The notes under the pieces were generated by a model. It was not told the DNA's origin. It saw only the letters and a list, made by a program, of their open reading frames with translations, and did not search any database. 64,000 nucleotides of DNA, taken from the NCBI GenBank assembly GCA_002839495.1, contig PGYD01000001.1:517-64516 (forward strand), read 5' to 3'. This DNA is from Planctomycetes bacterium HGW-Planctomycetes-1 (GTDB lineage: Bacteria > Planctomycetota > Phycisphaerae > Sedimentisphaerales > UBA12454). A program made the position numbers and the translations under genes. Shown here piece by piece: positions 1 through 64,000 of this stretch (within the stretch, counting starts at the first letter, position 1; every line of letters starts with the position of its first letter).

Positions 1-1
1 C

Positions 2-2782
2 CCTTCGCAGGATATAGTGCTCGGCAATTACTATGTTACCGTCGAGAAAAAAGACGAAAAAGGCGAAGGAATGATTTTCGCAACACCTGCCGAAGCTATA
101 ACGGCTTACGAACTCGGCAAGGTAAGCATTCACGCAAGAGTTCAGGTCGGCCTTGCAAAAGGTATAAAAGTAATCACCGACGAAGGCATCAAGGAAAGCA
201 AAGGCGTAATTTGGACGACGCCCGGCAGATGTATTTTTAATGAAGTTTTGCCGAGAGAGCTGCCGTTCTACAATATCCTGATGGCCCAAAAATCTCTCAA
301 GAAGGTTATTAACGACTGTTTTGCGCAGGCCGACGGCAGAAAGAGCCTTAATCTTCTGGACGATTTGAAAGAACTCGGCTTTAAATACGCGACACTGGCG
401 GGATTGAGCGTCGGCATTATCGACTTAAGAATTCCTCCGGAGAAGCAGGATATTATCGACCGTACACAGAAAATAATTGACCGCATATATAAGAATTATA
501 ACGAAGGCGTTCTAACCGAGGGCGAAAGATACAATCAGGTAATCGACGCCTGGACACATGCGCGTGTCGCGGTAACCAATGCGATGATGCAGGGTCTGAA
601 AAACGATACCCGGGACGGAAAGCCTTATCTGAACCCGATATTCCTGATGAGCGATTCCGGCGCTCGAGGCAGCGTTGACCAGATTCAGCAGCTCGCCGGT
701 ATGCGAGCTTTGATGGCCAAGCCGAGCGGCGAGATTATCGAGACTCCTATTAAGTCGAACTTCCGCGAAGGCCTGAACGTTTTGGAATATTTCAGCTCGA
801 CACACGGAGCACGTAAAGGTTTGGCCGATACGGCTCTTAAGACGGCGGATTCGGGCTATCTGACAAGAAAACTCGCAGATGTCGCGCAAAATATAATTGT
901 GAACGAGATTGACTGCGGAACGCTTCAGGGCATAACCAAGGCTACGCTTTACAAAGGCGAACAGGTCGAAGTTCCGCTGCATGAATTGATAATCGGCAGA
1001 ACGGCGCGGGACAATATCCGCAATCCGATAACCGACGAAATGATAGTTCGCGAAAACGAAGTAATAACTCCGCAGGCAGCCGATAAGATTGAGGCGCTGG
1101 GACTGGAATCGATACGGGTTCGCAGTCCTCTGACGTGCGACAGCGCTTTGGGTATTTGCGCCAAGTGCTACGGCTGGGATATGAGTACGAGCAGGCTCGT
1201 GGAAGAAGGAATGGCAGTAGGCATTATCGGAGCCCAGTCGATAGGCGAGCCTGGCACACAGCTAACGATGCGTACGTTCCATACGGGCGGCATCGCGTCG
1301 CGAGCGATTCTCGAAAGCGACCAGAAATCGCCGCGAGACGGTATTATACAGTATCGCGATTTGAACGTTGTGCCTGTAAAACAGGAAGACGGCACGGAAC
1401 TGCTTGTCGCGCTGAAGCGCAGCGGTGAAATGGCGCTTGTTGACGATAAGGGCAGGGAATACGATAAGTTCAAAGTTCCCTACGGAGCGGAGATTTTTGT
1501 AAAAGACGGCGAGCACGTCAAGGCAAGAGCGAAACTGTTCGGCTGGGACCCGCACAGAGTACCGATACTGGCGGAAATAGGCGGCATAATTCGCTTCGTC
1601 GATATCGTTGAAAGCGAAACGATGCAGATTGAGGAAGAGCGCAAGGGTCTGAAAGGCAAGCCTGTAGTAATCGAACACAAAGGCGATAAGCATCCTCAGG
1701 TTATCATAGAAGACGAGGGCGGGAAAATTCTCGACGTTCATTATTTGCCCGCCAAGGCAAGAATAGAAGTTATCGAAGGCCAGAGGGTTCAGGCCGGCCA
1801 GCTTTTGGCTCGTCAGCCCCGCGGTCAGGCAGGCACGCAGGATATTACCGGCGGTCTGCCTCGTGTAACAGAAATTTTCGAGGCCCGCAAGCCGAAAGAG
1901 CCTGCGGCGATGGCGGAAATCAGCGGACGGGTCGAGCTCAAGAGCGACAAGCGCCGCGGAAAAATGACCATTATCGTCCGCAGCGAAAAGATGGAAAAAG
2001 AGCATCACGTTCCGCGCGATAGACACCTTAATGTTCACGCCGGCGACGTGGTAGAGGCGGGCGACCCGCTGACAGACGGACCTTTGGTTCCGCACGATAT
2101 TCTGAGAATAAAGGGCGAAGAATCGCTGCAGAGGTATCTGCTTGCCGAAGTTCAGAATGTTTACCGTTCCCAGAACGTAGGCATTAATGACAAGCATGTC
2201 GAGATAATTGTTTCTCAGATGCTGCAAAAAGTCGAGATTGAATCGGTCGGCGACAGCAATTTCCTGCCGGGCGATATAGTGCCGAAACATACGTTCCGCA
2301 AATCCAACGAAGAGCTTTCGCAAAGCCTTAAGATAGCCGATGCGGGCGAGACAGACCTCGTGGTCGGTCAGGTATATAGCAAGGCGGAAATCGAACAGGC
2401 CAACGAGAAGGTCGAAAAACTCGGCGGCTCTTCAGCTAAAGGCAAGAAGCCCCGTCCGGCGACGGCCAAGACGCTTCTTATGGGCATAACCAAGGCATCG
2501 CTGCAGTCGGAAAGCTTCATATCAGCGGCGAGCTTCCAGGAAACTACCAAAGTCTTGACGGAAGCGGCTTTAGGTGGTAAAGTGGACGAGTTAATCGGTT
2601 TGAAGGAAAACGTAATATTGGGACATCTGATTCCCGCCGGCACAGCATTCAAGCCGCATCTTGAAATGAGAGTTAAACATCTTGCCAAGGCGCCGCTGCC
2701 GAAGGAACTTGCCGAACTCAAGGAAAGCCACGATGTAGAAGAACAGGCCGAAGCGGCTGCAAGGGCGGCACTGGGCCTGTAG
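2..2782 (+). CDS. rpoC: DNA-directed RNA polymerase subunit beta-prime, C-terminal ~926 aa (5' end outside window)
   Basis: Frame runs off the left edge. Translation carries conserved beta-prime blocks ([49 protein letters not shown]). Followed by rpsL-rpsG-fusA as in the canonical arrangement. Confidence 0.97.
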
Positions 2783-2870
2783 TAAGAATTGAAAATTTAA
2801 TATTTTTTAGTTATCGGTTTACAAAAAGTAAGAAGTTTAAGGTTTGGACAATTTTAAATTTGGAGTAATA

Positions 2871-3236
2871 ATGCCGACGATAAACCAATTAGTGAAAAAA
2901 GGAAGAGGCAAAAAAGGCAAAAAGCGTGTGTCTGATATATCAGGTATGCCGCAAAAGCGCGGAGTATGCCTGATAGTAAGGACGCAAACGCCGAAGAAGC
3001 CTAACTCTGCCCTTCGAAAAATTGCGCGTGTAAGACTGACCAACGGAAAAGAAGTAACCGCCTATATTCCGGGCGTTGACCATAACCTGCAGGAACACAG
3101 TACGGTTCTTATCAGGGGCGGCAGAGTCAGGGATTTGCCGGGCGTTCGGTATCATATAGTTCGCGGGACACTCGATACGGCAGGAGTAGCTGGCCGTAAG
3201 CGCAGCAGAAGTAAATACGGCGCAAAGAAGACGTAA
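2871..3236 (+). CDS. rpsL: 30S ribosomal protein S12
   Basis: [12 protein letters not shown]... is the typical S12 N-terminus. I prefer ATG 2871 (GGAG 8 nt upstream) over the ORF-track start at 2844. Confidence 0.96.
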
Positions 3237-3383
3237 AAATCCTAATCACTAAATCCTAAATTCTAAACAAATTCAAAATATAAAAAATTAATGTTCAAAA
3301 CGCCGGAAGCGTGAATTTTGGAAATTAGGATTTTGGTTATTAGGATTTGTTTAGGATTTAGATATTAGAATTTGGGATTTTCC
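3237..3383 (+). repeat. Long AT-rich imperfect hairpin built from 9-mers (AAATCCTAA x2 and AAATTCTAA on the left; TTAGGATTT x3 and TTAGAATTT on the right)
   Basis: Read directly. AAATCCTAA at 3237 and 3251, AAATTCTAA at 3258, TTAGGATTT at 3325, 3340 and 3351, TTAGAATTT at 3365. Also AAACAAAT (3265-3272) / ATTTGTTT (3345-3352). Confidence 0.7.
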
Positions 3384-3399
3384 TTTAAGAAAGGTAAAT

Positions 3400-3873
3400 A
3401 TGGCAAAAAAGTTTACTGCTTCGGCAAAACAGTTAAAGCCGGACGCGAGATACAACAGCAAGCTTGTTCAGAAATTCATCAACTCAATGATGTGGCAGGG
3501 CAAGAAATCCGTCGCTACACAGATTTTTTACGATGCGATGGATATAGTAGCCAAAAGAGTCAAGGAAGTTGCCCCGCTCGAAGTTTTTGAAACAGCTATA
3601 AACAATGTGAAGCCGCATCTCGAAGTCCGCTCGAAACGCGTCGGCGGTGCAAGTTATCAGGTTCCTATGCCTGTTAATCCGAGACGTCAGCAGTCTCTGG
3701 CGTTCAGATGGATACTGGCGTCGTCTCGCGGCAAAAAAGGCAAGGCTATGTGCGAACGGCTCGCATCGGAGATTACCGACGCATATAACAGACAGGGCGG
3801 CGCAATGACTACACGCGATAATATCCATAAGATGGCAGAAGCCAACAAGGCCTTCGCTCACTTCGCCTGGTAG
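3400..3873 (+). CDS. rpsG: 30S ribosomal protein S7
   Basis: 157 aa, ends ...[13 protein letters not shown] (typical S7 C-terminus). Position after rpsL. Confidence 0.96.
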
Positions 3874-3889
3874 TAACAGAAATTATAAG

Positions 3890-3930
3890 TGCCACGGTAG
3901 TTTTTTCGATTTAACCGTGGCATTTTTCTT
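3890..3930 (+). terminator. Intrinsic-terminator-like hairpin between rpsG and fusA
   Basis: 9-bp stem TGCCACGGT (3890-3898) / ACCGTGGCA (3914-3922), 15-nt loop, then TTTTTCTTT. Confidence 0.5.
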
Positions 3931-3936
3931 TAAAAA

Positions 3937-4020
3937 GGAAGTAAGGATGTAAAGAAATAGAGAAGTAAGGAAAAGACATCCAAATTCCTTGTATCCTTAA
4001 TTCTTTATTTCCTTACTTCC
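3937..4020 (+). repeat. Long purine-rich imperfect hairpin immediately upstream of fusA
   Basis: Perfect 11-bp base GGAAGTAAGGA (3937-3947) / TCCTTACTTCC (4010-4020). Inner arms are partly complementary (TAAAGAA, AAGGAA units). Confidence 0.65.
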
Positions 4021-4031
4021 ATAAAAAAATT

Positions 4032-6113
4032 ATGCCCGAATCATTAAAAAAACTTCGCAACATCGGAATAATGGCGCACATCGACGCCGGCAAGACCACT
4101 CTAACCGAACGCGTTCTCTTTTATACCGGCAAGACATATAAAATGGGCGAAGTCCACGACGGTACGGCTGTTATGGACTATCTGACCGAAGAGCAGGAAC
4201 GCGGCATAACGATTACATCGGCGGCTACGACCTGTCCGTGGAAAGAATGGGTCTTTAACCTTATCGATACTCCCGGACACGTGGATTTTACCGCTGAAGT
4301 CGAACGTTCGCTTCGCGTTCTCGACGGCGCGATTGCGGTGTTCGACGCTTCCGAAGGCGTTCAGGCACAAAGCGAAACGGTCTGGCGGCAGGGACAAAAA
4401 TATAATCTGCCCGCGATATGCTTCATTAACAAAATGGACAAGACAGGGGCGGACTTCGAGATGTCTGTCGAAAGCATCAAAGAAAAACTTATCGCACATC
4501 CTGTTTGTCTTCAGATTCCTATCGGGGCCGATACGACATTCGAGGGGCTTATCGACCTTGTCGAAATGAAAGCTGTTTATTATCAGCCTCAGGAGCTGGG
4601 CGTTGCTTTCGAGGAAAGAGAAATCCCTGATGATTTAAAACAGCAAGCCGAAAAAGGCCGGCACGATATGCTCGAGGCGCTCGCTGAATTCGACGAAGAG
4701 CTTATGGATAAATATGTGCATAACGACCCCGTCAGTTCGGAATTGATACATCGGGCGACGAGAAAAGGCACACTTGCCGGCAAGCTTAATCCCGTTTTTC
4801 TCGGCTCAGCCCTGCGGTATATCGGCGTGCAAAGACTTCTTGACGGCGTTGGCAGATATTTTCCATCGCCTCTCGATAGGCCCGATGTTGTGGGCCACAA
4901 GCCGGGCGATACCGAGCACAAGATAAAACTTAAATGCGACCGGCACAAAAGTTTCGCAGCGCTGGCTTTCAAAATAATAAACGATAAACACGGCGACCTG
5001 TATTTTTTGAGGATTTATCAGGGCACTCTCAAAAGCGGCACAAGGGTTCTTAACGCAAATCGCGGCTGCAAAGAAAATATTACGCGGCTGTTCAAAATGC
5101 ACGCCGGCAGCAGAGAAATAGTAGATTCCGTCCGTGCCGGCGATATCGTTGCCTGCATCGGTCTTAGAGAAACGCTTACCGGCGATACGGTCTGTGATAC
5201 CAAAAGTCCGATAATGCTTGAGAATATAGAATTTCCTGAAGCGGTGATTAGTATGTCGATAGAGCCTAACAGCGCCTCGGACAGAGAGAAACTTGCCGGC
5301 GGCCTGGCGGCGCTTAGAAAAGAAGACCCCACCTTTCAGACAAAATTTGACGCGGAAACCGGACAAACTATTATAAGCGGAATGGGAGAGCTGCACCTTG
5401 AAGTGCTGCAGCACCGGCTCATACGAGATATGAAAATCAATGTCAGGGTCGGCAAACCGAAAGTGGCCTATCGGGAAGCTATCACGAAAAAGGTCGAACA
5501 GCAGGGCAGATTTATCCGTCAGACCGGCGGACATGGTCAATATGGCGATGTGATTATTACGATGGAACCGCTGCTGGACGAGGCCGGCAATTATCACAAA
5601 CACGTCGAATTTGTGAACAAAATCATAGGCGGCTCAATTCCGAGAGAGTATATCCCAGCGGTCGAAAGCGGCGTTAAAGAGGCCTGTACAAGCGGAGAAT
5701 TGGCGGGCTATCCTGTTGTAGGAGCAAGAGTTACGTTAATAGACGGCTCTTTTCATACGGTAGATTCTTCCGAGCTTGCGTTCGAACAGGCCGCTGTGCT
5801 CGCTGTTCGAGAGGCACTTAGAAAAGCGGGAAGCGTTCTGCTCGAACCGATTATGAAACTGGAGGTAGTTATACCAGATTCCGATTACGGGCCGGTTCAG
5901 GGTAATATCATAAGCAAAAGAGGAATGATAACCGATTCGCGCATTCACGGGAAGATGAGGACGATTGATGCGAAAGTTCCGCTGGCCGAGATGTTCGGCT
6001 ATTCAAGCGAACTAAGGGGCATAACCAGCGGACGAGGCAACTTCGTAATGGAACCGCTGACCTACGAAAAAGTACCCGAACAAATTTCAGAAAAAATATT
6101 GGCAGGCTATTGA
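4032..6113 (+). CDS. fusA: Translation elongation factor G
   Basis: 693 aa. G1 [22 protein letters not shown] motifs. Position after rpsG. Confidence 0.97.
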
Positions 6114-6489
6114 CCTGATTAAAAATATCTGGTATAAAACCCACTTCCTCAGCCGTAGCGAGCCCCCTCTGCTTCTTGCGAAGCAAAAGAGGGGGCGTTC
6201 CGAGTTGGGCTGATTAAACATATCAGAACAGAGCTACTGAAGATTAAACGGCTATATAGGCAGTTTAGCCGTAAAAATAACAGGCGATATTGTTTGTCTT
6301 GTTTTTTACGAATTTTCGGCTGGAAAAGTGTATTTTTTTAGAAAAATGTGCATTTTCAGCATTATTATTGTTGATTTTTGATTTTTTTGAGATTATCTTC
6401 CTATGTTTTCGCCTCTGGCGAGGCTGGCGGCGTTAAGTTTCGCAGTGATTGTAAGTTAGTGTGTTTTTGGCTTTTTTTAAAGAGCTGAT

Positions 6490-6804
6490 ATGGCAGTAGA
6501 AACAGAAAGAATTCGAATAAGAATGGAAGCGTACGACCCGCGTGCTCTCGATACCTCCGCTAAAGAAATAGTGGAGCAGGCACGCAGGACAAACGCAAGG
6601 GTGAGCGGACCGATTCCGCTTCCGACACGGATAGAAAGATATACTGTTCTGCGAAGTCCGCACGTCGATAAGAAAAGCCGGGACCAGTTCGAGATGCGCA
6701 CACATAAAAGGCTAATCGACATCTACGAAGCAAACGCAAGGACAGTAGAAGCATTGAATCGTCTTGTCGTTCCAGCCGGTGTGTTTGTGAAGATAAAGGC
6801 ATAA
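6490..6804 (+). CDS. rpsJ: 30S ribosomal protein S10
   Basis: 104 aa, [14 protein letters not shown]...SGPIPLPT... typical S10. First gene of the S10 cluster. Confidence 0.96.
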
Positions 6805-6817
6805 TATAGACAGGATA

Positions 6818-6857
6818 AAAACGTAAAGTGCGAAGTGTACTTTACGTTTTTCTTTTT
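6818..6857 (+). terminator. Terminator/attenuator-like hairpin between rpsJ and rplC
   Basis: 12-bp perfect stem AAAACGTAAAGT (6818-6829) / ACTTTACGTTTT (6839-6850), 9-nt loop, T-run TTTTTCTTTTT. Confidence 0.5.
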
Positions 6858-6886
6858 AGACAGCAGCAAAGAGGTTTGGAAAAACT

Positions 6887-7531
6887 ATGATGCTTGTTGG
6901 TAAAAAAATTGGAATAACGCAGGTATATGACGATACCGGCAAAATACTGCCTGCAACGGTAATACTGGCTGGACCCTGCACGGTAACGCAGGTAAAAACC
7001 GCAGAGACGGACGGCTATAACGCTGTGCAGCTCGGCTTCGAAGACGTTAAGGCTAATAGGGTTATAAGATCCGCGGAAGGACACGCGAAAAAGGCCAATG
7101 CTGTCCCGAAGAAATTCGTCAGAGAGTCGAGACTCGGGGCCGAAGCCTCGCCGTATAAACTGGGCGATGTGGTAACGGTCGCGGCGTTCGCGGAAGTGAA
7201 ATTCGTCGATGTTACCGGCACGAGCAAAGGCAAAGGATTCGCCGGCGTTATGAAGCGGCACGGATTCGGCGGTTTTCCGGCAAGTCACGGCACCGAAAGA
7301 AAACACCGCGCCCCCGGCTCTATCGGCGGCCATGCGGCTAACAGAGGATGGGGCGGAAAGCCTGCAAAAGGCAAACGAATGGCAGGACATATGGGCAATG
7401 TCAAAATTACGAGCAAAAATCACGCACTTGTAAGCGTTGACGTTGAGAAAAATTTAATCGTTGTCAAAGGTTCCATACCGGGACCATGCGGCGGATACGT
7501 AGTAGTAAAACAAAGCAAGGGAAAGAAATAA
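6887..7531 (+). CDS. rplC: 50S ribosomal protein L3
   Basis: 214 aa, MMLVGKKIGITQVY... typical L3 N-terminus. Gene order. Confidence 0.95.
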   Translation: MMLVGKKIGITQVYDDTGKILPATVILAGPCTVTQVKTAETDGYNAVQLGFEDVKANRVIRSAEGHAKKANAVPKKFVRESRLGAEASPYKLGDVVTVAAFAEVKFVDVTGTSKGKGFAGVMKRHGFGGFPASHGTERKHRAPGSIGGHAANRGWGGKPAKGKRMAGHMGNVKITSKNHALVSVDVEKNLIVVKGSIPGPCGGYVVVKQSKGKK

Positions 7532-7548
7532 ATTTTTAAGCTATATAT

Positions 7549-8181
7549 ATGATTAATGTACCAGTACATAACGGAAAAGGCCAGGAAGTCGAAAGCCTGA
7601 AAGTTGACGAGGCGATTTTCGGCGGACGCATCAGATACGACCTGCTCAAACAGGCAATCGTGATGTATCACGCCAATAAGCGAGTCGGAACAGCGGCGAC
7701 GAAAAGCAGGAGTATGGTCGAAGGCTCGACGAGAAAGATTTACCGCCAAAAAGGCACAGGCAACGCCCGTGCAGGCGCAGTCAGAACCGGCGTTCGCAGA
7801 GGCGGCGGCGTGATATTCGCCAAGACTGCCCGCGACTTCGGGAAAGATATGCCGAAGAAACAAAAACAACTGGCAAGAGACTCGGCGATACTTTCCAAAC
7901 TTCAGGCCGGCAGCGTCGTCGTTGTCGATGAGCTGAAATTCGAGGCTCCGAAAACGAAAGATTTCGTAAAAGTATTGGGAAATCTGAAAATCGACAGGAG
8001 CTGCCTTGTAACTCTCGGCCAGCCTGACGAAAATATCTATAAGTCGGCAAGAAACGTGCCGGGCATCGCTGTAATAAAAGTGGCAGACCTCAACGCAGGC
8101 GATATATGCAACAGACAAAAAATGCTGTTTACCAAAGAAGCGTTTGTCTCGCTGATTGAAAAGAAAAAGAAAAATGATTAA
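7549..8181 (+). CDS. rplD: 50S ribosomal protein L4
   Basis: 210 aa, ...RQKGTGNARAG... L4 signature. Gene order. Confidence 0.95.
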   Translation: MINVPVHNGKGQEVESLKVDEAIFGGRIRYDLLKQAIVMYHANKRVGTAATKSRSMVEGSTRKIYRQKGTGNARAGAVRTGVRRGGGVIFAKTARDFGKDMPKKQKQLARDSAILSKLQAGSVVVVDELKFEAPKTKDFVKVLGNLKIDRSCLVTLGQPDENIYKSARNVPGIAVIKVADLNAGDICNRQKMLFTKEAFVSLIEKKKKND

Positions 8182-8222
8182 TTACGTCGCCGCAGCGGCG
8201 ACGGCTAAACGGAATAGATAAA

Positions 8223-8501
8223 ATGGACGACCATGAAATAGTAGTAAGGCCGATTATAACCGAGCAGAGTACGCATTTTGCGAATGTCAAGAAAGCATAC
8301 TCTTTCGAGGTTAACGTCAAGGCCAACAAGGCCCAGATAAAACAGGCGATAGAGCGGTTATACGAAGTTAAAGTAAAAGATGTCCGTACAGCCAACCGTA
8401 AAGGCAAGCTTCGCCGCAAAGGCAGATTTATAGGCAAGAAGTCGGACTGGAAAAAAGCGGTAGTAGTGCTGGACGAGCAGTATCATATAGATTTATTCTA
8501 A
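8223..8501 (+). CDS. rplW: 50S ribosomal protein L23
   Basis: 92 aa, ...RPIITEQS...FEV...ANKAQIKQAIE.LY.VKV... Gene order. Confidence 0.94.
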   Translation: MDDHEIVVRPIITEQSTHFANVKKAYSFEVNVKANKAQIKQAIERLYEVKVKDVRTANRKGKLRRKGRFIGKKSDWKKAVVVLDEQYHIDLF

Positions 8502-8515
8502 GCGGGTGAATAATT

Positions 8516-9367
8516 ATGGGTATTAAGATATACAGACCAACATCGAACGGACGGCGAAACCAATCGGTGAACGATTACGCCGAGCTGACAACAGACCGTC
8601 CGCAGAAGAGTCTGTGCGCAAGGATAAAAAAGGCCGGCGGCAAGAACAACCAGGGAATAACAACCTGCCGTTTCCGCGGCGGCGGCGCAAGAAGACTTTA
8701 CAGGATTATCGATTTCAAGCGCAACAAAGACGGTATGACCGCGACAGTGGAAACAGTGGAATATGACCCGAACAGAAACTGTTTTATTTCTCTTGTTGGT
8801 TATGAAGACGGTGAAAAAAGATATATTCTCGCTCCTCAGGGGCTGACAGTAGGCCAGAAGATAGAGAGCGGCCATCAGGTCGAGCCGCAGGTCGGCAATA
8901 CGATGCCTCTGGGTTCGATACCAGTCGGAGTGGAAATACATAATATAGAAATGAGAGCCGGTCAGGGCGGCAAACTCGTAAGAGGCGCCGGCCTTTCGGC
9001 CAGGCTTATGGCAAGGGAAGGCGACTGGGCGACAGTAATTCTGCCGAGCGGCGAAATGAGAATGCTGCGGGTTGAGTGCAGGGCGACAATCGGAACGCTG
9101 AGCAATCCCGATTATCAGAATATCACCATCGGCAAAGCAGGCAGATGGCGTCATTATGGCAGAAGGCCGCACGTAAGGGGCAAAGCAATGAACCCGGTAG
9201 CTCATCCGATGGGCGGCGGCGAAGGCAGAGCCAACGGCGGCAGACATCCGTGTTCTCCGACAGGCGTACTGGCCAAAGGCGGCAAGACGAGAAATCCTCG
9301 CAAGACGAGCGGCAAGAGAATAATACGCAGAAGAAAAACTAACCGCGGCGAGCAGTTAGTATTGTAA
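8516..9367 (+). CDS. rplB: 50S ribosomal protein L2
   Basis: 283 aa, ...HRMLRVECRATIG / VRGKAMNPVAHPMGGGEGR... L2 signature. Confidence 0.96.
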   Translation: MGIKIYRPTSNGRRNQSVNDYAELTTDRPQKSLCARIKKAGGKNNQGITTCRFRGGGARRLYRIIDFKRNKDGMTATVETVEYDPNRNCFISLVGYEDGEKRYILAPQGLTVGQKIESGHQVEPQVGNTMPLGSIPVGVEIHNIEMRAGQGGKLVRGAGLSARLMAREGDWATVILPSGEMRMLRVECRATIGTLSNPDYQNITIGKAGRWRHYGRRPHVRGKAMNPVAHPMGGGEGRANGGRHPCSPTGVLAKGGKTRNPRKTSGKRIIRRRKTNRGEQLVL

Positions 9368-9393
9368 AGAAACGAAAGTGATTTGAGGCAATA

Positions 9394-9681
9394 ATGGGAC
9401 GTTCGCTTAAAAAAGGACCGTATGTAGAGCCGAAGCTTGTACAGAAGGTTTTAAAACTGAACCAGATGGGCAGCAAAGAGCCTATTAAGACGTGGTCTCG
9501 GCGAAGTACCATCGTTCCGGAGTTTGTCGGGATGACTTTTCTTGTTCATAACGGCAAGATGTTTCATAAAGTTTTTGTTACAGAAGAAATGGTAGGACAT
9601 AAACTGGGCGAATTTTCGATGACCCGTGTATTCAAAGGTCATTCCGGTGCAAAGAGTGCTGCTGCCGGACCTGCTGCATAA
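9394..9681 (+). CDS. rpsS: 30S ribosomal protein S19
   Basis: 95 aa, [11 protein letters not shown]...VHNGK.F..V.V...MVGHKLGEF typical S19. Confidence 0.96.
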
Positions 9682-9693
9682 TAAGGTGAAGCG

Positions 9694-10242
9694 ATGTTAA
9701 GTGCAAAAAAACTTGATAATATTATTAAAAAGACAGGCATAGGCGCAGCGGAACTGGCTGAGAAGATGGTTCGGCCGGGGATGGACAAAAAACAGGCGGT
9801 AATCGCACTGAAGAACTGGCGCAAGGGACTGGTTAGGCCAATTCCGAGAAAAGCGGATGTAGAAGCGCTGGCCGGTGCACTGGGCGTCGAAACAGTGAAA
9901 ATATCCGAATGGCATTCATTAGTAAAATACGCTCCGACCTCGCCGAGAAAAGCCGGTCTTGTTACGAAACTGATAGCTGGCAGAGAAGCTCAGGAAGCGC
10001 TCGACCTGCTTAAATTTACGCATAAAAGAGCGGCATCTATGATTGAAAAGGCATTGAAAAGCGCAGTTGCCAGCGCCGATGAAGATTCGGCAGATGTTGA
10101 AAATCTGTATGTAAGTCAGGCCCGTGTAGATGGAGCCGGAGTGCGAGTCGGCACCAAGAGATGGATAGCCAAGGACAGAGGCCGGGCGCATCGAATCAGG
10201 AAAATGGCAAGCCATATACATATAACGGTGACTGAGATATAA
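9694..10242 (+). CDS. rplV: 50S ribosomal protein L22 carrying a ~70-aa N-terminal HTH-like extension
   Basis: C-terminal ~110 aa are L22-like (KYAPTSPRKAGLVTKLIAGREAQEALDLLKF...). ATG 9694 has AAGGTGA upstream and lies 12 nt after the rpsS stop. No stop codon between the extension and the L22 core. Confidence 0.9.
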   Translation: MLSAKKLDNIIKKTGIGAAELAEKMVRPGMDKKQAVIALKNWRKGLVRPIPRKADVEALAGALGVETVKISEWHSLVKYAPTSPRKAGLVTKLIAGREAQEALDLLKFTHKRAASMIEKALKSAVASADEDSADVENLYVSQARVDGAGVRVGTKRWIAKDRGRAHRIRKMASHIHITVTEI

Positions 10243-10249
10243 ATAAAAT

Positions 10250-10349
10250 AAATTAAAAGTTAAAATTGAAAATTTAAAATTGCGGAACGGCCTTCGGCCG
10301 CTGAGATTTAGATTTTAATTTTGGGCTTTAAATTTTAAGTTTTAAGTTT
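10250..10349 (+). repeat. Long AT-rich imperfect hairpin with a GC-clamped tip between rplV and rpsC
   Basis: Tip CGGCCTTCGGCCG (10288-10300). Outer arms AAATTAAAAGTTAAAATT (10250-10267) versus AATTTTAAGTTTTAAGTTT (10331-10349) are near-complementary. Confidence 0.6.
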
Positions 10350-10360
10350 AGGGAAAAAAT

Positions 10361-11170
10361 ATGGGTCAAAAGGTACAGCCGATAGGTTTTAGGACGGGCA
10401 TAAGACTGCCGTGGCAGAGCACGTGGTTTGCGCCTAAGGCCAGCTACGGTCAGATGCTCGTCGAAGACCAGCGGGTTCGCAAATATATTGACGATAAGTT
10501 CAATAAGCAGCCGCCTTTCGCAGCGGTGTCGAAAGTGGAAATTGCAAGGACCCGTAACGAAGTGAAAGTTACGCTTCATACGGCCCGGCCGGGAATGGTA
10601 ATTGGGCCGCGCGGGGCGGAAGTTGACAAGCTGCGTCAGGACCTTGAGACGCTGATTAACAGGCAGGTCGCGATTAATGTTATAGAGATAAAAGAACCCG
10701 CACTTGACGCGAGACTTGCGGGCGAAGCGATAGCGGAACAGATGAAAAAGAGAGTTGCTTTCCGCAGGGCGATGAAACAGCAGTGCGAACTTGCTATGCA
10801 GGCCGGCGCCAAGGGAGTGAAAGTTATCTGTTCTGGCAGATTAGGCGGGGCAGAAATGGCTCGTAAGGAAACGCAAATGGAAGGCAGTATTCCGCTGCAT
10901 ACGATAGATGCCGACGTTGATTACGCGGCGGTCGATGCGAGAACGACTTATGGAATTATCGGGATTAAGGTATGGATTTATAAGGGTAAATACGGCACCA
11001 AGTTAGAGCCTAATATGAGCGTTAAAAAGACTCTTCGCCGGCCGCGGTCGGCGAGAAAGACGCCGAGGGCCGAAGCTGCTCCGTCAAGCCGAGCAGCGGC
11101 TGAATCGAAACCGCAGCAGGCGCCTGAAAACAGTTCTGCGGCGAAGACCGAGAAAAAAACTAAAGAGTAA
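10361..11170 (+). CDS. rpsC: 30S ribosomal protein S3 (with a basic/Ala-Pro-rich C-terminal tail)
   Basis: 269 aa, MGQKVQPIGFR... KH-domain region GPRGAEVDKLR. Gene order. Confidence 0.95.
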   Translation: MGQKVQPIGFRTGIRLPWQSTWFAPKASYGQMLVEDQRVRKYIDDKFNKQPPFAAVSKVEIARTRNEVKVTLHTARPGMVIGPRGAEVDKLRQDLETLINRQVAINVIEIKEPALDARLAGEAIAEQMKKRVAFRRAMKQQCELAMQAGAKGVKVICSGRLGGAEMARKETQMEGSIPLHTIDADVDYAAVDARTTYGIIGIKVWIYKGKYGTKLEPNMSVKKTLRRPRSARKTPRAEAAPSSRAAAESKPQQAPENSSAAKTEKKTKE

Positions 11171-11195
11171 TAAGATATAGAGTAAGGAAATATAA

Positions 11196-11615
11196 ATGGC
11201 ACTAATGCCGAAAAGAGTTAAATACCGTAAAAGCCAGCGCGGCAAAATGAAAGGCAACGCTACGAGGCAGAATTATGTAGCTTTCGGCGAATACGGACTG
11301 CAGGCTTTGGAGACGAGCTGGATAACCGGCAGACAAATAGAGGCGGGCAGAATTGCCGCGACGCACTTTATACACAGAGCCGGCAAGGTTTATATCAGGA
11401 TATTTCCGAGTAAGTCGATAACCAAAAAGCCGCTCGAAACGAGAATGGGAAAAGGCAAAGCGGAAGTAGAACAGTGGGTTGCCTGCGTAAAGCCGGGCAC
11501 TATTATGTTCGAAATCGGCGGTATCAGCGAAGATGTTGCGAAACGTGCTTTGGCAAGAGTAGCGCATAAAATGCCGATTAAGTGCAGATTAGTTACCAGA
11601 AGACGTTCAGCTTAA
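11196..11615 (+). CDS. rplP: 50S ribosomal protein L16
   Basis: 139 aa, [16 protein letters not shown] typical L16 N-terminus. Confidence 0.96.
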
Positions 11616-11621
11616 GGTGTA

Positions 11622-11837
11622 ATGATGAAGGTGTCCGAGATACGCGAAATGAGACCGGATGAAAGACAGATAGAGCTGGAAAAGCTCGAAAAGGCTCTGT
11701 TCAATCTCCGGACAAGGGCTGAAACCGAAAAGCTCGAAAATACACAGTTATTGAAAAATATGAAGCGTGATATTGCCCGGTTCAAGACGATTATTAATCA
11801 AAGCCGTCCGCCGAAGGCGGATAAAGTGAAGGGCTGA
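11622..11837 (+). CDS. rpmC: 50S ribosomal protein L29
   Basis: 71 aa, ...EIREM...E....L...LFNLR L29 pattern. Gene order. Confidence 0.9.
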   Translation: MMKVSEIREMRPDERQIELEKLEKALFNLRTRAETEKLENTQLLKNMKRDIARFKTIINQSRPPKADKVKG

Positions 11838-11842
11838 TATAA

Positions 11843-12112
11843 ATGGAAGGCCAAAGAAAACCAAGAAGAACGGTTCGCGGCGTAGTAATCAGCCGCAGCG
11901 GCGACAAGAGCATCAGGATAGAAATGAAGTACAGGATAAAACATCCTGTTTACGGCAAGTTTGTCCGCAGAAGCACCAAGCTCGGCGTTCACGATGAAAA
12001 GAATATAGCAGGCATCGGCGATGTTGTTGAAGTTACCGAGTGCAGACCGATAAGCAAGACCAAAAGCTGGCGTCTGGTTCAGATAGTGCAGAAGGCACAA
12101 GAGAAAGCTTAA
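11843..12112 (+). CDS. rpsQ: 30S ribosomal protein S17
   Basis: 89 aa, ...GVVIS..GDKSI.I......KHP.YGK......K..VHDE.N....GD.V.. [11 protein letters not shown] typical S17. Confidence 0.94.
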
Positions 12113-12138
12113 ATTTTTGAGTATTAAAGGATAGAGCG

Positions 12139-12528
12139 TTGATACAACAGAGAACAATGATTGATATTGCCGATAATTCCGGCGCCAAACGTGCCCAGTG
12201 CGTAAATGTGCTCGGCCGAAGCGCTGCCGGTACCGGTAAATACAGACGCCCTGCAGCAGCGATAGGAGATATTATCTGTATAGCAATAAAGAAGTCTCTT
12301 CCTACCTGTCAGCTTGACAGGAAAAAAGTTCACAGGTGCGTGATAATCCGCACGAAAAGACCTATTCGCAGGCCCGACGGCAGTTATGTGAGATTCGACA
12401 GCAATGCGGCGGTGATTATAGATGCCGACGGCAATCCGATAGGGACAAGAATATTCGGCGCCGTAGCAAGAGAATTGAGAGAAAAGAATTTTATGAAGAT
12501 TGTTTCTCTGGCGAGCGAGGTTGTCTAA
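12139..12528 (+). CDS. rplN: 50S ribosomal protein L14 (TTG start)
   Basis: MIQQRTMIDIADNSGAK... typical L14. TTG at 12139 preceded by AAAGGA. Confidence 0.94.
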   Translation: MIQQRTMIDIADNSGAKRAQCVNVLGRSAAGTGKYRRPAAAIGDIICIAIKKSLPTCQLDRKKVHRCVIIRTKRPIRRPDGSYVRFDSNAAVIIDADGNPIGTRIFGAVARELREKNFMKIVSLASEVV

Positions 12529-12858
12529 ATGGCGAAACATATTAAAAAAGGCGATATGGTTGAAGTTATTGCAGGAGCCCATAAGGGAACGACCGGCAAG
12601 GTTATGAGAGTTATGCTTTCGAAGAACAGGGTAATCGTGGAAGGCGTTAACAGGCGGTATAAACATGTAAAGCCGTCGCAGAAATATCCGCAGGGCGGCA
12701 GGATTCAGATTGAACAGTCTGTACATATAAGCAATATTCTTCCGCTGAATCCGAAAACTTCGGGCGGCACGAGAGTAAGGTTTACAACCGACAAAAAGGG
12801 CGTCAAAAAAAGAGTTGCCGTTGACGGCGCTGAAATTGGTATTTTAAGAAAGGCCTGA
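12529..12858 (+). CDS. rplX: 50S ribosomal protein L24
   Basis: 109 aa, KKGD.V.VI.G..KG..GKV KOW motif. Starts at the base after the rplN stop. Confidence 0.94.
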   Translation: MAKHIKKGDMVEVIAGAHKGTTGKVMRVMLSKNRVIVEGVNRRYKHVKPSQKYPQGGRIQIEQSVHISNILPLNPKTSGGTRVRFTTDKKGVKKRVAVDGAEIGILRKA

Positions 12859-12878
12859 ACGGCAGCTTAGGAAATAAT

Positions 12879-13418
12879 ATGGCAAGGTTAAGAGATTTAT
12901 ATAAATCGAAAGTAGTTCCGGCACTGCGGGAAAAGTATAGCTATAAGAGTCCTATGGCTGTGCCGAGGATGCAGAAAGTCGTTATCGCGATGGGCATCGG
13001 CAAGGCGACGCAGGATAAGAAGTTTCTCGAAACCGCTTTGCAGGATTTGACGCTGATTGCCGGCCAAAAGCCGCTGATTTGCAAAGCCAAAAAGAGCGTC
13101 TCGAACTTCAAGGTAAGGCAGGGCGAACAGACAGGATTGAAAGTTACGCTTCGCGGACTGCGGATGTACGAATTTATGGACAGACTGATTAATCTCGCGA
13201 TACCGAGAGTAAAGGACTTTCGCGGACTGAATCCGAATAGTTTTGACGGTCGCGGCAATTATTCGATGGGTATGAGCGAACAGACCGTATTTCCCGAAAT
13301 TGACTCGGCGAAGATGGAAAACGTTCAGGGAATGGATATTACGTTTGTAACAACGGCCAAAACAAACGACGAAGCGAAAGAAATGCTGAAACTGTTTGGA
13401 ATGCCATTCAGGGAGTAA
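12879..13418 (+). CDS. rplE: 50S ribosomal protein L5
   Basis: 179 aa, ...PRMQKVVIAMGIG.A...K.......L..I.GQKP typical L5. Confidence 0.95.
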   Translation: MARLRDLYKSKVVPALREKYSYKSPMAVPRMQKVVIAMGIGKATQDKKFLETALQDLTLIAGQKPLICKAKKSVSNFKVRQGEQTGLKVTLRGLRMYEFMDRLINLAIPRVKDFRGLNPNSFDGRGNYSMGMSEQTVFPEIDSAKMENVQGMDITFVTTAKTNDEAKEMLKLFGMPFRE

Positions 13419-13421
13419 TTG

Positions 13422-13607
13422 ATGTCAACAAAAGCTCTTGTAAATAAAAGCAATAAGAAGCCCAAGTTTAAGACAAGGGCTTATACCCGCTGCCAGCTTT
13501 GCGGCAGAGCCAGAGCGGTTTACAGAAAATTCAAGATTTGCAGATTATGTCTCAGGAAACTTGCCCTCGAAGGCAAAATACCGGGCCTTAAGAAAGCAAG
13601 CTGGTAA
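13422..13607 (+). CDS. rpsN: 30S ribosomal protein S14, short zinc-binding (type Z) form
   Basis: 61 aa with CxxC...CxxC (CQLCGR...CRLC) and C-terminal KASW. ATG 13422 preferred over the TTG at 13419 in the track. Confidence 0.93.
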
Positions 13608-13659
13608 ATAAATGAAAAGGTTAATAAACGAAATTCAGGTTTGATATAGGATTTGTCAA

Positions 13660-14058
13660 ATGCACAGCGATCCGATAGCTGATATGCTTACGAGAATAAG
13701 AAACGCCGCCAAGGCCGGCCAGAGCCGGGTTACAATTAAAGCGTCAAAAATATGTGAGGGCGTCGCCCAGGTATTGAAGCAGGAAGGCTATATAGCCGGC
13801 TTTGACAGAATTGACGATGCCTGCAAACAAGGTGTTCTGCGGGTAGAGCTTAAATACGCTATGGACGGGGCGCCTGCAATAACCGAAATCAAGAGAATAA
13901 GCAAGACAGGCAGAAGAGTTTACAGTCCCGTAGATGAACTGCCTTATATTATGAATGGTATGGGCGTAGCGATTATATCGACAAACAAGGGAATTATGAC
14001 TGATAGCCAATGCCGTAAGGAAAACGTCAGCGGCGAAATACTTTGTACGGTGAGTTAA
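13660..14058 (+). CDS. rpsH: 30S ribosomal protein S8
   Basis: 132 aa, DPIADMLTRIRNA typical S8 N-terminus. Confidence 0.95.
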   Translation: MHSDPIADMLTRIRNAAKAGQSRVTIKASKICEGVAQVLKQEGYIAGFDRIDDACKQGVLRVELKYAMDGAPAITEIKRISKTGRRVYSPVDELPYIMNGMGVAIISTNKGIMTDSQCRKENVSGEILCTVS

Positions 14059-14639
14059 TGAGCAGAATAGGTAAAAAACCAGTTATTATACCATCCGGAG
14101 TAAAAGTCGAATTTGCCGGACAAACCGTTAAAGTCAGCGGGCCCAAAGGCAATCTCGAACTTCAGCGCCATCCGGCAATTAATGTGAAGTTAGATGACAG
14201 CGGTAAAACGATTATAGTGGAAAATTCCAAGCCTGACAGCCGAAACGAAAGAGCGATGTACGGCACGACCAGAGCTCTGCTGAACAATATGGTAAAAGGC
14301 GTCAGCAAGGGATTTGAAAGGAAATTGGAAATATACGGAACAGGCTATAACGTCAAGGAACAAAGCGGCAAACTGGTTCTAACGGTCGGCTATGCGCGTC
14401 CTGCCGAGATAAAGATACCCAAAAGCGTTAAGGTATTGATAGAAGTGCCTGCGACAAAGGGTAACGATACGCCGGCGAAATTTACAGTTACCGGCTATGA
14501 CAGGCAGGAACTCGGACAGTTCGCAGCCGAGGTTAGAAAAGTAAAACCGCCCGAACCCTATCAGGGCAAAGGCATACGTTACGCCGACGAGCATGTCCGC
14601 AGAAAAGCGGGCAAGGCTTTCGCCAGCGGTGCGGCATAA
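14058..14639 (+). CDS. rplF: 50S ribosomal protein L6
   Basis: [13 protein letters not shown] typical L6 start. The ATG shares its A with the rpsH TAA (TAATG). The track start at 14043 would overlap rpsH. Confidence 0.94.
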
Positions 14640-14671
14640 TAGTCCGGTTCCGGTTTTTTAGAGAAATACTT

Positions 14672-15037
14672 ATGCAGATTGACAGAATAAAAAAAGCAAG
14701 AATTAGAAGGAAACTTCGGGTTCGCAAGAAAGTGCTCGGCACGCAGGACAGACCCCGTTTGAGCGTATTTCGCTCGAATAAGCATATTTACGCCCAGATA
14801 ATAGACGATGTGGCGGCTGTAACGCTTGCCTCTGCGGGTACGAGAAGCGGTTCTGTACCGGCCGGTCTGAAAAAGACGGGAAATATTGCGGCGGCTAAAG
14901 TTGTCGGGGCCGAAATCGCCAAGCAGGCGATGCAGGTCGGAATCAAATGCGTAAAATTCGACAGAAATCGGTATCGTTATCACGGCAGAGTCAAGGCTCT
15001 CGCCGAAGCGGCCAGAGAAGCAGGGCTTGTTTTTTAA
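14672..15037 (+). CDS. rplR: 50S ribosomal protein L18
   Basis: 121 aa, ...[20 protein letters not shown] typical L18. Confidence 0.95.
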
Positions 15038-15061
15038 CGAGCATAATTTGGAGAGAACGAA

Positions 15062-15577
15062 TTGGCAGAAGAGTCAAGAATAATGAGCGGTCAGGACAGT
15101 CCTCTTGAAGAGGCTGTAATAAAAGTTTTCCGTTGCGCCAAGGTTGTCAAAGGCGGAAGACGATTCAGCTTTGCGGCTATGGTTGCAGTCGGCGACCGCG
15201 GCGGCAGAGTCGGTATCGGATACGGCAAGGCCAAAGAAGTGCCTATGGCTGTGAACAAGGCGATAAAAGACGCCCGAAAAAGCGTATGTCAGGTATCGCT
15301 GAACGGCCAGACCATACCGCATCAGAGCATAGGCAAATTCGGCGCAACAAAGATAATGTTAATACCGGCAAGTCCGGGAACAGGCGTTATCGCCGGTTCA
15401 AGCGCAAGAGCGGTGCTGGAACTTGTCGGGATTCACGATGTACTGACGAAAGTTTACGGCAGTACGACTACGAAAAATGTTGTTAAAGCTACAATGGACG
15501 GTTTATTAAAACTTCGCGACCCGCAGTCGATAGGACAGATTCGCGGCGTTGCTGTAGAACCGGTGAAAAGGTGGTGA
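15062..15577 (+). CDS. rpsE: 30S ribosomal protein S5 (TTG start)
   Basis: 171 aa, ...RCAKVVKGGRRFSFAAMVAVGD..G.VG.G.GKA.EV typical S5. Confidence 0.95.
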   Translation: MAEESRIMSGQDSPLEEAVIKVFRCAKVVKGGRRFSFAAMVAVGDRGGRVGIGYGKAKEVPMAVNKAIKDARKSVCQVSLNGQTIPHQSIGKFGATKIMLIPASPGTGVIAGSSARAVLELVGIHDVLTKVYGSTTTKNVVKATMDGLLKLRDPQSIGQIRGVAVEPVKRW

Positions 15578-15584
15578 TGAAGTT

Positions 15585-16031
15585 ATGCTAAGTCATGAAA
15601 TAACTTCAATAGCAGGCGGACATAAAAAACGCAAAAGAATCGCGAGAGGCATCGGCTCAGGTCACGGCAAGACCAGCGGCAGAGGCCATAAGGGAAGTCT
15701 AAGCAGAGCAGGCGCCGGCGGAAAGCTGGGCTATGAAGGCGGCTCAATGCCTCTGTTCAGAAGGCTTCCGAAACGCGGGTTCAGCAATTATAACTTTGCC
15801 TGCAGATATGAAATAGTTAATGTGTCGCAGCTCGACAAATTCGATAACGGCGCTGTAATAGATATCAAGGCGCTTTTCGAGGCGGGACTTGTAAACAGCG
15901 TCAGGAGCAGGATTAAAGTCCTCGGAGACGGTGAGCTTACCAAAAAATTACAGGTAAGCGCTCATAAATACAGCAAGTCCGCGCACGACAAGATATTGAG
16001 CTGCGGCGGAGAAGCCAAAATTGTGGCGTAA
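15585..16031 (+). CDS. rplO: 50S ribosomal protein L15
   Basis: 148 aa, ...KRIARGIGSGHGKTSGRGHKG typical L15. Follows rpsE directly (no L30 gene between). Confidence 0.95.
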   Translation: MLSHEITSIAGGHKKRKRIARGIGSGHGKTSGRGHKGSLSRAGAGGKLGYEGGSMPLFRRLPKRGFSNYNFACRYEIVNVSQLDKFDNGAVIDIKALFEAGLVNSVRSRIKVLGDGELTKKLQVSAHKYSKSAHDKILSCGGEAKIVA

Positions 16032-16051
16032 GAAATTGACAGGGAAGACAA

Positions 16052-17419
16052 ATGTTTAATGCGGCGGCAAGTATATTTAAGATTCCCGATTTGCGGAACA
16101 AGGTGCTGTTTACGATAGCGCTGCTGATAATTTACCGCGTTGGGTTTCATATTTCGGTGCCGGGCATAGACGTGCAGAGAATGACAGGCGCCGCGCAAAG
16201 GCAGGACCATGACAGTCCCGTCAGCAGGGCGCTGGAACATCTGCAAATGCTCAGCGGCGGCGAGTTCAAAAGAAGCAGTCTGTTCGGACTGGGTATTATG
16301 CCTTATATAACCAGTTCAATTATACTAATGCTGCTGGGCGAAGTTATGCCTGCCCTTAAAAAGCTCAAGGAAGAAGGTCAGACGGGTTATAAAAAGATAC
16401 AGGAATATACGCGGTATTTAACCGTGCCGATATGTCTGGTTCAGTCGATGATGTTCGTAAAATTGATGCGGCCTTACGCGTATCCCGGACTTGAGGGGGC
16501 AACGGTAATCTTCGGCGTTATCGGTATGACCGCCGGAACGATATTTCTTATGTGGCTCGGCGAACAGATTGACGAATACGGCATCGGAAACGGCATAAGC
16601 CTTTTGATTATGGCAGGTATCGTTTCGAGTATGCCCGGAACAATAGCGAGAGTATGGCAGAGTACATCTTTCACCGTAGGAGCCGGAACAGCGGCAGGAA
16701 CTTATGGCCCCGGAAAGATAATGTTCCTGATAGTGGCTTTCGTATTTGTCGTTGCAGGAGCAATCCTGATAACGCAGGGTCAAAGGCGGATACCCGTTCA
16801 GCAGGCCAAGCAGATGCGCGGAATGCGGATGTACGGCGGACAAAGACATTATCTGCCGCTGAGAATAAATCACGGCGGCGTTATGCCGATAATTTTCGCT
16901 TCGAGCTTAATGCAGTTTCCGCCGATACTTTTCGGCCAGCTTTTGAGTGTTCCGAAGTTCGCCAATTCGGCGGTATTGGGAAATATAGCTATGTCTCTTC
17001 ATCCCGGAGCATACATATATAACGTTTTGTATATTGTGCTGATAATTCTGTTTTCGTATTTCTGGACGACGGTTCAGTTCCAGCCTAAGGAAATGGCCAA
17101 GAACCTCCGTAATTCCGGCAGTTTTATACCGGGTCTTCGTCCCGGACACAGAACGGCAGAGTATCTCGAAACGGTAATGGCGAGAATTACATTTTACGGA
17201 GCGGCATTTCTGGCGATTATAGCGGTTGTGCCGACCGTTATTGCCCAGTTGCCGGGACTGGATATTGACTGGCAGGTTGCATCTTTCTTCGGCGGGACAG
17301 GCTTGCTGATTGTTGTGAGCGTATCGCTGGATTTGGTGCAGAGAGTCGAAGCGAACCTGATAATGCGAAATTACGAAGGCTTCAGCTCGAGCAGAATAAA
17401 GGGAGCCCGCGGATGGTAA
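16052..17419 (+). CDS. secY: Preprotein translocase subunit SecY
   Basis: 455 aa, multi-pass membrane protein. ...LGIMPYITSSII... and ...GGVMPIIFASS... SecY blocks. Position after rplO. Confidence 0.96.
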   Translation: MFNAAASIFKIPDLRNKVLFTIALLIIYRVGFHISVPGIDVQRMTGAAQRQDHDSPVSRALEHLQMLSGGEFKRSSLFGLGIMPYITSSIILMLLGEVMPALKKLKEEGQTGYKKIQEYTRYLTVPICLVQSMMFVKLMRPYAYPGLEGATVIFGVIGMTAGTIFLMWLGEQIDEYGIGNGISLLIMAGIVSSMPGTIARVWQSTSFTVGAGTAAGTYGPGKIMFLIVAFVFVVAGAILITQGQRRIPVQQAKQMRGMRMYGGQRHYLPLRINHGGVMPIIFASSLMQFPPILFGQLLSVPKFANSAVLGNIAMSLHPGAYIYNVLYIVLIILFSYFWTTVQFQPKEMAKNLRNSGSFIPGLRPGHRTAEYLETVMARITFYGAAFLAIIAVVPTVIAQLPGLDIDWQVASFFGGTGLLIVVSVSLDLVQRVEANLIMRNYEGFSSSRIKGARGW

Positions 17420-18066
17420 TCGTACTGCTTGGTCCGCCGGGAGCCGGTAAAGGCACGCAGTGCAAGCGGATTGTAGAAAAATATAAGCTGGTTCATTTGT
17501 CCAGCGGCGATATTTTGAGAGGTCATCGTGCCAACGGGACGGAGCTTGGCAAAAAGGCCGCGGAGTTTATGGATGCGGGCAAACTTGTGCCCGACCAGTT
17601 GATAATAGAAATGATGGCCGGCGCGATAGAGTCAGCCGGCGGCAATTGTGTGCTGGACGGTTTCCCCCGCACAGTTGTGCAGGCGGCAGAGCTTGACAAG
17701 GAACTGTCGCGAAAAGGACAGAAAATCGATGCCGTCGTCAATCTTGTTATAGATGACGGTGTAATAGAAAATAGATTAACCGGCAGGCGGAGTTGTCCGG
17801 CCTGCGGCGCTGTTTATCATATAGATACTTTAAAGTCCAAAGTCGAAGGCGTTTGCGACAAATGCGGCGGCAAGCTTGTTCAGCGGACAGACGACAAGCC
17901 GGAGGTCGTAAAGCAAAGACTCGCGACTTATCATCAGCAGACCGCTGCGGTGGTAGGTTATTACGCTGATAACGGCCGGAAGATTTTGGATATTGACGCC
18001 GAGAAGTCTGTTGACGAAGTAACATCGCTGGTGATTGATAAACTCGACAGTCTTGCGGCGGTTTGA
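17413..18066 (+). CDS. adk: Adenylate kinase (zinc-lid type)
   Basis: GPPGAGKGTQ P-loop. Lid CPACG...CDKCGG. Overlaps the secY stop by 7 nt. Confidence 0.96.
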   Translation: MVIVLLGPPGAGKGTQCKRIVEKYKLVHLSSGDILRGHRANGTELGKKAAEFMDAGKLVPDQLIIEMMAGAIESAGGNCVLDGFPRTVVQAAELDKELSRKGQKIDAVVNLVIDDGVIENRLTGRRSCPACGAVYHIDTLKSKVEGVCDKCGGKLVQRTDDKPEVVKQRLATYHQQTAAVVGYYADNGRKILDIDAEKSVDEVTSLVIDKLDSLAAV

Positions 18067-18075
18067 TAAAAGAAA

Positions 18076-18858
18076 ATGGCGATAACGTTAAGAAGTCGCA
18101 GAGAAATTGAGCTGATAAAAAAGGCCGGCGCGGTTGTTGCCGATGTTCTTTTAAAATTGAAAGAGTCCGCGACAGCAGGAATAAGCACTGCCGAGCTGAA
18201 TCGCATAGCCGAAGAGATGACAAAACGGGCCGGTGCGATAGCACTTTTTAAGGGTGTTAAAAACCCGTACGGCTATCAGGCCTTTCCGGCGGCGGTATGT
18301 ACTTCGCTTAACGAACAGGTGGTGCACGGCATACCGTCGGACAAAGTGATACTGAAGCAGGGCGATATTCTCAGTATCGATTTCGGCGTCAAGCTGTCGG
18401 GCTATTGCGGCGATGCAGCCGTAACGCTTGCGATAGGAAATATCGACGAGCGGAAACAGCGGTTAATGGATGCGACTAAAGGAATGCTCGATACGGCGAT
18501 AAAGCACAGCAGGGCAGGTGAAAAATGGAGCCGAATAGCCGGACTGATGCAGAAGGTCGCGGAATCGGCGGGTTTTTCGGTTGTTATCGATTTTGTCGGA
18601 CACGGGATAGGCACCCAGATGCATGAAGACCCGAAAGTGCCGAATTATGTCAGCCGGGAGCTTTTGCATGACGATATTCTGCTGCAGGAAGGAATGATAC
18701 TTGCCGTCGAGCCTATGGTAAATATGGGCACAAGCGAGACGGCAACGTTAAAAGACGGCTGGACGGTTGCCACGAAGGACGGCAAACCGTCGGCTCATTT
18801 TGAGCATACGATAGCGATAACGAAAACCGGCTGTGAAGTGCTGACGGAAATGATTTGA
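18076..18858 (+). CDS. map: Methionine aminopeptidase type I
   Basis: 260 aa, ...VVHGIP...GDILSIDFG...GHGIG..MHE.P.V.NY... metal-ligand blocks. Confidence 0.95.
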
Positions 18859-18868
18859 AATTTTTATT

Positions 18869-19084
18869 ATGGCAAAAAAGGATGCGATAATAGTCGAGGG
18901 CAAAATTCTTGAAGCCCTGCCGAATGCGATGTTCAGAGTCGAACTGCAGAACGGACATGCGATTATGGCGCATGTGTCCGGCAAGATGCGGATGCATTTT
19001 ATAAGGATACTTGCAGGCGATACGGTTACGGTCGAGATGTCGCCTTACGATTTGACGAAAGGAAGGATAATCTTTCGGCATTAA
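18869..19084 (+). CDS. infA: Translation initiation factor IF-1
   Basis: 71 aa, ...[21 protein letters not shown]...[34 protein letters not shown]. Confidence 0.96.
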
Positions 19085-19100
19085 CAGGACAAGGTGATTT

Positions 19101-19217
19101 ATGAAAGTAAGAAGTTCAGTAAAAAGAATATGTGAAAATTGTAAACTTATCCGTCGCAAGGGCGTCGTACGGGTGATTTGCTCGGCAGACCCTCGCCATA
19201 AACAGAGACAAGGCTGA
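19101..19217 (+). CDS. rpmJ: 50S ribosomal protein L36 (below the ORF-track length cutoff)
   Basis: My own translation gives [38 protein letters not shown], stop TGA at 19215-19217. AAGGTGA upstream. Sits between infA and rpsM as usual. Confidence 0.93.
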
Positions 19218-19236
19218 TTTTTACCGGAGAATAAAT

Positions 19237-19623
19237 ATGCCTCGTATAGTTGGTGTTGATATACCGAATGACAAAATAATAGCAATTTCGCTGACTTATA
19301 TTCATGGTATCGGGCAGTACACAGCAAAGAAAATACTAAACGAAGTCGGAGTAAAGCCCGATGTTCGTGCGAACAAGCTAACCGAAGATGAAGTCAGTAA
19401 AATCGCGCAAATAATCGACCGTGACTATCCTGTCGAGGGCCAGCTTAGAAGGCAGGTTTCTCAGGATATTGCAAGGCTCAAGGATATAGGCTGTTATCGC
19501 GGTATGAGGCATCGTAAAGGACTGCCGGTAAGAGGGCAGCAGACGCAGAGCAACGCCCGTACGAGAAAAGGCAAGAGAAAGACAGTTGCCGGCAAGAAAG
19601 GCGTAAAAGAAATACGTTCCTAA
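19237..19623 (+). CDS. rpsM: 30S ribosomal protein S13
   Basis: 128 aa, [11 protein letters not shown]....SLTYI.GIG typical S13. Confidence 0.96.
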
Positions 19624-19644
19624 TATTTGAGGTAGTTATACTAA

Positions 19645-20016
19645 ATGGCTAAGGGAAAAATAAGAAAGAACGTTTCAAGGGCGATTGTTCATATCAGATC
19701 GACCTTTAACAACACGATGATAACCATAACCGACACCGAAGGCGATACGATATGTCGAGATTCGGCAGGTACGGTAGGTTTTAAAGGTTCGCGCAAGAGC
19801 ACGCCTTTCGCCGCTCAAAGGGCGGCGGAAAAATGTGCGAACGCGGCCAAACGTTCCGGCGTTCGTGAAGTTGAAGTGAGAGTTAAGGGCCCCGGTTCCG
19901 GTCGGGAATCGGCGATATCGGCGCTGCAGGCGGCAGGACTGAGAATATCGTCGATTGAAGATATTACGCCTATACCTCATAACGGCTGTCGTCCGCCGAA
20001 AAGAAGAAGAGTTTAA
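19645..20016 (+). CDS. rpsK: 30S ribosomal protein S11
   Basis: 123 aa, ...[17 protein letters not shown]......[17 protein letters not shown] typical S11. Confidence 0.96.
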
Positions 20017-20046
20017 TGCTTAATAAATTTTGGAGCAGATAGAAAT

Positions 20047-20679
20047 ATGGGTCGTAATCTTGATTCATCCTGTAAGTTGTGCCGTCGCGAAGGTATGAAA
20101 CTGATGCTTAAGGGTATTCGCTGCGAAACGGGCAAATGTCCGATTGAGAAGCGTCAGAAAAATGTCGCTCCCGGTATGCACGGCTGGCGCCGCGGCAGAG
20201 GAAGCGATTACGGCGTTCGTCTCCGCGAAAAGCAGAAAGTTAAACGTTATTACGGACTCGGCGAAACGCAGTTTATGCGGTATGTCGAAAAAGCTGAACA
20301 TACTATAGGCAATACCGGAGAGATTTTGCTCGGTCTGCTCGAAAGACGGCTCGATAACGTTGTTTATAAGTTGAATTTTGCGGCTTCGAGAAAATCCGCA
20401 AGACAGTTAATCGCTCACGGGCACATTCGCGTTAATGGCAGAAAAGTAGATATTGCCGATTTCTCCGTGAGTATAGGCGATAAGATAACTGTCAAGACTT
20501 CGGAAAAGAGCAAAAAAAGAATAAGAACGCAATTAGATGTGAATCCGAACTATTCCGCACAGGGCTGGCTGCAGCTCGACATTAAAGAGCCTTCGGCTAC
20601 CGTTGTTGCGATGCCTTCAAGGCAGGATATACAGCTCCCGATAGAAGAGCAGCTTGTGATAGAGTTCTGTTCAAGATAA
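20047..20679 (+). CDS. rpsD: 30S ribosomal protein S4
   Basis: 210 aa, CKLCRREG.KL.LKG.RC, YG.RLREKQK...YYG, S4 domain. Confidence 0.95.
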   Translation: MGRNLDSSCKLCRREGMKLMLKGIRCETGKCPIEKRQKNVAPGMHGWRRGRGSDYGVRLREKQKVKRYYGLGETQFMRYVEKAEHTIGNTGEILLGLLERRLDNVVYKLNFAASRKSARQLIAHGHIRVNGRKVDIADFSVSIGDKITVKTSEKSKKRIRTQLDVNPNYSAQGWLQLDIKEPSATVVAMPSRQDIQLPIEEQLVIEFCSR

Positions 20680-20794
20680 TTTTTGTTTCGATAAAACTGA
20701 ATATAACCGGGCAGGTTACAGATAGCGTTTTTTCAAGCACAGGCCCCTGTCAAGAACGCTGAGAACATCTGCCAATTTTAATGGAGGCCGAAAA

Positions 20795-21796
20795 ATGAGA
20801 ATAACCTGGAGAGGAATGGAACTTCCGACACGCGTTGAAATGGACAAACATATTTCAACGAGCAATTACGGATTTTTCCGCATTGAGCCTTTTGAGCACG
20901 GATTCGGCACAACGATAGGCAACAGCCTCAGACGCGTACTGCTGTCTTCGCTCGAAGGAGCGGCGGTAACCAGTATAAAAATCGCAGGTGCCGACCATGA
21001 GTTCGCTTCGCTGCGGGGCGTTAAGGAAGATGTAACGGAAATCGTCCTTAATATTAAAAATATTATTATCAATAAGACCAGCTCCGAGCCGAAGGCTGTA
21101 AAATTGACGGCTGATAAAGCCGGCGTTGTAACTGCCGGGCAGATTCAATGCGACCCGACTGTCGAGATAATTAACAAGAACCACGTAATCGCAACGCTGA
21201 CCGAGAATGTAAAATTCTCGATGGAAATGACGATAGAAACCGGCCGCGGTTATTCGCCCGCTTCCGAGAGACTTGCTGGAATGGACAGGTTTGAACAGGA
21301 AGCTGGCAGAGTCGAAGTCGATGCGGTTTATTCGCCCATCGTCAGGGTGCGATATAAAACCGAAGATACCCGCGTGGGACAAAAGACCAATTACGACCGG
21401 CTGATTCTTGAAATATGGACTGACGGCTCGGTTATGCCTGAGATGGCTCTCGTGGAAGCGGGCAAAATACTTCGCAAGCACATAAATCCGTTTGTACAGT
21501 ATTTTGAGATCGGAACCGAAACGGTAGAAGAAGCACAGAGCAGTGAAATAGAAGAAGAAAAGAAAATCGATGGCCAGCTTACTGAAAAGCTGAATATGCC
21601 TATACAGGAACTTGACCTGAGCGTTCGTGCGAGCAACTGTCTTGAGTCAAGTCATATAGAAACGGTAGGACAGCTGGTCAGAATGACGGAGGCGGAACTG
21701 CTTAAGCTTCGCAGCTTCGGCAAGACGAGCCTTCGTGAAATCGTTCGCAAACTTTCCGATATCGGATTGTCGCTCGGAATGACCGATATTGATTAA
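20795..21796 (+). CDS. rpoA: DNA-directed RNA polymerase subunit alpha
   Basis: 333 aa, ...GFGTTIGNSLRRVLLSSLEGAAVTSIKI... and C-terminal domain ...LDLSVRASNCLE...I..VGQLV..TE.ELLK.R.FGK.SL.EI. Confidence 0.96.
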   Translation: MRITWRGMELPTRVEMDKHISTSNYGFFRIEPFEHGFGTTIGNSLRRVLLSSLEGAAVTSIKIAGADHEFASLRGVKEDVTEIVLNIKNIIINKTSSEPKAVKLTADKAGVVTAGQIQCDPTVEIINKNHVIATLTENVKFSMEMTIETGRGYSPASERLAGMDRFEQEAGRVEVDAVYSPIVRVRYKTEDTRVGQKTNYDRLILEIWTDGSVMPEMALVEAGKILRKHINPFVQYFEIGTETVEEAQSSEIEEEKKIDGQLTEKLNMPIQELDLSVRASNCLESSHIETVGQLVRMTEAELLKLRSFGKTSLREIVRKLSDIGLSLGMTDID

Positions 21797-21825
21797 AATT
21801 TTTAGTTTTTGAGGTATGAACAGAT

Positions 21826-22311
21826 ATGCGTCATAGAATTGCAGGTGGACAGCTTAATAGAACAAGTGCACACAGGGTCGCGCTGCGGAGAAATCTGGCG
21901 GCGTCACTTTTTGAGCATGAAACAATAAGCACAACAATGCCGAAAGCAAAGCACGTAAAGAGCTTCGCTGAAAAGCTTATAACGCTTGCCAAGAAAGGCG
22001 ACCTGGCGTCGAGACGCCGGGCGATAGCGCTGCTCGGCAATCGTAATATTGTCGAAGAAGTTGACGGCAAAGTAGAAAAGAAGGGCACCGTTATCGGTAA
22101 ATTGTTCAGCGAAATCGGCCCAAGATACCTTGACAGAGCAGGCGGATATACGAGAATTATTAGACTGGCAAAGACCCGTTTGGGCGATAACAGTCCGCTC
22201 GTTCTTCTGCAGCTCGTAGGTCAGGAAAAACAGGCTGAAACGCCGAAAAAAGGCGGCAAGAAGAAAGCTTCCAAAAAGAAAGCGGATAAAAAACAGGAAG
22301 CCGAAGAGTAG
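21826..22311 (+). CDS. rplQ: 50S ribosomal protein L17 (Lys-rich C-terminal tail)
   Basis: MRHR..G..L.R.S.HR.AL.RNLA.SL..HE.I.TT..KAK typical L17. Confidence 0.95.
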   Translation: MRHRIAGGQLNRTSAHRVALRRNLAASLFEHETISTTMPKAKHVKSFAEKLITLAKKGDLASRRRAIALLGNRNIVEEVDGKVEKKGTVIGKLFSEIGPRYLDRAGGYTRIIRLAKTRLGDNSPLVLLQLVGQEKQAETPKKGGKKKASKKKADKKQEAEE

Positions 22312-22346
22312 AAAAACAAATTAAATCGGATTCAGGAGGCTGATAA

Positions 22347-22760
22347 TTGGCTGATAACTGTATATTCTGCAAAATCGCTTCCGGCCAAATACCTTCTGCC
22401 AAGATTTACGAGGATGAAAAGGTCTTTGCGTTTCTCGATATCGCCCCTGTCAGCGACGGTCATACCCTCGTAATACCGAAACAGCATTATACGAAAGTAC
22501 ACGAATGTCCGCCAGATGTTCTGACGGCTGTCGTATCAGTTTTGCCGAAGATTGCCGGAGCGGTTTTTGCCGCTTTAGGCGCGGACGGATATAATGTTTT
22601 GTGCAATAACGGCATAGCGGCAGGACAGCTTGTCGAGCATCTGCATTTTCATATAATACCGAGAAAAACCGGCGATGGCGTTTTTAGCCATTGGCCGTCG
22701 TTTAAATATCCGCAGGGCAAGGCCGAAGCACTTGCCGAGAAAATTCGTGCCAAACTATAA
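22347..22760 (+). CDS. HIT-family nucleotide hydrolase/transferase (TTG start)
   Basis: 137 aa, CIFCKI and histidine-triad HLHFHIIP. AGGAGG 8 nt upstream of the TTG. Confidence 0.9.
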   Translation: MADNCIFCKIASGQIPSAKIYEDEKVFAFLDIAPVSDGHTLVIPKQHYTKVHECPPDVLTAVVSVLPKIAGAVFAALGADGYNVLCNNGIAAGQLVEHLHFHIIPRKTGDGVFSHWPSFKYPQGKAEALAEKIRAKL

Positions 22761-22789
22761 TTGATTTATCTTTTAAAGTCTGGTAAGTT
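22761..22789 (+). promoter_or_regulatory. Candidate sigma70-type promoter for the tRNA (TTGATT-17-TAAGTT)
   Basis: Hexamers read directly. The -10 ends ~17 nt before the mature tRNA 5' end. Promoter consensus for this organism is unknown. Confidence 0.3.
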
Positions 22790-22806
22790 TATAAGTTGAG
22801 ATTGAT

Positions 22807-22880
<74 letters not shown>

Positions 22881-22891
22881 TTGACATAAGT

Positions 22892-22925
22892 AAGGCAGTT
22901 GTAATGGGTTAATTACAACTGCCTT
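22892..22925 (+). terminator. Strong hairpin after the tRNA
   Basis: Perfect 14-bp stem AAGGCAGTTGTAAT / ATTACAACTGCCTT with 6-nt loop. Only a weak T tract follows (CGGTTGTTT). Confidence 0.5.
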
Positions 22926-23157
22926 CGGTTGTTTAGAGGGTGCGGGCTGTTAAATTGTAAAGGATGTGGACAAAAGTGCGGAAGCACAAAACGGCATACG
23001 ATTGCGGCTGGCATCGGTAAAATTGCGTGTTGCGGTATTATTTTGACGGTTATTTGTATTGAAGGACAAAACACAAAAAATGAGTAATGATACTTGACAT
23101 TACCGTTTCCCATACCGAAACCTATGGGAAGATATTGTTGAGGTGGGGTCTAACGGG

Positions 23158-23955
23158 ATGAATCTAATAGCGATTGACATAGGCAATACGAATATAACGG
23201 CGGGGCTGTTTTTGGACGATACTCAGGCCGGTATGGGGAAAACCGGCGGAGATAATCTGCAGGCCCTCGCCGAGGTTTTGAAAAACTACTGGGACAGGAT
23301 TCCGGCTTCCAAAGCAAGCAAGGATAAGATTATACGCGACGGCGTAATTGTTGCCGCGAGCACAAATCCGAAATGGACCGATATGGTCAAAAAAATCGTG
23401 CAGGAACAGTTGGGCGAAAAGGTTCTTGAGGTTGGGAGCGGCAAAGATGTTCCTCTGCCGATGGGGCTTGATGTCGATGAGCCGAGGCAGGTCGGAGTTG
23501 ACAGAATTTTGGCCGCTTTCGCGGCGTACAGCGTTGTAGAGGATGCGGTTATTGTCGCGGATTTCGGAACAGCGGTAACAATCGACGTTGTCGATGAAAA
23601 GGGAGTGTTCCTCGGCGGGACGATTCTGCCGGGCTTCGAAATGTCGGCGGAAGCCCTGAATAAATATACTGCTGCACTGCCGAAAATCGGCAAAATTAAA
23701 ATTCCTGAAAAGCCGTTCGGAAGAAATACGGCTGAGGCGATAAACAACGGACTTTATTATTCTGCCATTGGCGCACTTGAAACTATTACGAGGGTTTATT
23801 CGGAGCAGCTTGGCAAATGGCCGCAAACGGTTATTACCGGCGGGAATATGGAAATTATCAAAAGCGGCTGCGATTTTGCCGATTCGTTTGTGGACGGCCT
23901 TGTAGTCAAGGGAATTATGCTTGCGTATAAGAAATATGTCGGCGAAAAATCATAA
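23158..23955 (+). CDS. coaX: Type III pantothenate kinase
   Basis: MNLIAIDIGNTNITAG... (DIGNT motif), ...VADFGTA.TID... ATG 23158 preferred over the GTG at 23143 in the track. Confidence 0.9.
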   Translation: MNLIAIDIGNTNITAGLFLDDTQAGMGKTGGDNLQALAEVLKNYWDRIPASKASKDKIIRDGVIVAASTNPKWTDMVKKIVQEQLGEKVLEVGSGKDVPLPMGLDVDEPRQVGVDRILAAFAAYSVVEDAVIVADFGTAVTIDVVDEKGVFLGGTILPGFEMSAEALNKYTAALPKIGKIKIPEKPFGRNTAEAINNGLYYSAIGALETITRVYSEQLGKWPQTVITGGNMEIIKSGCDFADSFVDGLVVKGIMLAYKKYVGEKS

Positions 23956-25084
23956 CTGCGTTGCGGCGCTGATGACGGCAAAAGGTGCTGCGGCGATATC
24001 GAGCATTCAGCTTGCCGGGGCCGGCGCAGAGGATATTTTAAAGAAAATTTTCAAAGGCAAGCATTTTGATTTTGCGACGGGTTCGGTTCTGTATGGGAAT
24101 ATAGTTGACGGCGAAAAGGTTGTCGATGAGGTTGTAATCGGCTGTGAAGCGGAGGATTTTTTCAGTATAAACTGTCACGGCAATCCGATTATTGTCGAGA
24201 ATATTTTAGAACTGCTGAAAAAGCACAATGCGAGGGTTACGGAAGCGAGAGAAATTTTGGCGTATATGGGCGAGCAGAAATACAGCGATAATACGATAGC
24301 GGTTGAGGCGCAAATCGCTCAATCGCGGTCGGCGACGATTTACGGAGCAAAGATAATACAGCATCAGACCAAAATGGGGCTTTTGCAGGCGGCCAACTGG
24401 TGGCTCGAAAATTTAGACACGCTCGAACTTGACGATATTAAAGAGGGAGCAAATCAGGTTTTGAGCGACAGTAAAATAGCGGATTTATTTATCAGGAATG
24501 TAAAGATTGTCATTGCCGGGCCGCCCAACAGCGGCAAGAGTACATTATTTAACAGGCTCTGCGGCAAAGAAAAAGCAATCGTAACAGACATTGCCGGTAC
24601 GACACGCGACTGGCTCAGCGCAAAGGTCAGATTAAAAAGAATTATGGCGGAGTTTTTTGACACTGCAGGACTTGACCATGTTCTGAGCGGACAAAACACA
24701 ATCGATGCCGCCTCGCAAGGACAGGTGATTGAACTGATTAAAAATTGCGATTTGGTTTTGTTTGTTGCGGATTCAGACTCCCTGCGCTGCCGCTTGGGCT
24801 CTGTTGTGCCGTCAAACAAACTTGTTGTTTTTAATAAATGCGACCTGACAAGGGATTTGCCGACTGACGGGTTGTGTATCAGCGCAAAGACAGGCGAGGG
24901 GTTCGGCAAACTTATAACGGCTGTCGAGAAAACTTTGGGGGTTTCGTATTTCGATATGAAAAAGACGGTATGTTTTACGGCCAGGCAGAAGGGAATATTA
25001 AAACAGGCCACCGGTGCCGGGACAAAACAGCAGATTAAAGAACTGATTACGGAGTTGTTAAAAGGCTCGATTATTACACCTTAA
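23936..25084 (+). CDS. MnmE(TrmE)-like GTPase, shortened C-terminus
   Basis: N-terminal domain aligns to the MnmE N-domain (NCVAALMTAKGAAAISSIQLAG; INCHGNP). G-domain motifs GPPNSGKST, TDIAGTTRD, DTAGL, NKCD. Ends ...LLKGSIITP with no C-terminal CIGK-type motif. Confidence 0.8.
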   Translation: MSAKNHNCVAALMTAKGAAAISSIQLAGAGAEDILKKIFKGKHFDFATGSVLYGNIVDGEKVVDEVVIGCEAEDFFSINCHGNPIIVENILELLKKHNARVTEAREILAYMGEQKYSDNTIAVEAQIAQSRSATIYGAKIIQHQTKMGLLQAANWWLENLDTLELDDIKEGANQVLSDSKIADLFIRNVKIVIAGPPNSGKSTLFNRLCGKEKAIVTDIAGTTRDWLSAKVRLKRIMAEFFDTAGLDHVLSGQNTIDAASQGQVIELIKNCDLVLFVADSDSLRCRLGSVVPSNKLVVFNKCDLTRDLPTDGLCISAKTGEGFGKLITAVEKTLGVSYFDMKKTVCFTARQKGILKQATGAGTKQQIKELITELLKGSIITP

Positions 25085-25125
25085 CATGTTGTTTTATAAT
25101 AACTTATAAAAATTTATAATTTAAC

Positions 25126-25153
25126 TTGACAATTTTAGATTATTGGCTAAATT
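25126..25153 (+). promoter_or_regulatory. Candidate promoter TTGACA-16-TAAATT upstream of the orphan ATPase
   Basis: Consensus -35 at 25126-25131 and AT-rich -10 at 25148-25153, in an AT-rich spacer. Confidence 0.3.
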
Positions 25154-25174
25154 TAGACTTGTAACTAAATTTAG
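25147..25174. promoter_or_regulatory. Two copies of the perfect 10-bp palindrome CTAAATTTAG, 18 bp centre to centre (candidate operator pair)
   Basis: CTAAATTTAG at 25147-25156 and 25165-25174. The first overlaps the candidate -10. The pair lies 25 nt before the ATPase ATG. Confidence 0.4.
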
Positions 25175-25198
25175 TCCATAGGGTAATAGGAGCTAAAT

Positions 25199-26428
25199 AT
25201 GGAGAAACCATTATTTACAAATCCATTCAGACCGGGAGCAGGGCATATGCCGCCGCATTTGGCAGGCAGAATTAAGGAAACACAGGAATTTCAAAGGCTT
25301 CTTGAGCAAACTGTTGTGATAAAAAATCTTGTGTTAACTGGTTTGCGCGGAGTTGGGAAAACAGTTTTGTTAGATACTTTCAAACCAATAGCGGTGAAGG
25401 CCGGATGGCTCTGGGCCGGCACAGATTTATCCGAATCGACAAGTATTAGCGAAGAAACGGTGGCTTTGCGTTTGATTACAGACCTGTCGGTAGTTACATC
25501 AAACATTGTATTTGACAGACAAATAGTTCGTACCTTTGGATTCAAGAGAGATGAAACTCTTATTGATACAACTCTTAATTACGAGATTTTGGTAAACCTT
25601 TTTAAGGATATTCCGGGTCTTATCTCTGATAAGCTGAAAGGTGTTCTTGAATTTGTATGGGATTGTCTAAAGCATCAAAATATCAGAGGGCTGATATTTG
25701 CTTACGACGAAGCGCAAACAATGGCCGACCACACAGAAAAAGAGCAATATCCTCTTTCGCTTTTGCTGGATGTGTTCCAGTCGTTACAGAAAAAAGAAAT
25801 TCCTTTTATGCTGGTGATGGTCGGATTGCCGACATTATTTCCAAAATTGGTTGAAGCACGGACATTTTCAGAAAGAATGTTTAGAGTAGTTTTTCTCGAT
25901 AGATTGAATGAACAGGACAGCAGAGACGCTATTGTCAAGCCTATCCAAGACGAGAACTGTACCGTGAAACTTTTGGAAGAATCAATCAAGCTTATAATAG
26001 ACATATCAGGGGGTTATCCATATTTTATACAATTTATCTGCAAGGAAGTTTATGATATTTTTGTACAGCAGCATACAGGCGGGCAGAATTTAAGAGCACC
26101 TCTTGATGAAATAACACGAAAGCTTGATAATGATTTTTTTGCCGGCAGATGGGCAAGGGCAACCGATAGACAACGTGATTTACTTACGATAATTGCCGGA
26201 TTGCCTAATGCAGATGATGAATTTACAGTGCAGGATGTGGTCGAAGAGGCTAAAAAATCAGAAAAACCATTTAGTGCAAGTCATGTTAGTCAAATGTTGG
26301 TATCATTGACAAATTCGGGTCTTGTTTATAAGAACAGGTACGGCAAGTATTCTTTCGCCGTGCCCTTACTTGTACAATATATATTAAGACAATCTAAAGA
26401 AAAAACTCAACAACAAAAATTATTCTGA
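25199..26428 (+). CDS. Orphan AAA/ORC-Cdc6-like (archaeal-ATPase-type) P-loop ATPase, probable C-terminal winged helix
   Basis: 409 aa. N-terminal NPFRPGAGHMPPHLAGR, Walker A GLRGVGKT, Walker B-like LIFAYDEAQ. Visibly more AT-rich than its neighbours. Confidence 0.8.
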   Translation: MEKPLFTNPFRPGAGHMPPHLAGRIKETQEFQRLLEQTVVIKNLVLTGLRGVGKTVLLDTFKPIAVKAGWLWAGTDLSESTSISEETVALRLITDLSVVTSNIVFDRQIVRTFGFKRDETLIDTTLNYEILVNLFKDIPGLISDKLKGVLEFVWDCLKHQNIRGLIFAYDEAQTMADHTEKEQYPLSLLLDVFQSLQKKEIPFMLVMVGLPTLFPKLVEARTFSERMFRVVFLDRLNEQDSRDAIVKPIQDENCTVKLLEESIKLIIDISGGYPYFIQFICKEVYDIFVQQHTGGQNLRAPLDEITRKLDNDFFAGRWARATDRQRDLLTIIAGLPNADDEFTVQDVVEEAKKSEKPFSASHVSQMLVSLTNSGLVYKNRYGKYSFAVPLLVQYILRQSKEKTQQQKLF

Positions 26429-26434
26429 TAAAGT

Positions 26435-35308: not shown

Positions 35309-35959
35309 ATGAATCCCCGCCTTAAACAATATAAGCATATTATCTGGGACTGGAACGGTACGCTTCTGGACGATGTCTGGCTTTGCGTTGATATTCTCAA
35401 CGATATGCTCACTCGCCGAAAAATGAAAATGACAACGCTGACGCAATACCAGGCGGATTTTGATTTTCCGGTAATCAGCTATTATTTGAAAATCGGTTTC
35501 GATTTCGAAAAAGAATCGTTCGACGATATCGCCCGTGAGTATATCGCCGCTTACGAATCACAGCGTTTTCGGTGCAGTTTACGAGCCGGAACCGTCGATA
35601 TTATAAAATTGTTAAAGGCCGAAGGTGTTTTGCAGTCAGTTCTTTCCGCTTCGCAGCGGTTATCTCTGGTCGAAGCCCTCGAATTATTCAAACTGACGGA
35701 TTTTTTCGAAAATATCGCCGGTCTTGATGATTATTATGCGCACAGCAAGATGGACATCGGGAAAAATCTTATGAAAAATCTTTCGGCAAGCCGAAAAGAG
35801 GTTCTCCTTATAGGCGATACGACGCACGATTATGAAGTTGCCCGCGAATTGGGGGCCGATTGCCTGCTTACCCCCGCCGGCCATCAGTCGAAAGAAAGGC
35901 TCATTGCCTGCGGCGCAAAAGTTTGCGACAATCTTAATGAATTTTTTCAGGTTAAATAG
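35309..35959 (+). CDS. HAD-superfamily phosphatase (phosphoglycolate phosphatase-like)
   Basis: 216 aa, motif I IIWDWNGTLLDD and motif IV-like LLIGDTTHD. Confidence 0.85.
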   Translation: MNPRLKQYKHIIWDWNGTLLDDVWLCVDILNDMLTRRKMKMTTLTQYQADFDFPVISYYLKIGFDFEKESFDDIAREYIAAYESQRFRCSLRAGTVDIIKLLKAEGVLQSVLSASQRLSLVEALELFKLTDFFENIAGLDDYYAHSKMDIGKNLMKNLSASRKEVLLIGDTTHDYEVARELGADCLLTPAGHQSKERLIACGAKVCDNLNEFFQVK

Positions 35960-36591
35960 GGATTGTTCAATTTTTCCTGCCCGATTGTCGAAGCAGGCCC
36001 GTGTCCCGGCAGCACTTTCGTATCGTCCGGCAGAACAAGCAGTTTGCTTTTTATTCCTTCAATAAGCTGTTTTAGAGATTTTCGCTCGTCATATCCTGAA
36101 AAATCTGTTCTTCCGACCGACCCCGCGAAAAGTGTATCACCGCTAAAGAGAATTTTTTTATCGCTGTTGTAAAGGCAAATCCCGCCGGGCGTATGGCCGG
36201 GTGTGTGAATAATCGTAAATTTCAGACCCGCAAATTCTATTGCCCCTTCGTCTTCTAAAATTATATCTGCCGGCAAAGCCTCTATTTTCTTTCCGAGAAA
36301 GCTCGAAAAATTACGCGCCGAATCGGTAAGCATTTCGGCATCGGCCTTGTGAATACAGACCTTGATTTTTCTGAAGTTTTCCCGAAGCGGCTCGACTCCA
36401 GCGATATGGTCGCCGTGGCCGTGGGTGAGAATCAGAGCCTCGGGGTCGAGATTTCTTTCCTTTAGAAAATCCATCAAAGCCTCAACGCTCAGAGCTGTAT
36501 CAATTATGGTACAGTTTGTCGTCTTTTCGTCTTTGCGGACGATATAACAGTTATTCTCGTAGGCTCCTAAAACAAACCGGTCTATATGCAT
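35947..36591 (-). CDS. Metallo-beta-lactamase fold hydrolase (glyoxalase II-like)
   Basis: 214 aa, THGHGDHIAG metal motif, ...HTPGHTPG..., ...LPGHG... Confidence 0.88.
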   Translation of the reverse strand: MHIDRFVLGAYENNCYIVRKDEKTTNCTIIDTALSVEALMDFLKERNLDPEALILTHGHGDHIAGVEPLRENFRKIKVCIHKADAEMLTDSARNFSSFLGKKIEALPADIILEDEGAIEFAGLKFTIIHTPGHTPGGICLYNSDKKILFSGDTLFAGSVGRTDFSGYDERKSLKQLIEGIKSKLLVLPDDTKVLPGHGPASTIGQEKLNNPYLT

Positions 36592-36805
36592 TTATAACTC
36601 CTTATTAAGGAGAGAAACTATATCAGGATAACAGAATTTGTCAAATCCGGCAGTTTAATTGTTATTATAAGACCTTAATAAACCGTCCGGTAATTTTGCG
36701 TGAGACGCCGATATTCGGCTTTAGTGGAAGGTGTTTTTTGCCGAATTGATTTTTGGAAGTTTTTGCATAAAGTATTGTTTTTATTCAGGTTTGAAGGAAC
36801 GGATA

Positions 36806-37768
36806 ATGGCTCATGGTTCTCGTCAGCATCTCGCTTACGAACTTTTCAGAAGGTATGAGGGCAATCCGATACTTGAGGCCAACGACTGGCCGTATCCTGT
36901 CAATTCTGTTTTTAATCCGGCAGCGATAAAACTGCCTGACGGTACATTGCTGCTTGCCCGCGTGGAAGATATGCGCGGATTTTCTCACCTGACTTTATGC
37001 AAAAGCAAAGACGGCCTTACGAATTGGCAAATTGACGATGCGCCGACTATGGAGGCCGACCACGATTCCCGCGAGGAACGATGGGGGCTGGAGGACCCGC
37101 GGATTGTCTGGCTTGAGGAGCAGGGTCATTTCGCGATAACTTATGTATCGTTTAGCGAGGGCGGGCCTCTGGTTTCGCTTGCGATTACCAAGAATTTTAA
37201 AACATTTGCGAGGATGGGCGCAATGCTTCCGCCTGAGGACAAAGATGCCTGTCTTTTCCCGCGAAGATTTGACGGCCGGTTCGCTCTTATTCATCGCCCG
37301 ATTGTTCAGGGTGAAGCGCACATCTGGCTTAGTATGTCGCCTGATTTGAAGCATTGGGGCGACCATAGGGTTTTGCTAAGAACCCGTCACGCATTCTGGG
37401 ACGGCCAGCGCATAGGTCTTGCCTGTCAGCCGATTGAGATACCCGAGGGCTGGCTGATTTTCTATCACGGCGTAAGAGCGACTACGGCGGGACAAATATA
37501 TCGTATCGGCCTGGCTCTGCTGGACCTCGAACAGCCGTGGAAAGTTCTGCGGAGAAGCGAGGAATGGATTCTTGGTCCGCGAGCCGTTTACGAAAGAATC
37601 GGCGATGTGAGCGATGTAGTTTTTGTTACCGGTGCAACGGTTAACGAGGAAAATAACCGTTTGTATCTTTACTACGGAGCAGCGGACGACAAAATCGCGG
37701 TAGCAATGGCGAATATGGACGCGATTCGCGAATATATAATGATGTGCCCGGAAGTAAACGGCGACTGA
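36806..37768 (+). CDS. GH130-family glycoside phosphorylase/hydrolase-like protein
   Basis: ~320 aa. ...YEGNPIL...NSVFNPAAI..DG...LLARVED..., ...GLEDPRI... five-bladed propeller pattern typical of GH130. ATG 36806 (GAAGGAA upstream) preferred over the track start at 36731. Confidence 0.8.
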   Translation: MAHGSRQHLAYELFRRYEGNPILEANDWPYPVNSVFNPAAIKLPDGTLLLARVEDMRGFSHLTLCKSKDGLTNWQIDDAPTMEADHDSREERWGLEDPRIVWLEEQGHFAITYVSFSEGGPLVSLAITKNFKTFARMGAMLPPEDKDACLFPRRFDGRFALIHRPIVQGEAHIWLSMSPDLKHWGDHRVLLRTRHAFWDGQRIGLACQPIEIPEGWLIFYHGVRATTAGQIYRIGLALLDLEQPWKVLRRSEEWILGPRAVYERIGDVSDVVFVTGATVNEENNRLYLYYGAADDKIAVAMANMDAIREYIMMCPEVNGD

Positions 37769-37782
37769 CAAAGCATTAGGCG

Positions 37783-38499
37783 TTATTTCTGCATCTGCGA
37801 AAAATCAGCAGGTATAATCACATCGAACACAGATTTTTTAATAACCTTCGAAGTGTCAATTTGGGATAATTTTATTGTTATCTGTTCATCTTCTGCGGTG
37901 ATTGCCGAAAAAACGAACGGAAGATTGTTGTCAGGACTGATTTTTATTTCGATTTCTTTGTAGGTCTTGAAGAATCTGGAGTTTTCTTTCGGTTTCAAAA
38001 ACAGTGTGTTCTGCACAGCGGTTATATCGAACTGCTCGGCCATCTGATTATTTTTCGCCAGCCCGATAATAGGAAAATAATCCTGCACAAGCTCGAAAGG
38101 TTCAATAGGTTTTTCTTCGGCAAGCCTGTCCGTCGCAGCGGATTTGGCCTGATAGTCGATTTTTGTCAGCTTCATTCCATCGAAGATATAATCTTCTTTA
38201 TAACTCTGCTGTTTGGACTGGTCCTGTTTTAGAGTCAGAAAATTTATTCTTAACGCGGAAAAATCAGCGTCTTTAATATAAAAAATCCTGCCTGTTCTTA
38301 CTGTTTGCGTATCGAATAAAGGCTGGATATGCGTATATTCGATTTTAGCCGAAAGATTTTTGAGATTATCAGCCGCCCGGTTCAGTTTTTCTATGACACC
38401 TTTGATTTGTGCCTGCTCATTCGGTTCTCCTGCCGCCCCGACACTTTGAAAGATTGAAAGGACAATCAATAATATAATTTTATTTTTCATAGGACTCAA
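37783..38499 (-). CDS. LolA-like / outer-membrane lipoprotein-sorting-like secreted protein
   Basis: 238 aa. Signal peptide, then a LolA-like pattern (...NLKNLSAKIEYTHIQPLFDTQTVRTGRIFY...). Overlaps the upstream HAD gene end. Confidence 0.65.
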   Translation of the reverse strand: MSPMKNKIILLIVLSIFQSVGAAGEPNEQAQIKGVIEKLNRAADNLKNLSAKIEYTHIQPLFDTQTVRTGRIFYIKDADFSALRINFLTLKQDQSKQQSYKEDYIFDGMKLTKIDYQAKSAATDRLAEEKPIEPFELVQDYFPIIGLAKNNQMAEQFDITAVQNTLFLKPKENSRFFKTYKEIEIKISPDNNLPFVFSAITAEDEQITIKLSQIDTSKVIKKSVFDVIIPADFSQMQK

Positions 38500-39070
38500 T
38501 TATATCTATTATTTTTGTCAGACTGTCAACGGTATAATCCGCCCATTCGGCGAATTGCTGTGATTTTTCGGAGTTTTTCATCAAAACCGCAATAGCCCCG
38601 GCCGATTTTGCACTTTGCAGGTCAAACAGATAATCTCCGACAACAATAGCATCCTGAGGCTGAATGTTGAAATGTTTACAGAGTTTCTTTACTCCGAACG
38701 GGTCGGGTTTTGCCGGCCCATCGTGACGGTCAACAATCGCGTCGAATTCGATATTATGTTTTTTTGCTACCGCAGATGTGTTCGAGCGGGTATTGCGCGT
38801 CAAAACGCCGATATGGATTTTTCTGTCTCTGAGCCATCGAAGAGTTTCCGCCGCCCCTTTGTTCAGAGCCGAATGCTCTATGGCAAGCTGCTCGTGTTTA
38901 TACAGAATTTCCTCTGCCCGTTTTCTTTCCGCCGGCGGCATTGTCTCCATCACCTCAAGCAGAGGCCCTGAATCGGCGGCAAGTCCGAGCTCGACACGGA
39001 TTTTGTCGAAATCCAGATAAGGCTTGGTTATTGTGCCGTCAAGGTCGAATATTACCGCTTTGATTTTCAT
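38480..39070 (-). CDS. HAD-superfamily hydrolase
   Basis: 196 aa, motif I VIFDLDGTIT, ...VVGDYLFDLQSA... Confidence 0.88.
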   Translation of the reverse strand: MKIKAVIFDLDGTITKPYLDFDKIRVELGLAADSGPLLEVMETMPPAERKRAEEILYKHEQLAIEHSALNKGAAETLRWLRDRKIHIGVLTRNTRSNTSAVAKKHNIEFDAIVDRHDGPAKPDPFGVKKLCKHFNIQPQDAIVVGDYLFDLQSAKSAGAIAVLMKNSEKSQQFAEWADYTVDSLTKIIDIIESYEK

Positions 39071-39073
39071 AGG

Positions 39074-39958
39074 CTATTTAATTTTACTGCGAAGAATATC
39101 GACAAATGCCTTTAAGTTATTGTTCATCACACGGTTCTTTCTGATTATTACAGCGGTCGGTCTTGTAAATTTTTCATTTGAAAACGGTATCGCCTTTAAA
39201 GTACCGTTTGCAAGCTCGTTTTTTATTGTCGTTTCCGGCATTATACTTATACCTGCATTTATTTCCACTACCCGTTTTATCGTTTCGACATTGTCGAATT
39301 CCATTATCGGTTTTACCGCTATATTATAGTTCAGCAGAAGCTGGTCTATCCAGTTTCTTGTCGGCACATTGTGCGCAAAGGCGATAAAAGGTTCATATTG
39401 CATCATATAAACATCGACACTTGTCTTTTTGGCAAACGGATGCTGCGGGCTGCATACTAATACGAGCGGCTCGGCAACGAAATCGAAAATCTGTATGTCC
39501 GGATGATTCCGCGGCACGGCAACCAGCCCTACGTCGATTTTTCCTAAAAGCAGGCGGTTGTAAATCTCAGCGGCGCTTAGGTATTCGATGTCGAGATACA
39601 CCTGCGGGTGCAGCTCCATAAATTTTTTCACATAACTCTGAAGACTGTGCATTCCTATGCTGTAAATAGCGGCAATGCTGATTTTGCTCTTGGTAGAACT
39701 TTTAAGATAGTTGAGACTGCTTTGAAAACTTTCATATCTGCTCAATACATCCTTGCAGGTGTTATAGAAAAGCTCTCCGGCGTCGGTCAGACTGAACGAT
39801 TTTCTGCTGCGGTCGATTAAAGGGGTATGAAAAGATTTCTCAAGTTGAGCCAGTTGCTGTGAGACCGCCGATTGGCTGAGCATATTTTTCTCCGCAGACT
39901 TGGAAAAGCTCTTTAATTCCGCCAAATCGCAGAAAATCTGTAATGTCTCAATCTGCAT
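39074..39958 (-). CDS. LysR-family transcriptional regulator
   Basis: 294 aa, N-terminal HTH ...FSKSAEKNMLSQSAVSQQLAQLE... and LysR substrate-binding domain. Divergent from gdhA, 3 nt upstream of the HAD gene. Confidence 0.92.
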   Translation of the reverse strand: MQIETLQIFCDLAELKSFSKSAEKNMLSQSAVSQQLAQLEKSFHTPLIDRSRKSFSLTDAGELFYNTCKDVLSRYESFQSSLNYLKSSTKSKISIAAIYSIGMHSLQSYVKKFMELHPQVYLDIEYLSAAEIYNRLLLGKIDVGLVAVPRNHPDIQIFDFVAEPLVLVCSPQHPFAKKTSVDVYMMQYEPFIAFAHNVPTRNWIDQLLLNYNIAVKPIMEFDNVETIKRVVEINAGISIMPETTIKNELANGTLKAIPFSNEKFTRPTAVIIRKNRVMNNNLKAFVDILRSKIK

Positions 39959-39999
39959 AAAAAACAGCTCCTATTTTAACTATGACCGAAATCAACTAT

Positions 40000-40016
40000 T
40001 ATAAGTAAAGCTTATA
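40000..40016. promoter_or_regulatory. Candidate LysR-type box (T-N11-A inside the perfect dyad TATAAG-N5-CTTATA)
   Basis: TATAAGTAAAGCTTATA read directly. Its centre lies about 65 nt upstream of the transcription start predicted from the gdhA promoter candidate. Confidence 0.4.
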
Positions 40017-40037
40017 CAAGTTATTAAGATTTAGAAT

Positions 40038-40066
40038 TTGTTTTATGCGATTTTAAGGCGTATAAT
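40038..40066 (+). promoter_or_regulatory. Candidate gdhA promoter TTGTTT-17-TATAAT
   Basis: Perfect -10 at 40061-40066 and TTG-containing -35 at 40038-40043. Confidence 0.45.
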
Positions 40067-40132
40067 TAGTATAGATGCAGTTATTACAGGATGTACTTCT
40101 AAATATATTATTAACAAATTTTATAGTAATAG

Positions 40133-41512
<1,380 letters not shown>

Positions 41513-41534
41513 AATTAAAGATGAATTAACTCCA

Positions 41535-41645
41535 CCCCGCACCTATTTGTATTGTGCGTAAGGACAGTAATTGTAGAGTAGTTATATAAATTACTTTACG
41601 ATTTGATTGTGTTGAGTCACAGAACAAATAGGTGCGGGGTTTTTT
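41535..41645 (+). terminator. CCCGCACC/GGTGCGGG inverted-repeat cassette, copy 3, followed by a T-run (likely gdhA terminator)
   Basis: 16-bp perfect arms CCCCGCACCTATTTGT (41535-41550) / ACAAATAGGTGCGGGG (41624-41639), then TTTTTT. The interior can fold further (CGTAA/TTACG, AGTAATT/AATTACT). Confidence 0.7.
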
Positions 41646-41682
41646 ATTGCTTAAAAAGGGGTCTTTTATTAGAATTCTGCCT

Positions 41683-42387
41683 ATGGCACAAGAGGCAAAT
41701 CTAAACAAGGTTTTTGACCAGCACGTGAAACTGGAGGAGTTTTTTACAGGCTTTTCCGTAAAAAAGGACAAGCCGCCTCAACAGCCGCAAAAAGATATTA
41801 TCGCCGAGCTTAATCAGCTTGCTGATGAGGTAAAGACTTGCCAAAAATGTGTTCTTGGCACAACTCGCACAAACGCCGTCCCCGGCGAAGGAAATCCCAA
41901 TGCTCAAATAGTCTTTGTCGGTGAAGGACCCGGCGCAGATGAAGATGCACAAGGCAGACCGTTTGTCGGCAGGTCAGGCCAGCTTCTTGATAAAATTATT
42001 ATCGCTATGGGATTAAAGAGAAGCGATGTCTATATATGCAATATTGTAAAATGCAGACCGCCGGAAAATCGCGAGCCAAGACCGGAGGAAATTATAAGCT
42101 GCCTGCCGTTTCTTAAAAGACAGCTCGGCTTAATCAGGCCAAAGGTGATTGTCGCGCTCGGAGCGCCGGCGGCAAAGACGCTTTTGGAGACAAACAAGCC
42201 CATTGGCCAGATTCGAGGCAAATTTTTCGATTATTATTTCGACGATTTTTCGCCGCCCGTCAAGCTTATGCCGACGTATCATCCGGCATATCTCTTGCGG
42301 AATTATTCGCACGAAAATCGTATGAAAGTCTGGGAAGATATGAAAACCGTCTTGGCTGAACTCGGTCTGTCGGTGCCGAAAAGATAA
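41683..42387 (+). CDS. Uracil-DNA glycosylase, family 4 (Fe-S type)
   Basis: ...CQKCVLGTTRTNAVPGEGNPNAQIVFVGEGPGADED..GRPFVG.SGQLL..., ...HPAYLLR. ATG 41683 preferred over the GTG at 41632, which lies inside the repeat arm. Confidence 0.92.
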   Translation: MAQEANLNKVFDQHVKLEEFFTGFSVKKDKPPQQPQKDIIAELNQLADEVKTCQKCVLGTTRTNAVPGEGNPNAQIVFVGEGPGADEDAQGRPFVGRSGQLLDKIIIAMGLKRSDVYICNIVKCRPPENREPRPEEIISCLPFLKRQLGLIRPKVIVALGAPAAKTLLETNKPIGQIRGKFFDYYFDDFSPPVKLMPTYHPAYLLRNYSHENRMKVWEDMKTVLAELGLSVPKR

Positions 42388-42494
42388 AAATTAGCCACAG
42401 AGAACACAGAGGACGTAGAGAAAATAAAATATTTTTAAAGTGGCCCCGAATGAACACGAATTGACACAAATATTTATATTAAGCGAAGAAGAAA

Positions 42495-43175
42495 ATGAAG
42501 TTGCAATATCTTGGAGATTCCAAAGATAGTTTCAAATGGGATTATCATGATTATCTCACAAACAATTTAGGATATCCATGTTTGAATATTCTATTGATGA
42601 TGACTCCTGATGACCAAAGTGATAATGGCAAAACATCTCCTTCAGATTTTCATTCAAAAGTTGAAATAATAAATTTTTGTAAAGAATTGAGGGAATTTCG
42701 CAATCTCAACCTTATTACTGAACTTCCCAATCGAACCGGCTCAAAATATATAGTGAAATTGCATAAGCCAAATATTAATATCACCAATAAAAATAGAACG
42801 TCATATTTTTCCAATATTGCCGCAGAAAAGGATCAGGTAATTTTTTTAGATCCAGACAATGGCTTTCAACCAGATGGGAAATTCAACAAAAAACATGTAT
42901 TATATGGTGAGATAAATTGTTTGCTGGAGAAAATATCAGATAACTCAGTTATTTCAGTTTTTCAGCATTTTCGTCGCAGGAATTTTGGAGAAGATTTCAA
43001 GAAGATAAGAGATCGTTTGTTAAAATATACGCCTTGTTTTGTGGCAGCTATTTATTGGAATTTTCTTATGTTTGTCTGTCTCAGCAAGTCAAAAGAGACA
43101 ATTGGGAAAGTGGTGAAGATAAACGAAAATTATAAAAAAATGGAAATCAATAAAATCAACGTAATCAGTGATTAA
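42495..43175 (+). CDS. Hypothetical protein, AT-rich, tightly linked to addB
   Basis: 226 aa. N-terminal MKLQYLGDSKDSFKWDYHDYL and central VIFLDPDNGF motifs. No family I can name with confidence. Stop lies 6 nt before the addB ATG. Confidence 0.75.
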   Translation: MKLQYLGDSKDSFKWDYHDYLTNNLGYPCLNILLMMTPDDQSDNGKTSPSDFHSKVEIINFCKELREFRNLNLITELPNRTGSKYIVKLHKPNINITNKNRTSYFSNIAAEKDQVIFLDPDNGFQPDGKFNKKHVLYGEINCLLEKISDNSVISVFQHFRRRNFGEDFKKIRDRLLKYTPCFVAAIYWNFLMFVCLSKSKETIGKVVKINENYKKMEINKINVISD

Positions 43176-43181
43176 AAAATT

Positions 43182-46100
43182 ATGGTTCAATTTATATTAG
43201 GCAGAAGCGGGGCGGGAAAGACAACGCTTTGCATAAAGCAGATTATAGATTCTCTGCTTGAAGGCAAAAGCGAACAAAATTTAGTTTTTCTTGTTCCAGA
43301 ACAGGCGACATACCAGGCTGAAAGGGCGATTCTTTCTGATTCGAGAATCAAAGGCTACAGCAGATTGGGCGTCTTGTCTTTTCAAAGGCTCTGCTACCTG
43401 ATTTTCGGCAAGAATCTTGCCGCAAGGCCGCTGACGCAGCAGGGGCGGGATATGATTGTTCATCGCCTGCTTGCCGAAAATGCCGACAAGCTTTCGATTT
43501 TTTCGTCCTCTGCCGCCGCCGGCGTCGCAACCGCCATAGCCGAACTTCAGCAGTTCGGCAAAAGCCCCGACGATATCGAAAAACTTATCGAGCAGATGAA
43601 AGACACTTCGGAATTAACTGTCGGCAAATTGTCCGACATAAATCTGATTTACAAACAGTATCTTGCCTTTGTCGAGGGCAATTTCCTCAATAACGACAAT
43701 CAGTTGAATCTTGCCAAAGATGCCGTCGCCCATACGCCTTTTTTGAAAAATTGTCTGCTGTGGGTTGACGGCTTTGCGGGTTTTACGACTTCGGAATCGC
43801 TTTTACTTGCCGAGCTTTTAAAAGTATCCTCTTCGGCTAAAATAGCTTTGTGTCTTGACGAAATGGAAACTACTCCTGTCGCTAACGCTCCAGGCTCTGT
43901 TGGGGCGGGGATTTTCGAGCCCACCCAAAAAACATATAACGACCTTGGTTCTCTGATTAAAGCGATGAAATTGCCCGTTGAAAAACCTGTTATTTTGCCA
44001 CAGGCAAACCGGTTCAAAAATTCAAAGGCTTTAGCTTATCTTGAAAAAAACATTTTCAGTTTTGAAAATGTTCCGCCTGTTTCCTGTAATAGCGAGGTAA
44101 AAATTACCGCCTGCGCGAAGACGAGGCTTGAAGTCGATTACGCCGCCCGCCAGATTTGCTCTCTTGTCAGGGACAAGGGTTTCCGCTGGCGTGATATAGC
44201 CGTGATTGCATCTGATATCGACCAGTATCGCCATTTCATACAGGCGATTTTCTCTGACTTTAATATTCCTTTCTTTATCGACCGCAGACGGGATTTGCAG
44301 CAGTATCCTGCGGTTGAACTGCTCACAAGCGCTCTCAAAATCGCTACCGACAGGTTTACCACTAACGATGTAATAAATTATCTCAAAAGCGACCTTGCCG
44401 GCGTAAGTCGCGATGAAGTTGACCGGCTCGAAAATTACTGTCTTGCCTTCGGTGTTGATGGCAAAGACTGGCTGGCAGCTGATGTGTGGGACTTTGCGCC
44501 GCCGAATAATGGCTTCGATAATGACCAAATCGATAAAATACGAAATAAAGCGGCGGAAAATCTTTTGCAGTTAAGAGTGCTGTTGCAAAGTGAAAAAAAT
44601 CTTACAGCCGAGCAGTTTTGTCAGGCGATTTTTGTGTTTCTCGACAGTCTCGATGTAAGAGGGCGATTAGCCGACTGGACAAAGGCCGCGATTGAAGCAG
44701 GCAGGCTTGACGAGGCGCAATTGCATCAGCAGTTTTTCGCCCAATTTACGCAATTGATGGACGATTTTGTTTTTATTTTCAAAAATTCCTCTTTTTCATC
44801 AGAACAGTATGCAGCGATCATCAGTTCTGCGTTTTCTCAGATGACGGTAGCCCTGATTCCGCCCGCGCTCGACCAGGTGCTTGTCGGCTCGATTGAGAGA
44901 AGCCGCCATCCCGATTTGAAAGCGGTTTTTCTTCTCGGCGCAACCCAGCAGCAGTTTCCAATTCCGGTTCGTTACGATAATATTCTTAATGATGCCGACC
45001 GCAAGGCCGCTTCTGACAGCGGTTTCAAACTGTCGCGCACCGGCTCGCCCCAGCTTATCGAACGCAGATATCTCGCTTATATCGCCTTTACCCGTCCCAG
45101 TCATTTTTTGTATATCACATATCCGCTCGCCGATGAAAAAGGTGCTAAAATCGAACATAGTTTTCTTGTCAGCGAGTTAAAATCGCTGTTCAGTGATTTG
45201 GAAGAGGGAAAATATTTCGGGAGCTGCGGCTTTGGCGGTTTGTACAATATTTCCGATTTATCTTTACTGCTCGCATCGCGTCTCGGCAGGGATAATTTAT
45301 CGCCTCAGGACGATTTGGACGCCAAATGCAAATGGCTGCTTGATAATCTCTCCCGTGTCATTCCCGCGCAAGCGGGAATCCAAATTAAGTCCGCGATTGA
45401 TTATGAAAATATCGCTCGGCTCGATAATTTGCCTGCCGAAGACGTTCTTTCCGCAAGCGCAACGAAATTGAGAGCTTTCGCAAGCTGTCCTTATCAGTAT
45501 TTCGCAAGACACATTCTTGGGCTTGAGGAAAGACAGGTTTTCGAATTGGAGCCTTTCCGTCAGGGCCTTTTCTATCATAAGGTTCTTGAGTTATTATTTA
45601 ACAGCTTAAAGAATAAAAATCTTACTTTCTCAACCGCCCAAACCGATGTGCTTAATCAGCTTATCGACAAGTCTGTCGAACAGCTTCTTATAGAGGATGC
45701 TTTTCTGAAAAGTTTCAAGACAAGGACCAAACACAACGATTATATTATAAACTCGGCATCGCAAACTATTAAGGATGCCGTCGTTGAATTTGCTCAGATT
45801 GCCTCGGCAGGCGAATTTGAACAGCTTGCCGCTGAAATAGTTTTCGGCAACGGATTTTCTCCGTCTGTGCTTGAAATTAAACTCAAAAACGGCAAAAAAC
45901 TTCACGTCGAAGGCAAAATCGACAGAATCGACACCGTTTCAAAATCAGGCGCAACTTATTGTCTATTAATAGATTATAAAACTTCAGAAACAAAAATTAA
46001 CTGGTCGATGTTTAAGGCAGCTCTCGACTTACAGCTTCCGATATATCTGCTTGCCGTCAGAAATCAGACTATCGGAGAAAGTAAAAATCTTATTCCTTTA

Positions 46101-46547
46101 GGCGCGTTTTATTTTCAAATCCGGACATTTGCCGAGTCATCGGATTTGGATAGCATCGGGAAAAAATCCGAAAAAATTGTCAGAAAACCGAGAGGAATTT
46201 TTAACGGCGAATATTTCCATCTCATCGACGGCAAAACCGAAACCGGCCATAGCCCGTTTTACAGTTTTCAAATAACGAAAGACGGCCAATTCGGCAGATA
46301 TGAAACAAGTTCGCTTTTGACGGATGTGCATTTTTCGAAGGTTTTGTCTTTCGCTGAAAATAAATTAAAAGAGCTTGGCGGCCGGATACTTGCCGGAGAA
46401 ATTGACGTCAGGCCTTACAGGTTAAAAAAACAAACGGCTTGTGCATATTGTCCGTATAAATCGCTTTGCCGGTTCGACTGGCAAATCAACGATTACGCGG
46501 AAATCGAGAAAAAATCTAAAACGGAATTTTTAAATGAATTGGACTAA
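43182..46547 (+). CDS. addB: ATP-dependent helicase/nuclease subunit B (AddB/RexB type, Fe-S nuclease domain)
   Basis: 1121 aa. Walker A GRSGAGKTT, C-terminal PD-(D/E)XK block GKIDRID...LIDYKTSE, and four Cys (CPYQYF ... CAYCPYKSLC). Confidence 0.92.
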   Translation: MVQFILGRSGAGKTTLCIKQIIDSLLEGKSEQNLVFLVPEQATYQAERAILSDSRIKGYSRLGVLSFQRLCYLIFGKNLAARPLTQQGRDMIVHRLLAENADKLSIFSSSAAAGVATAIAELQQFGKSPDDIEKLIEQMKDTSELTVGKLSDINLIYKQYLAFVEGNFLNNDNQLNLAKDAVAHTPFLKNCLLWVDGFAGFTTSESLLLAELLKVSSSAKIALCLDEMETTPVANAPGSVGAGIFEPTQKTYNDLGSLIKAMKLPVEKPVILPQANRFKNSKALAYLEKNIFSFENVPPVSCNSEVKITACAKTRLEVDYAARQICSLVRDKGFRWRDIAVIASDIDQYRHFIQAIFSDFNIPFFIDRRRDLQQYPAVELLTSALKIATDRFTTNDVINYLKSDLAGVSRDEVDRLENYCLAFGVDGKDWLAADVWDFAPPNNGFDNDQIDKIRNKAAENLLQLRVLLQSEKNLTAEQFCQAIFVFLDSLDVRGRLADWTKAAIEAGRLDEAQLHQQFFAQFTQLMDDFVFIFKNSSFSSEQYAAIISSAFSQMTVALIPPALDQVLVGSIERSRHPDLKAVFLLGATQQQFPIPVRYDNILNDADRKAASDSGFKLSRTGSPQLIERRYLAYIAFTRPSHFLYITYPLADEKGAKIEHSFLVSELKSLFSDLEEGKYFGSCGFGGLYNISDLSLLLASRLGRDNLSPQDDLDAKCKWLLDNLSRVIPAQAGIQIKSAIDYENIARLDNLPAEDVLSASATKLRAFASCPYQYFARHILGLEERQVFELEPFRQGLFYHKVLELLFNSLKNKNLTFSTAQTDVLNQLIDKSVEQLLIEDAFLKSFKTRTKHNDYIINSASQTIKDAVVEFAQIASAGEFEQLAAEIVFGNGFSPSVLEIKLKNGKKLHVEGKIDRIDTVSKSGATYCLLIDYKTSETKINWSMFKAALDLQLPIYLLAVRNQTIGESKNLIPLGAFYFQIRTFAESSDLDSIGKKSEKIVRKPRGIFNGEYFHLIDGKTETGHSPFYSFQITKDGQFGRYETSSLLTDVHFSKVLSFAENKLKELGGRILAGEIDVRPYRLKKQTACAYCPYKSLCRFDWQINDYAEIEKKSKTEFLNELD

Positions 46548-49500
46548 AGGTCAAAAGCAGGCAATCGAATCGCAAAGCGGCGACATAACCGTAGCCGCCT
46601 CGGCAGGCACGGGCAAAACTACCGTGCTTTCGCACCGCGCCGTCAGGATTCTCGGCCTGCCTGAGCTGTGCCCGGACGTTTCGGATATCCTTGTTTTGAC
46701 CTTTACCGAAGCGGCCGCGGGCGAAATGAAGCTGCGAATCGCGCAATATCTGAAAGATAAAGCCAATAAAAATATTTATCTTCGCAGACATCTTTTGATG
46801 CTCGACGGCGCAGATATCAGCACCGTTCATTCGTTTTGCAAACGTATTATCAGCAGGCATTTTCATCGTCTCGGCCTTAATCCGGCTTTCAGGGTGATGG
46901 ACGAGGACGAAAGCAAACTGATAAAAGCCGAAATTCTTCAGCAGATAATCGAAGAGGCATGGGACGATTTTCCGCAGGGTATGACTCATCTCTTGGACGG
47001 CAGGGCGGTATCGAACCCATCGCATAATTTTCTTAACTGTGTCATAGACGTCAGTAATTTTCTCGATACGGTCATATCCCGCCCAAATTGGTTCGACAGA
47101 GCGCTCGTTTACAATGACGCGGCAATTTCCGCCGCCTCCGATGCCGTTAAAAACCAAAAACAGTTTATTCTCGACAATCTAAAAACCTTCAAAGAGCAAT
47201 TTAAATGGTCGCTGAGCCTCGATGAAAAAATCGCAAACGGCCACTGGAAAGAGCAGATTGAAAAACAATGTATTCCTGTAATTGCTTGCGCCGTTGAACT
47301 TTTAGAAAAAGATGATTTAAAGAATTTTATCAAGCATTTAAATAGTTTTGAAAAATTTAGATGGAATAGAAGACCAAAAGAATTTTCCGACGAACTAAAG
47401 AAGCTTGTTTTATCAGCCGCGGATAAAGCGAAAGAAGGCTTTAAGAATCTTAACGCATTTGCCGTGCTTAATCCCGATTATACCGCTCTTGTTGCTGGCG
47501 CCTGTTCCGTTCAGACGAAAGTTTTGATTGAGCTTGTCAAAAAATTCGACCTTGCTTATCAGACCAGAAAACAGCAGCTAAACTGTGTGGACTTTGCCGA
47601 CCTTGAAAAGTATATGCTCAAGCTGCTTTCTGAAAACGGCGATGTCGCTCCCGCCAAGCCGTCGGATATCGCTTTGCAGCTGCGGAAAAGCTATAAATAT
47701 ATTTTTGTTGACGAATATCAGGATATAAATCCGGTTCAGCAGAGAATCATCGACCTGCTGAGCGGCTCGGCTAAAGTTTTCGTTGTCGGCGATGTCAAAC
47801 AGAGCATTTATGCCTGGCGGGGCGCCGATTGCGGCCTGTTTGTCCAGCGGCTGGGCAAAACCGGAATCGACGAGTCTAAATCCCGTGTCGATTTGAATGA
47901 AAATTTCCGTTCCCGTCCCGGTGTTTTGAATTTCGTCAATGAAATTTTCTCACGAATTATGCTCGAATCCATCGCCGCGGTAGATTACGACGAAAATGCC
48001 GCTTTAAAGCCTTTTAACGCTTCATCAGATAAATCTGCGAAACCCGATGTGGAACTGCTCATTGTTGACGATGACCCCGCAGAGGAAAATGACGACGACG
48101 AAGAACAGCAAACCGATGGTATTTCTGCCGATGCCGTAAATCGCAGGGCATTGACGGTTGCCGAGCGGATAAAAGAGCTTGTCGAGGTTGAAAAATTTGA
48201 AGTTTACGACAAAGACATCTCCGCTTTTCGTCCCTGCCGCTGGAATGATTTTGTGATTTTAACACGGGACTTTAAGCATCGTGCAAATAATTACGTCCAA
48301 ATCCTCCGTTGTGCCAATATACCGGTTGTAAGCGACAGCTCCGCGGGCTATTTTGCGGCTACCGAAATCAACGATATGCTTTCGTTATTGCAGGTTCTTG
48401 ACAATCCCCGTCAGGATATTCCTCTTGCCTCTGTTTTGAGAAGTCCGATTTTCAGCCTTTCCGACACGCAGCTTGCGCAGATAAAATCGCATAAAAATTC
48501 CGAATCGGATTTTTATTCACTGCTCGAATCTGTTGCAGAAAAATCCGACGTTCAAGACCTGCAAAAAACAGTTTCTGATATTTTACGTCGCCTTGACGAT
48601 TGGCGGACTCTGGCTCGGCGAGGTTCGTTAGCTGATTTAATCTGGCAGATTTATTCGCAGACCGGTCTTTTGTCATTTGTTTCCGCTCTGCCCGGCGGTT
48701 CACAAAGACACGCCAATTTGCTAAAGCTTCACCAGCGGGCGATACAGTTTGAGAATTTTGCGTCCAGCTTTAACGTCATTTCCCTGTCCAGATTTGTCAA
48801 TTTCCTGCAAAAGCTGCTCGAATCCGGCGGCGACTGGGCTCCTGCCGAGCCGGACAGTTCCGCTTCGGATGCCGTGCGGGTAATGAGCGTTCATAAAAGC
48901 AAAGGTCTGGAATTTCCAATTGTGATTTTGGCAGAAACCAACAGGGAATTTCGCCTCGGCTCTCACATCGGCGATTGCATAACGGATAATCAGGCGACAA
49001 TAGGACTTAGAATAATAGACGAAAACAGCGGCACAAAACTGCCTTCGCTCACCTGGCAGGTAATCAAAGAAAAACAAATCAGACAGAGCCTTGCCGAGGA
49101 GATGAGGATTTTGTACGTGGCGATGACACGGGCGAAAGACAAGTTGATTGTGTCCGGTGCCGCTGAATCGAAGCGCTGTGTCTCTTTGTTGAGCAGTGCC
49201 GCACTTTGCGATTTGGGAAAACTGCCTCGCTTCTTAATCGAATCCGCCAAAAGCGAACTTGACTGGATTTTACTGTCCCTTGCCGAATATGAAAAACTGC
49301 AAACTCATTTTAAATTGCCGATACAGGTCGATAGCCGCAATGATAACATATTCGATTTGATAATATATCAGCCGGACGAGATTTTAAAGATTAGTTCAAG
49401 ATTCTTGAAGAAACTTCCGGTCGGCAGATATGAAACAATAAAGACGCCTTTGCCTGACAAAACTTTGCTTGAGAATATCACTAAAAATTTAAACTGGCAG

Positions 49501-50148
49501 TATCCGCTTAAAGACTGTGCCTCGATAAAAACCAAGCAGTCTGTTACTTCCATTGTGCATCAGGAAGAGTTTGCTGAAGCTGACCGGAGTTTTTCGTTCG
49601 ATTCTTTTGAAAAACTTACCGGCCGCGGCGACAGCCTCGTCATCGGCAGCGCAACCCATCTCGTTATCAAAAATATAGATTTAACCGACACTGTCGATAA
49701 AGACAAAATCTGTCAAGCTGTAAATCGTTTGCTTAAAAATGGTTATACAACGAAACAGGCCGCTGAAAAAATCGACATTTCAGCTATTTTAAAGTTTTTC
49801 AGCAGCGATTTAGGCAGGCTTGTAACGGACAGTAAAAATATCGTGTTAAGAGAATGGCCTTTCACTTATGCTGTTTCAGCGGCGGAGTTGTATCCTGATT
49901 TGAAGAATTGTACCGAAGAAAAAATAATCATTCAGGGCATTGTCGATATGCTGATTAAGACGCCGAGCGGTTTAGTTGTAATAGATTTCAAGACAGACCG
50001 TATTGATTCTTCACAGCTTAAGCAGAGAAGCGAGCATTACGCGCCGCAGTTAAAATGGTACTGCAAAGCGGCAGCGGAGATTCTTAATATTAAAAATGTT
50101 ACAGGCTGGCTGTATTTCCTTACTCCGGCAATTGCAGTGAAGATTTGA
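46534..50148 (+). CDS. addA: ATP-dependent helicase/nuclease subunit A (UvrD-like helicase plus RecB-type nuclease)
   Basis: 1204 aa. AAGTGKTTVL, FVDEYQDINP, ...VMSVHKSKGLEFP..., C-terminal GIVDML...VIDFKTD nuclease motif. Overlaps addB by 14 nt. Confidence 0.93.
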   Translation: MNWTKGQKQAIESQSGDITVAASAGTGKTTVLSHRAVRILGLPELCPDVSDILVLTFTEAAAGEMKLRIAQYLKDKANKNIYLRRHLLMLDGADISTVHSFCKRIISRHFHRLGLNPAFRVMDEDESKLIKAEILQQIIEEAWDDFPQGMTHLLDGRAVSNPSHNFLNCVIDVSNFLDTVISRPNWFDRALVYNDAAISAASDAVKNQKQFILDNLKTFKEQFKWSLSLDEKIANGHWKEQIEKQCIPVIACAVELLEKDDLKNFIKHLNSFEKFRWNRRPKEFSDELKKLVLSAADKAKEGFKNLNAFAVLNPDYTALVAGACSVQTKVLIELVKKFDLAYQTRKQQLNCVDFADLEKYMLKLLSENGDVAPAKPSDIALQLRKSYKYIFVDEYQDINPVQQRIIDLLSGSAKVFVVGDVKQSIYAWRGADCGLFVQRLGKTGIDESKSRVDLNENFRSRPGVLNFVNEIFSRIMLESIAAVDYDENAALKPFNASSDKSAKPDVELLIVDDDPAEENDDDEEQQTDGISADAVNRRALTVAERIKELVEVEKFEVYDKDISAFRPCRWNDFVILTRDFKHRANNYVQILRCANIPVVSDSSAGYFAATEINDMLSLLQVLDNPRQDIPLASVLRSPIFSLSDTQLAQIKSHKNSESDFYSLLESVAEKSDVQDLQKTVSDILRRLDDWRTLARRGSLADLIWQIYSQTGLLSFVSALPGGSQRHANLLKLHQRAIQFENFASSFNVISLSRFVNFLQKLLESGGDWAPAEPDSSASDAVRVMSVHKSKGLEFPIVILAETNREFRLGSHIGDCITDNQATIGLRIIDENSGTKLPSLTWQVIKEKQIRQSLAEEMRILYVAMTRAKDKLIVSGAAESKRCVSLLSSAALCDLGKLPRFLIESAKSELDWILLSLAEYEKLQTHFKLPIQVDSRNDNIFDLIIYQPDEILKISSRFLKKLPVGRYETIKTPLPDKTLLENITKNLNWQYPLKDCASIKTKQSVTSIVHQEEFAEADRSFSFDSFEKLTGRGDSLVIGSATHLVIKNIDLTDTVDKDKICQAVNRLLKNGYTTKQAAEKIDISAILKFFSSDLGRLVTDSKNIVLREWPFTYAVSAAELYPDLKNCTEEKIIIQGIVDMLIKTPSGLVVIDFKTDRIDSSQLKQRSEHYAPQLKWYCKAAAEILNIKNVTGWLYFLTPAIAVKI

Positions 50149-50155
50149 TATTTAG

Positions 50156-50178
50156 CCCGCCGTTTTACGGCGGGTTTT
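50156..50178. terminator. Bidirectional terminator between the convergent addA and CDF genes
   Basis: CCCGCCG (50156-50162) / CGGCGGG (50168-50174), loop TTTTA, then TTTT. Confidence 0.65.
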
Positions 50179-50179
50179 C

Positions 50180-51070
50180 CTATTCTGTGTTCGGTTCGAT
50201 ATGAACCGTGATATTTACCGGCTGGGTGATTTGTCTGTGCATTTCGTTTTCGAGCTTTTCAGCGATATCGTGAGCCTCTGTTATTTTCAGTTCCGGGTCA
50301 ACAAGAATATGCAAATCCATAAAGAGTTCTCTGCCGACAACTCTTGTCCGCAGTTTGTGCCAATTGCGTATTCGCGATTGTGATGCGATGATTTTTGTAA
50401 TCTGTTCGTTTGTCCTCACATCAACTGCGCGGGCGGTGAATTGCCCCATAGAGTCGCCTAATATTTTGACGGCGACCCAAATAATCATCACCCCGACGAT
50501 AATCGTCGCTATCTGGTCGGCATAAGCAAAGCCAAGTATCGATGCGACGGCCCCGATGGCGACAGCAATTGAGCTGAAAGCGTCCGAGCGATGATGCCAG
50601 GCGTTGGCATAAACCATCGAACTGGAAAATTTTATAGCGACATTTCTGGTAATAATAAAACAATACTCTTTGGAGACTATTGAAATTATAGCCACGATAA
50701 GGACAGTATAACCTATCTTTGAAATTTTTTGTGCTGCTATACTGCCGGCGGCCTTGTAAATCATTCCTCCCGCCAAAATCGCCAATAGCAGGGCGATAAA
50801 TAAAGCTGCGAAGTTTTCCGCCCAGCCGTGCCCGTACGGATGGTCTTGATCGGGTTTTTTGGAGCCTATTTTCGCACCGAGTATAACAGCGAAATCCGTT
50901 ATCATATCTGAAAGCGAATGAACGCCGTCAGCTATCAGCGCCATTGATGATACGAGAAATCCCGTAGCGATTTTAACTAATGTGAGAAGGATATTTATAA
51001 TCAGACCAATCCACGTTACTTTGCGAATTTGCCCAAGAGCCTCGGCATTTTTCTCCACGTGTGGAGACAT
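50180..51070 (-). CDS. Cation diffusion facilitator family divalent-metal efflux transporter
   Basis: 296 aa, six TM segments. ...ALIADGVHSLSDMITD... and ...HHRSDAFSSIAV... CDF metal-site motifs, cytoplasmic C-terminal domain. Confidence 0.9.
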   Translation of the reverse strand: MSPHVEKNAEALGQIRKVTWIGLIINILLTLVKIATGFLVSSMALIADGVHSLSDMITDFAVILGAKIGSKKPDQDHPYGHGWAENFAALFIALLLAILAGGMIYKAAGSIAAQKISKIGYTVLIVAIISIVSKEYCFIITRNVAIKFSSSMVYANAWHHRSDAFSSIAVAIGAVASILGFAYADQIATIIVGVMIIWVAVKILGDSMGQFTARAVDVRTNEQITKIIASQSRIRNWHKLRTRVVGRELFMDLHILVDPELKITEAHDIAEKLENEMHRQITQPVNITVHIEPNTE

Positions 51071-51071
51071 T

Positions 51072-52445
51072 TTACTTCCCTGTAATTTTTTCTATTATCG
51101 CCGCAATTTTATCCAGGTGTTTTTGCGGGTCCGCATCTTCTTTGAATTCCGCGATTACTCTCATTATAGGTTCCGTATTGCTCGTTCGCAGGTGAATCCA
51201 GCCGTCGTCGAAGTCGAACCTGCACCCGTCGCTTTCGTTAACTTCGGCTTTTTTGAATGTTTTTTTCGCCTGTGTGATTATTTTATCCGCTGTCTTTTTA
51301 TCGGCATCGAATTTTTGTTTTATCATTTGATAAGCCGGCATCTCATCGACGAGTTGGCTTATCGTTTTATTTGTTTCAGCGCAAAGTTGCAGGATAAACG
51401 CCATTGCCGTAAGGCTGTCGCGTACAGGCCCGATTCTCAAGTCGATAATTCCGCCGTTGCCTTCGCCGCCGATTACGCAGTTATTTTTTATCATTGCCGC
51501 CGCGACGTTTGCCTCGCCGACGGGTGTGCGGATAACTTCGCATCCTGCCTCTTTGGCGACATCGTCAATCATTCGCGATGTGGAAAGATTTGCCGCTGCC
51601 GGCCCTTTCTTATGGCTGAGGATATGTTTGGCGGCCAAAGCAAGGGTGTATTCCTCGCCGATATATCTGCCGTTTTCGTCCACAATTGCGAGCCTGTCGC
51701 CGTCCGGGTCTTGTGCGAAGCCGATATTGGCTCCGACTTTTTGGACTGTCTGGCACAAATACTCCAGATTTTCCGCCAGCGGTTCCGGTTTGTGTGTGAA
51801 CAAGCCGGTCGGTGCGTCATTTATAGCCATAACTCGGCAGCCGAGCGTTGACAGGAGTCTTTTTCCCGGTCTTGCGCCAGCTCCGTTCACACTGTCGAGC
51901 ACCACTCTGAATTTTTTAGAGAATATCAGGCCTTTATTGATGCAGGCCCTGATTTTTTGGATATGAACCGTATCGCCGCTGTAGTCTATTACAATCTTGC
52001 CGCAATCTACGGACGAAACGCAATCGAACTGGCCTTTTAGAAACAGAGCCTTTATCTTTTCCGCCATTCCTGCCGGCGGCGCGATGCCTTTGCTTGTCAG
52101 CAGTTTAATCCCGTTATATTCGACAGGATTATGAGAAGCTGTAACAACTATGCCGCCGTCGCATTCGAGCTGGTTGACCATAATTCCGACGGTAGGGGTG
52201 GTTACCAGTCCGAGGTCGATTATATCTGCGCCGACGGAGCACAAGCCCGCCATTATCGCCGATTTAAGCATTCCGCCCGACGGCCTGCTGTCTGTGCCTA
52301 TCGCGATTTTAAGTTTCTTTTTGCCTTTGGAATTCTTGAGAAACGTCCCGAATGCGCAGCCGTAATTTGTCGCCGTAAAAGCGTTTAGATTCTCTCCGAC
52401 TATCCCGCGCATTCCGCTTATCGATATAATTAAATCCTGTGCCAT
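51072..52445 (-). CDS. Alpha-D-phosphohexomutase (phosphomannomutase/phosphoglucomutase/GlmM-like)
   Basis: Active-site TASHNPVEYNGIK, metal loop FAQDPDGDRL, ...GGEGNGG... ATG 52445 preferred over the TTG at 52490, which would overlap top6B. Confidence 0.9.
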   Translation of the reverse strand: MAQDLIISISGMRGIVGENLNAFTATNYGCAFGTFLKNSKGKKKLKIAIGTDSRPSGGMLKSAIMAGLCSVGADIIDLGLVTTPTVGIMVNQLECDGGIVVTASHNPVEYNGIKLLTSKGIAPPAGMAEKIKALFLKGQFDCVSSVDCGKIVIDYSGDTVHIQKIRACINKGLIFSKKFRVVLDSVNGAGARPGKRLLSTLGCRVMAINDAPTGLFTHKPEPLAENLEYLCQTVQKVGANIGFAQDPDGDRLAIVDENGRYIGEEYTLALAAKHILSHKKGPAAANLSTSRMIDDVAKEAGCEVIRTPVGEANVAAAMIKNNCVIGGEGNGGIIDLRIGPVRDSLTAMAFILQLCAETNKTISQLVDEMPAYQMIKQKFDADKKTADKIITQAKKTFKKAEVNESDGCRFDFDDGWIHLRTSNTEPIMRVIAEFKEDADPQKHLDKIAAIIEKITGK

Positions 52446-52467
52446 TTTCTTCCAACTCTTAATTATT

Positions 52468-54267
52468 TCATATTTGTCTGGTTTTTTCAAGTACTTCTTT
52501 GAGCCTTGAAACGATAGTTTTTACCTGTGAATCCTTGAGCACAAGTATTTCCTGCAGCGCCTCGCCGATGTACGGCAGGTAAGTTTCGATGTAGCCTCTT
52601 TTTACCATTTCCTGCCGAATGCGTTTCTGCCTTCGCAGATACATACCGAGTTTACGCCCGCATTCCTGAACTGCAAGCTTTATTTCTTTTATTATTTCCG
52701 GATAATGGGCTATCGCCTCTTTGCTTTCGGACGTGAACGGCACCCATACCGATGCGATATGAACCATCAGCACCATCGGCCCCATAGGCAAAGCGCCCCT
52801 CGATTGTGAAAGGCTGTAATTGCGCCAGTTAATTTCCGTAACTGCCTTATGAATCGCGCACGCTCCCTGCTGATAGAGCAGCGGCACACGGTTGGCGAAT
52901 CGTTTCAGTTCCATTTGTACCTGTGTGTCTTCGTTGTCTCCGTTCCCGTTGCCGCTGTCCTTTGTGGTTTTGAATCCATAAGCGATTGCCGCTTCGATAA
53001 GAAACGGATTGCCGCGATAAACGCTCGGTTTTCTCGTGGATGCGGCGTAAAAATCTGCCTCGATGGTCCTTTTCAAACCCTGTTCGAGCTCGTTTTCGCC
53101 GATTGGCCCGATACAATTTACCGGCGGCGCCATTATCTTCGTTTCGTTTATCGCGGTATGAAGAGCCTCAGCCTCTTTTAAGCTCAAACTTGCAGGTTTG
53201 GCATTTTTTGAAAGTTTTGCCTTTTTGCATATATCGCTCGCCATATTCGAGCTTACCCGCGAGAAATCGTGATGCAGAAATGCCGAAAGACGTTTAGCCG
53301 TGCTTTCCTTCGCCATTTTGTAAAGCAGGCCGAGTTCAACGCCGTAAGGATGAGGCTTAATCTCCACAGGCACAAAAGGCGGTTTTTTACTCTGCCGTTT
53401 GTATTCGTAAACTGAACCGTCCAGCGAATTATAAATTATCGCAGCGTGCGGATTAGCCATTGCGGTCAGAACGAGATATTCATCGACGGACTGCTTTCCC
53501 TTCTGATATTTTCCTTCGAGCGTTATTATTACCTGTGTCCCTGTCGGCAGGTCGAAATCACAGTCTTCGTCCAAAACTACCAAAGGCTTGTTTTTACTCG
53601 TATCAATCTGGACGTGATAATGCGACGCCTTTTTTCTTTTATCCGTTCTCGATATAATCTGAACAGGCTCGCCCGTCGTCAGCAGCCCGTACATTCCCGC
53701 CGCCGATATACCGATACCCTGCTGGCCCCGGCTCATCTTTAAACTGTGAAACTTGCTGCCGTAAAGGAGCTTGGCGAAAATATTCGGAATCTGCTTATCG
53801 ACAATTCCCGGCCCATTGTCTTTTATCGTAACAGTAAATTTTTTCTCGGTAAGCTGTTTTATGCTTACGGTTATTTCAGGAAGAATTAGGGCCTCTTCGC
53901 AGGCATCCAGAGAATTATCTACCGCTTCTTTTATGGCCGTCAGCAGCGATTTTCTCGGATTATCGAAACCCAGCAGATGTCGGTTCTTGGCGAAGAATTC
54001 GCTTATACTGATATCCCGCTGTTTTGCCGCCATAGATTCGGCCGTAGCGGCACCGGTTCTTTCCGAATGAGTTTTTTCCTGCCGCTGTTTTAGAACTTTT
54101 TCGGTCTTTTTGGACGGCTTTTTCGTCTTTTTTGACTTTCTTGTTTTCGTTTCGGACTCCGGTTGGTTTTCTGGCTGGTCAGGCACAGATTCAGCGACAG
54201 CGGTACCGCCGCCGAAATTGAAACTCATCTGGTTGGGCTGGAGTTTTTTCTTTGCAGTTATGTTCAA
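52468..54267 (-). CDS. top6B: DNA topoisomerase VI subunit B (GHKL ATPase plus H2TH plus transducer), Lys-rich N-terminal extension
   Basis: 599 aa. Bergerat-fold motifs EAVDNSLDA, DNGPGI, GSKF...SRGQQGIG. Transducer blocks RFANRVPLLY and FTSESKEAI. Confidence 0.88.
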   Translation of the reverse strand: MNITAKKKLQPNQMSFNFGGGTAVAESVPDQPENQPESETKTRKSKKTKKPSKKTEKVLKQRQEKTHSERTGAATAESMAAKQRDISISEFFAKNRHLLGFDNPRKSLLTAIKEAVDNSLDACEEALILPEITVSIKQLTEKKFTVTIKDNGPGIVDKQIPNIFAKLLYGSKFHSLKMSRGQQGIGISAAGMYGLLTTGEPVQIISRTDKRKKASHYHVQIDTSKNKPLVVLDEDCDFDLPTGTQVIITLEGKYQKGKQSVDEYLVLTAMANPHAAIIYNSLDGSVYEYKRQSKKPPFVPVEIKPHPYGVELGLLYKMAKESTAKRLSAFLHHDFSRVSSNMASDICKKAKLSKNAKPASLSLKEAEALHTAINETKIMAPPVNCIGPIGENELEQGLKRTIEADFYAASTRKPSVYRGNPFLIEAAIAYGFKTTKDSGNGNGDNEDTQVQMELKRFANRVPLLYQQGACAIHKAVTEINWRNYSLSQSRGALPMGPMVLMVHIASVWVPFTSESKEAIAHYPEIIKEIKLAVQECGRKLGMYLRRQKRIRQEMVKRGYIETYLPYIGEALQEILVLKDSQVKTIVSRLKEVLEKTRQI

Positions 54268-54311
54268 TAGCCTGCCCGCCTTTTATTTGGATTTAATATG
54301 TCTTTTGTTCC

Positions 54312-55904
54312 TTAGCTGAGTTTGCACAAATGAACTTCGTTGACAAAATCGAGCTCGGATATTGCCTTTACGGTTTTTTCGCCCGGCATAGCGTCGAGAC
54401 TGACGGCCAGAACCGCTTTTTTCTCCGCCGACTTTTGTCCTACGCCCATCGTTTGGATGTTGATGCCGCCTTTGCCAAGCACCGTGCCGACAGCGCCGAT
54501 AACGCCGGGCTTGTCGTCGTTGAAAATAATCATAACATTATCGGCAGGCGTCATTTCCACGTCGAAGCCGTTAATTTCGATTATTCTCATTATTTTATCG
54601 TGGAAAACCGTTCCTGTAAAGGTGCATTCGCCTTTTGCTGTCATAACTTTTGCGCCAAACCCCGAAGCGACGTTCTTCGCCTCCGGATTTTTCGTAACAT
54701 CGATACTGATGCCTTTTTCCTTTGCCAGTGCCGATGTGTTTATCATATTGACAGGGTCATCGGAAAACGACTTAAGCAGTCCGATTTGGAACGAAGAAGT
54801 AATCAGGCCGACGCTGTGTTCCGCGATAGCGCCTCTGTATTGCAGTTCGATTTTTTTGATTTGTCCGCCCGCGATAACGCTCACAAGCGTTCCGATTCTT
54901 TCCGCCAGTGTGGCGTATGTGTTTACGACAGTTGGCACCGCTCCGCCGGTCGAGGGGGCGTTGACCGCGTTTTTGATTGCTCCGGTTTTCAGATAATCGG
55001 CGAGAATTTGTGCCGCCTCGATTGCCACTTCGACCTGTGCCTCTTCGGTGCTTGCTCCGAGATGCGGCGTAACGATAAGATTGGCAATTTTTTCGTATCT
55101 TTTGTTTTTCACCGGGGGCTCTTCCGTAAATACATCCAGTGCCGCCGCCGCTATTGTCTTTTTCTCAAGCGCATCATACAGCGCATCTTCGTTTATGATT
55201 CCGCCGCGCGAGCAGTTTAGAACTTTCGTCGTCGGTTTCATCATCTTGAACTGTGCTTCGCCTATCATATTGAGAGTCTTTTCATTTTTGGGCACGTGCA
55301 CTGTGATAATATCGGCTTCTTTGAAAATCCTTTCGAGATTATCTGTAATTTCAATGCCCAGCTTCTCCGCGTCCGGCGGCGTCGCAACAGGGTCGTAGCC
55401 GAGTATTTTCATATTGAAGCCCGTTGACATCTTCGCCACTGCCATTCCGATTCTTCCCAATCCGATTATGCCCAGAACCTTATTATTGAGCTGGTTGCCC
55501 ATATAGCTTTTCTTGTCCCATACACCGCCCTTAAGGCTGGTGCATGCCGGCACCACGTGCCTGCTTACCGCCAGCATAAGTGTCATTGTTTGTTCCGCTG
55601 CGCTTAGAGTATTGCCGCCCGGCGTATTCATTACGAGTATGCCCTTTTTTGTTGCCGCCGCCACGTCGATATTATCGACGCCTGCACCGGCACGGGCGAT
55701 GCCTCTCAGCTTGCCCGGTTTTTCGAGCACTTTTGCCGTAACCTGTGTTGCACTTCTTACAATCAAACCGTCATATTCTCCGATTGTGGCTATAAGTTCT
55801 TCCGGGCTGATGCCCGTTTTGACTACCGGCTCTACGTCTTTCAGCGACTTGAGCAGTTCGATACCTTCTTTTGCCAGTTTGTCGGCGATGAGAATCTTTA
55901 TCAT
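54312..55904 (-). CDS. serA: D-3-phosphoglycerate dehydrogenase (long form with ACT domain)
   Basis: 530 aa. GIIGLGRIGMAVA NAD fold, ...NCSRGG..., ...TPHLGAST.EAQ..., C-terminal ACT-like region. Confidence 0.94.
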   Translation of the reverse strand: MIKILIADKLAKEGIELLKSLKDVEPVVKTGISPEELIATIGEYDGLIVRSATQVTAKVLEKPGKLRGIARAGAGVDNIDVAAATKKGILVMNTPGGNTLSAAEQTMTLMLAVSRHVVPACTSLKGGVWDKKSYMGNQLNNKVLGIIGLGRIGMAVAKMSTGFNMKILGYDPVATPPDAEKLGIEITDNLERIFKEADIITVHVPKNEKTLNMIGEAQFKMMKPTTKVLNCSRGGIINEDALYDALEKKTIAAAALDVFTEEPPVKNKRYEKIANLIVTPHLGASTEEAQVEVAIEAAQILADYLKTGAIKNAVNAPSTGGAVPTVVNTYATLAERIGTLVSVIAGGQIKKIELQYRGAIAEHSVGLITSSFQIGLLKSFSDDPVNMINTSALAKEKGISIDVTKNPEAKNVASGFGAKVMTAKGECTFTGTVFHDKIMRIIEINGFDVEMTPADNVMIIFNDDKPGVIGAVGTVLGKGGINIQTMGVGQKSAEKKAVLAVSLDAMPGEKTVKAISELDFVNEVHLCKLS

Positions 55905-55993
55905 TTCTTGCTCCTTTGTTAAAAGTTTACTCTAATTTCGACGTTTCATATACTACCTTTTATTTATTCAATTTATATACCTGCAATTTGCCG

Positions 55994-57364
55994 TTAGTCG
56001 GAATAGTTTTCCAAGGGCTGATTTGGGTCAGAGTATTTTGGACGCTCCCATGGCGGCCAAAAAACAATGTCATCAGTGCCCCGTTTGCCGCTATCGTCTG
56101 TAAAGTTTTCGCCAACGCTATATATTTTAAAACCCTCTTCTTCAACATCGTAAACAAGCGGCTTATCACTATACGGGTCTGCCGGCAACTCCTTCAAATA
56201 ACCCGCTCTTATAAGTTCGTCAAAATTATTCGGCAGTCGGCCTTTATCCTGTTGAAATCTTAAAATCGCAATCGTTGCCACTAATGCTTTTAACTGTGCT
56301 TGAGTATCATAAAAATCATAATAATCTTTTCTATAAGTACCTGCATATACTAGCAAAAATAAAGAATCAAATCGAGGTCGATATAAATTTTCAAAGAAAT
56401 TAGGTTTACGCTGATTAAGTTGCCAAGGCGTCATAATGAATGCATTTTGCACTTGTTCATAATACGAATCAATCTGGCCTTTTACCTCTTTCTGTGTGGG
56501 ACCTGCCAAGAAAAATTTTATTGTTCCCCAAGAACCTACCACACATGAAGGATCATATCCGGAAAAATCTTTTATGCCTGTCCAAGATAAACGGCCGGAA
56601 CCATCTGATTTATAAACATATATTCTTTGAAGAATATCGTAGGTAAATAATTTATCTGCTGCAAGGTCTGGATGTACTTTAGAAGTATCAAATAAAATCT
56701 CAAGGTCTTTCTGGAACAAACCTAATGTTGATTCAGGAACATCTATTTTTTTAAGGATTAACAATGTTGCCCGTGTAACTCGTTGTAAGCTCTGCACGTT
56801 GTCTCGGAAAACAATTATGAAACGTGAGGTATCGCATTTTTGAAAGACTGCGCAATAATACGTCAGTAAATTTTCAAAAGCATCGGAATATTTACCATTA
56901 ACGGCATTTACCTTCGCATCCCACAAGATTGCGTCATAAAGCTCTCCCAAACCATAGCCATATAGCTCAAAAATCTGTATGCCTCTTAAATCATTATCTA
57001 AAGCCCGACTTTCAATCCAATAATATGGCTTTTTGCTTGCTTCTTTAAATTTTTGAAGGCTCTCTTTGTTCGCGGTAAGCCAACTTTGCAATAAATTTTC
57101 TTCTGCTTGATTCAGGTCTAAAGGCCATTCCGTAGATATTTTTGCAAGTTTCAACGGCTTTTTGAAAAAAGTATTAACAGCCCCACTATATAAATTTTGT
57201 GCATTCTGATTTGGATCAAAATCGATCAGCTTAGAAATTTTGTTATATTCTGCGAGATAATCTATAGTAATTTTAGGTTCACCTCGTAACATAAAAAAAA
57301 CAATTACGGTGACAGTTAAAATCACCATTAGAAATATCAACATGATTTTTTTAATTTTTTTCAT
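55994..57364 (-). CDS. Membrane-anchored protein with GspG(pseudopilin)-like C-terminal domain, function unknown
   Basis: 456 aa. One N-terminal TM but no prepilin cleavage motif. C-terminus ...RLPNNFDELIRAGYLKELPADPYSDKPLVYDVEEEGFKIYSVGENFTDDSG... resembles the globular domain of T2SS GspG. AT-rich. Confidence 0.7.
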   Translation of the reverse strand: MKKIKKIMLIFLMVILTVTVIVFFMLRGEPKITIDYLAEYNKISKLIDFDPNQNAQNLYSGAVNTFFKKPLKLAKISTEWPLDLNQAEENLLQSWLTANKESLQKFKEASKKPYYWIESRALDNDLRGIQIFELYGYGLGELYDAILWDAKVNAVNGKYSDAFENLLTYYCAVFQKCDTSRFIIVFRDNVQSLQRVTRATLLILKKIDVPESTLGLFQKDLEILFDTSKVHPDLAADKLFTYDILQRIYVYKSDGSGRLSWTGIKDFSGYDPSCVVGSWGTIKFFLAGPTQKEVKGQIDSYYEQVQNAFIMTPWQLNQRKPNFFENLYRPRFDSLFLLVYAGTYRKDYYDFYDTQAQLKALVATIAILRFQQDKGRLPNNFDELIRAGYLKELPADPYSDKPLVYDVEEEGFKIYSVGENFTDDSGKRGTDDIVFWPPWERPKYSDPNQPLENYSD

Positions 57365-57376
57365 AACACACTTTCT

Positions 57377-60235
57377 TTAATCCATATTTATAAATCTAAT
57401 ATTCAAATCACCAAAAGCAGCTACTTTTCCACTTATCCAAGTACCATTGTTTACTTCTATTTGCGCCCGTGTAAATGCCTGATAATAGGTGTTTGCTCCA
57501 TATAAACCAAAACCATCTGGATCGCCCCAAAAGAATGTTGTCCATGAGCAAAAATCGGAATCATTAGAAGTTTGAATTAGGGAGTTCCAACTTATATACA
57601 ATTTATCAAAAGTAGGAAAATCAAATTCCATCCACGCAGCTGCCATATCACCATATAACCCATTAAGGCATACATCGATCCAAACAATTTTAAACTTATC
57701 AGTGCCGCCGAATCCAAGAGATGCCATTGAATGAACTTTCGTGTTGTTATCCCATCCTCCGCCAAGCGGTTCAGAAATATCAAGATATGAGACAACTTTA
57801 TGCCTCTCAGAAAGTTTAAAATATGTACGTTGGTCTACATACTCTCCAGGGAGAGAACTTGCACCTCTGGAAACTACATAAACGTAACAGACAGTTGGTT
57901 TGGATAATACTTGAGCAAAATTTTCCCATGTACAATTATCCTTATATAATATTATATATGGTATCGCCATTGTTTCACAACTACTCACAATAGCGGCAAC
58001 AGCTCTCTTTCGTGATTTTGCAGAATCTTCTGGATATGGAAAGTAATCCCATGCGGTTGGCAAAATTATTGCAAACTGGTAAGGTTCATCAGGGTTATAC
58101 CTTGCGGCTACTGCTCTTTCCCAAACGGGTTCCCACAATGAATCTGAGTTTAGCAAATCAAAATCTAATGAATTTGAATCCGACAATCGCAAATCCAATA
58201 ATTCAAGCCCGCCTATTTCCTGCTCAATACTTAAATCATATATCTGGCCTGCAAGAACATTGCCGGGAATATTAATATCCAAATTCCCGCTTGTTTCCTG
58301 CGACCAAATCATAGTTTCATCCCATTTAGACAGTTTGACCTGTAAATTGTTTTCTGTTTCGCTAAGTCCCAAAAGTCGCATCGGTTTATTCGGCTCATAA
58401 GTATCGTTTATACTCAAGCAATGTAGCGGATTATTAAAATCAACAGCCAAATTTTCAGAAACCGTAATAAGACCGTTATGGTCAATAATAGCCGCTTTAA
58501 GCAAATGATTGCCGTTAAGATGGGAAGGTGTATTTATTGTTATTCCCGGGTTGCCTTCATCCGCTTTATAATCTGTTTCACCCATCAACTGACCGTCCAT
58601 AAAAATAAATGCCGTTGATGTTGAATAAGGACAGCCGCCAATACTTACTCCAATTTCTCCCTTTAAATTATTAACATCCCCACTCACACTAACCGAAATT
58701 GCAGGATTACCTTCTGCTGTCTGCTGCCACTCATTCGCCAGAATTGCAAAATCCTCAAAATTCACTATATCATCCTTATTCAAATCCGCTCTGCTGTCAT
58801 ACAGCCGCCCATCCACCTCTTTTCGCCACTGCCGGGCAAAATCAGCAAAATCAATAAAATCAAACGGACTGAGCCAATATTCCGCAACCACCATCAGGTC
58901 TCCATAATCAACCCTGCCGCTGCTATCGTAATCCCACCACCATACTTTATACGCCTCATCATAATCGAAAAGCCAGAAATCCGCAAAGAAAGCCAAATCA
59001 TTATAATCGACCCGCAGATTATTATCAAAATCCGCCTGTAATGTTGTCGTCCCTGCGTTTGAATAATTCCAGTTAGAATAATGATAACCTATATCAATTA
59101 TATTGCTGTCCGGCATGCTGTTCAAATTCGTGGTTGTGCCGATAAGCGATGTTTCTTCAACATATTCCAAACCTGCATCTATGAACGGGCATCCATCGAC
59201 AAGACGCCATCCTGCTTCATCGAAAGGATTTTCTGTTGCCTCAACTGGATTATCCTCATCAATTCCCCCATTATTATTTTCATAATTATAATAATAACCT
59301 GTATTGGAAACAATCGCATACATATAGCCATCAACAAGATTCAGCCCGCATTCCGCTGATTCACTGATAATATTATTAACGAGCCTTGTCAGTCCTATAT
59401 CGTTCTCATCTTCTGTCCCATGTACTATAATTCCAAAATCCTGGTAATCGCACGTGTTGTTCTCGATTAGAATAGAGCTTTCGGCGTTGCCAACTCCTGC
59501 CTCAGATTCCATATATATTTCTATCGCGCAAGTATAATAATAATCATTGAAACTATAATAAATCAGATTGTTTATAATGTCAGTATGGCAAGTTCCATAT
59601 TCTCTTATGCCCAAAATATTGTAAAACAAATAATTGTTTTGTATGGGCGTATCAAGCCGAATATTTTCGGTTAATATTGCGATAGAAGCAAATTCTATAT
59701 TACTATAAATTATCTTTGTGGCCGGCGAAGCAGTCTCCTGTACCTCAATTGCGCAATAATAATCACCCGAACCGTAACCATCTTCGGATGTATAAGTAAT
59801 TGGATTATTCGGCGTACCCGCCGAAATTAAAGCCCCACCATTATTTACAATCAGTCCACCATAATAATCAAAATAAATCACCGCCCCCGGCTCGATTACA
59901 AGCAATGCCTGAACATTGACATTGTCTGTAATATGATATTCATTATTCGCAGTCCAAATCTGATTTGTGGTAATATCAGAGTTTATCTCAATAATATTAA
60001 GCCCCGCCTGCATTTGCTCAATGTTATTATCTGCCGTTTCTGATATGATATTATCTATCGCATTTTCTTTTGCCCGTGATTGGTAAGCAATCCTGTTGAA
60101 TATCTTAATGCCGCTCTCTGAACTTGCCGGACAGCGGAGCAGATGTTTTTCCGGTTTTTGTAGTGCGGATACCGCATAGATGTTGCTGGCAATTAAAACT
60201 ATCCAAAGAATTGAAATCCTTGCTCCTGTTCTCAT
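57377..60235 (-). CDS. Large secreted protein: parallel beta-helix region, three dockerin/EF-hand-like repeats, Ig-like middle, unknown alpha/beta C-terminal domain
   Basis: 952 aa with signal peptide. NN-rich beta-helix turns. DFDNNLRVDYNDLAFFADFW, DYDSSGRVDYGDLMVVAEYW and DLNKDDIVNFEDFAILANEW map to about nt 58727-59035. AT-rich. Confidence 0.8.
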   Translation of the reverse strand: MRTGARISILWIVLIASNIYAVSALQKPEKHLLRCPASSESGIKIFNRIAYQSRAKENAIDNIISETADNNIEQMQAGLNIIEINSDITTNQIWTANNEYHITDNVNVQALLVIEPGAVIYFDYYGGLIVNNGGALISAGTPNNPITYTSEDGYGSGDYYCAIEVQETASPATKIIYSNIEFASIAILTENIRLDTPIQNNYLFYNILGIREYGTCHTDIINNLIYYSFNDYYYTCAIEIYMESEAGVGNAESSILIENNTCDYQDFGIIVHGTEDENDIGLTRLVNNIISESAECGLNLVDGYMYAIVSNTGYYYNYENNNGGIDEDNPVEATENPFDEAGWRLVDGCPFIDAGLEYVEETSLIGTTTNLNSMPDSNIIDIGYHYSNWNYSNAGTTTLQADFDNNLRVDYNDLAFFADFWLFDYDEAYKVWWWDYDSSGRVDYGDLMVVAEYWLSPFDFIDFADFARQWRKEVDGRLYDSRADLNKDDIVNFEDFAILANEWQQTAEGNPAISVSVSGDVNNLKGEIGVSIGGCPYSTSTAFIFMDGQLMGETDYKADEGNPGITINTPSHLNGNHLLKAAIIDHNGLITVSENLAVDFNNPLHCLSINDTYEPNKPMRLLGLSETENNLQVKLSKWDETMIWSQETSGNLDINIPGNVLAGQIYDLSIEQEIGGLELLDLRLSDSNSLDFDLLNSDSLWEPVWERAVAARYNPDEPYQFAIILPTAWDYFPYPEDSAKSRKRAVAAIVSSCETMAIPYIILYKDNCTWENFAQVLSKPTVCYVYVVSRGASSLPGEYVDQRTYFKLSERHKVVSYLDISEPLGGGWDNNTKVHSMASLGFGGTDKFKIVWIDVCLNGLYGDMAAAWMEFDFPTFDKLYISWNSLIQTSNDSDFCSWTTFFWGDPDGFGLYGANTYYQAFTRAQIEVNNGTWISGKVAAFGDLNIRFINMD

Positions 60236-60260
60236 TTTTTCTCTCCTGATTTTAATTTGT

Positions 60261-60947
60261 TTACCATTTATCGTAATCGAGTTTTCTTTGTTCTTCTGCT
60301 ATACGGAATCGTATAGCCTTACAGTCGTAAAAATATCTTGAAACGCAGAACGCCGTCGCATTAGACAGTTTTCCGACAGCCGTTTCTACCGTTCCTTTCT
60401 CAGCTTCGATGACTACCGTCGTTTCTTTATAGTCGCCCTCGCTCGGCCACAGCTTTTTTTGCTCAGCGTCGTAGAGACACGACTTTGCCGTCATTATCCC
60501 GTTAAAAAGGTCTTTCTCGGCGAAAGTGCTCAAATCGAAATCCATAACCTGAATTGCCAGCACATATTTGGCCTCGGCTTTTGCCGCCGTCTCGAACACG
60601 TCGTCTTTTTTATCTTCCGGCAGAGCTATCCGTATTTTCTGTATCTCTTCGTATTCCGTCAGCCGGTCTTTTTTTATCCCGGTTTTTTCCGCAAGTGCGA
60701 TATTTACGGACTTCGTTAATGCGGTTCGCAAGTCCATCGGGCTTCGTATCCAGCCGGGCTGATTTACAAAAACAAGAATTTTGCCTTCCGTTTCGCCCAA
60801 TTTGAATTCCGCAGGAACCACTTTTTCAGAAGGCATCTCTGACGACAAAGCTCCGCCTATGCCGCCTATGGTTTGGCAGCCTGCGCAAAATATAGTTGTG
60901 ATTGTGATACCGAGTATTATGAAAATGTTTTTTATATTTGTATCCAT
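60261..60947 (-). CDS. Lipoprotein, function unknown
   Basis: ATG 60947 gives MDTNIKNIFIILGITITTIFCAGCQ (lipobox FCAGC). The longer track ORF (to 61055) would overlap the upstream gene. Confidence 0.75.
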   Translation of the reverse strand: MDTNIKNIFIILGITITTIFCAGCQTIGGIGGALSSEMPSEKVVPAEFKLGETEGKILVFVNQPGWIRSPMDLRTALTKSVNIALAEKTGIKKDRLTEYEEIQKIRIALPEDKKDDVFETAAKAEAKYVLAIQVMDFDLSTFAEKDLFNGIMTAKSCLYDAEQKKLWPSEGDYKETTVVIEAEKGTVETAVGKLSNATAFCVSRYFYDCKAIRFRIAEEQRKLDYDKW

Positions 60948-60961
60948 TTTTATGATTTCCT

Positions 60962-61414
60962 TTACGGCAATTTTGCTAACGCCTTGGCTATCGTTACCGC
61001 CCAGCCGGCCGCGAGAATTATCGCGCCTGCCGTTAATATGTACCCTATGCGCCAAATCCTTACTGGCGACAGGAAAGAAAAGTTTATCCCGATAATCGCA
61101 CTAAGTAAAGAGAAAAACGCCGTCAGCAGCAGTATAATGCACATCGTTGCCGCGGCTGGCTGTATCCAGAAGGCTTTTATTATTCCGCCTTTCACAAAAA
61201 CGTCTATCGCTGTTGTGAAGCCGCACGTTGGGCAGGGCAGTTCGTAGTTTCTTTTGAAGGCACATTCGCCGTAAGGGCTTAAGTTTATAATCCCTTTTGC
61301 AGCCAGCCAAAACACGCCGAAAATTGCGCAGATAGCCAAAAAAATCGCTAAAAATACGATTCTATCGTTAGGCTCGGCTCGGCAGAACCATTTTGATTTT
61401 TGTTGTTTTTCCAC
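60962..61414 (-). CDS. DUF2752-like small membrane protein (GTG start)
   Basis: 150 aa, CPTCGFTTA motif between hydrophobic segments, as in DUF2752. Confidence 0.65.
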   Translation of the reverse strand: MEKQQKSKWFCRAEPNDRIVFLAIFLAICAIFGVFWLAAKGIINLSPYGECAFKRNYELPCPTCGFTTAIDVFVKGGIIKAFWIQPAAATMCIILLLTAFFSLLSAIIGINFSFLSPVRIWRIGYILTAGAIILAAGWAVTIAKALAKLP

Positions 61415-61594
61415 TTTGGCCTCAAATTACCCTTACCTGAATATTATGTCAAGTCGGTACAAAATGCCTTGTTTTTGCGTCTATTTCTTCACATTAAAAA
61501 ATTTATATTTTTTCGAGAAAACGCCCGTTTTTTTCGATGGAACATATCGCTGTAATATGTTATCAGATTGTTTCGGAATATAGAAAGGTTTTTA

Positions 61595-62410
61595 ATGACT
61601 CTCGACCATAAGGATTTGAGCGGTTTTTTGGAAGTTGCGGTTGTTGCCGCCAGATTAGCCGGCCAGCACGCGCTCGAGCAGGTAAACTACGCAAAGGCCG
61701 TCCGCAAGAGCGATACCGAGCTTGTTACCGATGCCGATGCCAGATGTCAGCAGATTATAGTCGATACCATTATGCAAAGTTTCCCAGCTCACGGAATAGT
61801 TGCCGAAGAGGGCAAATCAGGCGGCATTTTCAAACAGCCTCCAAGAGACGATAATGATATTTGGTGGGTCATCGACCCCATCGACGGCACGAACAATTAT
61901 TCGCAGCGGATAATGAATTTTGCAGTCAGTATAGGAATAATCCATCAGGGCGGGCCTGTGCTCGGCGTCGTCTTTGAGCCTTCTACCGATTCGATGTTCA
62001 CCGCCGCCGGAGACTCTCCGCCCCAGTATAACGGCGCAAAAATCGAAGTAAGTGATAACGATATTACTATTTTTGGAACCATTGGGATTGAAAGTATTTT
62101 TGATGATGGCGTTCCTTCTTGGATTACACGCCTGATGAAGACTCTCCGCTGTCGAGGTCTCGGCACATCTGCGATGCATCTTGCCTATGTCGCCAAGGGT
62201 TCGTTTATCGCCGCCGCGATTCAAAAGCCTAAACTTTGGGACATAGCAGCGGGTGCGTTTTTGGTCGAATCCGCAGGCGGGATTATAACGGATTGGAAAG
62301 GTGCTTCGATTTGGCCTGTCGATATGCAGGCTTATAACGGTCAAGCTATTGAGACTCTCGCCGCGAACAAAAAAGTCCACAAAAAGCTGCTCGAAATTAT
62401 CGCCGCCTGA
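61595..62410 (+). CDS. Inositol monophosphatase family protein
   Basis: ...WVIDPIDGTNNY... and ...WDIAAG... motifs. ATG 61595 preferred over the TTG at 61568. Confidence 0.9.
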   Translation: MTLDHKDLSGFLEVAVVAARLAGQHALEQVNYAKAVRKSDTELVTDADARCQQIIVDTIMQSFPAHGIVAEEGKSGGIFKQPPRDDNDIWWVIDPIDGTNNYSQRIMNFAVSIGIIHQGGPVLGVVFEPSTDSMFTAAGDSPPQYNGAKIEVSDNDITIFGTIGIESIFDDGVPSWITRLMKTLRCRGLGTSAMHLAYVAKGSFIAAAIQKPKLWDIAAGAFLVESAGGIITDWKGASIWPVDMQAYNGQAIETLAANKKVHKKLLEIIAA

Positions 62411-62420
62411 TTTTGCGGTC

Positions 62421-63620
62421 CTATTTTTTCTCTGCCGCTTCTTCCAGCCTTTCTATTTCTGTGAATTTAACCAGTGCCGAGCTGCTCAAGGGGTCGCTTG
62501 AAATTTCACCGACCAGCCCGACTTTGCTGCCGAAGTAATCCTCAAAATCGATATTCGCCGCCTCGCCGATAGCCTCTGCATAGCACAGCGGAATATCGTT
62601 TGCATCGACAATCAGGAATCTTTTGTTGCCCGTTGGCCTGTCTTCGTAAACGACCGACTGTTTGAATATTCCGACAACAGCGTATTTGCTTGCCTGCGGA
62701 AGGTTTTCGACTGTTTCCTTATGACCTTCTTCGATTTCCGTCAGCTTATTCTGTAATTCGGCCTTTTGGCTTTCGAGCAGTTCCGCCGAATCTTTCGCAA
62801 GTTCGCACCGTTCTACGTCTTTGAGCAGGTATTTAGCATATTCGCCTGCTTTGCCGCTATTGGCGTCCGCGACGAGCGCATTGAGTTCTGCCCTTATTTT
62901 TGAGAAGTTTTGTTCGGCCGGCGGTTTTGTCTTTTCGTCTTCGACCTGTTTAGCGAGGTCGTAATACAGTTCGATTTTTCCGCCCTCACCGCCGAGCTGT
63001 TCCATAAGAACTTCCGGCCTTGCATCAGCCGGACTTTTAGGTACTGTGATATCTATTTCATCTGCCTTGCGTATGAATTTTATATACTGACTGCTCGTCC
63101 ACAGCGTCGCCCCTTCCGGCGGAGAAATTTTGTAATAGTCGCCTACTGCCGCGCCGAGGATACGCACCTTCTGGCCTTTATCGAGCCCAATCTGAACGCT
63201 GTCGCTTACCATAGCGTCCCTGTCATCGGCGCCCGCGTAAACCCTGACACTGTTGCCGTTGACGATTCCGACATCCGGATTGTTAATATCCGTATCGACA
63301 TACTGCTTATATATCCACGAAAAACTGCCGGGAGGCGGAAGTATTTGCGACCAACTGAACGTCTGGCCCACAACAACAACACGGGCCGGTGCGCTGATTC
63401 TTCCGCAACTGTAATAGTTTGTTCCGGGACCAGAACGAACATTCAGGTCGGCTCCTGTTATTTCGCCGATATAGGGAAATTGAGCCTCGTTCACCTCGGC
63501 CGTGGGAGCAGGTTCAGGCGAGCCCAAAGCCGCAGGCCGTTTTTCCTCTGCCGCCGTAACTATTGAAGATAACAGAATTACCGTTATTATTACCGACTTA
63601 AAAAGTCTATTCCATTCCAT
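62421..63620 (-). CDS. Secreted protein with two SH3b-like domains and a coiled-coil region
   Basis: 399 aa with signal peptide. ...GADLNVRSGPGTNYYSCGRI...VVVVG... and ...VRVYAGAD....GQKVRILG..GDYYKI... SH3b patterns. Confidence 0.8.
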   Translation of the reverse strand: MEWNRLFKSVIITVILLSSIVTAAEEKRPAALGSPEPAPTAEVNEAQFPYIGEITGADLNVRSGPGTNYYSCGRISAPARVVVVGQTFSWSQILPPPGSFSWIYKQYVDTDINNPDVGIVNGNSVRVYAGADDRDAMVSDSVQIGLDKGQKVRILGAAVGDYYKISPPEGATLWTSSQYIKFIRKADEIDITVPKSPADARPEVLMEQLGGEGGKIELYYDLAKQVEDEKTKPPAEQNFSKIRAELNALVADANSGKAGEYAKYLLKDVERCELAKDSAELLESQKAELQNKLTEIEEGHKETVENLPQASKYAVVGIFKQSVVYEDRPTGNKRFLIVDANDIPLCYAEAIGEAANIDFEDYFGSKVGLVGEISSDPLSSSALVKFTEIERLEEAAEKK

Positions 63621-63667
63621 ATTTTCTTCCCTTTCCTTAAGAAAGCAGGTTTTTATTTGGATATTTA

Positions 63668-63695
63668 ATTATCGCAAACGCGGGGGAATTGTCAA
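63668..63695 (-). promoter_or_regulatory. Candidate promoter TTGACA-16-GATAAT (minus strand) for the SH3b gene
   Basis: Minus-strand reading GGGGTTGACAATTCCCCCGCGTTTGCGATAATTAAAT. The -35 abuts the repeat arm. Leader is ~40 nt with a GGAAAGGGAAG purine run before the ATG. Confidence 0.45.
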
Positions 63696-63751
63696 CCCCA
63701 CACCTTTCTTTTATTCATTTATTTAAATATTCAAAGGTGCGGGGGCAATTC
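63686..63751 (-). repeat. CCCGCACC/GGTGCGGG inverted-repeat family, copy 4 (short interior, one arm mismatch)
   Basis: CCCCACACCTTT (63696-63707) / AAAGGTGCGGGG (63733-63744), plus GAATTG/CAATTC outer pairs. Confidence 0.7.
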
Positions 63752-63787
63752 TTAAATTTTTAGCGTTTTTCAAGGTTTTTGATGGCT

Positions 63788-63840
63788 TATCCACACTTAT
63801 TATACCTAATATCATGGTACAATAAATAAGTGCGGGGATA
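63788..63840 (-). repeat. CCCGCACC/GGTGCGGG inverted-repeat family, copy 5 (degenerate)
   Basis: TATCCACACTTATT (63788-63801) versus AATAAGTGCGGGGATA (63825-63840). One substitution and a 2-nt length difference between the arms. Confidence 0.55.
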
Positions 63841-64000
63841 AAACCATTTGATTTATAAGGGGGTTAGGCAACAGAGCAGGAGAACGGTAAAAACGATAGG
63901 GGAAACTGGGCACATTCCATTAAAAAATAGGGTTCATCACGCGTTATATAATCCGGCCCAAGCCGGTCCGTCATCATCGGCGGTAATCCGACAAGTTCCG

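Follow-up and report, generated by a model that had tools for sequence, protein, structure and literature searches.

An AT-rich gene between udg and addBA of a planctomycete is probably a horizontally acquired cargo of a hypervariable slot and may encode a divergent RlmJ-like conflict enzyme

Hotspots of gene turnover between core genes, such as defence islands and prophage or satellite sites, have fixed core flanks, carry mutually exclusive AT-rich cargos that include known defence systems, exhibit empty-site alleles and turn over faster than their lineages diverge. RlmJ, the 23S rRNA m6A2030 methyltransferase (PF04378; PDB 4BLU-series, 6QE5, 7P9I and 7P9O), is a 280-aa protein of class-I α/β fold encoded by a housekeeping gene. 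Motif X of this enzyme involves H9, G11, N12, D15, K18 and H19, with Y4, H6 and K18 being catalytically required (PMC3814359). The wider group of N6-adenine/N4-cytosine amino-methyltransferases combines a (D/N)PP(Y/F/W) motif IV with an FxGxG/GxGxG motif I and a target-recognition domain. Orphan DNA methyltransferases are stand-alone, horizontally transferred enzymes with occasional fusion to a nuclease, as in type IIG enzymes. Another point of comparison is TcmP, the three-Cys-motif partner (TIGR04474), a group which we take to consist of small proteins with a Rossmann fold that occur in mobile regions and have an N-terminal helix and a DP loop like those of the protein described here.

The junction between udg and addB in a Sedimentisphaerales-like planctomycete lineage exhibits each of these hotspot features, udg and addB being the fixed flanks and a type VI retron the known defence system. 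It differs from described hotspots in being tiny (0 to 2.5 kb, one to three genes), in lacking an integrase or tRNA, in the constant co-orientation of its cargo inside a probable operon and in that recognisable defence genes are only part of the cargos. In the window (the whole 64,000-nucleotide stretch of DNA that was analysed), this slot is occupied by a single gene, termed X. Our main reading, to which we assign a probability of about 60%, is that X is a horizontally acquired cargo of a hypervariable udg|addBA slot rather than a part of AddAB and that its product is a putative base-modifying conflict enzyme. The features of the slot and its flanks are as follows.

41683-42387, + strand: udg, family-4 uracil-DNA glycosylase, ATG start (PF03167, E=4.8e-42; TIGR00758, E=1.6e-66); left border of the slot
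42388-42432, + strand: native udg-proximal spacer (window 42355-42432 aligns with 3885-3959 of the empty-site locus L103)
42433-43141, + strand: inserted AT-rich cargo of ~709 nt
42444-42461, + strand: left arm of an inverted repeat, CCCCGAATGAACACGAAT, lineage-specific; the right arm is absent from the window
42451-42480, + strand: sigma-70-like promoter match (TGAACA-18-TATATT), a consensus match only, 15 nt before the start of X
42495-43175, + strand: X, 226-aa ORF with ATG start; unnamed family with a predicted RlmJ-like class-I methyltransferase-type fold
42507-42557, + strand: N-terminal motif of X, YLGDSKDSFKWDYHDYL, residues 5 to 21, at the start of helix 9-25
42837-42866, + strand: VIFLDPDNGF, residues 115 to 124 of X, strand β4 and the D-P-[D/C/N/S]-x-G-[F/L/I] loop
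43144-43181, + strand: native addB-proximal spacer (window 43134-43211 aligns with L103 3950-4030)
43182-46547, + strand: addB (PF21445, E=1.4e-64; PF12705, E=3.8e-37; TIGR02773, E=1e-207); right border of the slot
46534-50148, + strand: addA (TIGR02785, E=9e-253; score of 842 bits, cutoff of 708); its first 14 nt overlap addB

The gene arrangement described in the original prediction, namely a family-4 UDG upstream of a 226-aa frame, a 6-nt gap before addB and the 14-nt addB/addA overlap, was verified at the level of individual coordinates: the TAA stop of X occupies 43173-43175 and is separated by AAAATT from the addB ATG at 43182. The udg frame is likewise open from a GTG at 41632. The public gene call for X (P0001, 224 aa) begins two codons downstream of the ATG at 42495, but this ATG is taken to be the correct start because an N-terminal MKxQY is kept family-wide. 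The existence of homologues and a dN/dS of 0.19 to 0.24 against two syntenic orthologues indicate that X is a genuine, functional gene under purifying selection. Its low G+C content and A/T-ending codons, previously judged by eye, were borne out by a GC of 0.311 and a GC3 of 0.300, the lowest values among the 47 window ORFs of at least 150 aa (mean GC of 0.470, z=−3.6 for X; mean GC3 of 0.500, z=−3.1). No terminator-like site was detected on the + strand of the udg-addB interval, making a single udg-X-addBA transcription unit plausible; X is probably transcribed with addBA, either by read-through from udg or from the region upstream of X.

Local alignment of both flanks to the empty site of L103 delimited the cargo, which consists of the upstream region and the first ~216 codons of X and has a GC of 0.31 to 0.33 versus 0.44 to 0.50 in the flanks. 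The breakpoints fall within a stretch rich in A, AAAAAAATAT in L103, which can be aligned to either side. The udg-proximal spacer contains CACAGAG-type heptamer repeats at 42396-42420, a pattern present nowhere else in the window, while the addB-proximal spacer consists of three 9-nt direct repeats (AAATCAATA AAATCAACG TAATCAGTG) followed by ATTAAAAAATT. The latter spacer supplies the final ~11 codons of X together with its stop and makes up the 6-nt gap, and the same sequence precedes addB in non-coding form in L099, L101, L102, L103 and L105. Past the invariant Y213, the C-terminus of X is unlike that of other family members. X is one cargo of the hypervariable slot, and its reading frame extends into the native pre-addB spacer, hence the apparent tight coupling to addB. 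The region of the promoter match upstream of X was conserved in L001 and L003; the match itself is no evidence of function, as five sigma-70-like sites were observed and 5.2 were expected by chance. Rfam and tRNA scans of the slot detected no RNA element.

Upstream of udg lies gdh, which was syntenic in 13 related loci. X was missing from 10 of the 13 syntenic genomes; these 10 relatives retain the gdh-udg-[slot]-addB order, have AddB N-termini 70 to 85% identical and include close relatives of the window (80 to 85%). The slot was empty (23 to 83 nt) in L096, L103 and L104. In L099 it contained a type VI retron (PADLOC RT_VI, E=3.8e-67; HTH_VI, E=3.7e-20), while PD-(D/E)XK-like proteins were encoded in the slots of L099, L100, L101 and L105, and further cargos specified YcxB-like and TPR proteins, a zinc-ribbon membrane protein and small proteins from genes of no recognised kind. 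Every cargo was on the + strand and had a GC of 0.30 to 0.36, and X-bearing genomes were interleaved in an AddB tree with genomes having an empty slot or another cargo. The udg|addB junction is thus a hotspot in this lineage that is either empty or filled with varying AT-rich, co-oriented genes. With its empty, retron, nuclease and X alleles, this slot provides a compact natural system for studying integrase-free swapping of accessory and defence genes. The dS of X was about 0.7, similar to that of the flanks, and X has, therefore, resided in the slot for a long time, such that a lineage-specific benefit connected with its neighbours is conceivable.

The leading idea of the original prediction was that X is an accessory or modulator of AddAB that is co-translated with AddB. 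The position of X, 6 nt from addB without an intervening terminator, and its retention under purifying selection in three genomes with a divergence like that of the flanks would be consistent with such a role. The distribution of X, however, largely refutes this idea, which we consider barely tenable: the gene is absent from most of the syntenic genomes, the slot of sister genomes being empty or filled by unrelated cargo, and the 6-nt junction is an inherited native spacer that also precedes addB in the empty-site genome. Linkage of X to addAB was confined to the lineage of the window (the window, L001/L015, L002 and L003); no recurrent linkage to addAB or recBCD was observed across lineages, and none of the 79 other X loci examined had addAB beside X except those of the same lineage. 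X is probably neither a part of the AddAB machine nor a helper of it, and the second suggestion of the original prediction, a selfish or defence gene making use of the operon, is the better supported of the two. Close spacing to a famous operon mimicked functional coupling and is really the scar of a cargo insertion, which calls for caution in reading such junctions. A further proposal is that X is a transposase-like or homing-like gene of its own small element, self-inserted into the udg/addB palindrome (AAATTAACCACGAATGAACACGAAT ... followed by its reverse complement). X is indeed a single-gene insertion without an integrase and is found at many chromosomal positions over phyla, and X in L001 is flanked by a perfect inverted repeat of 25 bp, which extends from the udg stop to a point 7 nt ahead of the addB ATG. 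This proposal is nevertheless disfavoured and very improbable. Elsewhere the repeat was present as an imperfect pair in L003, as a left arm only in L105 and as a right arm only in L100, and in the latter two loci each arm accompanies a different cargo, indicating that the repeat is a feature of the slot rather than of X. An element around X bounded by terminal inverted repeats was, hence, rejected. The repeat of the slot was not found at other X loci, a significant flanking inverted repeat was detected at only 1 of 79 X loci, and the methyltransferase-like fold predicted for X is unlike any known transposase, recombinase or homing endonuclease.

Homologues of X numbered 573 at E≤1e-3 (449 matches in a second search) and spanned at least 239 species genomes in more than 10 phyla; the sole cultured carrier identified was Geotalea sp. 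SG265 (locus L049). The family is usually AT-richer than its host, with a GC at least 0.05 below that of the flanks at 55 of 80 loci (e.g., 0.36 versus 0.61). The suggested foreign origin of X is upheld by this composition, here and elsewhere, by the patchy distribution over phyla and by the absence from syntenic relatives. The family has no constant neighbour: when 3,229 flanking ORFs were clustered all against all, no conserved partner gene emerged and the largest clusters were SDR and ABC ATPase families of a generic kind, and the 146 genes immediately adjacent to X, surveyed with Pfam and PADLOC, represented 156 Pfam families, none more than four times. The two motifs singled out earlier are present and are the two best-conserved blocks of the family. 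In 53 diverse members, D8, D11, F13, P120 and G123 were invariant and G7, K14, D16, D119 and D121 were conserved in at least 92%; within the β4 loop, D119 was found in 52 members and P120 and G123 in all 53. The family signature comprises an N-terminal GDxxDxFK, DPDxG, KH and QH.

The view that X belongs to no named family also stood. Scans of X against Pfam, NCBIfam, PADLOC and PHROGs gave nothing beyond a chance-level match to a Lar-like PHROG (E=0.18), 40 members scanned against Pfam and NCBIfam had scattered chance matches only, and no defence model of PADLOC-DB v2 matched X at E≤10. Searches of PDB sequences with the single sequence and with two profiles produced no meaningful match, a hit to CopM (E=0.016) being rejected as low-complexity helical similarity. 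An unnamed, well-conserved family with a high-confidence structural model merits a name and further study.

The AF2 model of X had a pLDDT of 91.8 and a pTM of 0.91. All 50 matches listed by a Foldseek search of the PDB were methyltransferases or aminopropyltransferases (highest probability of 0.99, lowest E of 2.6e-4), and the highest TM scores were for RlmJ (6qe5/7p9i, 0.47/0.46). An independent model of a member with ~26% identity (pLDDT of 87) also had RlmJ as its top match (7p9o, E=7e-4, TM of 0.46). The similarity is modest, with TM scores below 0.5 and 9 to 14% identity. Among the viral structures of BFVD, all matches were generic methyltransferase-like ones at E>1e-3. The RlmJ-like Rossmann layout suggested earlier is consistent with the best match of both models and with the equivalent placement of the N-terminal G-[ND]-x-x-D-x-x-K helix and the β4 D-P loop. 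DSSP assigned β4 to 114-118, β5 to 152-158 and, after a helix, β6 to 182-188 and β7 to 191-197, with helices at 48-81 between β1 and the next strand; the β5-αE-β6-β7 hairpin topology and the helical insert after β1 would agree with the unusual position of the helical subdomain of RlmJ. Conserved residues group after β1, β4 and β5 and on the N-terminal helix. Hallmarks of the class-I SAM-dependent methyltransferase superfamily are a seven-stranded sheet that closes with an antiparallel β6-β7 hairpin and a catalytic centre where β1 and β4 end C-terminally; on these models, X appears to have this fold, as judged from the hairpin and the placement of the putative active site.

Within this fold, X and RlmJ appear to share an N-terminal helix with [H/Y]-x-G-[N/D]-x-x-D-x-[L/F]-K-[H/W], a D-P loop where β4 ends, the helical insertion after β1 and an acidic pocket. 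Based on motif order and secondary structure, the N-terminal motif of X is proposed as the counterpart of RlmJ motif X, and D11, K14 and W/Y15, all conserved, would plausibly correspond to D15, K18 and H19 of RlmJ. The N-terminus of X is four residues closer to the G-[N/D] pair, with no Y4/H6 tail. The D-P loop occupies the position of methyltransferase motif IV (RlmJ 161-167, LIDPPYE) but reads D-P-[D/C/N/S]-x-G-[F/L/I]; none of the 53 members has the second Pro or the aromatic residue. There were no conserved counterparts of H42/G44 (motif I), S100, E118 (motif II) or D143-G144 (motif III): the loop after β1 is M-[L/M]-T-x-[D/N]-D with the first Gly at position 45, position 88, preceding [I/L]89, is variable, and the model of X has a single multi-residue strand from β1 to β4, one fewer than RlmJ. 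X is also the shorter protein and an AT-rich, patchily distributed accessory gene. No sequence homology to RlmJ was detectable, as hhalign gave probabilities of 0.4% (single sequence) and 0.2% (13-sequence profile) against an RlmJ profile of low diversity (enterobacterial sequences 83 to 99% identical) and aligned only the VIFLDPDNGF segment, non-significantly, to RlmJ 157-172. Neither X nor 40 members matched PF04378, TcmP (TIGR04474) or any methyltransferase HMM at E≤1, and no three-Cys partner gene was recurrent beside X in 79 loci. A reading of DPD as a DxD metal site (GT-A, Toprim or HAD-like) was rejected since position 121 accepts C, N and S, the motif lies at the motif IV position and the fold matches are methyltransferases.

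These comparisons suggest that X is a divergent derivative of the RlmJ/amino-methyltransferase type of class-I fold without canonical S-adenosylmethionine-binding motifs. On the substrate side, D11 may position K14, which would pair with D119 of the β4 D-P loop, and D8 may replace the base-contacting N12 of RlmJ. Most likely, a base or nucleotide of a nucleic acid would be flipped out by X, bound in the acidic pocket and then chemically modified, with SAM bound in an unusual manner or by other chemistry, as an orphan modification or conflict enzyme of the genome-hopping sort. Such a pocket without cofactor motifs is unusual and offers a concrete target in the search for new nucleic-acid modification or conflict chemistry.

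A true SAM-dependent orphan methyltransferase of rRNA, tRNA or DNA, which would be related to RlmJ, though very divergent, and would methylate an exocyclic amine, seems doubtful. It would fit the proximity of both models to RlmJ and the invariance of residues resembling motif X and the D-P of motif IV; an invariant β4-end Asp-Pro together with an N-terminal Lys also resembles the catalytic logic of amino-methyltransferases, and a stand-alone, horizontally transferred gene with occasional nuclease fusions recalls orphan methyltransferases. Against these likenesses, the D-P-D-x-G sequence, with neither the second Pro nor the aromatic at +3, departs from (D/N)PP(Y/F/W), a target-recognition domain is missing, as are methyltransferase HMM matches, and the absence of a glycine-rich motif I and of a conserved acidic residue at the end of β2, together with the single β1-β4 strand, makes SAM-dependent methyl transfer doubtful. 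Occasional ribosome-biogenesis neighbours (RsgA, 4/146; RluA-type pseudouridine synthase, 4/146) would also fit, but three of the pseudouridine synthase neighbours trace to one syntenic lineage. Possible, though not what we would expect, is that X alone confers immunity to phages or plasmids, or acts as a toxin-like effector, in a defence hotspot, with a methyltransferase-like domain that senses or attacks foreign nucleic acid or depletes a nucleotide or cofactor. The sharing of its slot with a retron and PD-(D/E)XK-like proteins is consistent with this proposal, as are the rare fusions of the X domain to HEPN-like and PDC-S11 domains, a strong horizontal-transfer signature, the location of X inside an integrase-bearing island in L008 and the presence among X neighbours of toxin-antitoxin, restriction-modification and Abi genes (ParDE, DUF2442/DUF2283, type IIG RM and AbiEii-like AAA_21). 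However, X itself has no PADLOC match, its neighbours are mostly housekeeping genes with no consistent island context, defence genes near it are only sporadic, and the TPR, YcxB-like and zinc-ribbon membrane cargos of the slot are not recognisable as defence genes. An immunity function would also overlap with, and not exclude, our preferred reading of X as a horizontally moving accessory gene that is probably conflict-related and encodes a putative divergent RlmJ-like enzyme acting on nucleic-acid bases.

A more speculative and rather unlikely extension is that X founds a new RlmJ-derived family in which the base-flipping substrate side was kept and the SAM half replaced, serving in single-gene immunity or counter-immunity, with udg|addBA as a mini defence hotspot. 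Retron, nuclease and X cargos would then neighbour, and be expressed together with, the machinery that processes double-strand breaks, a common phage target.

A point against our main reading is that X was essentially absent from phage and plasmid collections: tblastn searches of GenBank phages and PLSDB gave no match, and one contig was found in IMG/VR. A conflict role is suggested by rare fusions of the X domain, some of which carry C-terminal R-N-x3-H (HEPN-like) domains, with a weak match to DUF4145 (E=0.018), a family of HEPN RNases employed in defence (PMC3710099, PMC13017515). Solo X genes did not have these additional fusion domains encoded separately next to them. In P0230, the fused C-terminal domain matched the PADLOC defence candidate PDC-S11 (E=1.1e-10).

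The AT-rich ORF X lies between a family-4 uracil-DNA glycosylase gene (udg) and addBA, identities that were confirmed by Pfam and NCBIfam, and the coordinates of the original prediction all held:

42495-43175, + strand: X, ATG-initiated ORF of 226 aa
43173-43175, + strand: TAA stop codon of X, 6 nt ahead of the addB ATG at 43182
43182-46547, + strand: addB, AddB by Pfam and NCBIfam
46534-50148, + strand: addA, AddA by Pfam and NCBIfam, overlapping addB by 14 nt

No terminator-like site was found on the + strand of the udg-addB interval. The low G+C content suspected by eye was borne out by measurement, the GC of 0.311 (z = -3.6) and GC3 of 0.300 (z = -3.1) being the minima among 47 window ORFs of at least 150 aa. 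Another compositionally foreign patch was detected on the - strand, where adjacent large genes at 55994-57364 and 57377-60235 (456 and 952 aa; GC 0.36 and 0.39; GC3 0.30 and 0.33) apparently encode secreted or surface proteins, and the ORFs at 25199-26428 (+) and 37783-38490 (-) were also clearly under the window mean (GC 0.39 and 0.38). The sole Rfam/ARAGORN match in the window was a tRNA-Met (CAT) at 22806-22881, unrelated to the udg-addB junction.

Syntenic loci were recovered by probing with the N-terminus of AddB. Ten metagenomic loci had the order gdh-udg-[slot]-addB, where the slot is the udg-addB junction, with 70-85% identity in the AddB N-terminus, and X was absent from all ten. Only 23 to 83 nt separated the udg stop from the addB start in L096, L103 and L104; the other slots held different cargo:

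L097 slot: 92-aa unknown protein
L098 slot: YcxB-like and TPR proteins
L099 slot, 1521-4000: type VI retron and a 157-aa PD-(D/E)XK-like ORF, at the exact position of X, immediately upstream of addBA
L099, 2247-2552: HTH_VI (PADLOC, E = 3.7e-20)
L099, 2509-3522: RT_VI (PADLOC, E = 3.8e-67)
L100 and L101 slots: pair of 178/181-aa and 164/170-aa proteins
L105 slot: 165-aa member of the L100/L101 pair, by itself
L102 slot: zinc-ribbon membrane protein

All slot cargo was on the + strand, with a GC of 0.30 to 0.36 versus 0.44 to 0.47 in the flanks. The three X-bearing genomes were interleaved with empty and other-cargo genomes in a neighbour-joining tree of AddB, demonstrating that slot content changes faster than these lineages diverge. 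The reading of X as foreign cargo was supported, in line with the foreign origin suggested originally. A recurrent cargo protein of ~165 aa (L100:3297-3791, L101:3035-3547, L105:3430-3927 and possibly L099:3512-3985) exhibited a restriction-endonuclease-like signature, D-H-T-G-[IV]-D-I-[IV]-A…G-I-[ST]-V-K-S-R, and gave no match to Pfam and just a weak PADLOC match to CARF_PDDEXK (E = 4.5e-4); it stands alone in L105, and its 178/181-aa partner in L100 and L101 is an unknown protein.

Window positions 42355-42432 and 43134-43211 aligned with positions 3885-3959 and 3950-4030, respectively, of the empty-site locus L103, indicating an insertion of ~709 nt (~42433-43141) in the window relative to L103. 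Three copies of AAATCA[G/A][T/C][G/A] followed by ATTAAAAAATT-ATG precede addB in L099, L101, L102, L103 and L105 and are non-coding there; in the window, the same sequence forms the last ~11 codons and stop of X, and the X tail past the invariant Y213 (KKMEINKINVISD) departs from the usual family ending. As this spacer is present before addB in genomes without X, the 6-nt gap is the native addB leader and no adaptation for co-translation. The close translational coupling proposed for X and addB is a scar of the insertion. Six genomes share the three tandem 9-nt direct repeats (AAATCAGYG-like; window 43144-43170) directly before addB, where they may serve addBA expression as a regulatory or binding site. 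Three tandem CACAGAG-type heptamers directly past the udg stop (window 42396-42420) were also conserved in L102 and L103, and the pattern was unique to this site within the 64 kb of the window.

A 25-bp perfect inverted repeat (AAATTAACCACGAATGAACACGAAT and its complement; 7941-7965 and 8710-8734) brackets X in the related locus L001, the left arm abutting the udg stop codon and the right arm ending 7 nt ahead of the addB ATG, and an imperfect pair was detected in a second X-bearing locus, L003. The left arm alone was present in the window and L105 and the right arm alone in L100, with L100 and L105 carrying different cargo. The motif was absent from all other X loci, and a significant inverted repeat flanked X in just 1 of 79 loci. 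A transposon carrying X and bounded by this repeat was, therefore, rejected; as the repeat borders other cargos and is missing at other X loci, it is a feature of the slot, and may be what is left of a palindrome that receives cargo. The arm positions in L001 suggest an ancestral spacer in the form of a long palindrome with cargo entering at the centre, and no allele with an intact, uninterrupted palindrome was found.

Copies of X from the window (42495-43175), L001 (8001-8693) and L003 (8001-8675) were compared. Values of dS among these genomes were 0.66 to 0.72 for X, 0.79 to 0.88 for udg and 1.1 to 1.3 for addB. The divergence of X is thus close to that of its flanks, and X has therefore been in the slot since before these genomes split. 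Despite this co-divergence (dS ~0.7), the GC3 of X was still 0.29 to 0.33 versus 0.40 to 0.55 in the flanks, there being no compositional amelioration in the three genomes; candidate causes are selection favouring a high A+T content or repeated replacement of the allele.

In a scan covering a single genome per species, relatives were detected in 239 genomes of Planctomycetota, Gamma-, Beta-, Alpha- and Deltaproteobacteria-type lineages, Acidobacteriota, Nitrospirota, Verrucomicrobiota, Elusimicrobiota, Actinomycetota, Chloroflexota-type MAGs and others. Nearly all were environmental MAGs, the single isolate being Geotalea sp. SG265. Only one IMG/VR contig carried a relative, and none was found in GenBank phages or PLSDB plasmids. 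The GC of X was at least 0.05 below that of the flanks in 55 of 80 loci (e.g., 0.357 versus 0.608 in L010 and 0.378 versus 0.613 in L018). Gene neighbourhoods were heterogeneous: clustering of 3,229 flanking ORFs revealed no partner gene, the 146 immediate neighbours spanned 156 Pfam families, each in four loci at most, and defence-type neighbours were sporadic. A role as an AddAB accessory, which had been put forward as one explanation, was not supported, as homologues adjoin addAB only in the window's own lineage and X is missing from the ten syntenic loci recovered. This distribution is that of a mobile accessory gene and not of an AddAB partner, and we have high confidence that X is mobile cargo with no relation to AddAB.

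On a 463-kb contig (L008:7546-8675), X overlaps an upstream 152-aa ORF by 4 nt in an island with phage-type integrase, HTH_17, MazG-like and Y1 transposase genes; the gene pair was found again on a second contig (L009). In a second lineage, made up of MAGs labelled Pirellulales or Sedimentisphaerales (L031, L054 and L079), X has another position, likewise conserved (~10001-10650 or 5552-6205), convergent with an RluD-type pseudouridine synthase gene and downstream of a TrkA-like gene, showing that X is vertically retained outside the window lineage too.

The initial failure to place X in a named family was upheld: no match was obtained with Pfam, NCBIfam, PADLOC or PHROGs models or, family profiles included, with PDB sequences. 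A word-indexed search detected 573 clusters at an E of ≤1e-3, and an exhaustive search detected 449 representatives at 50% identity, with E-values under 1e-10 for 179. Members are ~220 aa, are annotated as hypothetical in every case and have no precomputed Pfam domain, a distant ~26%-identical subfamily included. Among 53 diverse members, D8, D11, F13, M35, P120 and G123 were invariant and G7, K14, D16, T37, R101, Y104, D119, D121, H134, Q157, F193 and Y213 were at least 90% conserved, a set that looks like an enzyme active site. Both motifs picked out earlier, the N-terminal one and VIFLDPDNGF, are present and show the highest conservation within the protein. The dN/dS of X was 0.19 to 0.24 against two syntenic orthologues. 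X is a genuine gene, and the family to which it belongs is unnamed.

An AlphaFold2 model of X from a 120-sequence alignment had a pLDDT of 91.8 and a pTM of 0.91. All 50 PDB matches listed by Foldseek were class-I methyltransferase-fold enzymes; among these, spermidine synthase 3o4f had the best E-value (2.6e-4) and the E. coli 23S rRNA methyltransferase RlmJ the best TM-scores (6qe5_A, 0.47; 7p9i_B, 0.46). For an independently modelled distant member, P0253 (pLDDT 87), RlmJ 7p9o was first by both measures (E = 7e-4, TM 0.46). The predicted order of elements (N-terminal helix, beta1, helical insert, one strand, beta4, helix, beta5, helix, beta6-beta7 hairpin) matches class-I methyltransferase topology, and the insert straight after beta1 is at the position of the RlmJ helical subdomain, termed novel among methyltransferases by its authors (PMC3814359). 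RlmJ touches its target adenine through N12 and H9; K18, set in place by D15, forms a pair with D164 of 164-DPPY-167, and activity requires Y4, H6, K18 and D164 (PMC3814359). As the corresponding N-terminal stretch of the X family reads Y5-x-G7-D8-x-x-D11-x-F13-K14-[W/Y]15 and D119-P120 closes beta4, the RlmJ-type substrate-side network seems to be kept, a mapping drawn from motif order and secondary structure without superposition. In contrast, the cofactor side is not kept: X lacks the glycine-rich loop after beta1, the conserved acidic residue ending the following strand and a counterpart of the motif III strand, and motif IV is D-P-[D/C/N/S]-x-G-[F/L/I] instead of DPPY. Profile-profile comparison with RlmJ was null (probability, 0.2 to 0.4%), and no family member matched PF04378 or TcmP (TIGR04474). 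Of the RlmJ/TcmP-like layout proposed originally, the likeness to RlmJ therefore stands for the fold and part of the active-site layout, but X is outside both families.

The likeliest mechanism, judged from the fold, conserved residues, fusions and context, is that X would work on its own as an RlmJ-like enzyme directed at bases, its use of SAM altered or absent, in a conflict or accessory role; confidence in this enzymology is low to moderate. Rare family members have extra C-terminal domains, predicted from gene calls and possibly artefacts of these, and the fused domains did not turn up as separate genes next to solo X. In P0122 and P0123 the added domains contain HEPN RNase-type R-N-x3-H motifs, and one of the two weakly matches DUF4145 (E = 0.018, under the Pfam cutoff), which is a HEPN family characteristic of fusions in defence (PMC3710099) and acts as effector in the RAZR system (PMC13017515). 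For P0230, a PD-(D/E)XK-like signature was present together with a match to PDC-S11, a defence-candidate family of PADLOC (E = 1.1e-10). P0185 and P0138 share an unknown domain (31% identical), a zinc ribbon is predicted in P0180, and P0141 has, by eye only, a possible MGMT/ATL-like DNA-binding tail.
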